A stretch of 64,000 nt of DNA from Candidatus Latescibacterota bacterium (GCA_965207885.1 OZ242311.1:5888001-5952000); one strand, 5' to 3'. Positions 1 through 64,000 are shown, numbered from the stretch's first letter. Notes: generated from the sequence alone by a model not told the origin. A program made the numbers and translations.

Positions 1-1893
1 TATCCGACGGATATGGTTCCGGCAGGTGATTTGCAGTTTTCGGATCGGGCAGATGTGAAGGAGCGGTTGTTGGATGAGTTGGAGGAGCGGACCGCGGATA
101 TTGAGCCGGTGTTTGCGCGGGCGGAGTGCGTGCAGCGGGAAGGGGATGTGTTGCGGGTGGTGATTCCCGAGGGTGAGGATTTGCTGGCGCACCGGGTGAT
201 TGTGGCGATTGGTCGATCGGGCAATTTTAGAAAGTTAAATGTGCCGGGCGAGGATCTGGATAAGGTGATGAACCGGTTGCACGATCCAAAGGATTATGCG
301 GATCAGGATGTGCTGGTGGTCGGTGGGGGTGATAGTGCGCTGGAGACGGCGATTGCGATTGCCGAGTCCGGTGGGCGGGTGACGCTGTCGTATCGGCGCG
401 CAGAATTGAGTCGCCCCAAGCCCGAGAATGTGGAGAAGATTGAGGTGCTTTCGGGCGGGGAACACTTGCGAATGGCGCTGGCGAGTGAGGTGAAGGCGAT
501 TGGTGAGCAGGAGGTGGTGCTTTCGACGGGTGAGGGTGATGAGGCGATGCCCAATGATGCGGTGTTTGCGATGATTGGGCGCGAGGCGCCGCTGGATTTT
601 TTTAGGCGGTCAGGTGTGCCGATTAGAGGGGAATGGCGCGTGGGCACTTGGGTGTCTTTTGCGCTGGTTATGCTGGCGTGTGTGTTTGTGTATCACTGGA
701 AGACGGGTGCGGGGATTCCGATTTACGAGTGGTTTAAGGGGGCAGAGCTGTTTCCGTTTAATTTGATGCCTGCAGAGGATAAGTCGGGTCTTTTCGGGAC
801 GGTGTGGACGTCGATGACGCAGCCGGGTTTTTATTATTCGCTGGCTTATTGTGCGTGTGTGGTGGGGTTTGGGATTCTCAGGATTAATCGACGGCAGACG
901 CCTTATGTGACGGTGCAGACGGTGACGCTGATGGTTATTCAGTGTGTGCCCCTGTTTTTGTTGCCGTACATTTTTTTGCCGTGGCTGGGTCACAATGGTT
1001 GGTTTTCCGATGGGGCTTTTTTAAAGCCTGTGGCGGATGCGTTGTTCCCGGCGACGGAGTGGGATGCACACGGACGGGAGTACTGGCGGAGTTTGGGCTT
1101 TATTCTGGCGTGGCCGCTGTTTTTCTGGAATGTGTTTACGAGCCAGCCGCTGGGGTGGTGGTTGGGTATTAGTCTGGTGCAGACTTTTGTGGTGATTCCT
1201 CTGATTATCTGGCGCTGGGGCAAGGGGGCTTATTGCGGGTGGATTTGTTCGTGCGGGGCACTGGCAGAGACGATGGGGGATATGCACCGGCAGAAGATGC
1301 CGCACGGTCCTGTTTGGAATCGGATGAATATGGTGGGGCAGGTGATTCTGGTTCTGGCTTTTGTGCTTCTGGCGTTGCGTATTGCGGGCTGGTTGTTGCC
1401 TTATGACCACTGGGTGAATGCGGGGTATATGGGACTGTTTATGGGGAAGGATGTGAATTGGGGCGGTCTGGTGTTTCCGCTGACGTTTTTGAATTATCAG
1501 TGGTTTGTGGATTTGTTTTTGGCGGGTATTATTGGGGTGGGTTTTTACTGGCATTTTAGCGGGCGGATGTGGTGCCGGTTTGCGTGTCCCCTCGCTGCGT
1601 TGATGCATGTTTATGCGCGGTTTTCGCGGTTTCGGATTTTTGCGGATAAGAAGAAGTGTATTTCGTGTAGTGTGTGTACGTCGGTGTGTCATCAGGGTAT
1701 TGATGTGATGAATTTTGCGAATAAGGGTTTGCCTATGGAGGATCCGGAGTGCGTGCGGTGTTCGGCCTGTGTGCAGAGTTGTCCGACGGGTGTGTTGTCG
1801 TTTGGGCAGATCGATCCTGTGACTGGACAGGTCGCCAGGGTCGATGGGTTGGCAGCGTCGCGGGTGGTGATGGCAGAGGAGGGTGAAGTGTGA
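1..1893 (+). CDS. FAD/NAD(P)-dependent oxidoreductase (TrxB/YpdA-like) fused to a polytopic membrane domain and 2x[4Fe-4S] domain (NapH/NosR-like); 5' partial
   Basis: VVGGGDSALE NAD(P)-binding motif; several hydrophobic helices; YCGWICSCG and WCRFACP motifs; two CxxCxxCxxxC motifs. Frame is open to the window edge. Confidence 0.85.
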   Translation, partial: YPTDMVPAGDLQFSDRADVKERLLDELEERTADIEPVFARAECVQREGDVLRVVIPEGEDLLAHRVIVAIGRSGNFRKLNVPGEDLDKVMNRLHDPKDYADQDVLVVGGGDSALETAIAIAESGGRVTLSYRRAELSRPKPENVEKIEVLSGGEHLRMALASEVKAIGEQEVVLSTGEGDEAMPNDAVFAMIGREAPLDFFRRSGVPIRGEWRVGTWVSFALVMLACVFVYHWKTGAGIPIYEWFKGAELFPFNLMPAEDKSGLFGTVWTSMTQPGFYYSLAYCACVVGFGILRINRRQTPYVTVQTVTLMVIQCVPLFLLPYIFLPWLGHNGWFSDGAFLKPVADALFPATEWDAHGREYWRSLGFILAWPLFFWNVFTSQPLGWWLGISLVQTFVVIPLIIWRWGKGAYCGWICSCGALAETMGDMHRQKMPHGPVWNRMNMVGQVILVLAFVLLALRIAGWLLPYDHWVNAGYMGLFMGKDVNWGGLVFPLTFLNYQWFVDLFLAGIIGVGFYWHFSGRMWCRFACPLAALMHVYARFSRFRIFADKKKCISCSVCTSVCHQGIDVMNFANKGLPMEDPECVRCSACVQSCPTGVLSFGQIDPVTGQVARVDGLAASRVVMAEEGEV

Positions 1894-1910
1894 AGTGCGT
1901 AGGGGCGAGT

Positions 1911-1938
1911 TCCCGTATAAAGGCACTACGGGACAGGC
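1911..1938 (+). repeat. Small palindromic element B (TCCCGTATAAAGGCACTACGGGACAGGC), nested in a GTAG-type REP-like sequence
   Basis: Near-identical copy at 52625-52652 and an inverted diverged copy at 43702-43728. Confidence 0.75.
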
Positions 1939-1955
1939 CCTGTGCCCGCCCGTTT

Positions 1956-2015
1956 GTCATCGCGGCATGGTCCCTGCTTAAACCATGCAGGGACATGCGT
2001 TAGCCGCGATCCAGA
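1956..2015 (+). repeat. REP-like palindrome A (GTCATCGCGG...GCCGCGATCCAG), copy 1, with internal hairpin insertion
   Basis: Six intergenic copies in the window; this one carries an extra ~27 bp GTCCCTGCTTAAACCATGCAGGGAC. Confidence 0.85.
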
Positions 2016-2089
2016 ATGTTTTGGTTAATATAGAGCCGGGGGTAATTTTCACAGGACTCTGCTGAGTCTAAAGTTAGAGGAGGGTAGTA

Positions 2090-2755
2090 ATGTTGAGAGT
2101 CATACGTTTGTTGTGTTTGGGGCTGGTGTCATCGCTTGTGATGGCGGATACGGGTTTTGCCGAGAAGTACCAGATTGATCGGTCGCATTCGTCGGTCGGG
2201 TTTTCGATTCGGCACTTTGTGAGCCGCACGGCGGGCAGGTTTAATCAGTTTAGTGGCACGATTGATTACGATCCTGCCGCGCCCGAAAAGACGATGATTG
2301 AAACGACGATCCAGGCGCGGAGTGTCGATACGGGGAATCAGCGTCGCGATGATCATTTGCGCGGACCAGATTTCTTTGAGGTGGAGACTTTTCCGACGAT
2401 TACGTTTAAGAGTACGTCGGCTGTGAAGGAAGGGGAAAAAATTCTGGTGACGGGAGATTTGACGATGCACGGCGTGATGAAGAGTATTACGATGCCGGTG
2501 ACGGTGCTCGGTATTGGTACGCATCCGCAGCGCGGCACACCTCTGGCTGGTTTTGAGACCGAGTTAACGCTGCTGTGTTCGGATTTTGGCGTGAATAGCT
2601 GGGCGAATTTTGCCAATGTGCTGGGGGATGAGGTGCGGGTGAATATTACGATTGAAGCGGGTCCGCCAAGACAGGCTCGAGGCCAGCAGGGCCGTCGCGG
2701 TGGCGGGCGCGGTGGTCAGGGTGGCCGTGGTGGTCGCGGCGGTGGCGGGAATTGA
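2090..2755 (+). CDS. YceI-family (polyisoprenoid-binding) exported protein with Gly/Arg-rich tail
   Basis: Signal peptide; YQIDRSHSSVGFSIRH, DTGNQRRDDHLRGPDFF and VTGDLTMHG motifs; AGGAGG RBS. Confidence 0.9.
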   Translation: MLRVIRLLCLGLVSSLVMADTGFAEKYQIDRSHSSVGFSIRHFVSRTAGRFNQFSGTIDYDPAAPEKTMIETTIQARSVDTGNQRRDDHLRGPDFFEVETFPTITFKSTSAVKEGEKILVTGDLTMHGVMKSITMPVTVLGIGTHPQRGTPLAGFETELTLLCSDFGVNSWANFANVLGDEVRVNITIEAGPPRQARGQQGRRGGGRGGQGGRGGRGGGGN

Positions 2756-2774
2756 GTTGCGTAGATCAGAGATT

Positions 2775-2810
2775 AAAAAAATCCCATCCTGCATTCAGGG
2801 TGGGATTTTT
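2775..2810. terminator. Bidirectional intrinsic terminator
   Basis: AAAAAATCCCATCCTG-CATT-CAGGGTGGGATTTTT between convergent genes. Confidence 0.8.
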
Positions 2811-2831
2811 GTTTATAGTTTTTCTATTGTT

Positions 2832-4055
2832 TCACATCTCAGTAACTACAACTCTTTTTTTCAATGTGTCGAGGTCGATTTTTTGGCTGGCGTAGGCTTC
2901 AATGTCGCGTTTGGCAATGCGAAAGAGGATGCGACTGGGAAGTTTAATCTCGGTTGTTTTGTCTTTGTGTCCAATTTTGAAGTGGCTCTGTCCAGTGAGG
3001 TTGGTGTGAACGATGATGGATTCCTCCGGTGATAAGCCGCGCAGAGTTGCACTGTAGTAGGCGAGAGTTGCCAGGACCTCGGCTTTGAATGCGTCGGTGT
3101 TCCTGGTTTCGAGATGTAACGGATCGACCTTTTGCGAGACGAGAAAGAGTGCGCCTATGCCCTTTTGATAGAGACCCGTGCTTTTGGTGCCACTCAGAAA
3201 GTGGAGATCCGTATCCTTTTTGAGTGTATTGGTCAAAATGTCGGCCATCATGTCGATTGAGTTGCTGCGTACACGCTCTGGTTCGTACTCGCGAAAGGTT
3301 ATTCGATCACGGAAGGCTTTTTCGTCAATTTTCCCCCGGTTGTATGCTTCGATATCGCGTTTGGTGACGGTGGCTTCGAGGAGGATACGGGTAATTTTGA
3401 ATGCCCTGTTTTTGAAGTGTTCAGATTTTTTAAAAGTCTCCATTACGTGTTTTTTGATACGTATTGAGTCGGATTGGATGGACCTGATGAATTCTATGGA
3501 TGGAGATCGAAAGCTGTGGAAGTCGCGTTCTGATGAGTTCAAGAGAATGGTTACGCGATCGTCATCTTTGAGTTGTCCAATGGCATTTGCATAGGTGCCT
3601 AAAAATTCAGTGAGTTGTTTTTTTAAGGATTCATTTTGATCTTTTGAGGCTTCTGGTTTCTTTGCGAACATGGAAAATTTGAAGATGACGTCTTCATTTT
3701 CACTGCTTTTATCGTCTCTACTCTTATATATTCGCCAGGTACCCCTGAAGGAGTTAGTGGGTGTAGCAATGTCACCGCTTTCGTCTTTACGGATTACCTG
3801 CACTTGAAGCCTATTTATTTCACCGTATTTTATTCCGCCGTGGGCAATGAGCAAGACGCCGTGGTTTTCGATATAAAGACCGGTTGTGGAAACATTTTTT
3901 TCGTCAAAAAATTGGTCGAGTATGCTTTCCTGAATAGAGAGGTCGCGTTTCATGCGTTTCCAGTCCATATCCGCAAAGGTCGAAGTGCAAAATGTAAAGA
4001 GAGCTATTCCCGCAAAGAGGACGGTTTGCGCGATTTTTGTCACAATATGTCTCAT
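2832..4055 (-). CDS. Exported hypothetical protein with internal two-fold duplication
   Basis: Signal peptide after GGAG RBS; repeated TGLY..G..L and KRDIEAY..KID segments. Confidence 0.75.
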   Translation of the reverse strand: MRHIVTKIAQTVLFAGIALFTFCTSTFADMDWKRMKRDLSIQESILDQFFDEKNVSTTGLYIENHGVLLIAHGGIKYGEINRLQVQVIRKDESGDIATPTNSFRGTWRIYKSRDDKSSENEDVIFKFSMFAKKPEASKDQNESLKKQLTEFLGTYANAIGQLKDDDRVTILLNSSERDFHSFRSPSIEFIRSIQSDSIRIKKHVMETFKKSEHFKNRAFKITRILLEATVTKRDIEAYNRGKIDEKAFRDRITFREYEPERVRSNSIDMMADILTNTLKKDTDLHFLSGTKSTGLYQKGIGALFLVSQKVDPLHLETRNTDAFKAEVLATLAYYSATLRGLSPEESIIVHTNLTGQSHFKIGHKDKTTEIKLPSRILFRIAKRDIEAYASQKIDLDTLKKRVVVTEM

Positions 4056-4089
4056 TTTGATTTCTCCTTCCGTCTGGGGGATACCTGCA

Positions 4090-5310
4090 TCAACCATCGG
4101 TATCATTTACGACCAGGAATTCAATCTCCCGCTGTTCTTTCCGAACTTGTAACCCGAGTTGTTCTTTCAGAGCCGCGAGTACGGAATTGGGATCGTCTTC
4201 GTCATAGGTGAGTTCCCAATCGTATTTTCCTTCTATCCCAGTACCATCCTCTACGATACGCTCTAAAACGGATTCCAATGAGTTTGCCAGCATGCCAATT
4301 TCACCGTTCATTGCCTTTATCTTGCCACGCCCACCGCTTGTCATAGATCTCGATGAACCCATTACTGTGGGCTTCAACTTTTCTGCGCTGTCTTCGCCTG
4401 CCGTGAGTACGAAGACTTCAACAGATTTTTTCTGGTTGGAAACGCGCAACTTTAGCGATGTCGTCAATGCTTGTTGGAGTAGCAAATCGAACTGGTCTCT
4501 CGGCAATTTGGCTGAGATTGTGTACCACGAGTCTAAAAGTGTCTTTGGACCCAGAATCCGCGTTTTAGGGATATCGTAAGCCGAGCTTAAAGCCTGGTGC
4601 AATGTAATGCCTTCTGCGTCCAATTTTCTGTATCCTTGTGAACTACCTGTACCGAATGACGGCCACTTTCTCTTTTCTGTAGGTGCAATCGATATTTTGA
4701 AGATGGGATCGGTGCCTTCGTTTTCGACAGTTTTCGGTTTTGGCAATTTGGGAAGCTCTATTTTTTCTCCAGCGATGACCTTTTCGATCATGTCAGATGA
4801 AAGTCCTACCGGGTGAAGCGATGCGGCGATTATGCCCTTTTGGTTAATCAAAAATGTCCGTGGAATTCCCCTGACACCATAAGCTTCAAAGGCTGATCGG
4901 TCCGTGTCCAGTCCAATCCACGATTTCATTTCTTGTCGTTTCAGAAATGGCGCGATTACGTCTTCACCTTCATCTGTTACCGAGATAAACTGTACCTGCT
5001 TGTCGCGAAATTCCTCGCTTAGCTGGTTCAGGTGTGGGATTTCTGCCACGCAGGGGGCGCACCAGGTTGCCCAAAATTCCAGGACGACAACGTTGCCCTT
5101 TAATGCCGATAAGCTCTTTTCACCTTTTGATGCTTGCAGGTATTTTTCAATGCCCAGTTCTGGGGCAGTCTGCCCAATCAGGCTCTGCTCTCCCATTACA
5201 TTCATAACCAACACTTCTTTGGCTTTCTCAACTGAGATCTCCTGCGCTATGACACTTGTAGCAAATATCTGAACAATTATTGCGATTTTTAGTAGATGAG
5301 AGTTATACAT
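4090..5310 (-). CDS. TlpA-like thioredoxin fused to a TIGR03435-like domain
   Basis: FWATWCAPC motif; C-terminal VEDGTGIEGKYDWEL...ALKEQLGL pattern. Confidence 0.8.
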   Translation of the reverse strand: MYNSHLLKIAIIVQIFATSVIAQEISVEKAKEVLVMNVMGEQSLIGQTAPELGIEKYLQASKGEKSLSALKGNVVVLEFWATWCAPCVAEIPHLNQLSEEFRDKQVQFISVTDEGEDVIAPFLKRQEMKSWIGLDTDRSAFEAYGVRGIPRTFLINQKGIIAASLHPVGLSSDMIEKVIAGEKIELPKLPKPKTVENEGTDPIFKISIAPTEKRKWPSFGTGSSQGYRKLDAEGITLHQALSSAYDIPKTRILGPKTLLDSWYTISAKLPRDQFDLLLQQALTTSLKLRVSNQKKSVEVFVLTAGEDSAEKLKPTVMGSSRSMTSGGRGKIKAMNGEIGMLANSLESVLERIVEDGTGIEGKYDWELTYDEDDPNSVLAALKEQLGLQVRKEQREIEFLVVNDTDG

Positions 5311-5324
5311 TGGGATATCTCCTT

Positions 5325-5699
5325 TTAGTGTTGTACAGGCGTGGGATGGGGCGAGATAAATATAGAATTTATGTTGTCGCCGGGTCTCAGGAGCAGGTCG
5401 CTTGTGGTGTAGATGGCTTTGTCAGCCGGGCGGAGAAGCAGGTCGCGGGTGTTGGATTTGTAGTGTGATTTATAGCGTTCTGAGATAAAAATTCTAACTC
5501 TTCTGCGTATGGAATCGGAGAGTGCCTTGCTTAGGGAATCGAAGGGTGCAGTATGGGGTACTGATATTGTATCAAGTTGTACGGTTTTTGCCCGTGTGTC
5601 CGATGATGGTGTTTTGTCAGATGCGTGAATATTCCAGACGAGGGATAGCAAGATCGGCGCTGTCATAAGTACTGTGAGTTTTCCGATTTCGCGCTTCAT
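5325..5699 (-). CDS. Small exported hypothetical protein
   Basis: N-terminal hydrophobic stretch; overlaps the upstream stop (ATGA); short internal DLLLRP repeat. Confidence 0.55.
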   Translation of the reverse strand: MKREIGKLTVLMTAPILLSLVWNIHASDKTPSSDTRAKTVQLDTISVPHTAPFDSLSKALSDSIRRRVRIFISERYKSHYKSNTRDLLLRPADKAIYTTSDLLLRPGDNINSIFISPHPTPVQH

Positions 5700-6457
5700 G
5701 GGGTCTTTCTTCTTGTGGGAATCGTGCGGTATGGTCGGTTATCTTCAGGTACGATGAGAACTTCAGCTGCGTTATCATAGAAGAATAGCTCTTTTTTCAC
5801 AGAGTCCATCTGTGTCAGGATATGTCCATAGCGGGTTTCCTGTGTGTTGTAGAGGATCTGTAGTCCGCGGTCAATGTGCAGGAGGTCCTGTTGGCGCTGG
5901 GTTTCGAGTTCGCCTACGAGGCGAATGAAGGTGTTGTTGACTTCATTGCGCTGCTGGTTTTGCGATGTTTGGACGAGGCGATTAGTGTAGTCGATTAGAT
6001 TTTGTTGATGGATGATAAATTCGCCGAGGGTGATGGGGGCGTCTAATGAGGGGGTTTCAGTGGTGTCGGTGATGGCGGTTTGTTCAGACGGGTCGCTGGA
6101 TCGCAGGCCAATAGAGGTGTGGAATGCGCCGTCTCGTATGGCAAATTCGATGTTGAGAAAGGTGAGGATGAGGATTGCGGCAATGGCTACGCCCGCAGTT
6201 GCCCAGGTTTTGGGATATCGCGTAGGGAGCAGGTTTTGCCAGAGGGTTTGGCGTTCTTGCACGAAGACGAGGTTCAGGTCGGGTTGTTCGTCGCCCCAGG
6301 CATTGAGGATGCGGGATGTGCTGCCCAGTTCTTCAAGGGTTTGGCTGCATGATGGGCAGGTTTCGATGTGATCTTTGAGGCGTTCACGCGCTTCTGGACG
6401 GATGTCTTCGTCGTAGAGGTAGGCGATGAGTTGTTCGCGGGTGATGTCACAGTTCAT
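5696..6457 (-). CDS. Zinc-binding (ZAS/zf-HC2) transmembrane anti-sigma factor
   Basis: HIETCPSC (HxxxCxxC), one TM helix, immediately downstream of an ECF sigma gene. Confidence 0.85.
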   Translation of the reverse strand: MNCDITREQLIAYLYDEDIRPEARERLKDHIETCPSCSQTLEELGSTSRILNAWGDEQPDLNLVFVQERQTLWQNLLPTRYPKTWATAGVAIAAILILTFLNIEFAIRDGAFHTSIGLRSSDPSEQTAITDTTETPSLDAPITLGEFIIHQQNLIDYTNRLVQTSQNQQRNEVNNTFIRLVGELETQRQQDLLHIDRGLQILYNTQETRYGHILTQMDSVKKELFFYDNAAEVLIVPEDNRPYRTIPTRRKTP

Positions 6458-7007
6458 AACGCACCATGTCCTCGCTGATGTGCCAGCGGTCAAATATTTT
6501 TTTCAGGGCAGAGAGGCCGTAATACATTCTGGATTTGACGGTGTTGATGGGCACTTTGAGTGTTTCGGCAATTTCGGTGAATTTTAGTCCCTGATATTCT
6601 TTCATGATGATGACGACGCGCTGTTCCTCAGGCAGATTTTGCAGTGCGCGGTTGAGCAGGTCCCGAACGCTTTGTTCGTGGACCATCGCGTCTGGGGGAT
6701 TTGTTGTGTCTGCTATAGGGGTGTCGAGTGTGTCGAGGGAGATGAGGCTGCGACGGCGGCCTGCGTCTCGGCAGGCGTTGAGCGCGATTTGATAGATCCA
6801 CGAGGTGAATTTGTCGGGGTCGCGCAGACGCCGCATGTTTTTGTACGCGCGGATAAAAGTTTGCTGACATAGGTCGCGCGCGTCGTCTCGATTGCCCACA
6901 TAGCGCAGGACAAAGTTGTAGATCGGACACTCCCAGCGTTTGACCAGGGTGTTAAAGGCCGCGATTTGCCCGGCTCGGAACTGGGCAATCAATTCCGCGT
7001 CGTTCAT
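6447..7007 (-). CDS. ECF sigma-70 factor (SigW/RpoE-like)
   Basis: DARDLCQQTFIRAY, FTSWIYQIALN and EIAETLKVPINTVKSR region 2 and region 4 motifs. Confidence 0.92.
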   Translation of the reverse strand: MNDAELIAQFRAGQIAAFNTLVKRWECPIYNFVLRYVGNRDDARDLCQQTFIRAYKNMRRLRDPDKFTSWIYQIALNACRDAGRRRSLISLDTLDTPIADTTNPPDAMVHEQSVRDLLNRALQNLPEEQRVVIIMKEYQGLKFTEIAETLKVPINTVKSRMYYGLSALKKIFDRWHISEDMVRYEL

Positions 7008-7055
7008 TAAATGAGAGACCGTGTTTGGGGTTCTGTGTGTTGGTTCACCTTTCAA

Positions 7056-7082
7056 GACGTTTGGTTGGGGCGAAAAGTTTTA
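7056..7082 (-). promoter_or_regulatory. Probable autoregulatory ECF promoter (TAAAAC-N17-CGTC)
   Basis: AAC/CGTC bipartite motif ~50 nt upstream of the sigma gene start. Confidence 0.6.
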
Positions 7083-7167
7083 ATGATGGTTGAATTTTTT
7101 CATATTTTGAAGAAAAGTGGCTTCATGGTTAAATTTTTTACTTTAACTCACTCCTGACAACAGAGCC

Positions 7168-7200
7168 GTCATCGCGGCAATGTTTAAGCCGCGATCCAGA
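7168..7200 (+). repeat. REP-like palindrome A, copy 2
   Basis: GTCATCGCGGCAATGTTTAAGCCGCGATCCAGA. Confidence 0.85.
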
Positions 7201-7220
7201 AGGTTTCACAGAGGTATTAT

Positions 7221-10193
7221 ATGCAAATTCTAATTCTATTCATAGCTTTTGTGAGCACAGCAGGTTTTGCGAGTGCCAGTGAATTAAAGAACTATTTGTT
7301 CGATATGGGTGCTGCAGATTCAAAGGTGGCATCGGGCTATATACGGGTGACGCCAGGTGATGTCTATACGGCTGAACGCGGGTATGGGTTTACCTCGCGG
7401 GTTTCCGGTGCGGTTGAAGCTGCCGAGGCATTTTCCTATTTTGGCGCGTTGTTGACGGATGGTGTTGGTGGGCGCTACGGGCGTCGGGACTATGCGCGAG
7501 AGGGGCTGGTGTTTCGGGTGGATGTGCCAGCGGGGTATTATATGGCTGAGATCGGTGTGCCCGATGGTCCAGATGCGCGGTCGCTACAGGTTTATGTGAA
7601 TGGCGTTTTTGCGGCGCGTACCAGGGATGACCCGATGCGTCAGAGGGGGTGGGATCAAACATCACCGGCACTGTTGCGTTTTCCGGTGTCTGTGTCGGGA
7701 GATTCTGTGCTGATTCGCATTGAGGGTGTGGGCAGTGGCAAGCTCTATGAGTCGCAGCGGGTGGGGTTGATGTCCGTGGCGTTGCGTCCCAGCTATCCCC
7801 ATTTGTTTCAACGGGTGAGTGGTCGTTTAGAGCCGGTTGATCCCGATGTTGTATTAGATCCCAATTTGCAACAGGGGCTTGCCTGGTATGATCGCGGAGA
7901 TTTTGAGGGTGCCGCATCGGATTTTCGGAAGGCAGACGTTGCACCGTCAGTGAAAGCCGAGCTTCTGTTGTGGACAGCAGGCCATGTGTCTTGTCCGAAT
8001 CACCGCGCTTTAATAGAGGAGGCTCTGGATTTATTAAAAAGAGATACTGCGGATGTTCGAAGTCAAAATCGCGTGCGGGATGTTCTTACTTATTTAGAGG
8101 GTCTTGATCGGGTTGAAGCGCGCAATTGGAGTTGGGCAAGGGAGAAGTTTGGGATGGGTCAGGGCGGTCGCTTATGGTATGCACAGGTGCATCTTCGCCT
8201 GGTTGCGAGCGATCCCGGAGAGCCACTTCGATTTCGCGCATTGTACGCTCTGGGCAAGGTGTATTTTGGCTATTTTATGGAGTTGCATGATGTGCGTTTT
8301 TTGGAAGCGTCGGATGAAATTTTTTTGGAGCTTCGAGAGGCATTTCTGGAAGATCGGATGATTCGCATGTATTTGGGTGAGCGTTTCGCTTATGACGATC
8401 CCAGATATACCGAAGGCGCAGAAGATGCGCCGGTCTGGGCGGCAAAACAGCGCGAAGCGCTCAAGCGGTTGCTCGATGTAATTCATTACTGGACGGATGA
8501 GCGGCAGGCTGAAAATGGCGAGATGGGTGGGCATTATGAAGATGATTGTGAGATGTTTCGGCATTGGCAGCCCGCCCTTTTTGCGGCAGATGATGCCCGC
8601 GCTATCAGCGCAATACGGCGTATGGCCGATGGTGTTTGGAATAGCGATTTGATTGCGGATGGGTACAGCAAGCGCGCGTATGATGTGGAGCATTCTTCAG
8701 AGTTGATTTCCGATACGCATCCGATTCTTCTGGCAGCGGAATACGGGAATCCAGAGTATGTGGAACGCGCGATGGCAACGGCGCGGGTGATGCGCGATGT
8801 GTGGGTGGGTAAGACCGAGCGGGGCAATTTGCATTTTAAGTCGATGCGTATTGGGGCGCACGAGGTGGATGAACGGGCGCCGTATAATGTGGATTTGCCG
8901 TATAATGCGCGGGCGGTGAAACCGATTCGATGGTTGGCCTGGTACAATCGACACCCAGAGGCTGTGCGTCTGATTTCGGAGTGGGGAAAAAGCTGGGTTG
9001 AGGCGATTGCTCGAGAGGCAGATGGAAAACCCGCAGGGGTGATTCCGGCGGCAATTACGTTTCCGGAGAATAAGCTGAGCGGTCCGGGAGATACGTGGTA
9101 TGATACGGGTATGGGATGGCTTTATTCTTTTCCGAGTGCTTCGGGGATGATTTACGATCATCTTTTGTCTGTTTGGTGGATTACGGGAGACGAGGCTTTT
9201 TTGCAATCGCACCGCGATGGGCTGGCGATTCTCGAAAATTTGGATGATCTGCCCGCAGATGCCGAGGTCGGCTCTCGCGCCTGGGCTTTGCGCCGGGTGC
9301 TGGATCCGGGACGCTTTTCGAGCTATCGATTGCTTACGGGTGATGCGCGATACGATGCCCTGTTTCGAGAGGGTGGGTCGAGTTATTTGCGATGGCGATT
9401 GACGGGTGATGTGTCGTATCTAATTTCGGGGTGTGAGCATAGTATTAATAGTATGCGGATTAACCGCCCGTTTCTGACTTCGGAAGTTTATTTCACGGAT
9501 CGCGTGTTTGTTCGAGGGGCTGAGCATTTGCTGGCGATGTACACAGGTGATGTGACCCGGGCAGGCGATTTTCCGAGTTTTGCCGTGACGTGGAAGAATA
9601 CGGGTGCTGATTTTGCCGCGCTGGTGACAGAGAGTAGCGATAGGGCGCTGCGTGTGTTGGTTTATAATTTTGAGGCTGAGGAGAAGATTGTGGGTATGCG
9701 TCTGTGGCGCTTGAAGGATGGGGTTTATTCGGTTGTCGGCAAAGGGATGGGTCAGGCAGATGTTTTTCGGCGGGATGGGGTGCGTGTTCGACGGGGAACA
9801 GAGGTTGAGGTTGATTTGCCCTCAAGGCAGTTGATGCGGATTTCAATTGATCTTACAGGTGAGGTTCAAGAGGTGGCTGAGTATTTGCCAGATGCGGGTA
9901 TTTCCGCGCGCGATGTGGTGGTGGATGGCGATCGTGTACGGGTGACGGTACACAATATTGGTACTGTGGATGTTGAAAATTTAACGGTTGCTCTGTACGA
10001 TGGTGAGACGGCTCTGGGGCGCAGGGTAATTCAGAATTTAGAAGTGCCTCTGGATTTGTTGCCGAGAACAAAGCAGGTCGCGTTTTCCATTGGTTCTGAT
10101 ATGCCGGATGTTGTTACCGTGGTTCTCGATCCCGAGGAGAAGTTGGAAGAGATTACGCGGGTGAATAATCGGGTGACTGTGGCTGTGAAATAG
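7221..10193 (+). CDS. Large secreted protein: N-terminal CBM-like beta-sandwich, central helical domain, C-terminal CARDB-like domain
   Basis: Signal peptide; YLFDMG...YTAERGYGF...FRVDVPAG; C-terminal VTVHNIG...VVLDPEEKLEEITRVNN. Confidence 0.7.
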   Translation: MQILILFIAFVSTAGFASASELKNYLFDMGAADSKVASGYIRVTPGDVYTAERGYGFTSRVSGAVEAAEAFSYFGALLTDGVGGRYGRRDYAREGLVFRVDVPAGYYMAEIGVPDGPDARSLQVYVNGVFAARTRDDPMRQRGWDQTSPALLRFPVSVSGDSVLIRIEGVGSGKLYESQRVGLMSVALRPSYPHLFQRVSGRLEPVDPDVVLDPNLQQGLAWYDRGDFEGAASDFRKADVAPSVKAELLLWTAGHVSCPNHRALIEEALDLLKRDTADVRSQNRVRDVLTYLEGLDRVEARNWSWAREKFGMGQGGRLWYAQVHLRLVASDPGEPLRFRALYALGKVYFGYFMELHDVRFLEASDEIFLELREAFLEDRMIRMYLGERFAYDDPRYTEGAEDAPVWAAKQREALKRLLDVIHYWTDERQAENGEMGGHYEDDCEMFRHWQPALFAADDARAISAIRRMADGVWNSDLIADGYSKRAYDVEHSSELISDTHPILLAAEYGNPEYVERAMATARVMRDVWVGKTERGNLHFKSMRIGAHEVDERAPYNVDLPYNARAVKPIRWLAWYNRHPEAVRLISEWGKSWVEAIAREADGKPAGVIPAAITFPENKLSGPGDTWYDTGMGWLYSFPSASGMIYDHLLSVWWITGDEAFLQSHRDGLAILENLDDLPADAEVGSRAWALRRVLDPGRFSSYRLLTGDARYDALFREGGSSYLRWRLTGDVSYLISGCEHSINSMRINRPFLTSEVYFTDRVFVRGAEHLLAMYTGDVTRAGDFPSFAVTWKNTGADFAALVTESSDRALRVLVYNFEAEEKIVGMRLWRLKDGVYSVVGKGMGQADVFRRDGVRVRRGTEVEVDLPSRQLMRISIDLTGEVQEVAEYLPDAGISARDVVVDGDRVRVTVHNIGTVDVENLTVALYDGETALGRRVIQNLEVPLDLLPRTKQVAFSIGSDMPDVVTVVLDPEEKLEEITRVNNRVTVAVK

Positions 10194-10201
10194 GTGGAGA
10201 A

Positions 10202-10915
10202 ATGATGTCTTTAAGCCAGTTTGAGTTTTTCGGTTTTGCTCACATCGCTGCGATGGGCGTGATTCTCGCTGTGCCGATTGTTTTGACGCTTGTTGTCAGG
10301 CGGCTGGATTCGGAGAGGACGACTCAGGCAATTTGCTACGCGTTTGCGGGGGTGATTGCGCTCAACGAGGTGCTGAACTGGAGCTATCGATTGGCGACGG
10401 TTGGAGTGCATGAGTTTGTGCGGGAGTATATGCCGTTGCATGTTTGTGGGATTGCTGTTTTTGCGGCTGTGATTACACTCGTTTTCCGGCGGCAGACGGC
10501 TTACGAGATCGTTTATTTCTGGGGGCTTGTCGGCGCGACGAATGCGGTTGTGACGCCTCAGCTTGAGTTCGGCTATCCGCAGTATCGCTTTTTTCAATAT
10601 TTTATCGCGCATGGCGGTATTGTGGCTGCTGCGCTGTTCGCCACATGGGGCCTGGGTATGCGGCCGACAGCGAGATCGGTGTTGCGCGTTTTTGTTTTGC
10701 TGAATGTTCTGGCGATTGTTTTGATTGGGGTCAATCTGATGCTGGGGAGCAATTATATGTTTCTTTGCCAACCGCCTGATACAAAATCGCCTTTTTTCTT
10801 TTTGCCGTGGCCGTGGTATCTCTTATTCCTCGATGGGGTGGCATTGGTGTTATTTTATGTGCTTTTTATTCCGTTCGCGAAGAGAAAGTTATACGCTTCA
10901 AATTCGTTGAGATGA
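10202..10915 (+). CDS. YwaF/TIGR02206-family integral membrane protein
   Basis: PLHVC, YFIAHG, NYMFL and PWPWY motifs. Confidence 0.85.
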   Translation: MMSLSQFEFFGFAHIAAMGVILAVPIVLTLVVRRLDSERTTQAICYAFAGVIALNEVLNWSYRLATVGVHEFVREYMPLHVCGIAVFAAVITLVFRRQTAYEIVYFWGLVGATNAVVTPQLEFGYPQYRFFQYFIAHGGIVAAALFATWGLGMRPTARSVLRVFVLLNVLAIVLIGVNLMLGSNYMFLCQPPDTKSPFFFLPWPWYLLFLDGVALVLFYVLFIPFAKRKLYASNSLR

Positions 10916-13900
10916 TAGATCAATACGCAAAATGCCTGATTCTCTTGATACTTGTGGGCGCGAGTGCGTGTTTTGCGGCGACGCCTTTTACGCCTCGTCA
11001 CCCAGATCCCGTGCATGAGTCCTGGCGCTGGCGATTTTTTCCAGAGTTGAAGGGGCAGGGGGCGTCGTGTTTGGTGGAGGATGGGGATGGTAATTTTTTA
11101 TTTGGAACGGATGATGGTATTTATCGCTATGACGGGATGAACTGGCGCGTTTTTCCGTTTGATGAGGGGATGGTGGGGGCGCAGATCAATGCGCTTTACG
11201 TCGCTCGGGACGGAGGTGTTTATGTGGGGTCTGATCGGGGTGTTAGTCGTTTCGAGAATGGGACATGGGAACAGGTATTTCCATTACAAGGAGATAAATG
11301 GAATACCTATGATTTGATGGAGGCACAGGATGGGAGCCTGTGGGCGGGTACGGAGTGGGGTGCGCTCAGGTTGACGCCTGAGGGAGCAAGGCTTTTTGTA
11401 GCTGCGGAGGATACAACGGGTATTCGGGAGATGGTATCCGATGCCGTGACTTTTGTTGTGGTTCCTTTGGACAATCGGAGGTTGATGGTTTATGACGTGT
11501 GTGAAGGGTCCGACGGAGCGATCTGGTTTGGGACTTACGACGGCGATTTGATTCGTTTTGATTTTGCATCGGGCTATCGGCGTTTCAGTGGGGAAGATGG
11601 GATCGATCAGGGTACGTATCCGAGGATCTGTGTGACAGAGGATGGCGTTGTTTGGGTCGTGTATGGCGATAATAGCAAGCGCGTCAACCGGTTTGATGGC
11701 GAGAAGTGGGAGGCTCTCGAAGTTGGTGATCTGGGTCGCGATCACTATTATACGTCTATTCTGGAGAGTGGGGATGGGACGCTCTGGATTGGCGGTAGCC
11801 GTTTAATTACCCATAGGGATAGTGTGTGGCGTGTCTATGATTCGAGCGTGTCTTTACACCGTATGGAACTCCACGAAGCCACGGACGGCGCGCTCTGGAT
11901 TGTGGGAAGGGGAGAGGAAGCTGTGCGTCTGGATTTGAGTGAGAACCAGACGCAGACTTATGAGGGTCTCATTTTTCAGTGTGATACGCCCGATGGAGCA
12001 CAGTGGTTTATCTCGCAGGATAACGGCGTTGTGCGTTACGATGGGCAGGGATGGACGCGGTTTGGGGTGGAAGATGGTTTGATGGATACGCCGAGTAAGC
12101 TTATCGCGACGCGAGATGGCGCGCTTTGGGCTGCGGGTAGTCACGAACATGTCGCAGCTACAGCGCGGTTGGATGGCTCTGTATGGGTTCTTAAACGCCA
12201 TCCCCAGCTTTCCTGGAGTGTTGATCCGCGTTCGGTTTACGAAGCGTTTGATGGCTCTTTGTGGTTTGCCGCGGCTGAGGATTGGTGGTTATATGACTTT
12301 CTCGGTGGGGTCGCGGTTTTCGATGGGACGAGTTGGATACATCACACCGCTCCGGGTATGACGCATTATGTTTATGGGATCGGGCAGAGTTCTGATGGGG
12401 TTTTGTGGTTTGGCGGGAGGTTGTTTGGCTTTGATGGGGTGCGAAGCGTGCCGTTCACGGGTCCAGGGGTGTTGGTTGAAGATTTTATTGATGCTGTCTA
12501 TACCACGCTACAGGGCGACCTGTGGTTGGGGTCCCGAACTTATGGGGTGTTTCGGTATGACGGGACGGAGTGGCTGCGGTTCGATTACGGAGACGGGCTG
12601 GCGGACAATAGAGTGCGAAGCATTTTTCAGGATCGGGACGGTGCGATCTGGGTGGGGACAGCAGAGGGGGTCAGCCGCTTTGATGGGCGCACATGGTTAA
12701 CACAGGCTTTACCTCCTGATTTTCCGCGCACAGAGTTTTATGATCCGGTTCTCCAGTCTCGAGACGGGACACTCTGGCTCAATTCTGTATCTGATTTAGA
12801 TGCCTGGTACAGACGGTCGGAATCTCGGGGTATAGCAGCACCCTGTACTCTGCGTACTATCCGATATGTGCCAGAGACCGATCCACCTGAGACCCTGATG
12901 TCCCTTTCTCCGGATGAAGTGTCTGAGGATGGAGAGATAACTTTTGCGTGGACAGGGACAGATCTCTGGCGAAGCACATTGCGCGAAGATTTGCAATTCG
13001 CCTATCGTTTGGATGGCGGGGAGTGGTCGCCATACAGCGGGCATTCGGTCCGTTCTTTTGAGAATCTGGATGTGGGGGCGCATACGTTGGAGGTTAAAGC
13101 ACGCGATCTGGCGTTTAATGAAGATCCCGTGCCGTCGCTGGTGCAATTCAATGTTGTTCCGCTGGTGTGGCGCCGTCCGTGGTTTATTGGGTTGATTGCG
13201 GGGTTTGTGATTCTCACGGGGTATCTGATCTCGCGGATTATTGTCAGGGATCGGAGGCTGCGGCAAGCAAATGAAGATCTTGCATCTGCTAACGAGACGC
13301 AGCTTTTGCAGTCCGCGCGTCTGGTGTCGCTGGGGCAAATGGTTGCGGGTGTGGCACACGAGCTCAACCAGCCGCTGACGGTTGTCGAGACGACTGCTGG
13401 GGATATTTCCCTGCGGCTGATGGAGGGGATACCGCTTGAGACGGATGAATTGCGGGAGATGATGGCGGATGTTCGGGGTGTGGTCAACAGGATGGCGGGT
13501 ACTGTCGATCATTTGCGCGTGTTTTCGCGCGATGCGTCCGAGGAGCCGCGCCAGGCGATGGATGTGAATACGGTGATTGCGAGTAGTCTGAAGTTGATGG
13601 GGTCACAGCTCGAGAATCGCGGGATTGATCTCGTACAGGATCTATCCGACGCGCTCCCAGAGGTTTGGGGACATCCGCATCCGCTCGAGCAGGTGGTTCT
13701 CAATTTGCTGTCCAATGCCCGGGATGCAGTGGATGAGCGGGCGGAGATGGAGGGGATGGGTTATGATAAGTGGATCTGGATCCGGGCGCGGGCTGAGGAC
13801 GATGCGGTCGTTATCGAGGTGGAGGATAATGGAGTTGGGATGGATGAGGCGACCCGGCAACGTCTTTTTGAGCCTTTTTTTACGACGAAGGATGCTGACC

Positions 13901-14028
13901 GGGGCACGGGTTTGGGTTTGTCGATTATTTATGCTATTGTTCGCAAGCACAATGGGGAGATTACTGTGGAGAGCGAGCAGGGCGTGGGGACGACGTTTAA
14001 GGTGATGTTGCCGGTGGAGGAGTGGTAG
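10912..14028 (+). CDS. Sensor histidine kinase with periplasmic beta-propeller repeats and Y_Y_Y domain (NtrB-like kinase core)
   Basis: Repeated DG.LW.GT blades; FAYRLDGGEWS; TM helix; AHELNQP H-box; NLLSNARDA, DNGVG, FEPFFTTK and GTGLGL boxes. Confidence 0.92.
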   Translation: MIDQYAKCLILLILVGASACFAATPFTPRHPDPVHESWRWRFFPELKGQGASCLVEDGDGNFLFGTDDGIYRYDGMNWRVFPFDEGMVGAQINALYVARDGGVYVGSDRGVSRFENGTWEQVFPLQGDKWNTYDLMEAQDGSLWAGTEWGALRLTPEGARLFVAAEDTTGIREMVSDAVTFVVVPLDNRRLMVYDVCEGSDGAIWFGTYDGDLIRFDFASGYRRFSGEDGIDQGTYPRICVTEDGVVWVVYGDNSKRVNRFDGEKWEALEVGDLGRDHYYTSILESGDGTLWIGGSRLITHRDSVWRVYDSSVSLHRMELHEATDGALWIVGRGEEAVRLDLSENQTQTYEGLIFQCDTPDGAQWFISQDNGVVRYDGQGWTRFGVEDGLMDTPSKLIATRDGALWAAGSHEHVAATARLDGSVWVLKRHPQLSWSVDPRSVYEAFDGSLWFAAAEDWWLYDFLGGVAVFDGTSWIHHTAPGMTHYVYGIGQSSDGVLWFGGRLFGFDGVRSVPFTGPGVLVEDFIDAVYTTLQGDLWLGSRTYGVFRYDGTEWLRFDYGDGLADNRVRSIFQDRDGAIWVGTAEGVSRFDGRTWLTQALPPDFPRTEFYDPVLQSRDGTLWLNSVSDLDAWYRRSESRGIAAPCTLRTIRYVPETDPPETLMSLSPDEVSEDGEITFAWTGTDLWRSTLREDLQFAYRLDGGEWSPYSGHSVRSFENLDVGAHTLEVKARDLAFNEDPVPSLVQFNVVPLVWRRPWFIGLIAGFVILTGYLISRIIVRDRRLRQANEDLASANETQLLQSARLVSLGQMVAGVAHELNQPLTVVETTAGDISLRLMEGIPLETDELREMMADVRGVVNRMAGTVDHLRVFSRDASEEPRQAMDVNTVIASSLKLMGSQLENRGIDLVQDLSDALPEVWGHPHPLEQVVLNLLSNARDAVDERAEMEGMGYDKWIWIRARAEDDAVVIEVEDNGVGMDEATRQRLFEPFFTTKDADRGTGLGLSIIYAIVRKHNGEITVESEQGVGTTFKVMLPVEEW

Positions 14029-15544
14029 GGGTTTCTATATAGGATGCATACGCCGATCGCACGATTTCTTCGGACGGTTTGTCGCGAATAGAATACGTGC
14101 GGCGACGTGCCCAGTATCTCGCCCACCGTTCGTCGCTGGCTATCCAATTATCCCAATAGAAGACACCATTTACTATCCCAGGGTACTGAGTCAGGGTGTT
14201 GATTAATGCCTTGTAGATGTTGGCCTGAGTTTCTCGCCCGTCATCCAGTCCATTGCGGTTCGAGTCGGTAAATACGAATCGTCGGTTTTGCGCTGATGTA
14301 TCACCTGGTCGTTCGGATGTTTCAATCACGTCCATAGCACCGTATTCGGTAAATACAATTGGTCGGTCGGGATTTGTGTTTGCAAGCGGAATAAGCTGGT
14401 TTTGGAATATCTGCCTGTAACGCGTCTGGAAACTTTCGACGCTCAGTACGGTTGACGGACGGGAGTCCGTCAGTGGAAACCACGCACTGATGCCAATGAT
14501 GTCGAGGTCCAGATCTGCCCATAGATGACCTGCGCCCGATCCCGATCCGTAAAAGTGGGATGCTGTGAGTACGTCGTAGTGCATGTCATAGGTTAGCAGG
14601 CCGCTGTACACGGCACGCACACTTTGTACCATTGATCTGAGTTCTCGACCAAAATCATTTGTCATATAACTTCCTGAACGCGTGCGAAAGAGCCGGTCGG
14701 TTTCCGTGCCCAACGAGTATAAGCGCACGCCCTCGTCCTCTGCTATTCTGGCGAAGTGTACCGCCTGTTGCGTGTAGGTTGCCCAGAATTCGGCGACAAA
14801 ACGCCGATGATGTGGATGATCTGGACGCCAGGGCCAGTATTGGGGCAATATCAACCCATAGATATTCGGATTATCAGGCGGAACGCCGCCAGGTGCCGAG
14901 TCTCCGAGTTGCCACCTGCGTACCGGGTGTGCGGCGGTTTCAGCCTCATAGGCTTCGAATGCCAGGGTCAGATAGACGTCAATCCCGTGATTTCTGAATT
15001 CTCGGATCAATTGTCTGAGTGCTTCATCTGAAAAAGTGGGAATATCGACATTTGATGAGTACACGCGCTCGACCGTGCTGTCCATGCTGTCGTCGTAATG
15101 CAGCGCGACGGATAGGCCGATCCAGTTTACATGCAGGCTCTTTAGCCATTGGATATAGTCCATAGGTATGAGCGTTCCGATCCTTCCAGCGGCTTCCCAT
15201 TGATCTACGACATAGCCAGTATCTCCCCAATTACCCGCAGCATGAATGGCGCGTAGTGGAAAATTTATTTTCGTGTCTATCGCCTGGGGCACTGTTTTGC
15301 CAAAGTCGCTGGCAAAGATCAGAAAGTCTGAAAATGCAATCGCGCCATCGCCATTCAGGTCGAATCGGTCTTCATATTTCTCATCACCACGACTCGTCCC
15401 GAAGTGTTCGACAAATAGCAAAAAGTCTGGAAGATCCACGACGCCGTTTTCGTCAAAGTCGGGGAGAGGGCTGGATTGTGATGCATGCGCGAGAGATAGA
15501 CTGATCCATAGACAGACCACAAGCGGGATACACAAACGCTTCAT
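13997..15544 (-). CDS. Secreted protein: EF-hand/dockerin-like module plus GH113-like TIM-barrel glycoside hydrolase
   Basis: DFDENGVVDLPDF and DLNGDGAIAFSDF; LGTE and FTEYG catalytic Glu motifs; LDIIGISAWFPL. Confidence 0.7.
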   Translation of the reverse strand: MKRLCIPLVVCLWISLSLAHASQSSPLPDFDENGVVDLPDFLLFVEHFGTSRGDEKYEDRFDLNGDGAIAFSDFLIFASDFGKTVPQAIDTKINFPLRAIHAAGNWGDTGYVVDQWEAAGRIGTLIPMDYIQWLKSLHVNWIGLSVALHYDDSMDSTVERVYSSNVDIPTFSDEALRQLIREFRNHGIDVYLTLAFEAYEAETAAHPVRRWQLGDSAPGGVPPDNPNIYGLILPQYWPWRPDHPHHRRFVAEFWATYTQQAVHFARIAEDEGVRLYSLGTETDRLFRTRSGSYMTNDFGRELRSMVQSVRAVYSGLLTYDMHYDVLTASHFYGSGSGAGHLWADLDLDIIGISAWFPLTDSRPSTVLSVESFQTRYRQIFQNQLIPLANTNPDRPIVFTEYGAMDVIETSERPGDTSAQNRRFVFTDSNRNGLDDGRETQANIYKALINTLTQYPGIVNGVFYWDNWIASDERWARYWARRRTYSIRDKPSEEIVRSAYASYIETPTTPPPATSP

Positions 15545-15641
15545 GCTGCACCTTTCTGTGCGTTGTTGAAAAGAACACGCGCCCAAAATATATTTTCAAG
15601 GGCGATAGGGAAAGCGTGTTCCATTGAAGCCCTGATAACAA

Positions 15642-15690
15642 AAGCCCAACGGTCTATAGGAGGCCGTTGGGCTTTTGTTTGGTTTTCTAT
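15642..15690. repeat. 49-bp direct repeat copy 1 (hairpin, terminator-like)
   Basis: AAGCCCAACGGTCTATAGGAGGCCGTTGGGCTTTTGTTTGGTTTTCTAT; 48/49 identical to 20661-20709. Confidence 0.9.
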
Positions 15691-15720
15691 TTTGTTTGGC
15701 GAGAATGCGATACAAGTCCT

Positions 15721-16011
15721 TCAAAACGGGTCAAGTTCAAGTTTTGGAATCTTTTTTGGCAGTCGGGTCTTAGCCAGATCGTAATTGCGTTGAAGATTCA
15801 TCCATAACTCAGGTGTTGTCCCCAGTGCTTGAGAAAATAACCAGGCTGTCTCAGGCGTTACCCCCCGCTTGCCACGGATGATCTCATTAACTCTTTGAAG
15901 TGGCACTTCAATGTGTTTGGCAAACGCTACCTGAGTTATTCCCAAGGGCTTCAGAAACTCTTCCAAAAGGATTTCACCTGGATGCGTCGGAATACGATTT
16001 TCGGGCAGCAT
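15721..16011 (-). CDS. higA: HigA-family antitoxin
   Basis: PTHPGEILLEEFL, RVNEIIRGKRGVTPETA, WMNLQ. Confidence 0.92.
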   Translation of the reverse strand: MLPENRIPTHPGEILLEEFLKPLGITQVAFAKHIEVPLQRVNEIIRGKRGVTPETAWLFSQALGTTPELWMNLQRNYDLAKTRLPKKIPKLELDPF

Positions 16012-16028
16012 GATTGTCTCCAAATGGT

Positions 16029-16319
16029 CTAATGATAGTCCGTCAGCGATACCTGATGTGCAGAATTTTCGGACCATCGAAAAATGATCCGCCATTGCTC
16101 GTTGACACGGATGCTGTAAAATCCCTGAAGATTGCCTTTCAGGGCTTCCAGGCGATTGCCCGGAGGTGTCCGAAAGTCTTGCAGGCGATGTGCAGTCTCA
16201 ATGACATCCAATTTTCTTAAAGCGGCACGTATAATATCTGGCGGAAAGCTGCGGGCGCGTCGCGTTTGTCTGTTGTGAAATAAATCTTCTGTTGCAGGAT
16301 CTCCAAATGACTCAATCAT
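16029..16319 (-). CDS. higB: HigB-family (RelE fold) toxin
   Basis: PPGNRLEALKG, YSIRVNEQWRIIFRW, terminal DYH; lies upstream of higA. Confidence 0.92.
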   Translation of the reverse strand: MIESFGDPATEDLFHNRQTRRARSFPPDIIRAALRKLDVIETAHRLQDFRTPPGNRLEALKGNLQGFYSIRVNEQWRIIFRWSENSAHQVSLTDYH

Positions 16320-16561
16320 GAAGTGTTCTTTTTTGAATTTTATCGATTTCACGGTAATCGTGTAAAATATAGTCAATCCTAACTCTATTATCAATAAAAA
16401 TTTATAGGCATCTGGTAATTTGAGAGTCGATATTTTAAGTGAGAGGTAAGGTCTGAAAGGCGTGATCAGTGAGAGAATTTTTGATCTTTTTTTGATTTAT
16501 TACCTTATTTGTAAATTTCATATCTCAATTATATATAATAATTTACGTCGATTTTTTATTT

Positions 16562-16638
16562 TTCGACAAATTTGTTGACAACAGTTTTGTTGTCTATTAT
16601 ATTTATACGACAAATTTGTTGACAACAATTCTGTCGAA
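16562..16638 (+). promoter_or_regulatory. Sigma-70 promoter (TTGACA-17-TATATT, 16575-16603) overlapped by four 18-bp imperfect palindromic boxes
   Basis: CGACAAATTTGTTGACAACA repeated exactly at 16564 and 16608; GACAACA-GTTT-TGTTGTC perfect inverted repeat. Confidence 0.7.
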
Positions 16639-16661
16639 TCTCAAAAAGGAAAAAAGAAGCC

Positions 16662-17894
16662 ATGAAATCATCAATTGGTCCTTGGGTAAGCAGAGACAAC
16701 TTTTTCGCTCGCGAACGCGATTTGCAGATATTGAAGACGCGGGTCCGTGACGGCAACCACGTATTGTTGACCGGACAGCGGCGTATGGGAAAGACCAGTA
16801 TTGCCCGGGAACTCGGGCGATGGCTTGAAGCTGAGGGTTGGGTCTTTCTCTTCGCTGATGTCGAGGGAGCGACCTGTGCAGAGGACGTAATCGCAGACAT
16901 CGCACAGGCGACCCACTCGGTTCGCCCGATCATGTCGCGTATTGGTACCACGATGAAACGCTTGGTCGGCCGTGTCGAGGAGATCAGCGCACACGACTTT
17001 CGCGTGAAATTCCGGGATGGGCTGAATGCCGGGAACTGGCGGCGCCACGGGGAAGAGTTGCTTCGTCATTGTGCCGCGCATGAACAGCCGGTTCTTCTCG
17101 TCATTGACGAATTGCCGATATACCTCAAGCGTGTACTTCCCAGAAAAGATGGCGTCCAACAGGTCGATGAGTTCCTGAGTTGGCTGCGCGGCGTGCTTCA
17201 AGGCATCGGATATGGCTCCCTTGTCCTAATCGTATCTGGCAGCATTGGGCTTACACCTATCGTAAACCGGCTCGGCATACCTGATCGCATTAATCATCTC
17301 TATCCTTTTCGCCTGGGACCTTGGGACCGCGATACCAGTGTTGCGTGTTTTCAACGTCTCGCGGAGAGTTACAAATTACAAGTTGAGGATGGGGTGGCAA
17401 ACGCGGTATATGACGCGCTCGGTGTTGGCATACCTTACCATGTGCAGTCCTTTTTTGCTCGTTTGCGGGACCATGCCACTAAGCTAGAGCGAGGGGTGAA
17501 GTTGGAAGATGTCCAGAAGGTCCGCAAGGAGCTTCTCGGTCCTTCCGGGCAGAACGACCTTGCACACTACAAGACGCGCCTCAACGAGGCATTGGAAGAT
17601 GAGAACCATACCATCGCCATGGAGATTCTCGCCGAGGCTGCCACCCAGGAGGTGTTCACGCCAGGAGCGCGGCGTTGCCTCGAAGGACTGTACGCAGGGG
17701 AGGGTAACGATGCCCGGAGGCGCATCGAGGATACACTGGAAATTTTGATGCACGACGGCTATCTCGAAGCCTGCGATGATGGCCATCGCTTCTCGTCGCA
17801 CCTGCTAAAGGACTGGTGGTCGTGGAAACACGCCTACCACATCCCCCTCGAAAACCGACGCTCTGACGACAAATCACTGGGAGACGCGCAATGA
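16662..17894 (+). CDS. P-loop ATPase (archaeal/STAND-like) with C-terminal winged helix
   Basis: FFARERD; Walker A GQRRMGKT; Walker B LLVIDE; VSGS sensor; overlaps the next gene (ATGA). Confidence 0.85.
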   Translation: MKSSIGPWVSRDNFFARERDLQILKTRVRDGNHVLLTGQRRMGKTSIARELGRWLEAEGWVFLFADVEGATCAEDVIADIAQATHSVRPIMSRIGTTMKRLVGRVEEISAHDFRVKFRDGLNAGNWRRHGEELLRHCAAHEQPVLLVIDELPIYLKRVLPRKDGVQQVDEFLSWLRGVLQGIGYGSLVLIVSGSIGLTPIVNRLGIPDRINHLYPFRLGPWDRDTSVACFQRLAESYKLQVEDGVANAVYDALGVGIPYHVQSFFARLRDHATKLERGVKLEDVQKVRKELLGPSGQNDLAHYKTRLNEALEDENHTIAMEILAEAATQEVFTPGARRCLEGLYAGEGNDARRRIEDTLEILMHDGYLEACDDGHRFSSHLLKDWWSWKHAYHIPLENRRSDDKSLGDAQ

Positions 17895-20620
17895 ACAAGT
17901 CCGATCAACGAATTCGCAAGTTCAATCCGGGGACGTTTCAAACCGACGAGGAAGTGATTGAGCAGTTCGTAGTCAGGAAACGCGAACTCAGTATCGTGCT
18001 TGAGGTGCTACGCGGAAATATCGATTCACCATCGTGCCAGCACGTTTTGGTGGTTGCACCTCGTGGTCGGGGAAAGACCATGCTGCTCGCGCGGATCGCG
18101 GCGGAGTTGAATACTGATGACGGACTCTCCGAATGTCTTCTACCAGTTCGGTTCATGGAAGAGAGTCACGAGGTACTCAATATTGCCGATTTTTGGCTCG
18201 AAACCCTGTTCCACCTTGCGCGGGAGAGCGCCAGGCACGATTCCGATCTCGCACGGGAACTGCGAGAGACACACGCCGATCTGATTGATCGCTGGCGCGA
18301 AAAGGAACTCGCAGATCGCGTCCTTGCTGCTGTCCTGGACGCATCGGACCGGCTGGGCAAAAAACTCGTTCTCATGGTCGAAAATCTACAGACACTCTGT
18401 GAAAACGTGGACGCCGATTTCGGCTGGCAGCTACGTGGCGCATTGCAATCGGAACCACAGATCATGCTGCTCGCCACCGCTACGAGTCGCTTCAAGGGTC
18501 TGGAAGATGCCAAGGAGCCGTTCTTCGAGCAGTTCCGAATACTGGATCTGGAACCATTAAACACAAAAGAATGTCGTCGTTTGTGGCAGGTCGTCAGCGA
18601 CGACCAGGTGAGCAATCGCGATATCAGGCCGCTCGAGATTCTGACCGGTGGCAATCCCCGCCTCCTGGTCATCGTCGCCGAATTCGCGCAGCACCGGTCA
18701 TTGCGCCAGTTGATAGAAGAACTGGTGACATTGATTGATGACCATACCGAGTATTTCCGCAGTCATCTGGAGGTCCTGGCCAGCGTCGAACGCCGTGTGT
18801 ATCTCGCGTTGCTTGACCTTTGGGATCCCTCTAAGGAACCGTCAAGTGCGGGTGAGATCGCGGCGCGCGCGCGCATGGATGTTCGAATCGCATCGACTAT
18901 GCTCAGACGACTCGTCGATCGGGAGATGGTCATCTTTAAGGGTACTGGTAGAAAGAGATGGTACGAAGCTGCAGAAATTCTCTACAAATACTACTACAAA
19001 CTGCGACGCGAACGCGATGAGACAGCGGTTGTAGCAAATCTAATCCACTTTATGGCGGTGTTTTATAGCAAAGCGGAACTGGCTGAGATGTCCGATAAGC
19101 TGATTGCGGAGGCGGCGCAATTGCCGGTGATTCGCAAGGGTGTTGAACGGGTAATCGCCGAACAGCCTCAAGTCGGCAGTGTGTTCTCTAACATAGTGCG
19201 GCCAAGCATTGATCAGACATCTGAACTCGCTACATTAATTGACAAAGAGAGCGTCGAACGATTGTTCGAAGATATTACTACAGCTTTAACAGAAGAGGCA
19301 TTCGAGAAGGTTATCGAGACTGTGGACCGAGCTTTTGCTGCTTGGAGCGCAAATGGGTATCAAGTGCCAGAGCCATTGATCGCTGTGGGATTTTTTTGCA
19401 AGGCGTTTGTACACGAGCAATTCGACGATTACGCAGTGGCGTTAGCGTCTTATGGTGAAGTGATCGCGCGTTTAAGTAGCAGCGGTGCACCCGCTTTCCA
19501 GACTTTGGTCGCTTGGGCATTGTTCAGCAAGGGAAATGTGCAAGTAAAACTTGAGGAATTTGCATCGGCGATAGCGACTTATGATGAAGTGATCGCCCGC
19601 TTTGGCTCCAGCGATGCACCGGATCTCCAGGCTCCGGTCGCATGGGCATTTTCCAAAAAGGGAGATATGCAAGTAAAACTCGATGAGTTTGCGTTGGCGT
19701 TAGCATCTTATGACGAAGTGATCGCCCGCTTTGGCTCCGGCGATGAGCCGGATCTCCAGGCTCCGGTCGCTTGGGCATTGTTCAGCAAGGGAGATGTGCA
19801 AGTAAAACTCGACGAGTTTGCGTTGGCGATAGCATCTTATGACGAAGTGATCGCCCACTTTGGCTCCAGCGATGCGCCGGATCTCCAGGCTCCGGTCGCT
19901 TGGGCATTTTCCAAAAAGGGAGATGTGCAAGTAAAACTCGATGAGTTTGCGTCAGCGATAACGTCTTATGATGAAGTGATCACACGTTTTGGAGACAGCG
20001 ATACACCCGATCTCCAAGTGGTAGTAGCTTTGTCATTGTCTGACAAGGGAGATGTGCAAGTAAAACTCGGCGATTGCGTAGCGGCGGTAGCGTTTTATGA
20101 TGAAGTGATCGCGCGCTTTGGAGACAGTGATGCACCCGGTCTCCAGGTTCCAGTCGCTTTGACATTGTTCAAAAAGGGTTTGACACAAATTAAGATGGGC
20201 AGTGCGGAAGAAGTTCTACACACCTGTGAAGAGCTTGAAAGAAGACTCGATGCCTTAACTGGCAATGAGAAGGTCGAGTTTACATGGCGCGCAAGGTGTG
20301 TGCGGGCTTTGGCACTACTGGTCCAGAAAAAACGTCAAGCCGCCGTGAACGCGTTCCGGTCTGCGTATGCTGTGTTCGAATCTGACAACGAAATGGTGAT
20401 AAATGAGATGCTATATTTTGTGACCGAATTGATCGCAAAAGGTGCCTCGGAGCGTGACCTTATCGAGATCCTGTCCAGCGACAAAGAGAAATCTGATACT
20501 TTAGTACCCCTCATCGTTGCTCTGCGACAGCGTACCGGCGAGGGGGTTCGCGCGCCTGTAGAAGTCCTTGAGGTCGCGAAGGATATCAACAAGCGCATTG
20601 AAAAAAGAATGGCGAATTGA
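17891..20620 (+). CDS. STAND/NLR-like ATPase-wHTH-TPR protein, paralog 1 (seven 43-aa repeats)
   Basis: Walker A APRGRGKT; LMVEN Walker B variant; LTGGNPR (GxP) motif; SAGEIAARAR...LRRL HTH; 43-aa repeats. Confidence 0.85.
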   Translation: MNKSDQRIRKFNPGTFQTDEEVIEQFVVRKRELSIVLEVLRGNIDSPSCQHVLVVAPRGRGKTMLLARIAAELNTDDGLSECLLPVRFMEESHEVLNIADFWLETLFHLARESARHDSDLARELRETHADLIDRWREKELADRVLAAVLDASDRLGKKLVLMVENLQTLCENVDADFGWQLRGALQSEPQIMLLATATSRFKGLEDAKEPFFEQFRILDLEPLNTKECRRLWQVVSDDQVSNRDIRPLEILTGGNPRLLVIVAEFAQHRSLRQLIEELVTLIDDHTEYFRSHLEVLASVERRVYLALLDLWDPSKEPSSAGEIAARARMDVRIASTMLRRLVDREMVIFKGTGRKRWYEAAEILYKYYYKLRRERDETAVVANLIHFMAVFYSKAELAEMSDKLIAEAAQLPVIRKGVERVIAEQPQVGSVFSNIVRPSIDQTSELATLIDKESVERLFEDITTALTEEAFEKVIETVDRAFAAWSANGYQVPEPLIAVGFFCKAFVHEQFDDYAVALASYGEVIARLSSSGAPAFQTLVAWALFSKGNVQVKLEEFASAIATYDEVIARFGSSDAPDLQAPVAWAFSKKGDMQVKLDEFALALASYDEVIARFGSGDEPDLQAPVAWALFSKGDVQVKLDEFALAIASYDEVIAHFGSSDAPDLQAPVAWAFSKKGDVQVKLDEFASAITSYDEVITRFGDSDTPDLQVVVALSLSDKGDVQVKLGDCVAAVAFYDEVIARFGDSDAPGLQVPVALTLFKKGLTQIKMGSAEEVLHTCEELERRLDALTGNEKVEFTWRARCVRALALLVQKKRQAAVNAFRSAYAVFESDNEMVINEMLYFVTELIAKGASERDLIEILSSDKEKSDTLVPLIVALRQRTGEGVRAPVEVLEVAKDINKRIEKRMAN
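19379..20281 (+). repeat. Intragenic 129-bp tandem repeats (TPR-like units)
   Basis: Unit starts at 19379, 19508, 19637, 19766, 19895, 20024 and 20153; central units are highly similar at DNA level. Confidence 0.9.
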
Positions 20621-20660
20621 GATGGGTGGTTGGCAGGTTTTACATATCAGAAGCTCTCAT

Positions 20661-20709
20661 AAGCCCAACGGTCTATAGGAGGCCGTTGGGCTTTTGTGTG
20701 GTTTTCTAT
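20661..20709. repeat. 49-bp direct repeat copy 2 (bidirectional terminator-like hairpin)
   Basis: Lies between convergent genes; matches 15642-15690. Confidence 0.9.
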
Positions 20710-20773
20710 GCTCATTACATTGTCAAGTCTGACGTTCTGAAATTCGCACTGGCTTCCGCCAGGGCCAAGGTCG

Positions 20774-20851
20774 AAAGATTTTTAGATTGAGTTCGTTGAT
20801 TTGGCGGTAGTGTTTTCTATTGGCTGTGCAAAGTGTTACATGATTTTCAAT
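20774..20851 (-). pseudogene. C-terminal remnant of a VapC/PIN toxin
   Basis: Manual translation IENHVTLCTANRKHYRQINELNLKSF matches the PIN C-terminal L.T.N.KH(F/Y) motif; no N-terminal part. Confidence 0.7.
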
Positions 20852-20990
20852 TTCTCAAATTGCGGACGTAAGCATCGACATCTGCCATATCTTTTCTGTC
20901 TCGCCACATCCCAAAAGCTGCGTGGTCTTTTACAGATTCGTCTGTTCGCTGTCGGGTGGGAGAAAGGATGGCTTTTTCCTTACGTTCCAT
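20847..20990 (-). CDS. Small VapB-like antitoxin (possibly a remnant)
   Basis: AFGMWRDRKDMADVDAYVRNLR resembles C-termini of antitoxins that precede PIN toxins. Confidence 0.6.
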   Translation of the reverse strand: MERKEKAILSPTRQRTDESVKDHAAFGMWRDRKDMADVDAYVRNLRN

Positions 20991-21339
20991 GTTCCATTGA
21001 TAGGAGCGTTCCGACTCTTTGTAAAACCGCATCCACTATCTCCGTGGGCAAAGGACATATCAACGTTGCATTTCTCGCCCGCCAATCCATATTCTTGACC
21101 TGGTCTGAAAGAATAATACCCGTCACATCCAATCCCGCAGGAATGGCGACCTCAAAGGGATACCCCTTCACTTGATTGGTAATTGGACAGAGTATTGCCA
21201 AATGGGTCTTGCCATTATAAGCACCCGGTGAGAGCACAGCGGCGGGGCGACGACCGGCTTGCTCATGTCCTGCTTGTGGATTGAAGTTAATCCAGACCGC
21301 ATCGCCGCGCTGTGGAACGTACTCGTCTGGCTTCACCAT
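20980..21339 (-). CDS. mazF: MazF/PemK endoribonuclease toxin
   Basis: YVPQRGD, FNPQAGHEQAGRRPA, CPITNQVKGYPFEV, DQVKNMDWRAR. Confidence 0.95.
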   Translation of the reverse strand: MVKPDEYVPQRGDAVWINFNPQAGHEQAGRRPAAVLSPGAYNGKTHLAILCPITNQVKGYPFEVAIPAGLDVTGIILSDQVKNMDWRARNATLICPLPTEIVDAVLQRVGTLLSMEHGT

Positions 21340-21575
21340 ATTTCACCGCCTACAGCAGGTCCAGTATCTATTTCACCGTGTAAGTTGTGTTCGGTCACCT
21401 TGGATAGAAGATCGTCCAATTTCAAGCCAGATGGCTTTACAGGTTCAATGACCAATTCCTTACCACGCAGCGATAATTCGACCCGCGAATTGGGTTCAAG
21501 CCCGATCTGGACAGCGAGTGGTTTGGGAATACGCAGGGCTAAACTATTGCCCCATTTCTGCACACGGGTTTCCAT
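21333..21575 (-). CDS. mazE: MazE/AbrB antitoxin
   Basis: VQKWGNSLALRIP; terminal EIDTGPAVGGEIW; GAGGAGG RBS. Confidence 0.93.
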   Translation of the reverse strand: METRVQKWGNSLALRIPKPLAVQIGLEPNSRVELSLRGKELVIEPVKPSGLKLDDLLSKVTEHNLHGEIDTGPAVGGEIW

Positions 21576-21593
21576 ATCTTCCTCCTCTAAATA

Positions 21594-21620
21594 GTAGATA
21601 CAATGAAGATACATTGAGAC
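21594..21620 (-). promoter_or_regulatory. Probable MazEF operator (overlapping GTATCT.CA(A/T)TG repeats)
   Basis: GTAGATACAATGAAGATACATTGAGAC directly upstream of mazE; resembles the alternating-palindrome mazEF operator. Confidence 0.55.
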
Positions 21621-21732
21621 TTAGAACTTATCAAGGCCAATTTTGTATCCCTCACGCAGTGGCAATACAATACGCGATATTGCATGTCATATCATACTGG
21701 TAGAGAATGACTTATATCAGCCTCTCAGTTTT

Positions 21733-21793
21733 GTCCACAATTTTGTTGACTTTTTTGTATAAGATATTATTTTGTCAACAGTTTCGTTGACAA
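21733..21793 (+). promoter_or_regulatory. Promoter (TTGACT-16-TATTTT) bracketed by two 18-bp palindromic boxes
   Basis: GTCCACAATTTTGTTGAC (21733) and TTGTCAAC-AGTTTC-GTTGACAA (21772-21793). Confidence 0.65.
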
Positions 21794-21822
21794 TGGTTTA
21801 ATGAATTACTGGGAGATGCGCA

Positions 21823-24282
21823 ATGAACAATTCCGATCGCCCGATCCGCAAGTTCAATCCGGGGACGTTTCAGTCCGACGAGGAGGTGATTGAGCAGTTC
21901 GCGGTGAGGAAACACGAACTCGATACGGTGCTTGGGGTCTTGCGCAGGAATATCGGTTCACCATCGTGCCAGCACGTTCTGATGGTCGCGCCTCGGGGTC
22001 GGGGAAAGACGATGTTGCTCGCGCGCGTCTCGGCGGAGTTGAATGCTGATGGCGAGCTTTCCAGATGTTTTTTACCGGTTCGGTTTATGGAGGAGAGTCA
22101 CGAGATATTCGATCTCGCGGATTTTTGGCTCGAGACGCTGTTTTATCTTGTGCAGGAGAGCGTCAGGCACGATTCCGCGCTCGCACAGGAGTTGCGAGAG
22201 GCGCACGCCGATCTGGCCGATCACTGGGACGAGGCGTCGCTCGCGGATCGCGTCCGTGACACTGTTCTGGACGCGGCGGACCGGTTGGGCAAAAAACTCG
22301 TTCTTATGGTGGAAAATCTGCAGGCGCTCTGCGAAGATATAGATGACGATTTTGGCTGGCAGTTGCGCGGCGTGTTGGAGTCCGAGCCTCGGATCGTGTT
22401 GCTTGCCACTGCGACGAGTCGCTTTGAGGGTCTGGAAAATGCGGCGGAGCCGTTTTTTGAGTTGTTCCGAATTGTCGATCTGGAACCGCTGAGTACCGAG
22501 GACTGCTGCCGTCTGTGGGAGGTGGTCGGTGGAGACGCGGTGACTGAGCACGAGATCAGGCCGCTCGAGATCCTGACCGGTGGCAATCCCCGTCTTCTAA
22601 TTATGGTCGCTGAGTTCGCGCAGCACAGGTCGTTGCGCCAGTTGATGGAGGAACTGGTGACGCTGATTGACGAGCATACCGAGTATTTCCGCGGTTATCT
22701 GGAGGCTTTGCCCAGGAGCGAGCGCCGCGTGTATCTCGCGTTGATTGATTTTTGGCGACCGTCGAGTACGAGCGAGATCGCGGCGCGGGCGCGTATGGGG
22801 GTTCGGCCCGTATCGACTATGCTCGGCCGACTTGTGAACAGGGGTGCGGTCGTCGTGGAGGGGGCTGGCAGGAAGCGATTGTACGCCGCAGGGGAACCTC
22901 TCTATAGCATCTATTACAAGTTGCGGCGCGAGCGCGACGAGGCGACAAGTATGAGGCGTCTGATCCATTTCATGATGGCGTTCTACGGGATAGGCGAGTT
23001 GTACCAGATGTCTGGTCGGCTGAGTTTGGAGGCGGCAGAGTCAAAGGTTATTCGCGAAGGTATTGAGCGTGCGCTCGTCGAACCACCGGACGTTGAGGAC
23101 AGTTTTTTACGCGTGGCAGGGTCGGCTGTCGAATATATATCGGACAGGGCGACGGCAAATGCGCCATTCACAGCGGAACTGCGTTTAAAAGAGGAGATCC
23201 AAACGGCGCTCGATGAGAAAGAATTTGAAAGGATTATCGAGATTGGTGACCATTTTATCGCTTCAGGAAGCGTGGATGCATCTCTGATGCCAGAGTCTCT
23301 GCTTGCCTACATATTGCATATGAGGGCTATTGCTTATGAAAAATTGGAGGATTTCCAGGGGGTGGTCGCGGTTTGCGATGAGATGGTTGAGCGTTTCGAC
23401 GACGCGAGCGACCATACACTCCTGGCGCGGATGGCCCGCGTATTGATCCACGGGGCAAGAGCGCGATATGAACTCGGAGAGTTGGGGTTGGTGATGTCGG
23501 CATATGAGGCGGTGATTGAGCGTTTTGGTTCCAGCGACGCGCCCGATTTCCAGTTTCCGGTCGCTCTGGCGCTGTTAAAAAAGGGAGATTTGCAAGTTCA
23601 ACAGAGAGAGTTGGGGCTGGCGGTGTCTGTATATGAAGAGGTGATTGCCCGTTTTGGCTCCAGCGATGCATCGGGGATTCAGCTTATGGTCGCCTGGGCG
23701 TTGTCCCAAAAGGGAGATTTGCAAGCCCAACTGGGAGAGTTGACGCTGGCAGTATCTGCGTATGAGGAAGTGATCGAGCGTTTTGGTACCAGCGATGTGC
23801 CAGCGATCCGGGTTCTGATCGCCTGGGCATTGTCCCAAAAAGGTATGATACAAATTAAGGTGGGGCGTATGAAAGAAGCTATGCTCATAAGTGAAGAGCT
23901 TGAGGGAAGACTCGGTGCGTTGGCTGACGATGAGAAGGTGGTGTTTGTATGGCGAGCAAGGTATGTCCATGCTTTGGCACTGCTGCTAAGGAACAGACTA
24001 CGGATGGCTATGGATGTGTTTCAGTCGGCGTATGCGGTGTTCCTACCTGACAATGAGACGATGATGTACGAGATACTACAACTCGTGCCCGATTTGATCG
24101 CAAACGGTGCCTCGGAGCCTGATCTTGTCGATATTCTCCTGTCCAGGGGGAAATCCGATGCGTTGGAACCTCTTATTGTTGCCCTACGACAGCGTTCCGG
24201 CGAGGTGGTTCGTGCGCCTGTGGAGGTTCTTGAGGTGGCGAGGGATATTAACAGGCGTATTGAGTTTTTCCGAAATGAATGA
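21823..24282 (+). CDS. STAND/NLR-like ATPase-wHTH-TPR protein, paralog 2 (five 43-aa repeats)
   Basis: Same motifs as 17891-20620; N-terminal ~370 aa and C-terminal cap closely similar, middle diverged. Confidence 0.85.
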   Translation: MNNSDRPIRKFNPGTFQSDEEVIEQFAVRKHELDTVLGVLRRNIGSPSCQHVLMVAPRGRGKTMLLARVSAELNADGELSRCFLPVRFMEESHEIFDLADFWLETLFYLVQESVRHDSALAQELREAHADLADHWDEASLADRVRDTVLDAADRLGKKLVLMVENLQALCEDIDDDFGWQLRGVLESEPRIVLLATATSRFEGLENAAEPFFELFRIVDLEPLSTEDCCRLWEVVGGDAVTEHEIRPLEILTGGNPRLLIMVAEFAQHRSLRQLMEELVTLIDEHTEYFRGYLEALPRSERRVYLALIDFWRPSSTSEIAARARMGVRPVSTMLGRLVNRGAVVVEGAGRKRLYAAGEPLYSIYYKLRRERDEATSMRRLIHFMMAFYGIGELYQMSGRLSLEAAESKVIREGIERALVEPPDVEDSFLRVAGSAVEYISDRATANAPFTAELRLKEEIQTALDEKEFERIIEIGDHFIASGSVDASLMPESLLAYILHMRAIAYEKLEDFQGVVAVCDEMVERFDDASDHTLLARMARVLIHGARARYELGELGLVMSAYEAVIERFGSSDAPDFQFPVALALLKKGDLQVQQRELGLAVSVYEEVIARFGSSDASGIQLMVAWALSQKGDLQAQLGELTLAVSAYEEVIERFGTSDVPAIRVLIAWALSQKGMIQIKVGRMKEAMLISEELEGRLGALADDEKVVFVWRARYVHALALLLRNRLRMAMDVFQSAYAVFLPDNETMMYEILQLVPDLIANGASEPDLVDILLSRGKSDALEPLIVALRQRSGEVVRAPVEVLEVARDINRRIEFFRNE

Positions 24283-24394
24283 AGACATTAAAATGCATTA
24301 AGACATAATCTGAATGCGTGATCTTGCTTTTTGCCATTTCCGTCTTATTTTCCCAAAAACAAACGATTGTAAATGTGGGAAGAAGGGAATAAGA

Positions 24395-25795
24395 ATGGCT
24401 GAGCAGGTCAGCATGACGGTTCTGGTGATCGATGATGATGCACATATTCGGTCTTCGATAGGGAAGTTTCTCATCGCCAGGGGGCATACGGTTATCGAAG
24501 CGGCAGATGGCGAGAAGGGTGTGGAGGTGGTGGAGAGCCAGGCTGTGGATATTGTGATTACGGATGTGAAGATGCCTAAGATGGATGGATTTGAGGTGCT
24601 TCGGCGGGTGCGGTCTGTCTCTCCTGAGACCGAGGTGATTGTGATTACGGGTGTGAAAGAGGCGGAGAATGCGTTTCGCGCGTTGCGAGAAGGGGCGTTT
24701 GATTTTTTCAACAAGCCTTTTCAGGTGGAGGAGTTGAATGCGGCTATCCAGCGCACTGTGCGCTACCAGGCGCTTCGAAAAGAGAAGGATAGGGTTCAGG
24801 CGAGGCTGGATAGGATGGAGGCAAAGGAGCGAGAGAAGAGCGGTTTGAATGCGGTTATAGGGGAGAGTGAGGCGGTTGTGAAGATGAAGGCGCAGATTCA
24901 GCAGGTGGCTGCGACTGATTATACGACGGTGCTGATTGTTGGGGAGACGGGTACGGGGAAGGAACTGGTTGCGCGAGCGGTGCATAGCGAGAGCGACCGC
25001 GCTGGCGGTCCGTTTGTTGCCGTGAATTGTTCTGCTATTCCGGGCAATTTGTTTGAGAGCGCGTTTTTTGGGCATAAGAAGGGCGCGTTTACAGATGCGA
25101 AGGCAGATCAGAAGGGCCATTTTGAGCTGGCAGATGGGGGTACGCTGTTTCTGGATGAGATCGGAGATATGCCACTCGAGATGCAGGTGCGTTTGTTGCG
25201 TACGCTGGAAGAGCGATGCATTCGACCCGTGGGGAGTAGTGATGAGATCGCTGTGGATGTGCGCGTGGTTGCTGCTACTAATAGGGTGCTTAGTGTAGCG
25301 GTGCAGGAGGGGAATTTCAGAGAGGATCTGTATTACAGGTTGAATGTGTTCGCGATTCAGGTGCCGCCGTTGCGCGAGCGAGCAGGGGATGTTCTGTTCC
25401 TGGCGCAGCACTTTTTGGCTGGTTATGCCCGCGATTTGCGGAAGCCGCTGATGGGATTTTCGAGGGAGGCAGAGGATTTGCTTCAGAAACAGGTGTTTCC
25501 AGGCAATGTTCGCATGCTGAAGAATGCGGTTGAACGGGCTGCTATTTTGTGCGGGGGTAGGGAGATTGATGCGGATGATCTGAGTTTTGAGCTATTTGAG
25601 ATTGGTCCGGCCAGTAGCGTTGATCGCGTGGTGCAGTCCTTCCCCGAGGATCAGATGAGTCTGCCCGCATTTGAGAAGGCACTGCTTTGTGAGGCTTTGC
25701 GACGAACAGAGGGGAACCAGGTTCAGGCAGCCGCGCTTCTGGGGATTTCGAGGATGGTTTTGAGGAATAGGATGAAGCGGTATGGGTTGTTTTGA
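24395..25795 (+). CDS. NtrC-family sigma-54-dependent response regulator
   Basis: Receiver VLVIDDD...TDVKMP; GETGTGKE; GAFTDA; TLFLDEIG; Fis-type HTH. Confidence 0.95.
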   Translation: MAEQVSMTVLVIDDDAHIRSSIGKFLIARGHTVIEAADGEKGVEVVESQAVDIVITDVKMPKMDGFEVLRRVRSVSPETEVIVITGVKEAENAFRALREGAFDFFNKPFQVEELNAAIQRTVRYQALRKEKDRVQARLDRMEAKEREKSGLNAVIGESEAVVKMKAQIQQVAATDYTTVLIVGETGTGKELVARAVHSESDRAGGPFVAVNCSAIPGNLFESAFFGHKKGAFTDAKADQKGHFELADGGTLFLDEIGDMPLEMQVRLLRTLEERCIRPVGSSDEIAVDVRVVAATNRVLSVAVQEGNFREDLYYRLNVFAIQVPPLRERAGDVLFLAQHFLAGYARDLRKPLMGFSREAEDLLQKQVFPGNVRMLKNAVERAAILCGGREIDADDLSFELFEIGPASSVDRVVQSFPEDQMSLPAFEKALLCEALRRTEGNQVQAAALLGISRMVLRNRMKRYGLF

Positions 25796-25878
25796 TGCAC
25801 CTCGACAGGGCAACTGGTATAAATCAATCAGCACTCGCCGATTTAAAAAAAGCTCGCAAAATCCTGAGAAGACTCAAG

Positions 25879-27936
25879 TTATGACGTTTTTTTGCCGAAG
25901 GCACTGGCAAAGATCAGAAAATCGCTAAACCCAATCATGCCATCCCCATCCAGATCGAATCGCGCTTCATATCCTTCGTCGTCCTGACTTAACCCGAATA
26001 GTGCTACAAATTGCAAAAAGTCGGCAAAATCAACAGTGCCATCGCCATCAAAATCGGGTATAGGAGATTGAGGTATTATATATGGCGACATATCCCACAG
26101 CAGAATGATGCCATATAATGATCCGGAAGCGAGTATTTTTCCATCTGGCGAAAACGACAGGGAATGGCTATCGAGCAAGTGTCCTTCAAGAGTAGCGATA
26201 TTTTCTTTCGTTGCAACATCCCATAGCCTGACCGTGCCACCACTTGGTCCGGAAGCGAGTATTTTTCCATCTGGCGAAAACGACAGGGAACGGACTGAGA
26301 ACACATGTTTCAGAGTAGCGATATTTGTGTGTGTCTCAACATCCCACAGTTTGACCGTGCGATCATTTGCTCCGGAAGCGAGTATTTTTCCATCGGGTGA
26401 AAACGATACTGAATAGACCAAAGACTTGTGTTCAAGAGTAGCGATATTTGTGTGTGTCGCAACATCCCACAACTTGACCATGTTGTCACTTGCCCCGGAA
26501 GCGAGTATTTTTCCATCGGGTGAAAACGATAGCGAATTGATATAAGACGTATGTCCTTCAAGAGTAGCGATATTTGTGTGTGTCGCAATATCCCACAGCT
26601 TGACCGTATTATCGGCTGCCCCGGAAACGAGTGTTTTACCATCTGGCGAAAACGATACAGAACGGACCAAAGACGTATGTCCTTCAAGAGTAGCGATATT
26701 TGTGTGTGTCGCAACATCCCACAGCTTGACCGTATTATCGGCTGCCCCGGAAACGAGTGTTTTACCATCTGGCGAAAACGATACAGAACGGACCAAAGAC
26801 GTATGTCCTTCCATGGTAGCGATATTCGTGCGTGTCTCAACATCCCACAACCTGACAGTGCGATCCCCGAATCCAGAAGCGAGTATTTTGCTATCGGGTG
26901 AAAACGACACAGAATAGACCCGAGGCGTATGTTCCATGGTAGCGATATTTGTGCGTGTCGCAACATCCCACAGCTTGACTTTATCGTTACTTGCCCCAGA
27001 AGCGAGTGTTTTGCCATCTGGCGAAAACGATATGGAATTGATATAAGACATATGTTCCATGGTAGCGATATTTGTGCGTGTTGCAATATCCCACAGCTTG
27101 ACCGTATTATCGGCTGATCCAGAAGCGAGTATTTTGCCATCTGGTGCAAACGATAGAGAATTGATAAAAGACGTATGTCCTTCCAGAGTAATGATATTTG
27201 TGTGTGTCGCAACATCCCACAGCTTGACCGTGTCATCATTTGATCCAGAAGCGAGTATTTTGCTATCGGGTGAAAACGACACGGAATAGACCGTAGAAGT
27301 ATGTTCCAGAGTAGTGATATTTGTGCCTGTTGCAACATCCCATAGCTTGACTGTATCATCATTTGACCCGGAAGCGAGTATTTTGCCATCTGGCGAAAAT
27401 GATACAGAACGGACCAGACCTGTATGTTCTTTAAAGGTAGCGATATTTGCGCCTGTTGCAACATCCCACAGTTTGACCGTTTTATCCCATGACCCGGAAG
27501 CGAGTATTTTGCCATCTGGTGCAAACGATACGGACGTGATAAAAGATGTATGTCCTTTAAAAGTAGCGATATTTGTGCCTGTTGCAACGTTCCACAGCTT
27601 GATATTGCCATCGTTAGCTCCGGAAACGAGAGTCGTCCCATCTGGTGCAAACGATACGGATTCGACATGTGTCATGTGTCCAGCCAGTAGCGCGAGTTCA
27701 CGAGAGGTTGTCACATCGTAAATCCACACACCAACGGTACTTGCCACTGCGAGGCGTTGACCATTCGGAGAAAATACAATAGCCTTATCACTGCCGCGAC
27801 CGAGGCGTCCTTTGCCCAGACGGGCGATTGCCCCATTGGGTAAATGCCACTGCGGAGACGCATAGCTGACAGACAAGAGGCTGAGCAATGCAAAAAGGCA
27901 GATGCACAATCGGATTGGAAAGACGAAGGCTTTCAT
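25879..27936 (-). CDS. Secreted WD40-repeat protein (14 blades) with C-terminal EF-hand/dockerin-like module
   Basis: Signal peptide; LPNGAIARLGKG cap; 14 GH...SFSPDG...LWD repeats; DFDGDGTVDFADF and DLDGDGMIGFSDF. Confidence 0.93.
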   Translation of the reverse strand: MKAFVFPIRLCICLFALLSLLSVSYASPQWHLPNGAIARLGKGRLGRGSDKAIVFSPNGQRLAVASTVGVWIYDVTTSRELALLAGHMTHVESVSFAPDGTTLVSGANDGNIKLWNVATGTNIATFKGHTSFITSVSFAPDGKILASGSWDKTVKLWDVATGANIATFKEHTGLVRSVSFSPDGKILASGSNDDTVKLWDVATGTNITTLEHTSTVYSVSFSPDSKILASGSNDDTVKLWDVATHTNIITLEGHTSFINSLSFAPDGKILASGSADNTVKLWDIATRTNIATMEHMSYINSISFSPDGKTLASGASNDKVKLWDVATRTNIATMEHTPRVYSVSFSPDSKILASGFGDRTVRLWDVETRTNIATMEGHTSLVRSVSFSPDGKTLVSGAADNTVKLWDVATHTNIATLEGHTSLVRSVSFSPDGKTLVSGAADNTVKLWDIATHTNIATLEGHTSYINSLSFSPDGKILASGASDNMVKLWDVATHTNIATLEHKSLVYSVSFSPDGKILASGANDRTVKLWDVETHTNIATLKHVFSVRSLSFSPDGKILASGPSGGTVRLWDVATKENIATLEGHLLDSHSLSFSPDGKILASGSLYGIILLWDMSPYIIPQSPIPDFDGDGTVDFADFLQFVALFGLSQDDEGYEARFDLDGDGMIGFSDFLIFASAFGKKTS

Positions 27937-28198
27937 GTTTAATACTCTTTAAGTTGATTTGTGTAGCTGGCTGTTGCCTCCCTAAGGGAGCGCACACGAC
28001 TTGAATTGTGTTAGAAATGTATTTCGCAATAGCGCAAACTATACATCAGAAATACAAGTAGCAAGCTAAAAACGCATTACGGTGGGATGATTGTTATATC
28101 GACCAGTCATTATGAGTATCAGGATCATTGTTTCGCGCATTATGTGTCTCCCGGTATGCGAATGAATAATGTGCCGCTGAATCGCACATGTGCGCGTT

Positions 28199-29320
28199 TC
28201 AGTGTTTCGATTTTTTTCTTTTTTCTGTAAGTTCTTGTTCCATTCGACTCAGTTCGAGGTAGTGAATTGGCGGATAAGCCATTTTTGCGATTTCCAGTTT
28301 TTCACAAATTCTCAATATTTCCTCTGATAGATTTTTTACGCGTTCTGATAAATTTTGAAGGACGGGCTGAAGCCGCGAGATATCTACTTTTCGGGCAAAT
28401 TGAAATTTCAATGATCGGGAGGTGATGGTGATGGTATTGGGGGTTTCACGCCCGGGGTAGAATGTTTCAGTTGCTTTGAGTTGCCCAGATACAAAACTGT
28501 TTTCGGGGATCTGATTTACCAGTTGCTCATAGGTTTCGTCTTTTAACTGGAGCTTCTGAATTTGTACGGGGCGATCCGTTTCGCGCACGCGCACTTTGTC
28601 CGGTAAGATGGCGCCGTGTTCTCCACACGTTTGAACCTGTCCGTTGACTACGATCCAGAACATGGCGGGTCTGGCATCGAGGATCACACCTTCTCCGCGT
28701 ACGTGCTCCCGCGTGTGTCGCCCGCGTCCTTCAAAGGTTAAGATGGTTTCTGTGTCAGCTTGTCGATAATCTGCGTATGCCGCAGAGGGTGTGGCCATGA
28801 GGTATCTGAATGATTGCCAGATGCCTCCCATGTGCAATATGGGCAGGAATATCAGGAGCATAAGCAAAAGTCCGATTGACAGATAGCTTTCTCCCATAGA
28901 TCCAGTTTTGATTCTGTATTTCTCGCTGCCAGGGAAGACACAGGCCGCGGGATTGGGATAAAATAGGGGTACGCCGCTTTTGGTGGCGCAATCGGCGATT
29001 ATATGGCTCATATAGCCCAGAAGCAGGGCCGCGTAACACGGGATTTGATAGATGAGTAAGGGCCAGATCATGACCGATAGGGCGAGCAGACAGAGCAGCG
29101 AGTGTGTGATTGTGCGGTGTCCCCATTGCCGTTCGATGGGGATGGATGCAAACGGGAGCACGCGACCGATATAACTGCGCGGGGAATCTATATCCGGGAG
29201 CACGCTTCCTATGATAGCGCATGCGATTGCGGGAAGGTTGCGGTGAAGGGGCAGGGAGAAGAATGAAAAGGAGCCCGCTACGGTGAGTAGTCCAAATGCT
29301 ATATGTGTGGGTGCGGTCAT
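28199..29320 (-). CDS. YdjM-like membrane metal-dependent hydrolase with C-terminal extension (possible terminal frameshift)
   Basis: MTAPTH, GSVLPDID, GHRTITHS and SHIIAD motifs. Confidence 0.85.
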   Translation of the reverse strand: MTAPTHIAFGLLTVAGSFSFFSLPLHRNLPAIACAIIGSVLPDIDSPRSYIGRVLPFASIPIERQWGHRTITHSLLCLLALSVMIWPLLIYQIPCYAALLLGYMSHIIADCATKSGVPLFYPNPAACVFPGSEKYRIKTGSMGESYLSIGLLLMLLIFLPILHMGGIWQSFRYLMATPSAAYADYRQADTETILTFEGRGRHTREHVRGEGVILDARPAMFWIVVNGQVQTCGEHGAILPDKVRVRETDRPVQIQKLQLKDETYEQLVNQIPENSFVSGQLKATETFYPGRETPNTITITSRSLKFQFARKVDISRLQPVLQNLSERVKNLSEEILRICEKLEIAKMAYPPIHYLELSRMEQELTEKRKKSKH

Positions 29321-30162
29321 CGTTTGAACCTGTACGTGAAGAATCGTATGCCTACGAGTATCGCGCTGCCGATGCCGGCGAGTACATAGCCTTCCATGCT
29401 CCCGATGCCACGCATGAAGAATCGCGCTGCGACGACGACCAGCAGAAGCAATACCACGGCGAACGTAAGATCAATCTGGTTTCGGGCACCTGTGTGAGAT
29501 ACATGTCGTACAGTAGATCGGGTTACGGCGGGTTCTTTGCGGAGTCTTTCGACGATTTCGATGATGGCGCGCGGGTTGCCAGCACTTTGTTGCAAGATGG
29601 AGGTTTCGGTCATGTGGTAGTCTTCTATGTTGGCGCCAGCAGTACACTGTCGGATGAGTTTTTTGGCTTCTGGTGTGGATAAGGGTTCTATTTCTATGCG
29701 GTCGAATTTCCAGAAGTGTTTCTCGTAGGTTTTTACAATTTCGCGCAGGGCGGCTATGATGATGTATTTGCTGTTGAGTTTGTCGATTAGTCGCCCGATG
29801 GAGGGCGTTATGTCGGACAGGTCATCTACGATTAAGACGCATTCGTTTTTTGCCACTGAGTCGAGTACTATATCTGTCCAGGCTTGAATGGTTTCGCGGG
29901 TGTGTCGTTTTTTTATTTTTTCAAAGTCCTCAATGTGCGGATAGAGTTTTCCGCTTTTGTGAAGTTCTTCCGCAATATTTATGAGGGCTTCTTTTATTGG
30001 GGATAGGGTTTTTACTTTGAGTACATAGTCTGCATTGACTTGCGCGAGGAGATGGCTTTTGCCTATGCCGATGGGACCGATTATCAGGGTGTCGATGCGT
30101 TTGGATAGGTTTTCTTTAAGCAGATGGAGTTTTTCCTTTCGTTCTACTGACTGGTGTATCAT
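29317..30162 (-). CDS. P-loop ATPase with two C-terminal TM helices
   Basis: GPIGIGKS Walker A; LIVDD Walker B; AGNPRA; hydrophobic C-terminus; GGAGG RBS. Confidence 0.8.
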   Translation of the reverse strand: MIHQSVERKEKLHLLKENLSKRIDTLIIGPIGIGKSHLLAQVNADYVLKVKTLSPIKEALINIAEELHKSGKLYPHIEDFEKIKKRHTRETIQAWTDIVLDSVAKNECVLIVDDLSDITPSIGRLIDKLNSKYIIIAALREIVKTYEKHFWKFDRIEIEPLSTPEAKKLIRQCTAGANIEDYHMTETSILQQSAGNPRAIIEIVERLRKEPAVTRSTVRHVSHTGARNQIDLTFAVVLLLLVVVAARFFMRGIGSMEGYVLAGIGSAILVGIRFFTYRFKR

Positions 30163-30216
30163 GAGAAACGCCCTCCTGTATGGGTTAGAACTGAAACTTC
30201 GTGCCCTTCATGTAGG

Positions 30217-30231
30217 GCAAAAACCGTGCCA
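30217..30231 (-). promoter_or_regulatory. Sigma-54 (-24/-12) promoter
   Basis: TGGCAC-GGTTT-TTGC on the minus strand, ~55 nt upstream of the ATPase start. Confidence 0.75.
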
Positions 30232-30309
30232 AACAAGCTAAAAATCCGTAACTGCTTGCAGGAGAGCGTGTTTTTAAAAAATGCCCAAAAAAGGATATGC
30301 GGAAAAGTA

Positions 30310-30342
30310 TTTCAAATGAAACAGTTGGTGTTTCATTTGAAA
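30310..30342. promoter_or_regulatory. Perfect 14-bp inverted repeat, probable enhancer (UAS)
   Basis: TTTCAAATGAAACA-GTTGG-TGTTTCATTTGAAA, 80-110 bp upstream of the -24 box. Confidence 0.6.
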
Positions 30343-30442
30343 CAGTTGGATTAGAATGAAATAAGGGGATTATTAAAGAGGTTACACAAAAAAAGCCCTG
30401 AAAAACACAGGGCATGGCTGGAGGATGGGCTGGTTGGGTGTT

Positions 30443-30474
30443 GTCATCGCGGTATGGTGTTAGCCGCGATCCAG
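30443..30474 (+). repeat. REP-like palindrome A, copy 3
   Basis: GTCATCGCGGTATGGTGTTAGCCGCGATCCAG. Confidence 0.85.
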
Positions 30475-30509
30475 GAGGTTTTGGCTGACTGCTGACCGCT
30501 GATGGCTAA

Positions 30510-31310
30510 TTACCAGACAATTTCGTGGGCGTTGACGACGGGTCCTTCGAGGCAGACGCAGCGATAGCGGCGGTCTTCGGTGGGATATGTTTTGTATTCG
30601 ACTACGCAGCCGACACAGGCGCCAAAACCGCAGGCCATGTGGTTTTCGAGGGAGGCATAGCAGGGGGTGTTTGATTCGGCGGCGATGTGGGCGACGTGCG
30701 CCATCATGGGATGGGGACCGCAGGTGAGGATGGTGGTGTGGTTTGGGAGGGTGTGTTCGGCGATGAGTTCTGTGACAAATCCGCGGTGTCCTATGCTGCC
30801 GTCATCGGTGGCGATGTGAAGGGGTAGGTCGGCGGGTAGGAGTGCGGACATGTCGGGCAGGCGCGCGGTATTTGCCGCGCCCATGAGGTAGATCATGTCG
30901 GGACGGCGGTCGGGGTGTTCCCACGCCAAAAATGCGAGGGGGACGAGACCGACGCCGCCTGCGACGAGGAGGATGCGTTTGGTTTTTGGGGGGGCAAAAG
31001 GGTTGCCCAGTGGTCCGCTGGCGTCAAATTGATCGCCGCATTGGGCAGTGGATAAGCGTTCGGTGCCGGGTCCGATGACGTCGTAGATGAGGTCGAGCCA
31101 GCCGGCTTTGCGATCTGCGCGCAATACGCTGAAGGGGCGGCGAAGATATGGGGAGGAGCCAGGATCGGTCAGGATTTGCAGGAATTGCGCCGGGCGAGAG
31201 GCGGTTGCGAGCCGGGGCGCGTGCAGGCGCATGAGGTAGATGCCCTGGGCTATGGGTTCATTTTTTTCTACGATGGCAGATTCAGAGATGAAGTTTGGAA
31301 TTTCGGGCAT
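30510..31310 (-). CDS. pyrK: Dihydroorotate dehydrogenase electron-transfer subunit
   Basis: LRRPFS, GPLGN, AGGVG, CGPHPM, MACGFGACVGC...VCLEGPV; downstream of carB. Confidence 0.92.
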   Translation of the reverse strand: MPEIPNFISESAIVEKNEPIAQGIYLMRLHAPRLATASRPAQFLQILTDPGSSPYLRRPFSVLRADRKAGWLDLIYDVIGPGTERLSTAQCGDQFDASGPLGNPFAPPKTKRILLVAGGVGLVPLAFLAWEHPDRRPDMIYLMGAANTARLPDMSALLPADLPLHIATDDGSIGHRGFVTELIAEHTLPNHTTILTCGPHPMMAHVAHIAAESNTPCYASLENHMACGFGACVGCVVEYKTYPTEDRRYRCVCLEGPVVNAHEIVW

Positions 31311-31312
31311 TG

Positions 31313-33436
31313 TTACTCTGGTGGTTCAAAATTGATGGTTATATCTACCCACATGTCGCGCGGCGCGTCTTCGTGTATGCCGGGTTCAAAGGTGTATTGT
31401 TTTGCTGCTTCTACTGCGGCACTGTGAAATAGTTCGGGTCCCGAGGTTACGTGGACTTCGCCCACATTGCCGTTTTTTAAGATGAGCAAGCGCAAGAAGA
31501 CAGTGGCGGGTTTGCCTTCGGCTCTGGCTTCTTCGGGGTATTCGGGTTCAACTTCTTCTATGATCTGAGGTTCTTCATCGGCATCTACGGCTTCCATGAT
31601 ACCGCCTCCGATAATGACATTGGGTTTGAAGGCGGGTTTTGGAGGGGGTGTTTTTTGCGTTCTGAGCTTTGAGATATCAGGCGGGGTAGCCGTTGTATCC
31701 GGTGGTGCATCTGCTGGATCAGTTCGCGTTGTGTCGGGTTGCGTATCAGACGGTTGCGTTTGGGTGGAGTCTGCTGGCTCGGGCGGAGGGTCGAGAAATT
31801 TGCCCTTGAGTTTGTCGGTTGCAATTTTGCCGTATTGTGTGAGGGGGTATCGCTCCTGCACTTGTGCGTAAACGGTTTTTGCCTGTTCGCGCTGGTCCAG
31901 GTCATTTTCGTAGGTCCAGGCAAGGGCAAAAAGAGCCTTTGGGGCAAAGAGGCTGTTGGGATATTCGTCGGCTATTTGTTGGTAGATGGGTAAGATATCC
32001 CGTGTGGGTGTGCCTTCCGCGATGAGGTTTTCTGCTTGCAGAAATCGCGTTTCTGCCAGGGCATCATCGGCGTGTTTTTGATTGAGGCGCGTCCGAGCTT
32101 CAACGGCATAAGGTGTGTTGGGGTGTTGGTCGAGGAGCAGTTGGAAGTGTTCTCGCGCTGCGGTTTCATTTTTCAGGCTGTCGGCATAAATAAGTCCAAT
32201 GGCATAACGCACTTTGGGTGCCAGATCAGTCGTGTCGGTCAGGCTCAATACACGCTGATAAATACTCAAGGCTGAATCGGGTTCGCCGAGATTAAAGAGG
32301 TATAGTTCAGCGAGATCAAAAAGCGGTCCCAGTGCTTTTTGCGGGTCTTCGACTTTCTCGGCTTGTTTGGTATAGCGTTCGAGTGCTACGAGGTCTTTTT
32401 GCCGTTGTAAAGCCAGTTTGCCCTCGTCTGAACTTCGGTCTTCTCGAACGGCTTTTTCGAATAGTTCTTTGGCTTTTTCCAGATTTCTACGCGATTTTTG
32501 TTCGATGAGGCCCAGGCGATAAAAAGCTGCTGCGCTGTATTCACTGCGGGGGTATTTTTTCCCGATGTCGCTGTAGATTTCTTCCGCAGTTTCAACCTGA
32601 TCTTTTAGCTGGTATATACGCGCCTGTTCGAGGCGGATTTCGGCTTCGTAAATGCGAAGCCGTTTGATTTTTAATATTTTTTGGTACGCGTCCAGCGCCT
32701 CGTCGTATTTCTGCTGGCGCTTGAGGGTTTCGCCAATTTTGACGCGGGTTTCAAAATTTGTCCTGGTATCGGGTTTTGATTTTAGCACGTTTTCGTAGGC
32801 TTCAAGTGCTTCGTCGTATCGGTTCAATTCGAGGAGGTTATTGCCCACGCCTTGCCAGGCGCGCGCGCGCAATTTGTGCTTTTTGTCGAGTGTTTCGAGC
32901 AGTGCTTTATAGGATATGATCGCTTCTTCTTTGTTGCCCTGTGAGGCTTTCATTTCCGCGAGTGCCAGATTTGCCAGGCCGTACAATTCGGGATTGATTT
33001 TTTTGTCGAAGAGAGAAAATGTAGTCCGCGCTTCATTGGTGCGGTTCATTGCCCAGAGCGCGCGGCCCTGCCAGTAGCGCGTTTCGGGGATTAGTTCGCT
33101 TTCTGGGAAGAGTTTTTGCAGTTCTTGGAATTTGGTGAGTGCTTCGGTGTAATCTTCGCGCCAATAAGACGCTTTGCCGATGAGCAACAAGCTGTCGTCG
33201 AACCATTTGCTATCGGGAAAGTATTTGAGCACGATGGACGCTTTGAGTATGGCCCGCTGGTAGAGCGCGTTATAAGTCGCAGATGTTATTCGGCTGCCAG
33301 GGGTTTGGGATTCGACGCGTTTTTGCTCGGCTATACTGTACTGTTGTTTGGCGTTGTAAAAGGTGTTGTAATACACGCTTTTGCAGGATGCCAGACAGAG
33401 GAAGCAGAGGGATGTGATGTAGATGAGACGAGACAT
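31313..33436 (-). CDS. TPR lipoprotein (PorW/SprE-like N-terminus) fused to a TonB C-terminal domain
   Basis: Lipobox LASC; YYNTFYNA; many TPRs; Pro/Thr-rich linker; PEYPEEARAEG...AAVEAAKQYTFEPG. Confidence 0.7.
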   Translation of the reverse strand: MSRLIYITSLCFLCLASCKSVYYNTFYNAKQQYSIAEQKRVESQTPGSRITSATYNALYQRAILKASIVLKYFPDSKWFDDSLLLIGKASYWREDYTEALTKFQELQKLFPESELIPETRYWQGRALWAMNRTNEARTTFSLFDKKINPELYGLANLALAEMKASQGNKEEAIISYKALLETLDKKHKLRARAWQGVGNNLLELNRYDEALEAYENVLKSKPDTRTNFETRVKIGETLKRQQKYDEALDAYQKILKIKRLRIYEAEIRLEQARIYQLKDQVETAEEIYSDIGKKYPRSEYSAAAFYRLGLIEQKSRRNLEKAKELFEKAVREDRSSDEGKLALQRQKDLVALERYTKQAEKVEDPQKALGPLFDLAELYLFNLGEPDSALSIYQRVLSLTDTTDLAPKVRYAIGLIYADSLKNETAAREHFQLLLDQHPNTPYAVEARTRLNQKHADDALAETRFLQAENLIAEGTPTRDILPIYQQIADEYPNSLFAPKALFALAWTYENDLDQREQAKTVYAQVQERYPLTQYGKIATDKLKGKFLDPPPEPADSTQTQPSDTQPDTTRTDPADAPPDTTATPPDISKLRTQKTPPPKPAFKPNVIIGGGIMEAVDADEEPQIIEEVEPEYPEEARAEGKPATVFLRLLILKNGNVGEVHVTSGPELFHSAAVEAAKQYTFEPGIHEDAPRDMWVDITINFEPPE

Positions 33437-33441
33437 GGGAT

Positions 33442-35253
33442 TTAAGAAGTGTGAAAGTCCTGGAGTGAACGGATGCGAATTGTGCTGTTGTTTTTGAGTG
33501 ATTGGATGCCGGCTACAGCGGCGGCGGCTCCCGATAAGGTGGTTGTGTAGGGCAGGCCGTATTGAACGGCGGCTTTGCGGATTTCGGGGTCGGCGGCCTG
33601 GGATTGTTCTCCTGCGGGCGTGTTGATCATGAGAGATATTTCGCCGTTTTTGATGGCGTCGAGGATGTTTGGGCGCCCTTCCTGAATTTTGAAGATCCGA
33701 TTACAGGCGATGTTGTGACTTTTTAGAAATGCGCAGGTTCCCCCTGTGGCAATGAGGCGAAAGTCCAGGTCGGATAGTTGTTGGGCAATCGGTACAAGCC
33801 CTTCTTTGTCGCGGTCGTTGACGCTTAAAAATACGGTTCCCTCCTGGGGCAAGCGCACGCCTGCGCCGAGTTGTGCTTTTTGGAAGCTGAGGCCAAAGTC
33901 GGTGTCTATGCCCATGACTTCGCCGGTGGATTTCATTTCGGGACCGAGGACGGTGTCAACGCCGGGAAATTTGTTAAAGGGCAAGACGGCTTCTTTGACG
34001 GCGATGTGGTTGATGGGTACTTCCCGGGTAAAGCCCTGTTCTACAAGTGTGCGCCCGACCATTGCGCGGACAGCGACTTTGGCAAGGGGCACGCCAATGG
34101 CTTTGCTGACAAAGGGCACTGTGCGCGATGCTCTGGGGTTGACTTCTATAATAAATACGTCTTCGCCTTGAATGGCAAACTGAATGTTCATGAGGCCAAC
34201 GACATTGAGTGCTCTGGCCAGGGCGTGGGTGTGATTTCGCAGTTCATTGAGGTTGGTGTTGGAGATCTGATAAGGGGGCAAGACGCAGGCGCTATCGCCA
34301 GAGTGTACGCCCGCACTTTCGATGTGTTGCATGATGCCGCCGATGACGACTGCTGTTGGATCAGCTACGGCATCGACGTCAAATTCGTGTGCGTCTTCTA
34401 AAAATCGGTCGATGAGGATGGGGCGCTCGGGAGAGGCTTCTATGGCGTTGCGCATATAGGCGATGAGGGCTTCGCGGTCATATACAATTGCCATTGCGCG
34501 GCCCCCGAGTACGTAAGAGGGACGCACGAGGACCGGATATCCGATTTGTTCGGCTATGGCGATTGCTTCGTCGGTGCTTATTGCGGTGCCGTTTTCGGGT
34601 TGTCGTATGCCCAGTTCTTTGATGAGTGCGCCAAAGCGCTTGCGGTCTTCGGCCAGGTCAATGGCGTCGGGCGATGTGCCGGCGATGTTGAGGCCCCCGC
34701 GTTCGAGGTCGCGCGCGAGGTTGAGCGGTGTTTGTCCGCCGAATTGAACGATGACGCCGTCGGGTTGTTCAACATCGGCAATGCTGAGTACGTCTTCGGC
34801 AGTGAGCGGTTCAAAGTAGAGTTTGTCGGATGTGTCGTAGTCGGTGGAGACGGTTTCGGGGTTGGAGTTGACCATGATGGTCTCAAATCCGTCTTCTTTG
34901 AGGGCATAAGAGGCGTGGCAACAACAATAGTCGAATTCGATGCCCTGTCCAATGCGATTGGGACCGCCGCCCAGGATCATGATTTTTTGTCGATCGGATC
35001 GGATGGCTTCGTTGTCTGTCTCATAGGTTGAGTAGTGATACGGTGTATAGGCTTCAAATTCGGCGGCGCACGTATCTACGGTTTTGAATACGGGCGCGAC
35101 GCCGAGTTCTTTTCGCAAGGCGCGAACAGCCCATTCGTCACTTTGCCACAGGTGTGCCAGTTGGCGGTCGGAAAAGCCGTGTTGTTTGGCTTTGAGCAGG
35201 TCTGCGCGAGAGATACGCGATTTTAAGTCGTTGAGTGTGTGCTGTTTTGTCAT
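33442..35253 (-). CDS. carB: Carbamoyl-phosphate synthase large subunit, C-terminal part
   Basis: VDTCAAEFEA, GGGPNRIGQGIEFDY, RPSYVLGG, EVNPRASRT, MGS domain. Confidence 0.93.
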   Translation of the reverse strand: MTKQHTLNDLKSRISRADLLKAKQHGFSDRQLAHLWQSDEWAVRALRKELGVAPVFKTVDTCAAEFEAYTPYHYSTYETDNEAIRSDRQKIMILGGGPNRIGQGIEFDYCCCHASYALKEDGFETIMVNSNPETVSTDYDTSDKLYFEPLTAEDVLSIADVEQPDGVIVQFGGQTPLNLARDLERGGLNIAGTSPDAIDLAEDRKRFGALIKELGIRQPENGTAISTDEAIAIAEQIGYPVLVRPSYVLGGRAMAIVYDREALIAYMRNAIEASPERPILIDRFLEDAHEFDVDAVADPTAVVIGGIMQHIESAGVHSGDSACVLPPYQISNTNLNELRNHTHALARALNVVGLMNIQFAIQGEDVFIIEVNPRASRTVPFVSKAIGVPLAKVAVRAMVGRTLVEQGFTREVPINHIAVKEAVLPFNKFPGVDTVLGPEMKSTGEVMGIDTDFGLSFQKAQLGAGVRLPQEGTVFLSVNDRDKEGLVPIAQQLSDLDFRLIATGGTCAFLKSHNIACNRIFKIQEGRPNILDAIKNGEISLMINTPAGEQSQAADPEIRKAAVQYGLPYTTTLSGAAAAVAGIQSLKNNSTIRIRSLQDFHTS

Positions 35254-35255
35254 GG

Positions 35256-36704
35256 TTAGTCCATCAGGGCGGCGAGTTCTTTTTCTACTTCGACGAGTTG
35301 TCGCATGTTGTCGAGAAACCAGGGGTCAATTTTGGTTGCGTCAAAAATTTCCTGTACGGATAGTCCCGCGTCATAAGCCGTTTTGAGATAGGCCAATCGC
35401 TGCGAGTTGGGTTCGCGCAGGCCGCGTTCGAGGGCTTCGCGCGAGAGGGTGTTGGGATGGATGTCTTTGCCGTCGGCACCAAATCCCGCACGCCCGATTT
35501 CGAGAGAGCGCAAGCCTTTTTGTAGTGCTTCTTTAAACGTGCGACCTATGGCCATGGTTTCACCTACAGATTTCATTTGTGTGCCCAACAGATCAGCAGT
35601 TTGGGGAAATTTTTCAAATGTCCAGCGCGGGATTTTGATGACGCAATAGTCGATGGTGGGTTCAAATGAGGCGGGTGTTTCGCGCGTGATGTCGTTTTGT
35701 ATTTCGTCAAGGGTGTATCCAATGGCGAGTTTGGCGGCTATTTTGGCGATGGGGAAGCCCGTGGCTTTTGAGGCGAGCGCAGAGCTTCGGGAGACGCGGG
35801 GGTTCATTTCTATGACGACGCGCCGGCCCGTGTTGGGATCCACTGCAAATTGGATGTTGGAGCCGCCGGTTTCCACGCCGATTTCGCGGATGCATGCGAT
35901 GGCGTCGTCGCGCATTTCCTGATATTCTTTGTCGGTGAGGGTTTGTGCGGGTGCCACGGTGATGGAGTCGCCCGTGTGTACGCCCATGGGGTCGAAGTTT
36001 TCTATGGAGCAGATGATGACGACGTTGTCGTTTTGATCGCGCATGACTTCGAGTTCGAATTCTTTCCAGCCGATGATGGATTCTTCTACGAGGATCTCAG
36101 AGGTGGGCGATAGGCTTAGTCCGTGTGCAGCAGCGTGTCTGAATTCTTCGATGTTATACGCGGTGCCAGCGCCTGTGCCGCCCAGGGTGTAGGATGGGCG
36201 GATGATGGCGGGAAATCCGATTTCAGTCGTGATGTCGAGTGCTTCTTTGAGGGTGTAGGCAAATCGGCCTTTGGGAAAGTCGAGGCCGATTTTATTCATG
36301 GCCTTTTGAAAGGCTTCGCGGTTTTCCGCTTTTTCTATGGCGTGTGGTTTTGCGCCGATCATTTCGACGTCGAATTTTTCGAGTGTCCCCTGTTCGTGCA
36401 GGGCCATGGCGGTGTTGAGGCCCGTTTGTCCGCCCAGGGTTGGGAGGAGGGCATCCGGGTGTTCTTTTTCGATGATTGCCGCGCATACTTCGGGTGTGAC
36501 GGGTTCGACATAAGTCTGGTCAGCCATTTCGGGGTCGGTCATGATGGTGGCGGGGTTGCTGTTGACCAGTACGACTTCGTATCCCTCTTCTTTGAGGGCT
36601 TTGCAGGCTTGCGTGCCCGAGTAGTCAAATTCACAGGCTTGTCCGATGACGATGGGACCAGAGCCGATGAGCATTATTTTTTTGAGGTCGGTTCGCTTGG
36701 GCAT
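35256..36704 (-). CDS. carB: Carbamoyl-phosphate synthase large subunit, N-terminal part
   Basis: [40 protein letters not shown]. Confidence 0.95.
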
Positions 36705-36722
36705 TGGGTATAGGGTCCAAAA

Positions 36723-38342
36723 TCAGGTGGTGAGGTTCAGGTCAAAGTAGTCGGTGCTGTTGCGTATCTGGTGAATGGCTGCGGCAAAATTTTCGATGAT
36801 GTCACTGGCGATGAGGCTTATGTGTCCTGTTTTTTTCGCTGCGATATCAGCGGCGAGGCCGTGGAGATAGACGGCTGTGCATGCGGCGTCTGAGGGGGTG
36901 AGTCCCTGACCGATGAGTGCGGCCAATAGGCCCGTTAGTACGTCTCCTGTTCCGCCGGTGGCCATTCCCGGGTTGCCGGTTGGGTTGATGTGCGTTTCGC
37001 CTTCTGGCGTTGCGACGATGGTTGGCGCGCCTTTCAGGACTGTGGTGGCTCCGATGTCGGAGGCGAATTCCAGAGCGCGTGCTATGGGGTCGCGCTGTAT
37101 TTCGGCGATGCTGTATCCGGTCAGGCGCGCAAATTCCCCGATGTGCGGGGTGAGTACCAGGGGTGTTTCACAGGCGCGGATCGCATCGAGGTCTCCGGCG
37201 AGGGCGTTGAGGGCGTCGGCGTCAATGACTGCGGGACAAACGCAGTCGCGCACGAGGCGGCGGATGAGTTCGACGGTTTCTCGATGGGTGCCCAGGCCCG
37301 GTCCAATGGCTATGCTGTCGGCTGTGCGACAGGCGCGTTGTATTTCGCCCCGGGCACGCAGGGATAAGCATCTGACTTTTTTTATTTCGGGTAGTGGGTG
37401 GGTCATTGCTTCGGTGACTTTGGTTTCGAGTATGTCGTTGAGGCTTTTGGGTACGCCGAGTGTGACGAGGCCCGCGCCTCCTTTGAGTGCTGCGTTTGCC
37501 GAGAGTGCCGCCGCGCCTGTGAGTCCCACAGATCCGGCGAGGATATATACTCTGCCGCAGTTTCCTTTGTGGGCGTTGGGTTCCCGTTGGGGGAGCAGGC
37601 GAGCGCAGCGGCGGTTGTCTATCAGGTAGGTGCTGATGCGTTCGGACTCAATTGCCGAACGTGGTATCCCGATGTCGATGAGGTGCAGTTTGCCGCATTG
37701 GGCGCGTCCGGGGTAGAAGAAGTGTCCAATGCGGGGCAGTGCAAATGTGACTGTGCAGTTTGCGGTTGCACAGGGTCCTTCGATTTTGCCTGTGTCGGCG
37801 TTGAGTCCAGAGGGTATATCTACGGCGACTATGGGGCATTGGGCGCGGGTGAGTGCGTCTATGAGTTCGGCGTATATGCCGCGGGGAGGTCCTTGAATGC
37901 CTGTGCCCAGGAGGGCGTCAACGGCGATGTCGGCATTGTTTAGTGCGTTTTGTACTGTTGCGATGCGATCAACCGGCTGCACGATGTCCGGGGGCAGTCG
38001 GTCGAGGTTGGTTTTTGCATCGCCTGTTATTTCCCGGGCGGATGTGGCTGTGAATACCTGGACTTTTGCACCGCTTTGGGCAGCTTGCCTGGCGATGACA
38101 AAGCCGTCGCCGCCGTTGTTGCCTTTGCCACAGAGGATGACGATGTGCCGGTTTTGGAGTTCGCCCAACAGGTTTTCTACTGCCCGGGTTACACCTTGCC
38201 CGGCGGCTTCCATGAGTTCTATGCCCGGCATACCACTGTCAATTGCCCGATGGTCAATAGATGCCATCTGGGAGCCGGTGATAAGCTCAATCATAGGGGA
38301 GGGTGCGAGGTCGTGCGCGCGGTGTGAGATTTTCTGGGTCAT
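36723..38342 (-). CDS. nnr: Bifunctional NAD(P)H-hydrate epimerase/dehydratase (start may be 38294)
   Basis: CGKGNNGGDG, DALLGTG, VDIPSG, HKGNCG, TPHIGE, MATGGTGDVL. Confidence 0.93.
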   Translation of the reverse strand: MTQKISHRAHDLAPSPMIELITGSQMASIDHRAIDSGMPGIELMEAAGQGVTRAVENLLGELQNRHIVILCGKGNNGGDGFVIARQAAQSGAKVQVFTATSAREITGDAKTNLDRLPPDIVQPVDRIATVQNALNNADIAVDALLGTGIQGPPRGIYAELIDALTRAQCPIVAVDIPSGLNADTGKIEGPCATANCTVTFALPRIGHFFYPGRAQCGKLHLIDIGIPRSAIESERISTYLIDNRRCARLLPQREPNAHKGNCGRVYILAGSVGLTGAAALSANAALKGGAGLVTLGVPKSLNDILETKVTEAMTHPLPEIKKVRCLSLRARGEIQRACRTADSIAIGPGLGTHRETVELIRRLVRDCVCPAVIDADALNALAGDLDAIRACETPLVLTPHIGEFARLTGYSIAEIQRDPIARALEFASDIGATTVLKGAPTIVATPEGETHINPTGNPGMATGGTGDVLTGLLAALIGQGLTPSDAACTAVYLHGLAADIAAKKTGHISLIASDIIENFAAAIHQIRNSTDYFDLNLTT

Positions 38343-38494
38343 GTTACAAGTTTGTGCCTAAAAATACAGGAAGGACACGGGCAATGCAAACCCTTTTTTG
38401 GCGGATGTAAGCATCGGGGCTTATTGGGTATGTGATTGCTAAATAGAAGAAAAACAAAGTTTAAGTGTGGTTTCGCCGAGTTGATACAAACCGC

Positions 38495-38523
38495 TTGACA
38501 CAGATGGGGGGCTTGTCTATACT
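38495..38523 (+). promoter_or_regulatory. Sigma-70 promoter of the tRNA-Ser/gltX operon
   Basis: TTGACA-17-TATACT, 13 nt before the tRNA. Confidence 0.8.
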
Positions 38524-38536
38524 TTTCAGATGGTGT

Positions 38537-38624
38537 GGTGGGGTGCGAGAGCGGTCGAATCGGGCGGTCTTGAAAACCGTTGACCCTCGCGGGTCCGTGG
38601 GTTCGAATCCCACCCCCACCGCCA
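38537..38624 (+). tRNA. tRNA-Ser(TGA)
   Basis: GGTGGGG/CCCCACC acceptor stem, CTTGAAA loop, long variable arm, GTTCGAATC, CCA end. Confidence 0.96.
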
Positions 38625-38680
38625 TTTAAAGTGTGAAGGGGGAAGTGTGAAGGGGGAAGGGAAATCCTTTTCTCGACCTC

Positions 38681-38713
38681 GTCATCGCGGCATGGTGTTG
38701 AGCCGCGATCCAG
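38681..38713 (+). repeat. REP-like palindrome A, copy 4 (between tRNAs)
   Basis: GTCATCGCGGCATGGTGTTGAGCCGCGATCCAG. Confidence 0.85.
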
Positions 38714-38774
38714 CTTTATTTACCTTGCCTTTACACACGTCCTTTGTTACTTTTGGCTGTTCGTTTTTGTTCGC

Positions 38775-38867
<93 letters not shown>

Positions 38868-38889
38868 ATAATTGATAGGTCGATTTTCG

Positions 38890-40311
38890 ATGTCGGATAC
38901 GGTTTTGCGTTTTGCGCCGTCTCCCACTGGTGGGTTTCACGTGGGCAATGCGCGAACGGCGATTTTTAATCATCTTTACGCGAAGCACTACCAGGCAAAG
39001 TTGTTGTTGCGCGTGGAAGATACAGATCGTGAGCGTTTTACGGAGTCGTCTCTTCAGACGATTCTGGACGGTTTGAACTGGCTCGGTGTTGATTTTGACG
39101 CCGAGCCAGTGTTTCAGTCGGATAATGTCGAGGCGCATAAGCAAGCCGCCGAGCGTCTGGTGGAGACGGGGCATGCGTATTACGGCTATGAGACTGCGGA
39201 GGAGCTTGACGCGATGCGCCGGCAGGCGCAGGTCGAGAAGCGGCGCGTGCGCTACGATCGGGATTTGACGCCGGAACAGCAGGCGGCTTTTGAGGCTGAG
39301 GGCCGGCCACGGGTTGTGCGGTTTAAGGTGCCAGCGGGTGAGACGGTCTGGCACGATCGCATTCGGGGTGTGCAGCGGTGGGATAATGCCGAGGTTGAGG
39401 ACTTTGTTTTGTTGCGGCCCGATGGGTCCCCTGTATATAATCTCGCGGTGGTGGTGGATGATCACGATATGGGTGTGAATATGGTGTTGCGGTCTGCGGA
39501 TCATTTGTCGAATACACCGAAGCAGATTATGCTGTTTGAGGCGTTGTCGTGGATGGTGCCGGAGTATGGGCATTCGACGCTGATTTTGGGTCCCGATGGC
39601 AGTAAGTTGTCCAAGCGCCACGGTGCGACGACGATTTCGGAGTATCAGGAGCGGGGTTTTTTGCCGGATGCGATGTTCAATTATCTCGCGCTGTTGGGAT
39701 GGGCACCCGGGGATGAGCGCGAGGTGTTTGCGCGAGATGAGTTGACCGGGGCGTTTTCAGTTGAGGGGTTGCTCAAGCGAGATGCGATTTTTGATGAGAA
39801 GAAACTGGTCTGGCTCAATGGCGAGCATATGCGTCTTCGTCCGGTGGATGAGGTTCTGGATGATGCGATACCGGTTTGGGTTGCGGAGGGATGGCTTACA
39901 GAGGCAGAGGCTTCTGTGCGGCGGGATGAGTTGATGAGGATTGCGGCGTTGTTGCAGCCGCGGTTGCATACGCTTCAGGATTTGAAGCATACGGGTTATT
40001 TTTTTGTGGATCCGGAAGGGTATGATGCAAAGACGGCTAAGAAGAATTGGAAGACGGATACGCCCGAGCGTGTTGAGTTGATGATTGAGCGTTTGGAGGA
40101 TTTGGATTCGTTCGATGAGGGCGATATCGAGGGTGTGACGCGCACACTATCTGGTGAATTGGGAATTTCGGCTTCCAGGCTGATTCATCCGACGCGTCTT
40201 GCGCTTTGCGGCGTTGGGTTTGGGCCGGGGTTGTTTGAACTGATGGCTGTGCTCGGGCGGGAGACCTGTGTTCGCCGGCTGAAAAAGGCTCTGGAGGTTT
40301 TGGGGTCGTGA
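38890..40311 (+). CDS. gltX: Glutamate--tRNA ligase
   Basis: RFAPSPTG, HVGN, LRVEDTD, KLSKR, anticodon-binding domain. Confidence 0.95.
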   Translation: MSDTVLRFAPSPTGGFHVGNARTAIFNHLYAKHYQAKLLLRVEDTDRERFTESSLQTILDGLNWLGVDFDAEPVFQSDNVEAHKQAAERLVETGHAYYGYETAEELDAMRRQAQVEKRRVRYDRDLTPEQQAAFEAEGRPRVVRFKVPAGETVWHDRIRGVQRWDNAEVEDFVLLRPDGSPVYNLAVVVDDHDMGVNMVLRSADHLSNTPKQIMLFEALSWMVPEYGHSTLILGPDGSKLSKRHGATTISEYQERGFLPDAMFNYLALLGWAPGDEREVFARDELTGAFSVEGLLKRDAIFDEKKLVWLNGEHMRLRPVDEVLDDAIPVWVAEGWLTEAEASVRRDELMRIAALLQPRLHTLQDLKHTGYFFVDPEGYDAKTAKKNWKTDTPERVELMIERLEDLDSFDEGDIEGVTRTLSGELGISASRLIHPTRLALCGVGFGPGLFELMAVLGRETCVRRLKKALEVLGS

Positions 40312-40348
40312 TGGGGAGCGTCATCCTGAATCGCTGATTATATATTTT

Positions 40349-40422
40349 TGCCCCCTCGTCTAATGGCAAGACATGCGGCTCTGGACCGTAGAATCGGGGT
40401 TCGAATCCCTGGGGGGCAACCA
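40349..40422 (+). tRNA. tRNA-Gln(CTG)
   Basis: TGCCCCC/GGGGGCA acceptor stem, CTCTGGA loop, GTTCGAATC, CCA end. Confidence 0.96.
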
Positions 40423-40438
40423 ATTTTTTTAATAATAG

Positions 40439-40472
40439 AATGCCCCAGCATCGTTGTGCTGGGGCATATTTT
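40439..40472. terminator. Intrinsic terminator after tRNA-Gln
   Basis: ATGCCCCAGCA-TCGTTG-TGCTGGGGCAT followed by T-run. Confidence 0.8.
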
Positions 40473-40501
40473 TGTCGTTCGATTCAAACTATATCAGGTG
40501 G

Positions 40502-41335
40502 TTATTCCGCTTCCAGAACTTCCGGATCCAGTTGATACCAGAACACCTCGCCAGAGTCAATGAGACCATGTATCCGATCATCTCGGTGCAGGCCAGCAAC
40601 AGCAGGATAGGACCGATCACCCGTGAACCTGGTCAGGAACGCAGCGTTGCGGCGTGCGCGCGTGGTATCTCGACCATTAACGGTGAAGGAGATTTCTACG
40701 GCGATATAGCACGTTGCGCCTTTCTGGTCTGTAGCCTCTATAACCAGGTCGGCACGTCGGAAGCTTCTCAACTCGTTTGTGGGAATGCCCGATGTGTCAG
40801 CGCGGGCAAGCAGTGTCCCGAGATCATCCTGGGTGAGGGTCTTTGTCCGTTGAAAACCCATGTCCTCGGCAATGATGGATGCCTCGCGGATAGCGGCATC
40901 TCGAGCGTGGGATCCTTTGAGCGGACCGAGATCATCTTGAATGGACTTCACCCTGATTTTGAGTACGCCGACATCTTCTTTGAGTATGACGGAATCCTCC
41001 TTAAGTGTGCCGACATCCTCTTTGAGTGTGCTAACATCCTCTTTGAGTGTGCTAACATCCTCTTTGAGTGTGCTAACATCCTCTTTGAGTGTGCTAACAT
41101 CCTCCTGGATAGACGTCACTCTGTTTTCAAGTGCGTCAAAGCGCCGGTTCGTGGCTTCAACGAATCTGTTCATCTCTGCGACAAAGCTGTTCATCTCTGC
41201 GACAAACTCGGTGAACTTTTCGGGCAGTTCAATAAGTTCCCGCGTCAGCAGCCGGGCACGCAGGGCATCCGCCCATTCAGGGTTGTCGTCCAGGATGCGA
41301 ATGAGGTCTTCTATTGTATGAACCGTGGTGTTCAC
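40502..41335 (-). CDS. Coiled-coil heptad-repeat protein with C-terminal PD-(D/E)XK-like domain
   Basis: EDVSTLK repeats; RADLVIEA...YIAVEIS...DTTRA pattern. Confidence 0.75.
   Translation of the reverse strand: MNTTVHTIEDLIRILDDNPEWADALRARLLTRELIELPEKFTEFVAEMNSFVAEMNRFVEATNRRFDALENRVTSIQEDVSTLKEDVSTLKEDVSTLKEDVSTLKEDVGTLKEDSVILKEDVGVLKIRVKSIQDDLGPLKGSHARDAAIREASIIAEDMGFQRTKTLTQDDLGTLLARADTSGIPTNELRSFRRADLVIEATDQKGATCYIAVEISFTVNGRDTTRARRNAAFLTRFTGDRSYPAVAGLHRDDRIHGLIDSGEVFWYQLDPEVLEAE
41020..41103. repeat. 21-bp tandem repeat, four exact copies plus degenerate flanks
   Basis: CTTTGAGTGTGCTAACATCCT x4. Confidence 0.95.
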
Positions 41336-41495
41336 AGATTTTCCTCAATAGCCATTTTATCCATCGTCCAATCAGCGGGACAGGGCAATAACTTGACTGA
41401 ATCAAATCAATATACGGAAATTGTGTACCTGGGGCAATATAGCGTCTGTAAATTTTTTCTGATATTATCTCAATAGATAATGTGGGCGTTGTTGC

Positions 41496-41626
41496 AAAAA
41501 AATGAGGGGACGGCAGGGAGGGATACCATTTACCTTGCCGCCCCCGAAGACCGGGCTTGAGTGAAGGGATATCTCGGCCCGGTCGTTGTGTTCATGGGGA
41601 TTCGTATTAACGCTGATCGAACACTT
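41496..41626 (-). ncRNA. Candidate small RNA: three adjacent hairpins with AUCCC at each apex, then a U-run
   Basis: Stems at 41588-41624, 41549-41584 and 41506-41545; T7 run after the last stem on the minus strand. Confidence 0.5.
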
Positions 41627-41817
41627 AGACGGGCTACAAACGTTTTTGGTGTCAAATTTGGAGGGAAAAAATGGATCCCGGTACAAAAATATGGAGCGGT
41701 TCAAAAAAGCCGAGTATTTGTGGGGAATTTCTACTAAATTATGATGCTAATAATTCTCGTGTTATATTTTGCATGAATGATTCCTTTTCTTATTCACACT
41801 TCTCCTGGAGATTTTCT

Positions 41818-42159
41818 ATGATTTACGATATGCGTACCTACGACCTGAATCCCGGTGCTTTGCAAGCCTATATGGATGCGGTGCGCGAGGTGGCACTTCC
41901 TCTGCGTGAAGACTACGGCGTCAAGCTTGCCGGGTGGTATTATACCGATATTGGAAAATTAAATCGCGTTGTTCATATTTGGGCGTATCGCGATTATACC
42001 CATTTTGATCAGGCGCGGCAGGCTGTCCGCAGCGATCCTCGATGGGTCAATGACTATCTGCCTCGCGTCAAAGGGCTTGTGGTGCGCCAGCAAGATCAAA
42101 TTATGCTCGCGTCCGATTTTTTTGAGTCCCGGGTGCCGGCTCTGTCGGAAGATGCATGA
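41818..42159 (+). CDS. NIPSNAP-family protein
   Basis: MIYDMRTYDL, GWYYTDIGKLNRVVHIWAY. Confidence 0.92.
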   Translation: MIYDMRTYDLNPGALQAYMDAVREVALPLREDYGVKLAGWYYTDIGKLNRVVHIWAYRDYTHFDQARQAVRSDPRWVNDYLPRVKGLVVRQQDQIMLASDFFESRVPALSEDA

Positions 42160-42181
42160 GCGGGTTGTTGCGTTTAAAAAT

Positions 42182-42230
42182 AAAAAAGAACGGGTAGAGA
42201 GTATTGCAATTCTCTACCCGTTTCCTTTTT
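42182..42230. terminator. Bidirectional intrinsic terminator
   Basis: AACGGGTAGAGA...TCTCTACCCGTT with flanking A- and T-runs. Confidence 0.8.
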
Positions 42231-42259
42231 GCCTGGGAGATTAGTCAGGGTAGGCAATG

Positions 42260-43210
42260 TCAGTCGTCATCCTTGCCCGGGATGTTCAGGCGGAATAGCA
42301 CGGGGTGGTGGTCCGAGTAGTGCTGTGCAAATAGGCTCCCTTTGTACGGGTCGCCGGGATAGGTTTCGGAGCCTTGCCAGGTGCCGCGCATCTGGTCGAT
42401 GAGGTTGATGACTTGAAAATCAAATGCCTCGTCTATCTCGTCTGACCTGGCCGGGCGGTACATGACGTGGTCATAGGGTTTGCTGCTTTTGACCGCTGTG
42501 TTCGTTTTTCGGCATTCGTCGTTGAGCGATACAAATCCCAGCGGTGTTACTGCTTTAAGCTCTGCGGCGTTTTCGATGTTCATATCCCCTACGATGTAGA
42601 AGTCCTCTTCCTGTGCGTCGTGGCGGTCGATCCACTGGGCGATGCTCAAAAGTTCGGCTTTGCGTTCTTTTTTCTTGTTTCGGCCGGGAGATAAATGGAC
42701 GTTGATGACGACGAAATCCATTTTGCCATCTATGGTGCGGAAGCCGTGGGCGTGGGGCACGCGGGGATATACGGGATGGGCAGAGCGGTCTTTTGCGAGG
42801 AATCCATGGGGTAGATCACTGGCAATTTTCAGTTTGCCGGGTTTGTAAAAGACTACGGACCATTCGGTGCTCGATCCGGCTTTGTGGATTTTTTCGCCTC
42901 TTCCCGTGTCTTCACAAGATAGGGAGTAATCAAATCCCTGTGCGCTCATGGCATCGAAGAATGCATCGGCTTCAGGGTCTTCGCTATAGGGCTTCCCATC
43001 GCAGTATTGACCGTTATCAGGTGGGGCAACGAGTTCCTGGACGACGACCATGTCGTATTTTTTGACCAATTGGGCAAGTGCTTCGTTGTTCTTCTTTTTG
43101 TATAGACCGACGAATTTGATGTTGAAAGAACAGATCGTGATTTGTTCGTCAACTTGTGGTCGGCAACCGAATAATAACAGGAGAATGAAGCATAAAAGGT
43201 GTTTTTTCAT
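42260..43210 (-). CDS. Endonuclease/exonuclease/phosphatase (DNase I-like) lipoprotein
   Basis: Lipobox LFGC; SFNI, QEL, NVHL, GDMN, YDH and SDHHPV catalytic motifs. Confidence 0.88.
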   Translation of the reverse strand: MKKHLLCFILLLLFGCRPQVDEQITICSFNIKFVGLYKKKNNEALAQLVKKYDMVVVQELVAPPDNGQYCDGKPYSEDPEADAFFDAMSAQGFDYSLSCEDTGRGEKIHKAGSSTEWSVVFYKPGKLKIASDLPHGFLAKDRSAHPVYPRVPHAHGFRTIDGKMDFVVINVHLSPGRNKKKERKAELLSIAQWIDRHDAQEEDFYIVGDMNIENAAELKAVTPLGFVSLNDECRKTNTAVKSSKPYDHVMYRPARSDEIDEAFDFQVINLIDQMRGTWQGSETYPGDPYKGSLFAQHYSDHHPVLFRLNIPGKDDD

Positions 43211-43240
43211 GGTGTTCCTGTGTTGGATACAATTCTCATC

Positions 43241-43480
43241 GTGACTACTCCCAACGCTAAAGCAGTTGGGCTTCTTGGCGGTCAAGCCACCTGACGTTGT
43301 AGCCCCAACGTCAATATGTTTATCGCAGCATTGTGGTCTCTGTCCGTCTTATAGCCACACGCCTTGCAATGATGCACACGATCAGAAAGTGTTTTCTTCT
43401 CTCTATGTCCGCATGCAGAGCAATCTTGTGACGTATAGTCAGGCTTGACGGCTTTGAATCCAATACCAGCCTCTTCCGCA
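43241..43480 (-). mobile_element. tnpB: IS200/IS605-family relic: tnpB 3' fragment with right-end hairpin
   Basis: AEEAG...YTSQDCSACG...HCKACG..DRDHNAAINI; then GAAGCCCAACTGCTTTAGCGTTGGGAGTAGTCAC. Confidence 0.85.
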
Positions 43481-43497
43481 TGGAGTGCATCATTATA

Positions 43498-43554
43498 TCG
43501 ATCATCAAAATAGGCACTGACAACCGAAGTATCCAAATATATCCTGAGTGCCAA
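43498..43554 (-). pseudogene. N-terminal fragment of a PIN-domain gene fused in frame to the tnpB fragment
   Basis: LRIYLDTSVVSAYFDDR is a typical PIN first strand/helix; AGGAGG RBS upstream. Confidence 0.65.
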
Positions 43555-43660
43555 ACCGCCTCCTATCTGATATACAATATACTAAAAAAAAGAAGCCAAA
43601 ACAATGGGGCTACGTTCGGATGTGCCTATAGGAAGGGGGACCAGGTCTCCCCTAAAAATA

Positions 43661-43693
43661 TCTGGATCGCGGCTTAAACCATGCCGCGATGAC
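43661..43693 (-). repeat. REP-like palindrome A, copy 5 (inverted), clustered with element B and a third hairpin to ~43787
   Basis: TCTGGATCGCGGCTTAAACCATGCCGCGATGAC. Confidence 0.85.
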
Positions 43694-43867
43694 ACACAAG
43701 AGCCTGCCCCGTAGTGACTCTATACGGAGGCAAGGGCCCCTTGCTTAAACCCTCAAGGGCAAGCTCTGCATAGTTTAAGCAGGGGACAAAAAAATACTTG
43801 AAGAACGCCTGAATTTTATCGACCATGAGCGCGGGAATATCTGACAATTTTGGAGAGGAGATTTATT

Positions 43868-44425
43868 ATGAGCAATGGACAAATCATTTTTCAGGATACA
43901 TTTGACGGCGGGCTGGATAGCGGCTGGTCGTGGTTGCGGGAACATCCCGATGATTGGCGGATTCGGGATGGGGGGCTGGAGATTTGCGTGCGTCCCGGTG
44001 TGAAAGATACGGTGCAAAATGCTTTGCTCAGGTCCGCGCCAGATCGCGGTGACGGTGCGTATGCGGTTGAGGTTACGATTACCAATCACAGCCAGCCGAC
44101 GCAGCAATACGAGCAGGCGGGTATTACGTGGTATCACAATGGGGAACCGGTGTTCAAAGAGGTGAAGGAACTCATTGATGGCGATCTGTACATTATTCCC
44201 GGGAAGCAGCCGATGCCGACGCAGAGCGTTCGCCTGCGTCTTATTGTCACTGCGAGCACCTGGGAAGCGCAGTATCGTGCCGAGGGTGAGTCCGCGTTCC
44301 AGACTGCGGCTTCGGGTGAGCTTCCGTCTCCTGGCGATGATCAGGTGAGTATTCAGTGCTATAATGGTCCGGAGAAAGGCGATCACTGGATACGGTTTTC
44401 GGATTTTTGTATTAAGCGTGTATAA
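43868..44425 (+). CDS. DUF1349/ConA-like beta-sandwich protein
   Basis: WSWLRE...QYEQAGI...F.DF.I pattern; GGAGAGGAG RBS. Confidence 0.65.
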   Translation: MSNGQIIFQDTFDGGLDSGWSWLREHPDDWRIRDGGLEICVRPGVKDTVQNALLRSAPDRGDGAYAVEVTITNHSQPTQQYEQAGITWYHNGEPVFKEVKELIDGDLYIIPGKQPMPTQSVRLRLIVTASTWEAQYRAEGESAFQTAASGELPSPGDDQVSIQCYNGPEKGDHWIRFSDFCIKRV

Positions 44426-44459
44426 AAAAAGCACCATCTCAAAACGAGATGGTGCTTTT
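44424..44459. terminator. Bidirectional intrinsic terminator
   Basis: AAAAGCACCATCTC-AAAAC-GAGATGGTGCTTTT. Confidence 0.85.
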
Positions 44460-44484
44460 GGGTTAATTCTGAAATTATTTCAGA

Positions 44485-44685
44485 TTATGCCTTTGTGACA
44501 TTCGCTGCCTGGAGGCCCTTAGGTCCCTGGGTAATGTCAAATTCGACAACGTCCCCTTCGGATAAGGACTTAAAGCCTTCGGCTTGGATCGCTGAGAAAT
44601 GGACGAAAACATCTTCGCCCCCGTCTTGCTCGATAAAGCCGAATCCTTTGGCGTCGTTAAACCATTTAACTCTTCCTTCTGCCAA
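44485..44685 (-). CDS. Cold-shock protein (CspA family), TTG start
   Basis: [32 protein letters not shown]. Confidence 0.96.
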
Positions 44686-44848
44686 CGTACTTCACCACCT
44701 TTCTACATCGAAAATTGCACATCAGAACGAAAAAAGGCAAGAATCAGAAGTTTCGATTCTTGCCATACCGTCTTTTCAGGCCGATTGTACAGGAAACAAA
44801 ACAACACATTCTTAACACATGGGCACAAATACCCATTATACAAGGGCA

Positions 44849-44877
44849 AAGATACCCTTTATCATCTCAGAAGTCAA
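44849..44877 (-). promoter_or_regulatory. Sigma-70 promoter of the csp gene, implying a ~155-nt 5' UTR
   Basis: TTGACT-17-TATCTT. Confidence 0.55.
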
Positions 44878-44903
44878 CGTTTTTTCCAAAAAAAAGTTCC
44901 ATC

Positions 44904-47900
44904 TTATACTGTAGCCCCGGCGAGCATCATCTGTCCTTTTTCCGTGTACTGCGCTTTATCTTCTGGCGCCACGGTGCGCCAGATCAGGAATTGTTTGCGC
45001 AGCGCGTTCATAAAGTTCTGGTTGACTCGCCGCCATGACGAGGCATCGCCCGAGAGCCGATCTATGGTCAATGCCATGGCAAAAATATTGTGCTCACCTG
45101 TGGGTAAAGCTTCAAAATGCACCTGCTGGCTTACGCCGAGATCATAAGGTGCCAGCCAGATTGTTGTGTCAATTGTATGTCCCTGTCCGGTTTCGGTTTC
45201 AATCGCGCCAAACCGCGCGCCATCGGTGTAAAATGTGCCCAGGCTCTCTCCTGCATGTGCCTGGAAATAATCGACGAGAAATACGGAAAGGCCAAATACG
45301 TCTTTGCCGCCTACGGTAAACGGAAATTCAAAATGCCAGCGGTCACCTTCAGGCTCGGGGAATTTCCAGCGGCGCGTTACGTCGGGGACAGCCATCATGG
45401 ATGCCTGACGCGCGGGATAGAGCGACGATAGCAAAACCACGAGCATGACCAGCATGGAGGAGGTCACGGTCGAGAGCGCCGAATAGTTCACGGTAAGCCC
45501 TTGCAGGGCATCTTGCCACAGTAAAATTTTGACGACGCTTTGTCCCAAAAGATATCCGGCAACGGTTCCCAAAACAGCGTAAACACATGCTTCGGCGATA
45601 AATAAGAAGGCGATGTGTACAGGCGCTAATCCCACGGAGGAATAGATGCCGATTTCGCGGAAGCGCTCGTACACCGATCCCATCATGGTATTGAGTACGA
45701 TCAGTGCGGCGACCAGAATGGGGATGAACAGATTGGCCATGCCTTGCATAGACGTATCGCCCAGGGAACTGTAAACCGCGACGCGTATGCCGCCATCTGC
45801 TGTTGGGATGCCGGCGAATAATACGACTGATAACCGCGACAAAAATGATTTGATCTCGGCTTCTACATCCACTTCTTCTTGAAATCGCACGGCTACGGAC
45901 TGCAGTGGGCTGCCCACATCGCGCAACAGAGCATAGGATACGATCAGCGTATCATCGGGGTCCAGATGCTCAAATGGCACGGTATCGACTTCGGGGCGCT
46001 CCAGGCCCTGCCGTTCGCGGGTCTCGGTCTGCGACATGGCGGTGATAAATTCATCTTCGGTGACTTGAAAATCTGCCGGCGTTATCTGTTCTTCATCCAG
46101 ATCGACAAATCGACGCATTTTTTCAGAGTTGATCAATCCAATTACTGTGAGTTGCTTGCCAAAGAGGCGAATGTGCGCTTTGCCGACGTCTTGTTCTGTG
46201 ATATCCAGGAGTTCCGCTATTCGGTCGGGCAAAATACAGGCTGACTCGCCCGGTTGAAACCAGCGTCCGATCCGCAGCAGGGTATCGACCTGCGTCACCT
46301 GGGCTTCTTCTGGCGCCAGTCCCAGGATCCCCTGGACGCGAGAATTTTTCTCTCCATAACGCACCACGGCTTTTGATTTTTTGTCTTCTCTTGTCGCAAT
46401 ATACCAGCTTCGAGGTGTTACGGTGCCTCTGTCTTTGAAATTTATCCGCGCATAATCATAAGCTGTGTCTTCCAGTGGTCCCCAGAATTTGCTTCTGATC
46501 AGTATGCCGGGATATGGGCCTTCCACATCGCGGTGAAGCTGGTGAAATTCCAGTGCCGATTTGATAGAGGTAAAGGACAGCACAGTAAAGGTGAGGAGTA
46601 CCAGGGTTGCAAATGTTAGCCATGTGCGCATTTTGCGCTTTTTCATGTTGGCAATGCCCAGTTGAAATGCCGCTACGGATGCGCTGATTCGCCCCACGTC
46701 GGTTTCGTGCAATAATACCTCGGCGCTGCGGAGTCGCCGGATGTTTTCGTTGAACCGGCCCGATAGAATCGAGATGACAAAGATCGCCAGGGCCAGGATG
46801 ACAAAAGCGAGTAAGATTACAAATGGATTGGAGAGGTCAAATGCGGGGTGTACCTGTGAGAGGAATATCCAGATGACGACAAAGACCGCGCCGATCCCGC
46901 CGATTTGCATGCGAATATCGGAAAAGGTAAAGAGCAACCGCTCGAGGAAAAACGCACAGGGGATGACCAGGAGCATGAAGAAAATTACGCCGCGGATGAC
47001 GTCGTTTTGCGTTGTCTTTACGTCTGGATATGCCCGCGATTCAATGCCCATCCCCGCGCGCGTGTGTTTTACAAAGGCATCCCATTGTTTTTCTCGCAGT
47101 GCGGTTTCTGCTTCGTCTAAATGTTGTTTGGCCTGCGCGTGCAATACTTCCAGTCGCTGATTTTCAATTGAGTACTGGCGCAGTTTTCGCATGCGCGACT
47201 CGTTCAACATCCACATATCTCGCGCCGCCTGATAGGGCGTGCGGATTAAGGATCCCGATGACAGGGTTTGAAATCCCTCGCCCCGGGCATCCCACTCGTT
47301 ATCCGCGCTTTTTGAGTTGAGTAGCAAATAGCGCACGCCGATTGCGCCTGCGCGCATTGCTATTTTTACTTTTTCTCCGGGGGATGTATAGACCACGCCG
47401 ACGGGTTCGTCTGGTCCGAACCCGATGTCATAACCGTATTCTTGCGGTGCGGTATTGCCCACCCCATAGACGCTGATGTTGGATAAGGTGTTCAAATACC
47501 GGGGATCGACTGTGCCGTAGAAATCGGTTGCCACGCAGGGGAACAGGATGACGGTTTGTTTTGTGATCCACCAGTTCATATTAAAATGGCCGCTATAGAT
47601 TTTTCCCTGCCGTCCCTGGTTGGGCGCGTACGTGATTTCGCCGCTGTGCGGGTCGATATAGTACGCCCGCACGTGTACGCGGCGCTCTGCTACGCCCGGA
47701 ATATAGTATTCGCCGTTTTCATCTGCGAGGTCGTAGTAAATGCGCCGCACGCCTTTGATTGATTTTTCCAGGCCCATGCGCATGGCGGCTATTGCACCTG
47801 GTCGCGATTTATCGGGTGTGATACTGCGCCGAGGAAATGTGCGTACATATCCTTTGAGGCCGCGCATGCGGTCGATGGGATCCAGTTTGTAATCGGGCAA

Positions 47901-49430
47901 AAATTCCCCGTCGTTGAACGATAGATCCAGCATGCCCGCGAGTACGCGAATCTGTTTGGTCAGGTTGGCGTAGTTTATATACTCGGCCCGGTCCAGAGGG
48001 GTATCTACCCTGAATCGCGCGTCGTTCACGGTTGACAATGAGAGTGCGGGGGTGCCCGCATAGAGTACGACTTCGCTGTCGCTTTTGATATTTTCACCGG
48101 GGATGTACATGTCCCAGGTCATGCCGCCTTTGGGGTTGATCCCATCGACCATGACGTCTTTTGACGGCACGCCCATGCCTTCGGCAATGGCGGTTGCATA
48201 GCGTACAAAGGATTTGCTAAATGTGGCAAAAAATCGCGTGGAGAAATAATTGACCGCGGTGTTGACGCCAAACCCGGCGGTCTGGGTGGATACGCCCATT
48301 TCATCTGTCTGGCTGGAGAGGTCCAATCCGATGAACAGGTCGATGTCGATGGGTTCGGTCATGAGCGCGGCAAAGTGCTTTTCTTTGCGCGAGTGCCGGT
48401 TCAGAAAATCGCATATACCCCGGAATCCCAGGTGGTGTGCGGACGATGCGAGGAAGAGGACGGTGTATTTGGGGCGATGTGCTTGAAAATATTCGGCCAG
48501 GCGCATGAGTGCGACGATGCCACACGCCATTTCAGCGCCGGGTGCCTGTGCGGGTACGACAGACATGGCGTCGTAGTAGGCGTTGATGACGACGATTTTT
48601 TTGCTCATTACTGGATCCGATCCTTCGATCCAGCCCAATACGTTGGCTGCGTCGTTTTTCTTCCAGGGCATGCGGGATTCGAGTTGTACTTCTATTTCGC
48701 CCTGGTCTGATAGGAGCGCGCGCAATTTTTCTCCGTTTTCGCGGTCGATCCAGTATCGCTCTACGCTGTTGGGTACTTGCAAAAATTTTGTTTCGGCCTG
48801 TGTATAGGATGTGGTATCTGGCGCGATGAAGATGATTTGTTTTGCGCCGAGAACTGCGGCGTTGAGCCATTTGTTCCAGGTGTTGAAGTTCAGGAGGACG
48901 ACGGTGTTTTCCACTTCTTTGCCGTCATAAGCTTTAAATTCGCCGTCGCCTCCGTCGATCAGGCGCGTTCGCACGCCGCCCGGTGGTAAGGTGGAGGTTT
49001 TTACCAGGTTTGGCCATAGTCCGGATAGCGGAAAGACTTCGCCGGATGAGACGATGGTTAATTGGCTGCCTTCATCTACAGGTGAAGTTACGCCGTAGGT
49101 TTCTGTTTCTACATTTTTTAAGCCGAGTGCTCGGAAGCGTTGTTCGATAAATTGTGCGGCGGCATCGTGGCCCGGATAGCCCGGTACGCGGGATTTATAC
49201 TGGGTAAAGGTCGCCATTAATGCGCGCACTTCTGCTTCTGTGATTTTGCGTTTTACGCGGTCTGCCACGACTTCGGCTCCCGGCACTGGGGCTGGTTCTA
49301 CGGGTTCGGGTGTTTGCAATCCCAGCACATTACGTAGCAACGGGTCAACCGTATCGGGTCCTGAGATGACCGCGCCAAACCCAAATACAGCAATCCCGAT
49401 CAATGCCAACCATCCGATGCGACGATACAT
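44904..49430 (-). CDS. Large membrane protein: degenerate M28-peptidase-like domain plus FtsX/MacB-like ABC permease
   Basis: SRVPGYPG, NVLGWIEG, INAYYDA; TM cluster; SVYERFREIGIYSSVGL FtsX motif. Confidence 0.8.
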   Translation of the reverse strand: MYRRIGWLALIGIAVFGFGAVISGPDTVDPLLRNVLGLQTPEPVEPAPVPGAEVVADRVKRKITEAEVRALMATFTQYKSRVPGYPGHDAAAQFIEQRFRALGLKNVETETYGVTSPVDEGSQLTIVSSGEVFPLSGLWPNLVKTSTLPPGGVRTRLIDGGDGEFKAYDGKEVENTVVLLNFNTWNKWLNAAVLGAKQIIFIAPDTTSYTQAETKFLQVPNSVERYWIDRENGEKLRALLSDQGEIEVQLESRMPWKKNDAANVLGWIEGSDPVMSKKIVVINAYYDAMSVVPAQAPGAEMACGIVALMRLAEYFQAHRPKYTVLFLASSAHHLGFRGICDFLNRHSRKEKHFAALMTEPIDIDLFIGLDLSSQTDEMGVSTQTAGFGVNTAVNYFSTRFFATFSKSFVRYATAIAEGMGVPSKDVMVDGINPKGGMTWDMYIPGENIKSDSEVVLYAGTPALSLSTVNDARFRVDTPLDRAEYINYANLTKQIRVLAGMLDLSFNDGEFLPDYKLDPIDRMRGLKGYVRTFPRRSITPDKSRPGAIAAMRMGLEKSIKGVRRIYYDLADENGEYYIPGVAERRVHVRAYYIDPHSGEITYAPNQGRQGKIYSGHFNMNWWITKQTVILFPCVATDFYGTVDPRYLNTLSNISVYGVGNTAPQEYGYDIGFGPDEPVGVVYTSPGEKVKIAMRAGAIGVRYLLLNSKSADNEWDARGEGFQTLSSGSLIRTPYQAARDMWMLNESRMRKLRQYSIENQRLEVLHAQAKQHLDEAETALREKQWDAFVKHTRAGMGIESRAYPDVKTTQNDVIRGVIFFMLLVIPCAFFLERLLFTFSDIRMQIGGIGAVFVVIWIFLSQVHPAFDLSNPFVILLAFVILALAIFVISILSGRFNENIRRLRSAEVLLHETDVGRISASVAAFQLGIANMKKRKMRTWLTFATLVLLTFTVLSFTSIKSALEFHQLHRDVEGPYPGILIRSKFWGPLEDTAYDYARINFKDRGTVTPRSWYIATREDKKSKAVVRYGEKNSRVQGILGLAPEEAQVTQVDTLLRIGRWFQPGESACILPDRIAELLDITEQDVGKAHIRLFGKQLTVIGLINSEKMRRFVDLDEEQITPADFQVTEDEFITAMSQTETRERQGLERPEVDTVPFEHLDPDDTLIVSYALLRDVGSPLQSVAVRFQEEVDVEAEIKSFLSRLSVVLFAGIPTADGGIRVAVYSSLGDTSMQGMANLFIPILVAALIVLNTMMGSVYERFREIGIYSSVGLAPVHIAFLFIAEACVYAVLGTVAGYLLGQSVVKILLWQDALQGLTVNYSALSTVTSSMLVMLVVLLSSLYPARQASMMAVPDVTRRWKFPEPEGDRWHFEFPFTVGGKDVFGLSVFLVDYFQAHAGESLGTFYTDGARFGAIETETGQGHTIDTTIWLAPYDLGVSQQVHFEALPTGEHNIFAMALTIDRLSGDASSWRRVNQNFMNALRKQFLIWRTVAPEDKAQYTEKGQMMLAGATV

Positions 49431-49639
49431 GGAGGGTCCTTTCAAAGAGATCGTACAATCCAAAAATCAAATGCTATCATACATAAAAAGACAACTTCTT
49501 CCAAATAAAATTAAGGCTACTAACCTTTATAAAAAAGGCAGGCGAGGTCGCGGTTTGATGATCCGTGCGAACAAGTCTGCCTTATTTACCAACGTCTGAG
49601 ATTATTCCTCAGAACCCGGCTACTGGTTTGAGTGCGTCC

Positions 49640-50041
49640 CTATGGCACCATTGTAGATATAGCCGCAGTTTGCGGCTCTGTATTGATATTGTCATCTGAA
49701 AAGCTTACAACGTTAAAGGTTTCTGGATCAAATTCTGACTCTCGGCGAACTAACTCGCTGAATGAGACAAATTGAACGAGTAGTCCCACATCAAATGCAG
49801 CACAAAGTTTGTGCAATATTTGTACTGATGGTGGGCCACTATCAGGGTCCTCCAATTCGGCTATATGGCTCTCGGGAATGCCACTGTACTTTGCAAGATC
49901 CGCTTGTGTCCACCCTCTCGCCCTCCGAAGTGCTCGGATTTGGAAAGGTACTTCAATATCAAACTGTCCCTCGACGTAACCTTCCCGATATTCCTTATCT
50001 TGCAGTTCTTCCCAAAGTTCAGAGCTTGAATTCAAGTTCAT
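49640..50041 (-). CDS. XRE-family HTH protein, probable HigA-type antitoxin
   Basis: QIRALRRARGWTQADLA...IAELE; downstream of a RelE-like gene. Confidence 0.75.
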   Translation of the reverse strand: MNLNSSSELWEELQDKEYREGYVEGQFDIEVPFQIRALRRARGWTQADLAKYSGIPESHIAELEDPDSGPPSVQILHKLCAAFDVGLLVQFVSFSELVRRESEFDPETFNVVSFSDDNINTEPQTAAISTMVP

Positions 50042-50384
50042 GAGCTTCTCCTCTTTGTATTTCGGAGTGACGTGTTACCGCTGTCTTATATGCGTTTGGT
50101 GGTTTATATATGTTGTCTTTATGAGTAAAACCACACAAAAATATTACTCGTCTTAACGATGGAAAGTAACAGAATATTCGGTGTGGTACGCGGTGTTCAC
50201 CGGGCCAACGCGCTTCGTGCAGTGCTTGAAATTTGTCAAAGTAAGGTCTTTGAGGTTGAGTAAGTTGTTTTACAATACGCAAAAACCGTTTAAGGCGCGA
50301 TTTGTTGTTCGGAGATAATCTCTGATACCAATCAGAGACAGGAAGCCGACCGTTTTTACTTTGATATTCTTGGAAATACCACAC
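50019..50384 (-). CDS. RelE/HigB (Gp49-like) toxin candidate
   Basis: NGRLPVSDW...LHEAR...HRIFCYF...FLCGFTHK. Confidence 0.65.
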   Translation of the reverse strand: MWYFQEYQSKNGRLPVSDWYQRLSPNNKSRLKRFLRIVKQLTQPQRPYFDKFQALHEARWPGEHRVPHRIFCYFPSLRRVIFLCGFTHKDNIYKPPNAYKTAVTRHSEIQRGEAHELEFKL

Positions 50385-50519
50385 ATCTATCCCTCTTCAC
50401 AAGCCCACAAGTGTATAAAGTAAAATTAAACGATGACAAGATGACATAAATTAGCCAAGCGCATATCTGAAAGCAAGGGAATAAATCTCGACGGGATATA
50501 GATACAGCAATAGTTTCGT

Positions 50520-52505
50520 TCAATACCATTTGTGAACGGTGTGTCCCTGGGGCATGAACCATATTGCATCTACGATGAGGCCCAGTGCGGTTGACAGAAC
50601 ATAAGCCACGAGCATGCCGATGAAAAACGGCTTTGAGCGGCGGTAAAAGGGTGCTCCGCCAATGCGCAATAATGTGAATTTGATGAGCCAGGCGACAAAG
50701 ATGGTGAAGCTGGTGAGGCGGGCGAGTCCGGTGCCCGATAGGGCGAGACCAATGGGGTGCAGGGGCCACCAGGTGAATTGGTATCGCAGGAATAACAGGG
50801 CGTACATGGCAAATGCGCCGATGAGAAAGAACCAGTAGTCGATCTCTTCCATCGGCTGTGGCGATATGATCGCGTTGACGGAATTTTGATATCCGCCTAT
50901 GCCCGCGCGAATGATGAGCCAGTTTGGCGAGAAATTGTATCCGCCAATGCGATAGCCCAGCCAGATTGTAAAGAGGGTGGATGAGACGATGCCGACCACA
51001 AAAGCCACGCAGAGGCCGCCGAAGAGGGGGCGTTTGTTGCCGGAGATGAAGTCGGACAGGCGGTTGAGGTGCGTGCCCACGGAAAAGGTAAATCCGCGGA
51101 AGTGATCGATGGCGACAGATGCCGGATAGATCATGGCATGAGACGCCGCTGGAATGGCGCGGGCACCGCCCAGAAGCGCGGTTGTCAGTGTCCAGGCTGT
51201 AGATGGTGCCTTGACGTAAATAAGTCCGGAATCGGCCAGGATTTTCGATACGGCACCATAGGACAAAAACATGAATGGCAACAGGATGGCGAGGACTTTC
51301 CACGCCATGCCCGCTGCGGATAACCAGACCAGTGCGTAGGCGACTGAAGCGGCGAGATAGCAGAAGGCTGCGCGATAGGATATGAGTTCTCGGCTGTCGT
51401 CTATGTGCTCGCTTTTTGGATGGAGCGCTTTTTGAAATGCCTCTTTCAGATGCGCCCGTGCTATCCACACCCACCACAGAGATAGGGCGACAAATGCGCC
51501 CGTTGTTTGCCAGAGGTAGCGTTTGGAGGCGTAGTAGCGGTTAAAGGCTGTTATGCCCAGTTGGTCGAGGATGCCGGATTCTACGATGAATATGAGATCA
51601 AAGAGCCACATGCTGAACAATAATTCCAGGCTCGCAAAATACGAAAAGCATATTCCCACGGTGCTTATGAATACCCACTGCGGCGGAAAGTTCCTGCCAA
51701 TGGGCACCCAGGTGCCGGCGGCGGTTGGAAATTTTGGCAGCGCGGGATGAAACCACGCGATGATGTTCCAGACGAATATCACGCCCACCACGCCAAATCC
51801 AGTCCAGAACATTCGTCCCTGCATAAACTCGGGCAAATAGGTCCGTCCCGTGCCCGGCTGTGTGGTCAGTTCGACGATGGGTTCCATGGCGGGATAGACC
51901 AGTTTTTCGTATTCCGCCCATTGTTTGCGCATGATGACCGAGGCACAAAAACAGGCGAGTGCTATGGCACATACAAAGGTGAACCACCAGAAGAGGGGAC
52001 CGAGCCAGGCGGTCCAGGGTACGGGTGCGCCAGCGGGCAAGCCATCGTAGAACCAGTTCATTGCGCCGTCGCGATTGGACGGTATGATCCATTCGGGCAG
52101 GTGCGGGTGTAAAAACTCTGCCCACCGGTTTTCGGGCGAGGAAAAATAGTAGGGAGTTACGATGACGCCGACCAGATATCCGCTTACGCCATAGGTGGGA
52201 CCGAGCGAACAGATAAAGCCCATTGAAAAGATCGCGAGCCATTCGCTCGGGGAAAAGGCAAAGCGTTTGCCAAAGTACCGCGCGAGCACACTGCAGACGA
52301 TCAAACACAGCAGTGTGAGCATCAGATTGCCCATGGGCATGTGGCTGTATGCCATGAAGGAGCTGTGCATGATATATCGCGCGACTGTCGCCAGTGCGTT
52401 GATTGTAACAACCAGCACAAGCCCAAAGATTAGCGATCGGACTGTAACACCTTTGTTCGCAGGATCTGGCGAATCTGCGATTGGATATGTTTGTTGTGCG
52501 GTCAT
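50520..52505 (-). CDS. DUF6785/DUF6784-type polytopic membrane protein (putative transporter)
   Basis: ~16 hydrophobic segments; PENRW, RKQWAEYEKLVYP, WWPLHPIG, YRRSKPFFIG motifs. Confidence 0.75.
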   Translation of the reverse strand: MTAQQTYPIADSPDPANKGVTVRSLIFGLVLVVTINALATVARYIMHSSFMAYSHMPMGNLMLTLLCLIVCSVLARYFGKRFAFSPSEWLAIFSMGFICSLGPTYGVSGYLVGVIVTPYYFSSPENRWAEFLHPHLPEWIIPSNRDGAMNWFYDGLPAGAPVPWTAWLGPLFWWFTFVCAIALACFCASVIMRKQWAEYEKLVYPAMEPIVELTTQPGTGRTYLPEFMQGRMFWTGFGVVGVIFVWNIIAWFHPALPKFPTAAGTWVPIGRNFPPQWVFISTVGICFSYFASLELLFSMWLFDLIFIVESGILDQLGITAFNRYYASKRYLWQTTGAFVALSLWWVWIARAHLKEAFQKALHPKSEHIDDSRELISYRAAFCYLAASVAYALVWLSAAGMAWKVLAILLPFMFLSYGAVSKILADSGLIYVKAPSTAWTLTTALLGGARAIPAASHAMIYPASVAIDHFRGFTFSVGTHLNRLSDFISGNKRPLFGGLCVAFVVGIVSSTLFTIWLGYRIGGYNFSPNWLIIRAGIGGYQNSVNAIISPQPMEEIDYWFFLIGAFAMYALLFLRYQFTWWPLHPIGLALSGTGLARLTSFTIFVAWLIKFTLLRIGGAPFYRRSKPFFIGMLVAYVLSTALGLIVDAIWFMPQGHTVHKWY

Positions 52506-52566
52506 AAAAGGAGGGTGAGAAGTGAGACGTAAGACGTGAGAAGCGATGGTCTTCAGTAACAAAGCC

Positions 52567-52600
52567 GTCATCGCGGTATGGTGTTGAGCCGCGATCCAGA
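52567..52600 (+). repeat. REP-like palindrome A, copy 6 (element B follows at 52625-52652)
   Basis: GTCATCGCGGTATGGTGTTGAGCCGCGATCCAGA. Confidence 0.85.
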
Positions 52601-52663
52601 GGGGTGGTGTAGGGGGGCGTCTTATCCCGTATAAAAGCACTACGGGACAGGCTCTTTTACGTC

Positions 52664-55006
52664 TTACCTCTTACTAATTCGGAATATGCCTTCCCGAGTA
52701 GCGGTCTGGGCGCTGTTGAGGTCTTTTACTGTCATGAGCAAGCGATACCGCCCGGGTTCAACGCGGCCGATGTCCAGTTCGACGTAGTCGGCGATCCAGA
52801 GTTCGCGGCCCGTTTGTTCGTATTGTACGGTGATGAGTTCCCCGTCTCTTCGCCTTATTCTGGGTTGCGAGGCGAGTTCGCGGCCCTTTTCCGGTGCTAC
52901 GGCAAAGGCGACTTCGTAGCGCGTTTGCCCAAAGGTGTCTCGCGTCAGGTTGTAAATTTCAAAATAGACGAAGATGGGCGTGCCCGGGAAAAAGGTGCGG
53001 GACGGCGATGTGGTGATGCGCCATTTGTCGCGCGCAGTCAAGGTGTCGGTCTGGTTCTGGGGTACGGAAGTCGGTTCTTCAATATGCTGTGCGATTTGTA
53101 GATCGCTGAGCATCAAGCTGTCACCGGAAAAGTCGTGCAGGCGGACTTTTTCCCGATAATTGCCCAGGCGGTTGGTGTGAATTCGCCACATTTGTACGGC
53201 GAGGTCGTATTCGCCGGGGGATAGGGGGATGTCGATGCGGTCTCTGGCGATCAGGCTTTTTCCGCGGAGTCCGGGGGGAAGGGGTATGGCGACATCTTCC
53301 CGCAGGCGTTTTGCTTCGCGATTCTGATCATCTACGAGGGCGATGCGACGTTCGACTACGACTGTGGTGTCCGGGTCGGTGGATATCGCCACTTCGTCTA
53401 TTGGGAGGCCGATGTTGATCTGGAGGTCTGTTTTGCCATTTTTCCCGCGGAACGACAGGGCCTCGTAATAGAAATTGAGGGGATCGAGGTCGGATGTGTC
53501 GTAGCGTTCGGGTTTTTTGGCCGCTGCTGCTGCGACTTGCGATGCGGGCGAGAAGTCGTTCATGAGTCGGAGGAATCTGAGTGGGGACCCGCGGGAAGCG
53601 ACGTCATAAGCGTCTTCTCTGTCGATGGTTGGGACGGGTGCGTAGTTGTAGATATTGGTGTGCATTTCGTCGGTGAATACGACTTCTATCCCGTGGTTGA
53701 TGTCGGGATAGATCCACACTTCCCAGGGTACGCTGGAGAAATCGTTTCCGGCTGTGACGGGTTTCCACCCGCGCAAGCCAAGGGTGCCGTCGTCTTCTTC
53801 GAGCGGGAGATTGCTTTCGACATTTCGAAGCGCGATGCGGATGGGGAATACGGGTCCGGTGTAGGTCGCGGTTGTGCCGGGGCGACCGTAGAGTTGAAAT
53901 GCCAGTTTTTCCTGTATGCGTTGCACGGGGATCGGTATGCTGGCGTTTGGTTCACGCCAGGTGGAGCGGTAGTCCGGTTCGCCGTATCGGATATAGATTT
54001 CGCCCCGCTGGTCAAAGGGGTATTTGTAACGCCCGAAGAAGGTTCGCGCATGCCAGACGCGGCGGTAGTGTTCTGCGCGTCTCTGGCTTCCTCCGGTTGT
54101 GCCAAAGGGGTCTTTGCGGATCCAGAAGGCGTTCAGAAAGGCATCTACATCTTCGTCTGAGATCGCGCGATACGATGCGATTTCTTCCGGGGTGGCGATC
54201 AGGGATATATCTTCATAGATTGCTTTTTCCTGTGGCGACAGCATTTCCAGATATTTTTGAAATACGGATAGGGCGTCTTCATAACGCCGCGAGGCCAGTA
54301 GCACTTGCGCCAATAGCGGAAGTCTTCGCGCATCGGCCATGTGCGCGGCGATTTGAGTCACGATGTTGTAGCGTTTTTCGGTCAAGAATTCAAGGGCAAA
54401 TTCAAGTGCGGGCGTTTCGTCTTGTGCGCCGTGAGACAGGTAGGTGTTGTAGTGGGATAGTGCCCGGAAGGTGTCGCCTTTTTTGCGATAAAGACGCGCC
54501 AGCAGCAGGTGGGCGGGACCATAGCGGGGGTTGATTTGCAGTGCTTTGTCGGCCGCTTGCAGGGCGTCTTTTTCTTTCCCGCGCGCCAGATAGATTCTGC
54601 CGAGGACTTCGTGGCTTTCAGCGCGGTTGGAGTCGGCCTGTATCGCCTTTTCGAGGTGGGAGGTCGCGCGTTTGAGTTTGTTGCGATATTCCAGAAGTAC
54701 GCGTCCCATTCCCAGGTGGCTCTCTCCCTGGTGCGGGTCGTTTTTCAGGGCGCGAACAAATGCGGCTTCTGCGCTGTCGGGCAGTTGGAGTCGGAGATAG
54801 AGATGGCCGATACGGGCGAGTAGCAGGGTGGAGTCCGCAGAACTCGGCACGGCATGGTTCAGTGTTTTGAGTGCTTCTCTGATCAGGGTTTTTCGTCCGA
54901 GTGCCTGGGCTTTGAGATATACGGCGTCCAGGTCCGTGTCTTCGGCGGCGGCATGTCCGATAAAGCAGAAAAGTAAAAGAAAATATGTCCAATGGCGAAT
55001 ATTCAT
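52664..55006 (-). CDS. Exported TPR plus GWxTD-domain protein 1
   Basis: Signal peptide; TPRs; FW..KDP...EHYRRV..A...DQRGEIYIRYGEPD; C-terminal beta-sandwich. Confidence 0.8.
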   Translation of the reverse strand: MNIRHWTYFLLLFCFIGHAAAEDTDLDAVYLKAQALGRKTLIREALKTLNHAVPSSADSTLLLARIGHLYLRLQLPDSAEAAFVRALKNDPHQGESHLGMGRVLLEYRNKLKRATSHLEKAIQADSNRAESHEVLGRIYLARGKEKDALQAADKALQINPRYGPAHLLLARLYRKKGDTFRALSHYNTYLSHGAQDETPALEFALEFLTEKRYNIVTQIAAHMADARRLPLLAQVLLASRRYEDALSVFQKYLEMLSPQEKAIYEDISLIATPEEIASYRAISDEDVDAFLNAFWIRKDPFGTTGGSQRRAEHYRRVWHARTFFGRYKYPFDQRGEIYIRYGEPDYRSTWREPNASIPIPVQRIQEKLAFQLYGRPGTTATYTGPVFPIRIALRNVESNLPLEEDDGTLGLRGWKPVTAGNDFSSVPWEVWIYPDINHGIEVVFTDEMHTNIYNYAPVPTIDREDAYDVASRGSPLRFLRLMNDFSPASQVAAAAAKKPERYDTSDLDPLNFYYEALSFRGKNGKTDLQINIGLPIDEVAISTDPDTTVVVERRIALVDDQNREAKRLREDVAIPLPPGLRGKSLIARDRIDIPLSPGEYDLAVQMWRIHTNRLGNYREKVRLHDFSGDSLMLSDLQIAQHIEEPTSVPQNQTDTLTARDKWRITTSPSRTFFPGTPIFVYFEIYNLTRDTFGQTRYEVAFAVAPEKGRELASQPRIRRRDGELITVQYEQTGRELWIADYVELDIGRVEPGRYRLLMTVKDLNSAQTATREGIFRISKR

Positions 55007-55013
55007 AAGTATC

Positions 55014-58000
55014 TCATTGCGCTACCACAAAGAGGGCATTTTTAGAGGCGGTCTGTTCGCTGTTCAAATCGGTTATCACGACTTCCAGTGCGTAGCGTCC
55101 CGGTTCGCGGTCGCCCAATTCCAATTCTGTATAGACGGTTTCCAGGTTCATTGTTCCGACCTGTTCATATCCCAGTAACACTTTTTCTCGTTTGCCGCCG
55201 AGCGTTCTCACCAGGCGAGATACGGCACCGCCCACGCCTTTGCCTTTTGGGGCGATCGTGTATTCTACCTGGTATCTGGTCTGACCGAATTCATCGCGTT
55301 TTAGATTGTAGATTTCGTAATAGACAAAGATGCTCTGTCCTTTTGGGTAAGTTCGCGTGGGCATGGGCACGACGTGCAACTCGCCTTTGCGGAATTTGTC
55401 CTGGGGGCCGCCCTCTGCGACGCGCCAGGCCAGTTCCAGGTCGCTCACTTTCATTGAGCGGGTCTGATATTTCTCCAGTTCGATTATCTGGCGATACCGC
55501 CCCTGCCGCCCAGACAGGCGGTCCAGCAGATGTACTTCCAGCTTGTAATATCCCGGCGGGGCGTCCAGGCGCACGACATCGGGGATAAAGGCGCCCTGTA
55601 TGCCGGTTTGATCGCCTGCATTGCGATATCGCACATCGCCTGTGCGTCGATACACATCGCCGGTTTGTTCGTTTAAGAGGGATACGGTTCGCTCTACGAC
55701 CATCTCGGTGGTATTGTTTTCGGCGAAGTACCGCCCCAGTGTCTGCGGGATTCCGGTATAGACTTCCAGCGCGCTTACGTCATTTTGGAGGCTCTGAAAA
55801 TCCGCGAGGTCGTAATAGAATTCCAGGGGACGGGTGTTTTCCGGGGTTGCGTAATAATCCGGCGTTACCCGAGCGGCAAATTCGGTGACTCTGCGGGGAT
55901 TGTACCGGTTGAGTAGAGCCAGTGTGCGGATGGGGATGTTGGGATCCAGAGGCGCGGGCGCGTAGTCGAAACTGCCGGTCATTGCTTCGTCGGTGAAGGT
56001 TATTTCGATGCCCCCGTTCACATCGGTATAGATCCAGGTCTCCCACCGCACCATAGAGGCGTCTTCCGGAACGGAGACCGCGTTGAAATCCGGCTGGAGA
56101 TTAAAAAATTCACTGCCCATATTCCCGGCGTTGACGACTGTATTCGCCCGCCGTTCGTAAGTGCTGATGTCTTCTCCGGTCTGGTCATCGGCTGTTGCCT
56201 GTGCCGAACGCACGGTGCGCTGTTCTTCGCCTCCCGACTCGAGTCCCTGTCGCTCCCGTTCCTGTGATTGTTCGATGGCCTGCTGCATGGATGCGTCCTC
56301 GCGTTGCATACTGATTGGGGTTGCACCACTTAGTCTGGTTTGAAGTCCTCGCACGGGATATACCGGGCCAAAATAAGTCTGTTGTGCGGCTTCGCCACCA
56401 AATAGCGTTTGGGCAACGCGCTCTTTTACCCGCTGTACTGATAGGCTTTGTTGCAAGTTTAACATGTTGGATCGCGACCGATAGTCAGGCTCTCCGAAGC
56501 GGATATAGACCTCGCCGCGCCGGTCAAAGGGCTTTTTCCCTTCTGAGAAATTTGTCAGGGCATACCATACCCGTCTGTAGTGCTCCAGTTTGCGTTCGTT
56601 GGTCGCGGTGATCAAATTTGGATCTTTTAGTGCCCAGAACTGTCGCAAATATGACGAACGCGCCGCGTCTGTGTCGAGGCTGTTGTATTCTTCGAGTTCT
56701 TCGACGGATGCGAGGAATCGGATGTCTTCGTATAGTGCGCGGTGTTGCGGATCCAGGTACGCCACATAGCGGGAAAAATAGGTTTGTGCCCAGTTCGGAC
56801 GCTTCAGTTCGAGACACGCCTGCGCCAGGATGGGCAGGGATGTTATTTCTTCGGGGTACTCGCGGATGTGATCTTCCAGCAATTGGACGATGCGGTCGAA
56901 GTTTTTGCTTCGCAAATAGGCTCTTGAGAGCAACTCTCTGCCTTCCGGGTCTTCGGGCGCGAGTGTTATATAGCGGGCATAGGCCATGGCCGCCTGTTCG
57001 TAGTCTTCTTCCTGTTCTTCCCACCATTTGCCCAGCAGTTTGTAGGTCGGCGCGTAGGTCGGGTCCAGTGCGATGACGTGGTCGAGGTCGCGTTTGGTGT
57101 CGTACTCTTTGAGCTTATATCGCGTCTGCGCCATGTTAAAGCGGGCATCGCGGTGAATATTGTATAGCTGCGATAGCCGTTCATCTGGAGGCCACTGCAA
57201 GGCTCTTCTGAAATAGCGGATGGCATTGTACAGGCCTTTAGGGCGATTTTGGAAGACGAGCCCCAGTCCGTTGTACGCCTCGGACAAGCGGTGGTCGAGG
57301 TCAATGGCGCGCTCAAAAGCGTTTCGCGCGCGGTCGTAATTCTCTACCTCTAAATAGGCATAGCCCAGGAGGCAATGTCCGAGTTTCAGATCGGGCGCGA
57401 CGTGGGTGAGTGCGGTGAGTATTGGTACGGCGAGGGTGTCGTTTTGCGATAGGAGGGTTTTGCCCATTTCTACGAGTGAATCTATTTGTGTTTTTCCAAT
57501 GGGACGGTCCTGTACGCGATAGTTTTCGGTGTGTCGAACCAGTTCTACGAGGCGACCGGGGTAGAAATAGCTCACGACAATGGCTTCACCTGTAGCGGCG
57601 TTGGGTCTGTAGAAATAGCTGATGGGCCGCGTGTTGTCCCGATCTGCGGGTGCGCGAAACAGGCGGGCAATGGTCCCGGGATCTGCCCGGGATTGATCAA
57701 CAGTCCATTTTTGAAGCGCGGACAGTTGGTCGGGCATTTTCCCGCGATGGTCGCGGCGATATGCGGTTAGTAGTCTGGAGATTGCGGTGAGGTGGTCGCG
57801 GCAAACCCAGCGGGATCCATTTTTTCGAATTTCTTGCGCGGCGCTTTGAAATGCGTGCACGTAGTCCTGCATGGGGGATTTGGATAGGCCGCTTTTCGCG
57901 GATTGTCTGGCCAGTGTTTCAAAATGGCGCGCTGCCTGGTTGTAATAAGCGGCGGCTTGTTTGAACTCCCAGCGCGAGAGGCTCAGTTGCGCCAGGCGCA

Positions 58001-58514
58001 CGGCGTTGAAACCCGATGTCAGGGTGGGTAGGTCGTTTTTGCCAATAGCGGGGGCGGTCGGTTTTAATCCTTTTATCGCTTTTTCAGTGGTCCAGATAAT
58101 GGATTCCAGGTCCGGATCATCTATTATGAGGATATCGCGTCCCGATGACGTCAGTTCCCAGTATCGGGATGGGGCAAGGGAGATGGTGTGTCCCCGATGC
58201 AAGATGTCGCCAGGTGCGGGCAATAATAGGGGGATGGATTGGTAGATGATGGTTCCGGTTTCAGTTTTTCCCAGTTGACCTGGTCGCCCGGGGAAAATAC
58301 CGAGACACTGTTCCCGTTCCGCACCGTCGGTCCACAGCTCTGTCAGTGCGATGCCGCTCAGCTCTCGAGAGTAGGTCCACACCTGACTGGTCGCTCCAGT
58401 GCGGAGGATTAAGTCCTCCTGGGCGTCTGCGGTGCTCCAGAGCGCGATAGCCATGAGCAATGCGTATCTGAATGTTGGGGAAGTGAACACGGTATGTTTC
58501 CTCAAGGGGTACAC
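55014..58514 (-). CDS. Exported TPR plus GWxTD-domain protein 2 with N-terminal extension
   Basis: FWALKDP...EHYRRVWYA...DRRGEVYIRFGEPD; paralog of the neighbouring gene. Confidence 0.8.
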   Translation of the reverse strand: MYPLRKHTVFTSPTFRYALLMAIALWSTADAQEDLILRTGATSQVWTYSRELSGIALTELWTDGAEREQCLGIFPGRPGQLGKTETGTIIYQSIPLLLPAPGDILHRGHTISLAPSRYWELTSSGRDILIIDDPDLESIIWTTEKAIKGLKPTAPAIGKNDLPTLTSGFNAVRLAQLSLSRWEFKQAAAYYNQAARHFETLARQSAKSGLSKSPMQDYVHAFQSAAQEIRKNGSRWVCRDHLTAISRLLTAYRRDHRGKMPDQLSALQKWTVDQSRADPGTIARLFRAPADRDNTRPISYFYRPNAATGEAIVVSYFYPGRLVELVRHTENYRVQDRPIGKTQIDSLVEMGKTLLSQNDTLAVPILTALTHVAPDLKLGHCLLGYAYLEVENYDRARNAFERAIDLDHRLSEAYNGLGLVFQNRPKGLYNAIRYFRRALQWPPDERLSQLYNIHRDARFNMAQTRYKLKEYDTKRDLDHVIALDPTYAPTYKLLGKWWEEQEEDYEQAAMAYARYITLAPEDPEGRELLSRAYLRSKNFDRIVQLLEDHIREYPEEITSLPILAQACLELKRPNWAQTYFSRYVAYLDPQHRALYEDIRFLASVEELEEYNSLDTDAARSSYLRQFWALKDPNLITATNERKLEHYRRVWYALTNFSEGKKPFDRRGEVYIRFGEPDYRSRSNMLNLQQSLSVQRVKERVAQTLFGGEAAQQTYFGPVYPVRGLQTRLSGATPISMQREDASMQQAIEQSQERERQGLESGGEEQRTVRSAQATADDQTGEDISTYERRANTVVNAGNMGSEFFNLQPDFNAVSVPEDASMVRWETWIYTDVNGGIEITFTDEAMTGSFDYAPAPLDPNIPIRTLALLNRYNPRRVTEFAARVTPDYYATPENTRPLEFYYDLADFQSLQNDVSALEVYTGIPQTLGRYFAENNTTEMVVERTVSLLNEQTGDVYRRTGDVRYRNAGDQTGIQGAFIPDVVRLDAPPGYYKLEVHLLDRLSGRQGRYRQIIELEKYQTRSMKVSDLELAWRVAEGGPQDKFRKGELHVVPMPTRTYPKGQSIFVYYEIYNLKRDEFGQTRYQVEYTIAPKGKGVGGAVSRLVRTLGGKREKVLLGYEQVGTMNLETVYTELELGDREPGRYALEVVITDLNSEQTASKNALFVVAQ

Positions 58515-58517
58515 CGT

Positions 58518-59936
58518 TCAATGCAGTTTGCGAAAAGCAGTCCAGCATACGCGCAATAGCAAAAAGCCGTGCCGAAAGCGGTGGATCTGCGTGGTTCCGT
58601 ACACCCGATCCCGATAGCGCACCGGTACTTCTGCGATTTTGCGGACCAGTTTGGACGCGCCGAGGAGGAGGTCGAAGTCGCCAAAGGGGTCAAAATCGCA
58701 TACGTCTCGACGCGCTCTGGCCAATTTTTTGTAGTCCAGGGCGAACAGGACTTTGGTGCCGCACAGGGTATCTATAATGCGTTGCCCCAATAGGCAGCTC
58801 AATACCCAGCCGAAGAACCGGTTGCCCAGAAGGTTCAGGAATCGCATGGCTTGTTGTTCCATGGGATACACGAGGCGAGATCCCACGGCGAGTTCGGCGC
58901 GGCCAGATACGAGGGCGTCGAAGAATTTGGGCAAGTCTTCTGGGGCGACGGTTAAATCGCCGTCCAGGATCATCAATATATCGCCTCTGGCTGCGTCAAA
59001 TCCCCGTCGTACGGCGTCTCCTTTGCCGGTTCCCGTTTGTCGGATCAGGCGGATGTCTGTTCCCCTATATACCGCTATGCATCGCTCGACTTCTTCGGCT
59101 GTGCCGTCTGTTGAATGTCCCACGACAAAGATTAGTTCTGTATGCGCTCCCATCACAGGTGTGCGCGCTATTGCGGCTTCTACTGTGCCGCGCTCGTTTT
59201 TGCAGGGTATTATTACCGAGCAAGAGACTGAGGATGCTTCCCGCGCAGGGAAGACGGGACGCGCGACGAGTGTTTGTATGAGACACAGGCGTCTCAGTCC
59301 CGGCACTCTCGACAGGAAGCGATTTGCAAGATAGGCGAGTAGCGGTACGCGGCGGGGCAAGAGCAGGCGGCTTTCTCGTCGTATTTCTTCAAAGTTTGAT
59401 AGATAAAGTAAATTCTGAATGTCCCGGTGTGTCAACCAGTTTTGTACGGGTTCGGGCATTTTTAAGCGAAATATTTCCGCGGTTTTTAGTACGGGTTTCC
59501 ACAGGGGATTGTAGTGCGTGATCAGGACGCGGGAGTTGGGTAGTACGACTTTCCACAATTCGCTGAATACGCGCTGGATGTCCGGCAGGAAACCCAGCAG
59601 GTCCGATAGGATGATCCACTCGAATCGCTCTCCTTCGGGTAAATTCTCGGCGCGCCCCACGCGAAATTCGAGGTGGGGATATTTTTTGCGTGCGCGTTTT
59701 ATCATTGCTTCGCTGAAGTCAATGCCGAGTCCCCGCCCCGGTTTTAAGCCCGCGAGCAGGTCGCCGGTGCCGCATCCTATGATCAGGACGGACGATCCTT
59801 CGGGTATCGCGCAACGGCAAAATCGCAGGACTTCCTGGTGATAGGTGCGGTTGCGCCTGCGCCAATGGTCCCGGTTATCGGCGGCTTCGTCGAAAGCTTT
59901 CCGAATGACACGGCTATCGGGAAGGGGGGGTTTCAT
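58518..59936 (-). CDS. Class I SAM-methyltransferase-like domain fused to a GT2 (DPM synthase-like) glycosyltransferase
   Basis: LIIGCGTG; SVIIPCKNE, STDGT, GKGDA, ILDGD, DTLCG. Confidence 0.88.
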   Translation of the reverse strand: MKPPLPDSRVIRKAFDEAADNRDHWRRRNRTYHQEVLRFCRCAIPEGSSVLIIGCGTGDLLAGLKPGRGLGIDFSEAMIKRARKKYPHLEFRVGRAENLPEGERFEWIILSDLLGFLPDIQRVFSELWKVVLPNSRVLITHYNPLWKPVLKTAEIFRLKMPEPVQNWLTHRDIQNLLYLSNFEEIRRESRLLLPRRVPLLAYLANRFLSRVPGLRRLCLIQTLVARPVFPAREASSVSCSVIIPCKNERGTVEAAIARTPVMGAHTELIFVVGHSTDGTAEEVERCIAVYRGTDIRLIRQTGTGKGDAVRRGFDAARGDILMILDGDLTVAPEDLPKFFDALVSGRAELAVGSRLVYPMEQQAMRFLNLLGNRFFGWVLSCLLGQRIIDTLCGTKVLFALDYKKLARARRDVCDFDPFGDFDLLLGASKLVRKIAEVPVRYRDRVYGTTQIHRFRHGFLLLRVCWTAFRKLH

Positions 59937-61836
59937 TGAGTTTTTCCAATTCTCGGCGTGCCAGTTGCGCGACTTGCGGGTCTCCCCGCCAGAGTTCTAT
60001 AAAGCGCGTGTACGCCTGTATGGCTGCGGTTTTTTCGCCGTTGTCTCGATGGGCTTTTCCCAGGTTAAAATACGCTTCAGCCCAATTTGGGCGCAATGCT
60101 ATGGCGCGGGCATAAGCAGTAGTTGCCTGTGCGGGGCGGCCCAATTTTTCGCGGACTACGCCCAGGTTGTAGAAAATTTCTGCGTTGGTCGGGTCGAGAA
60201 TGGCTGCTCGTTCAAAGGCCGAATGCGCGTCGGTTATTTGTTCGGCCTGCATTGCCGCGAGTCCTTTGTTCATGTAGGCTTCGACGTAATCAGGTTCTAT
60301 TTCTACTGCTTTTTGATACGCGGTTGTCGCTCCCTTAAAGCGACCCGTTGCGGCGTAGATATTTCCCAGGTTGTTATAGGTCAGGGCACTTTCCCGGATG
60401 GATAGTGCTTTTCGATAAGCTGTTTCGGCCTGGGATATCCGACCGCGTTCGGATAGGGCATCGCCCAGGGCGTGTTGCATTTTCGCGCTTTCGGGATACG
60501 CTGTTACTGCACTTTGATAAAGTGTTAAGTCGTCTCGCCAGTCCGCGTTTCGGATAATGGTCCGGGTGCTATAGGCCACGAGAATGAGGGCGGCGAGAGC
60601 AATGGCGACCGTTTTTCGTTGTTTTTCAAGGTGTTCAAATCCCAGGCCAAACAGTGCGAACACACCGAGGACGGGGATGTATAGAAATCGCTCCTGGAAA
60701 ATGGCGTTGATCAATACGAGTGTTTGCGATACGGCTGAATAGGGTACAAAGAATAATGATAGAGCAAAAAATACGCAGGGCCAGCGCTTGTAAAAAGCAC
60801 CTGCCCACAATAATAGTCCTGCGATGCCGAGGATTATGCCCGCTGTTGCTTCGGGTGTGAGTATAGAGGTGATGACGGGTATGGCGCTGTAAGAGTAATC
60901 TACGGATAATTTGATGGGAAACAAAATGAGAATGCAGTATTTCCAAAAGAGTCCGGCGGCTGTCAAGAGTCTGTGGTCGAGGGGCTGGTCTATGAGTGGA
61001 TTGTTGAGAGCGAGTATATTTTCGGCTGAGAATCCCAGATTCGCAGCGACTTTTCGCATGGTTAGATAGATGACAAAAATCCCGATGAAGCCAGCCCAGC
61101 GCACGCTGCGCTGCCACAGGAGATTGCGTATCCCATTCCCGTGGGACAGGGTTAGATCGACGGCGATGACCAGCCCCAGTAAGACTATCGCGCTTTCTTT
61201 GGAGAGCAAGGCGAGAAAGAATCCCGCGAGGGCCAATCCGTAGTACTTTTCCGCGCCCCGGTTGTGCCAGAAGATGTACAGGAGCAGGGTTGTTAGAGAA
61301 AACAGGCCAGCCAATAGATCTGCGCGCCCAAATGTTATGCCGGCGACGACTTCGGCATGGATGGGATGTACGGCAAATAGCAGTGCGGCCAGGATTGCGC
61401 CCCGCTTCAAGCCCAGATTCAGGCAGAGGAGATAGGCGAGGAGGCTGTTGACCATGTGCAGGATTGTATTGGTCAGGTGAAATCGGAAGGGCCAGATCCC
61501 TCCCAGGCCATCCAGCATAAAAGACAGGACTGTGAGGGGACGATATTGTCCATTGATATTGGCTTCGCCTTCATATCCGGCCCAGTAGTGCGTGGTTAAA
61601 ATGCCCCACACATCGGCTTCGCGCAGCAAGCGGTTGCGCTCGATCAGGAAGTGGTCGTCATAGACCAATCCGTTGCTCAGGCTGTTTGCGAATACCAGAA
61701 AGGCCGCCAACCCCACGGCGACAAGAGGATAGGTTTTCCCGCGTTGATTTACAGGCATTTTTTGTACAGAATACAAAGGGCGATTGCCAGGGTGCAACCC
61801 CGGCAGTCGCCCAAAAAGTGTACAAACTATGGTCAT
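59914..61836 (-). CDS. TMTC-like (DUF1736) GT-C protein O-glycosyltransferase with TPRs (start may be 61758)
   Basis: VYDD, YRPL, FAVHPIHAEVV, GRADLL, LSKE, ERFLYIP, RNADW, C-terminal TPRs. Confidence 0.88.
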   Translation of the reverse strand: MTIVCTLFGRLPGLHPGNRPLYSVQKMPVNQRGKTYPLVAVGLAAFLVFANSLSNGLVYDDHFLIERNRLLREADVWGILTTHYWAGYEGEANINGQYRPLTVLSFMLDGLGGIWPFRFHLTNTILHMVNSLLAYLLCLNLGLKRGAILAALLFAVHPIHAEVVAGITFGRADLLAGLFSLTTLLLYIFWHNRGAEKYYGLALAGFFLALLSKESAIVLLGLVIAVDLTLSHGNGIRNLLWQRSVRWAGFIGIFVIYLTMRKVAANLGFSAENILALNNPLIDQPLDHRLLTAAGLFWKYCILILFPIKLSVDYSYSAIPVITSILTPEATAGIILGIAGLLLWAGAFYKRWPCVFFALSLFFVPYSAVSQTLVLINAIFQERFLYIPVLGVFALFGLGFEHLEKQRKTVAIALAALILVAYSTRTIIRNADWRDDLTLYQSAVTAYPESAKMQHALGDALSERGRISQAETAYRKALSIRESALTYNNLGNIYAATGRFKGATTAYQKAVEIEPDYVEAYMNKGLAAMQAEQITDAHSAFERAAILDPTNAEIFYNLGVVREKLGRPAQATTAYARAIALRPNWAEAYFNLGKAHRDNGEKTAAIQAYTRFIELWRGDPQVAQLARRELEKLNETPPSR

Positions 61837-61860
61837 CGCAGAAGTTGCGATAGCCGCTCG

Positions 61861-62859
61861 TTAGAACGTGCCGCCTATTGATATGCGCAGGGGCGAGTCA
61901 AACAGGGCTATGCCGTCGATATCCTTCAGCAGCGAATAGGACACATCTACCACGAAGGTGCGTCCGCCTACTGTTTGCTTGACACCAGCGCCAAAGGCAA
62001 AGGACTCGAGATCGTAGTTCCACTTATAGCCCGCGCGCACAGCTACCAGGTTCTGGACCCAGAGTTCTGCGCCAAAGTGATAGCGTTGCTCGAAATCTAC
62101 GGGAAATACGCTCTCGGCCGCCAGCGTCAAATAGGTCGGATCGCCTTTTTCGCCATAAACTTCGGCGGCCAGGCCCATGTTGTAGGTCAGGGGCATCAGG
62201 TAGGAGAATGCCTCTTCCCTGGATTTCTGATCTGGTCCGAAGTTTTTGAACGACATTGCCACGCGCAGGCTTCTAAACCCGGTGTAGAAATGACTGCCCA
62301 GGTCTATGGTAAATGTGCTGGTTTTTTGCGTGTAGAGTTTTTCCTGCACATAGTTGGCTTTGGCACTGAACGAGAATTTGTCTGTGAATTTTATGGCGTA
62401 GAGCAAGCCCACCGCCATGTAGTTCACATCGACAAACTGACCCGTTCCACTCGGCTGGAAGATGGTGGTTTCTTCAATGGGTTCGACCTGCTGTGTGATC
62501 AGGCTGATACCCAGAACTTCACCTCGAGACGAGTGGGTGTTGAAGACGGCTGCCGCCGAATACAGTTCTGTGCCTGCCAGCCACTTGGTGTAATTGGCCT
62601 GATAGGCGAATTTTTCCACGTGGGTTAGCCCGGCGCCGTTCCAGAAGATGGCGTTGATATCATCGGCAATTGCCGTGTATGAATCACCCATCCCCACGGC
62701 ACGAGCACCCTGTCCGATTTTCAAAAACTGCATGCCTGCGATGTTGACCTTCTTGACCCCTTCGATCGCGGTTACGCCTTCATATTCAAGCCCCAGAGCG
62801 GGACTGGCGATCAGCAGCAGGCTCAGGAACGCTGTAAGTATGAGATTTTTCTGTTTCAC
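61861..62859 (-). CDS. PorV/PorQ-like (UPF0164) outer-membrane beta-barrel
   Basis: Signal peptide; FLKIGQGARAVGMG, AIFWNGAGL; terminal Phe. Confidence 0.85.
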   Translation of the reverse strand: MKQKNLILTAFLSLLLIASPALGLEYEGVTAIEGVKKVNIAGMQFLKIGQGARAVGMGDSYTAIADDINAIFWNGAGLTHVEKFAYQANYTKWLAGTELYSAAAVFNTHSSRGEVLGISLITQQVEPIEETTIFQPSGTGQFVDVNYMAVGLLYAIKFTDKFSFSAKANYVQEKLYTQKTSTFTIDLGSHFYTGFRSLRVAMSFKNFGPDQKSREEAFSYLMPLTYNMGLAAEVYGEKGDPTYLTLAAESVFPVDFEQRYHFGAELWVQNLVAVRAGYKWNYDLESFAFGAGVKQTVGGRTFVVDVSYSLLKDIDGIALFDSPLRISIGGTF

Positions 62860-62877
62860 AATGAATACCTCCTTCGG

Positions 62878-64000
62878 CTACTTAATCACCACAAAAGTAC
62901 CGCGCTGGATCTTGTTTTCGCTGCCCGGGGTTTCGGATACGACGACGAAGTAGTACAGTCCGGTCTGGATTTCGCCAGCCAGATTGTACGTCACCTGCCG
63001 AAACGAGGCTTCGCCCCGGTCTGGATTATCGTGCGAGACGGTATAGACCCTGTCTCCGGAAGCCGAAAAGATGTGGATTTTGCACTTTTGGGGAATCCCC
63101 ACAAAGCGCAGATTTCGGCTTCTGGGATATTGGTGCTTGCCATCCACGAAATAGGGATTTGGCACCACCGTTACTTTTCGGTCGAGCTGATCGGTTTCGG
63201 TAGTGGTCGGCTGGAAGGGCCGTCTGTCATCGGCGTCGTAGGTGCGCGCAGTGGCAGGTCCCCAACCGCTTTCGTACCCACCCGTGGCATTGGCGCGCGC
63301 CCTGCCCGTGGGCAGATCTCCTATCGCCATTCCACCGCCCATCCAGTCGCTATATCCGCTGTTGTAGGGTCGCACCGAGTAGTGGTATGCAAACCCGGCG
63401 GCCGTATCCAGATCTTCATACGTGTATTTCCCGCCAGAGAGCGACCACTGGCCGTTGAGGCTGGAACCGCTTTGCCCCTTCAACACGGTGTCGTGCAATT
63501 TCCAGGGACCCCATCCGAACCAGGTGGAGCGATAGACGCGGTAGCCCGCGATGTCCTGTTGTCCGGTGTAGGGATTGACCGCGCGGTCGGCGTCGTCGAT
63601 CCACGAAATCTGTTGGCGGGCAAATCCGCTGGAAGTCAGGTCATCGGCGGCGATAAATGCATTCGTCGGTGCCGGTGGATGGTGGAAATTGGAGTCGTAA
63701 ATAAAGTGCGCGAGTTGCAAATTCTCAAATGCCGCTTGCTCGCCCAGGGTTTTGAATTCCTGGATCTTTGTTTCTACCGACACATCCGAACGGTCCCAGG
63801 TCAGTATATCCTGGTTCTTTATCTGAGCCGGGTGACCGGCGACATAAGCCATCACGATCTTGGCACTTTCGCCTGCCTGAAGCGTGTACGGACCATAGAC
63901 TTGCGAGAAAATGTAAAATTTTCGGTCATCTACATTGCTCTCGTTCGGGTTGTCTTTGACGCCCCCTTTTAACATGGCACCATACATCTGCGACTCGGTG
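62878..64000 (-). CDS. Large secreted protein with FN3-like and T9SS-type C-terminal sorting-like domain; 5' partial
   Basis: GYRVYRS; VVPNPY...IHIFSASGDRV...GLYYFVV...GTFVVIK. Confidence 0.75.
   Translation of the reverse strand, partial: TESQMYGAMLKGGVKDNPNESNVDDRKFYIFSQVYGPYTLQAGESAKIVMAYVAGHPAQIKNQDILTWDRSDVSVETKIQEFKTLGEQAAFENLQLAHFIYDSNFHHPPAPTNAFIAADDLTSSGFARQQISWIDDADRAVNPYTGQQDIAGYRVYRSTWFGWGPWKLHDTVLKGQSGSSLNGQWSLSGGKYTYEDLDTAAGFAYHYSVRPYNSGYSDWMGGGMAIGDLPTGRARANATGGYESGWGPATARTYDADDRRPFQPTTTETDQLDRKVTVVPNPYFVDGKHQYPRSRNLRFVGIPQKCKIHIFSASGDRVYTVSHDNPDRGEASFRQVTYNLAGEIQTGLYYFVVVSETPGSENKIQRGTFVVIK

Follow-up and report, generated by a model that had tools for sequence, protein, structure and literature searches.

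STAND-TPR proteins are now viewed as the chief pattern-recognition receptors in bacteria and, to our knowledge, the known STAND-TPR receptors carry their own effector. In the Avs/AVAST systems (e.g. Avs3, PDB code 8dgc), a nucleotide-binding module and a winged helix are joined to a long TPR-like sensor, and in the PH0952-type archaeal STAND-TPR proteins (PDB code 6mfv) and the MalT/LAL proteins the order ATPase, winged helix, TPR is found without an enzyme domain; MalT is itself linked to repeated DNA boxes (MalT boxes). The archaeal ATPase_2 proteins (PABY2304 and SSO1545, PDB codes 2qen and 2fna, respectively), for which we know of no function, and Orc1/Cdc6 combine an AAA+ core with a C-terminal winged helix. 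The island described here, at 15642–24282 of a 64,000-nucleotide window (the whole stretch of DNA that was analysed) from a Candidatus Latescibacterota bacterium, encodes proteins that resemble both sorts, beside type II toxin-antitoxin (TA) genes. The reading that we favour, and to which we give about an even chance of being right, is that of a self-regulated, horizontally mobile paired-STAND sensor with TA cassettes as optional hitch-hikers or stabilisers.

The mobile module that makes up the island is present twice, and its core is an operon of a gene for a 410-residue ATPase (p410) and a STAND-TPR gene. In unit 1, the p410 gene (plus strand, 16662–17894), assigned from Pfam, alignment, a structure model, and homologous loci, overlaps at its 3′ end the start of NLR1 (plus strand, 17891–20620), a STAND-TPR ATPase of 909 residues assigned from Pfam, comparison with its paralogue, and a model. 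The overlap is an ATGA, as is typical across the related loci, and p410 is translationally coupled to the STAND-TPR gene. Unit 2 holds the paralogous STAND-TPR ATPase NLR2 (plus strand, 21823–24282; 819 residues, with four 43-residue repeats), which is 54% identical overall to NLR1 and differs from it in length by whole 43-residue repeats. The initial annotation had recognised a tandem of two units with near-identical hairpins, higBA in one and mazEF with a vapBC relic in the other, related boxes, and paralogous ATPases, all of which was confirmed. It had also drawn the unit as hairpin, TA operon, and ATPase, with p410 as an addition to unit 1, and here the comparison leads elsewhere. Of 79 related loci, 55 have a full-length p410 immediately before the STAND gene, 13 a relic, and 11 no p410, placing the core of the unit in the p410/STAND-TPR pair. 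Moreover, the DNA similarity between NLR1 and NLR2 begins 19 nucleotides ahead of both start codons, and in unit 2 these nucleotides (plus strand, 21804–21822), identified from the comparison of the two units, are the 3′-end stub of a lost p410 gene; relatives that lack p410 have a stub of the identical type. Unit 2 is thus the derived form, in which p410 was lost down to its last 19 nucleotides, rather than the form to which unit 1 added a gene.

NLR1 comprises a STAND nucleotide-binding domain (NOD; residues 1 to approximately 430), a linker, six to seven 43-residue TPR-like repeats, and a conserved helical C terminus. Walker A (GRGKT) is invariant among 62 sequences, as are Glu164 and Asn165 of Walker B (LVLMVEN). 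The latter motif is hhhhE-N and not hhhhD-D/E, with Glu in place of the usual Asp, and this counts against the favoured reading. The protein matches AAA_16 with 37.6 bits (cut-off 32.6), and in the predicted model of the 909-residue protein (pLDDT 84) helices and a two-stranded wing at 320–360 precede the 43-residue helical repeats. The best Foldseek match of this model is the STAND-TPR structure 6mfv (E 4.5e-10), with Avs3, ORC1, CED-4, and Apaf-1 among the further matches. A P-loop NTPase, a helical domain with winged helix, and a C-terminal repeat region, features of STAND membership, can thus be made out in the sequence and predicted fold. Pfam searches of both ATPases returned AAA, winged-helix, and TPR families alone, with no effector domain, and none was seen among the 123 listed homologues (120 of near length and three longer). 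This counts against the favoured reading and agrees with the initial annotation, which had called the large proteins NLR-like ATPases of this architecture lacking an effector. The island STANDs share with Avs proteins the overall arrangement and a repeat number that varies between relatives; they differ in having no N- or C-terminal effector domain, in their pairing with a second AAA+ winged-helix ATPase and a conserved palindromic operator, and in being known from sequence and predicted folds. The PADLOC search that the initial annotation had proposed gave no support, as no model of PADLOC-DB 2.0.0, Avs included, was matched (best mad8, E 2e-4 / 5e-3).

The repeats of NLR1 are encoded with a 129-nucleotide period at 19380–20195, and neighbouring repeats are 75–82% identical in DNA, which permits gain and loss of units. 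Between 1 and 13 repeats of 43 residues are present in 60 of 62 homologues, built on a fixed scaffold with repeat-specific residues at positions 24, 25, 28, 31, 32, 35, and 38, and the length of NLR1 among close relatives ranges from 599 to 1065 residues through repeat number. Fungal NLRs with repeats of high internal conservation, reportedly described by Dyrka et al. in 2014, offer a possible parallel to this near identity. NLR2 is the copy that resides stably in the genus: all six orthologues are 818–819 residues long, dN/dS is 0.21–0.45 in the TPR region and 0.11–0.21 in the NOD, and repeat-specific positions change no faster between orthologues than others (0.112 versus 0.166). It is under purifying selection and does not resemble an arms-race gene, a further point against the favoured reading.

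The partner, p410, is an AAA+ ATPase with Walker A (GKTS), Walker B (DE), and a C-terminal winged helix; Lys44, Thr45, Asp149, and Glu150 are invariant in an alignment of 49 p410 sequences. The predicted model (pLDDT 85, pTM 0.83) places the winged helix at 334–377, and its top Foldseek matches are 2qen (E 3.5e-11) and 2fna (E 1.3e-10), followed by ORC/Cdc6 structures including ORC2. Pfam reported AAA_16 (37.3 bits) for p410 and not the ATPase_2 family itself. On the predicted model, the fold is ORC/Cdc6-like and ATPase_2-like AAA+ plus winged helix; p410 differs from the archaeal ATPase_2 and Orc1/Cdc6 proteins in that identity is 17–18% and in being bacterial and coupled to a STAND-TPR gene. 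The pair might be likened to the paired sensor/helper NLRs of plants, where a repeat-array sensor likewise sits beside a sensor-less NOD-type ATPase. This comparison and the fungal one are analogies only, as p410 is nearer to ORC/ATPase_2 than to NB-ARC and NLR2 has no diversifying selection. Keeping the STAND gene does not require p410, which also weighs against the favoured reading: at E <= 1e-10, p410 was not found in three of the five genomes whose STAND gene is without it.

Upstream of the unit 1 operon lies a promoter/operator (plus strand, about 16559–16636) with two composite sites CAAC-N6-GTTG-A-CAAC-N6-GTTG, the first of which overlaps TTGACA-17-TATATT, an 11/12 promoter match. Its counterpart in unit 2 (plus strand, 21730–21802) has two degenerate GTC(C/A)AC-N6-GTTGAC boxes. 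As judged from sequence, the operon promoter is of the sigma-70 type and lies within a set of two to four CAAC-N6-GTTG palindromes. Within 160 nucleotides upstream of 78 loci, 134 such sites were found, at least one in 61 loci and at least two in 49, against a background of 0.0065 sites per 160 nucleotides in the same loci, so that the shared boxes noticed in the initial annotation are a genuine common cis element, with an upstream enrichment of ∼265-fold. Two observations count against the favoured reading. The boxes coincide partly with the −35 element, and the palindromes are still upstream in two of the three genomes in which p410 was not found (L020 and L022), so that no one protein is assigned as their binder.

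Repeated boxes at its own promoter are also what would be expected of a MalT/LAL-like pair of transcription factors, in which the TPR region would sense a metabolite or a host or community protein and the winged helices would regulate genes for adaptation to the sponge niche, not defence. We regard this as possible but doubtful. The STAND-TPR fold resembles that of the MNS clade regulators, NLR2 has a weak TPR_MalT match (24 bits, cut-off 45), and its stability, fixed length, and purifying selection fit a regulator. In Lee et al. 2026, 391 of 589 STAND clades are classed as not defence-associated. Against it, the composite site occurs in the bacterium's own genome solely at the island promoter, bar two matches with two mismatches; a second target was not found in the genome search, so no regulon is visible. 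There is, moreover, no GerE/LuxR match or other C-terminal DNA-binding domain, the C terminus being a helical cap, and the regular 43-residue repeat unit and the pairing with p410 likewise set the island proteins apart from PH0952 and MalT/LAL. Finally, the repeat number of NLR1 varies between close relatives, and two conjugative plasmids carry distant homologues (39–40% identity) next to Pycsar, AbiE, and cyclase genes.

NODs 60–85% identical were found in metagenome-assembled genomes (MAGs) named Latescibacterota, Nitrospirales, Rhodothermales, Alpha- and Gammaproteobacteria, Spirochaetia, Acidobacteriota, Binatia, and Chloroflexota, and the NOD tree requires 17 changes of phylum where the minimum is 7. 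Pairs of CAAC-N6-GTTG over a TTGACA −35 element accompany the operon in at least eight named phyla. Transfers across many phyla have moved the operon together with its palindromes, and the operon has spread among phyla of sponge-type microbiomes. Occurrence is patchy, with positives in 48 of 168 genomes across the phylum, 18 of 20 from the genus, and none of the 10 from the family's other genera. Within the genus, a GH113 gene and a sigma-54 response regulator border the single chromosomal site of the module, where it forms an old tandem pair: NLR1 accompanied by p410, and NLR2, whose p410 is reduced to a stub. The two bordering genes flank the island together in 10 loci. Outside the genus, the neighbours are a housekeeping mix with some RM-type, Uma2, and transposase genes. 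This is no clear defence island and counts against the favoured reading, as does the result that no copy was found in the viral contigs searched.

This mobility, the ORC/Cdc6-like fold of p410, the position of the boxes next to an AT-rich stretch (16400–16560), and the adjoining TA cassettes could also suit a module for maintaining or replicating an integrated mobile element, with p410 as an initiator binding iteron-like repeats and the TA genes providing addiction. We hold this very unlikely indeed: in the neighbourhoods examined no integrase, relaxase, or replicase travels with the module, the chromosomal site is fixed in the genus, conservation of the AT-rich stretch does not extend to other phyla, the boxes and a good −35/−10 promoter overlap, and p410 has often been lost from loci that keep the STAND gene. 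Enrichment of TPR proteins in sponge symbionts is usually read as a sign of host manipulation, and sponge-metagenome-labelled runs do contain the stretch. Robbins et al. 2021 find sponge MAGs enriched in TPR genes, which have undergone lateral transfer, an observation that would suit the MalT/LAL-like regulator as well as a eukaryote-like TPR protein that manipulates the sponge. The latter we consider extremely unlikely, as a NOD-containing ATPase is encoded here, together with an operator and a second ATPase of cytoplasmic type, and as the Pfam search gave no secretion-related domain.

A candidate terminator hairpin precedes each unit. Hairpin 1 (about 15637–15690), the upstream boundary of unit 1, has a 19-bp stem with an A-tract before and a T-tract after it and is the top-scoring terminator-like site of the region, being terminator-like in both directions; hairpin 2 (about 20656–20709), also followed by a T-tract, is the predicted terminator of NLR1 and the boundary of unit 2. 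The two are identical at 50 of 52 positions over the full span (48 of the 49 compared in the initial annotation), with predicted folding energies of −31.8 kcal/mol (z −6.4) and −30.2 kcal/mol (z −5.7), respectively. Sequence and predicted fold show the GC-rich stem-loop and U-tract of an intrinsic terminator, and the stem is retained in 18 hairpin copies with one-sided (G-U) changes only and no compensatory pairs. It is not a genome-wide repeat, as the 33-nucleotide core, allowing up to three mismatches, has two matches in the 6,228,721-base genome, both within the window.

Type II TA cassettes, the presence of which is polymorphic, use the gap from hairpin to operator as a landing pad. In unit 1 this gap holds, on the minus strand, the antitoxin gene higA (HTH_3; 15721–16095, probable start near 16011; TIGR02607, 3e-29, 101 bits) and the RelE-like toxin gene higB (16029–16394, probable start near 16319; PF05015, 1.3e-21, 77 bits). 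In unit 2, also on the minus strand, are the toxin gene mazF (20980–21339; PF02452, 3.4e-23, 82 bits; NF007386, 1.2e-36, 125 bits) and the antitoxin gene mazE (21333–21614, probable start near 21575; PF04014, 6.4e-12, 46 bits), together with a vapBC relic of C-terminal pieces only, of a PIN (VapC) toxin (20726–20854) and its antitoxin (20850–21035). The four complete genes pass curated Pfam/NCBIfam cut-offs and are adjacent or overlapping; the relic fragments gave no Pfam match and share 94–95% identity with the C-terminal portions of a PIN toxin and a small antitoxin that are intact in a relative (L005:3753–4365, minus strand). The genes are therefore ordinary members of HigBA, MazEF, and VapBC; what differs from the usual type II TA locus is their repeated insertion, in the same orientation, between one terminator and one operator. 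In the window's Latescibacterota lineage, TA genes or relics occupy 11 of 19 gaps and eight are empty, the families differing between relatives and all being oriented divergently from the operon. Metagenome contigs join 15678 to 16551 and 20704 to 21764, skipping the higBA and the unit 2 TA block, respectively, and a variant without 20775–20972 is also present. The initial annotation had proposed exchangeable TA modules, and at this fixed site they are.

It had further suggested that the TA modules are the sensor's effectors; for example, an activated ATPase might shut the divergent TA promoter and so free the toxin. The constant divergence of the filled gaps, the presence in the island of two of the 27 MazF/HigB/PIN toxin genes in the 6.2-Mb genome, and promoter-like sites of the unit 2 mazEF within ∼100 nucleotides of the boxes are in its favour. 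We nevertheless judge it very unlikely: the empty gaps and the contigs of other populations without each cassette aside, some partners are reduced to antitoxin genes or relics (L005, L011, L024, and window 20726–21035), and as the TA families vary no common interface is expected. Outside Latescibacterota, just two of 55 loci have a TA-type Pfam match within 1.5 kb, with operon and operator intact regardless. It is almost solely in the window's own Latescibacterota lineage that TA genes and hairpins accompany the ATPases. Taken together, a STAND sensor, shared boxes, and exchangeable TA modules remain of the original interpretation, and TA effectors and the proposed unit boundaries do not.

Under the favoured paired-STAND reading, an operon-encoded winged helix would bind the palindromes and autoregulate the operon, while the TPR array would bind a specific protein ligand, leading to nucleotide exchange in the NOD and oligomerisation. 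It appears feasible that p410 acts as a sensor-less partner, or helper, of the STAND-TPR protein, and because an enzyme effector is absent the output would be exerted on DNA or through an ATP-driven assembly. A role as conflict or defence sensor seems most likely, with the TA cassettes as independent passengers, selfish or stabilising. It is also possible, although only tentatively proposed, that the pair forms an immune module that regulates itself and has no effector, in which the sensor recruits the ORC/Cdc6-like helper and acts on DNA directly, and which circulates as a promoter-operator-operon cassette among at least eight sponge-microbiome phyla and, in one lineage, has given rise to a dedicated landing pad for TA swapping.

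An effector-less family with a conserved AAA+ winged-helix partner and a co-moving cis element offers, by virtue of these three features, a tractable case for effector-less NLR signalling in bacteria. Part of the "eukaryote-like TPR" and lateral-transfer signal reported from sponge symbionts is accounted for by NLR-like ATPases and not by host-manipulation factors, and the island is a clear case in nature of a TA landing pad at a fixed chromosomal position, with filled, decayed, and empty states.

The core of the island at 15642..24282 is an operon of two genes, AAA+ and STAND-TPR, that carries a palindromic promoter element of its own, and literature searches turned up no description of it. 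The first gene, p410 (16662-17894(+)), encodes a 410-aa AAA+ ATPase and the second, NLR1 (17891-20620(+)), a 909-aa STAND-TPR ATPase, with the stop of one and the start of the other overlapping as ATGA; the 819-aa paralogue NLR2 (21823-24282(+)) belongs to the second unit. With residues 1-470 of the 909-aa protein as query, a protein search gave at least 2967 matches at E <= 1e-3 among 8000 candidates scored, the best 120 of which are 70-88% identical over the query part and 500 to 1257 aa long. In contigs from one genome per species, 200 stretches encode a relative, and the 79 loci kept (with 69 large ORFs downstream) carry a p410 homologue immediately 5' of the STAND gene in 55 cases, a partial relic in 13 and nothing in 11. 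At several loci lacking p410 its first ~25 and last ~20 codons are fused, and at others, unit 2 of the window included, only the last few codons persist. Because p410 stands upstream at 55/79 loci and leaves relics or stubs elsewhere, the comparison indicates that the ancestral unit was promoter - p410 - STAND-TPR and that unit 2 is a reduced form. All elements of the layout described in the initial annotation are present, but the 410-aa gene is not an addition to unit 1, as unit 2 retains its stub. In one relative (L006:5781-8001) a DDE transposase (6595-7653(-)) interrupts p410, with an N-terminal AAA_16 fragment at 5781-6527 and a C-terminal relic just 5' of the STAND gene.

The AlphaFold model of p410 (pLDDT 85, pTM 0.83) comprises an AAA+ core with a C-terminal winged helix, and Walker A (GKTS) and Walker B (DE) are invariant in 49 p410 sequences. 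Its closest structural matches are the archaeal ATPase_2 structures 2qen and 2fna, followed by ORC/Cdc6 and RuvB; in the ESM Atlas it falls in generic "ATP-binding protein" clusters only, and NCBIfam models gave no family for p410, NLR1, or NLR2. The two STAND proteins, the sole copies of the family in the window's genome, are paralogous as claimed, being 54% identical in an end-to-end alignment apart from whole 43-aa repeats. The model of the 909-aa protein (pLDDT 84, pTM 0.53) has four parts: an NTPase with helical domain and winged helix, reaching approximately residue 430, a linker of low prediction quality, a regular solenoid of two-helix 43-aa repeats, and a conserved helical cap at the C terminus. 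Its top Foldseek match is the STAND-TPR structure 6mfv, and Avs3, ORC1, CED-4, and Apaf-1 are also on the list. As the winged helix is part of the STAND module in this model, the "wHTH" is predicted to be the ordinary winged-helix domain of that module, which may still bind DNA. The reported lack of an effector domain extends from the two window proteins to the best 120 near-length homologues listed and three longer ones, and PADLOC has no model for either ATPase; the system would achieve its output without an enzyme effector. In the proposed mechanism p410 and the STAND ATPase would cooperate; a complex prediction for p410 with the N-terminal nucleotide-binding module (NOD, residues 1-440) scored 0.01 and is uninformative either way.

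Residues 1-23 of both STAND proteins (17891-17960 in NLR1) form a disordered, highly conserved peptide ahead of the ATPase, in which R9, F11, N12, P13, G14, Q17, D19, and E21 each reach at least 90% conservation across 62 sequences and which could be a short docking motif. The last ~40 residues (20480-20620 in the 909-aa protein and the same part of the 819-aa protein) include the best-conserved stretch outside the NOD, with G883, A896, and D898 of the 909-aa protein invariant and V886, R887, A888, P889, E891, and V892 at least 90% conserved.

Upstream of p410, nearly all phyla carry the element CAAC-N6-GTTG-A-CAAC-N6-GTTG, usually in two copies, the first of which includes TTGACA with a TATAAT-like hexamer 17 nt on; the window promoter, TTGACA-17-TATATT, matches at 11/12 positions. 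Within 160 nt upstream, 134 CAAC-N6-GTTG sites were counted at 78 loci (at least one in 61 and at least two in 49), compared with 0.0065 per 160 nt elsewhere in the same loci, and this ~265-fold enrichment bears out the proposed shared palindromic operator. Since the cis element is constant while the host phylum changes, it is best explained as bound by a protein encoded in the operon. A winged helix is present in both candidate binders, p410 and the STAND protein, and the boxes are kept in two genomes (L020 and L022) without p410 at E <= 1e-10; an operon-encoded winged helix would then autoregulate its own operon. A search of the window's genome for a wider regulon with the composite box, a pattern that the boxes of unit 2 are too degenerate to match, found none beyond the unit 1 promoter; two additional matches, each with two mismatches, were judged to be chance.

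The 79 loci derive from MAGs labelled Latescibacterota, Nitrospirales, Rhodothermales, Alpha- and Gammaproteobacteria, Spirochaetia, Bryobacterales and other Acidobacteriota, Binatia, Caldilineaceae, and Anaerolineales, with NOD identities of 60-85%. The NOD tree, whose internal branches are short, requires 17 changes of phylum label versus a minimum of 7, which supports repeated lateral transfer across phyla. Parts of the window stretch were found in runs labelled sponge metagenome from several studies; sponge MAGs are enriched in toxin-antitoxin (TA) systems and sponge-enriched TPR genes have been laterally transferred according to the accessible text of Robbins et al. (2021), which does not describe this operon. 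The family is present in 48 of 168 genomes of the phylum and 18 of 20 in the genus, is absent from the 10 genomes of other genera in the window's family, and is patchy elsewhere in the phylum. In ten relatives the island has the flanks seen in the window, GH113 and a sigma-54 response regulator. NLR1 (10 rows, including the 909-aa protein) and NLR2 (14 rows, including the 819-aa protein) are sister groups inside Latescibacterota on the tree, which therefore indicates that the tandem pair is old and rules out a recent duplication. In approximately half of the genomes of the genus the family is represented once, by an open frame of ~820 aa that matches NLR2 in length, and thus NLR2 appears to be the stable resident and p410 with NLR1 accessory. 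The operon has spread across phyla, undergone an old tandem duplication and partly decayed within the genus.

Repeat counts range from 1 to 13 in 60 of 62 full-length homologues, in which 236 repeat spacings are exactly 43 residues. Scaffold residues A3, R13, F14, G15, A27, A29, L30, K33, and G34 are 83-89% conserved, and positions 24, 25, 28, 31, 32, 35, and 38 vary from repeat to repeat; the array would sense a ligand. The length of NLR1 in the genus is 599-1065 aa, with repeat number differing among close relatives, and a variant without 19429-19866 occurs on contigs from three runs. For six NLR2 orthologues of 818-819 aa, dN/dS of the NOD was 0.11-0.21 and that of the repeats 0.21-0.45, and change at repeat-specific positions was 0.112 versus 0.166 elsewhere (one-sided p 0.85). 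No ongoing diversifying selection on the NLR2 repeat surface was detected, as these positions change no faster than the rest, and NLR2 therefore looks like a receptor of fixed specificity.

Each unit begins with a hairpin (15639-15690 and 20658-20709), and the two are identical at 50/52 positions (48/49 over the span first reported). Hairpin 1 has a folding energy of -31.8 kcal/mol (z -6.4) and hairpin 2 of -30.2 kcal/mol (z -5.7), a T-tract follows both, and hairpin 1 is the strongest terminator-like site within 15.5-24.5 kb. The hairpin is not a genome-wide repeat, because its 33-nt core (up to three mismatches) is found only twice in the 6.23-Mb genome, both times in the island. BLAST matches are confined to Latescibacterota loci of the window's group, where usually one hairpin precedes each unit, giving 19 copies in total (18 by pattern search and L024:9508-9547 by BLAST). 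The stem is preserved in the 18 aligned copies, in which changes are one-sided and a covariation check found no compensatory base pair; the structure therefore rests on folding energy and conservation. Three sub-threshold Rfam matches (E <= 0.1) to miRNA models on the palindromes and hairpin were judged to be chance.

Both higBA and mazEF pass curated Pfam and NCBIfam cut-offs. The fragments of the suspected vapBC relic gave no match in a Pfam scan; its frames (20726-20854(-) and 20850-21035(-)) share 94% and 95% identity with C-terminal portions of a complete pair in a related locus (L005:3753-4365(-)), encoding a 125-aa PIN toxin (E 1.3e-14) and an 81-aa antitoxin beyond the GH113 gene, which identifies the relic and the type of its source. 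A second antitoxin-like copy lies elsewhere in the window's genome (C1:5711009-5711119, 84% over 37 aa). With two toxins and a relic in 9 kb, compared with 2 MazF, 8 HigB, and 17 PIN genes in the whole genome, the island is a real TA hot spot. Of the 19 gaps between a hairpin copy and the operon that follows it, 11 contain TA genes or relics (HigBA, HigA alone, MazEF, MazE alone, or a PIN-pair antitoxin with toxin stub), all oriented toward the hairpin and away from the operon, and 8 are empty (150-310 nt). On metagenome contigs of another population, 15678 continues directly into 16551 and 20704 into 21764, leading from hairpin straight to operator. When the small ORFs upstream (112) and downstream (92) at 78 loci were scanned with Pfam, TA-type domains turned up at only 2 of 55 loci outside Latescibacterota (L070 and L034), counts outside the genus being lower bounds because ORFs were picked greedily by longest frame and small TA genes may be hidden in GC-rich loci. 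Therefore, the TA cassettes are lineage-specific, exchangeable, and dispensable; their proposed exchangeability stands, but they cannot be general effectors of the system. They may stabilize the accessory island or use a safe terminator-to-promoter gap, and the genus of the window possesses a landing pad for TA cassettes with a terminator hairpin as its boundary. Among the matches listed for an RNA run are eight short contigs, which fall on higA, on mazEF, and on portions of NLR2, with one beyond NLR2; these are RNA-library contigs and no proof of transcription, and uncovered parts carry no meaning.

Around the island, a 109-nt direct repeat (15295-15403 and 25890-25998, 75% identical) has one copy in the dockerin-bearing N-terminal part of GH113 and the other at the C-terminal end of a 685-aa WD40 gene on the opposite side. 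The latter (25879-27936(-)) adjoins the island and encodes ~13 WD40 repeats with a single PADLOC match, to the HEAT-ARM_XIII model; the product could be a further sensor of the repeat type or, alternatively, a eukaryote-like repeat protein. Plus-strand GC skew is very strong (0.2-0.39) over plus-strand genes at 8000-14000 and 22000-25500, and GC falls to 0.43-0.48 across the island's TA and intergenic portions.

In other phyla the neighbours comprise both housekeeping genes (PolA, UmuDC-like, dehydrogenases) and conflict-type genes, namely type I RM subunits (L027, L046, L083), DUF499, Uma2 (several loci), Fic-like, NYN/HIRAN, and the DDE transposase inserted in p410 of L006. No copy was found in viral contigs, where seven pattern matches included no relative. 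Distant homologues, 39-40% identical over the NOD and annotated without p410, reside on conjugative plasmids, adjacent to Pycsar and AbiE genes in Sphingobium (L085) and to cyclase and ThiF genes and a Tn3 transposase in Agrobacterium (L084); these two neighbourhoods hint at a conflict role. Defence is the most likely role of the operon, and a MalT-like regulatory role is a serious rival. Lee et al. (2026) list 589 STAND clades in prokaryotes and class 198 of them as defence-associated, and their clade tables may already include this ATPase family. The Sphingobium and Agrobacterium homologues are single genes of ~1030-1080 aa in cultured bacteria, hosts in which the family is tractable for experiments.
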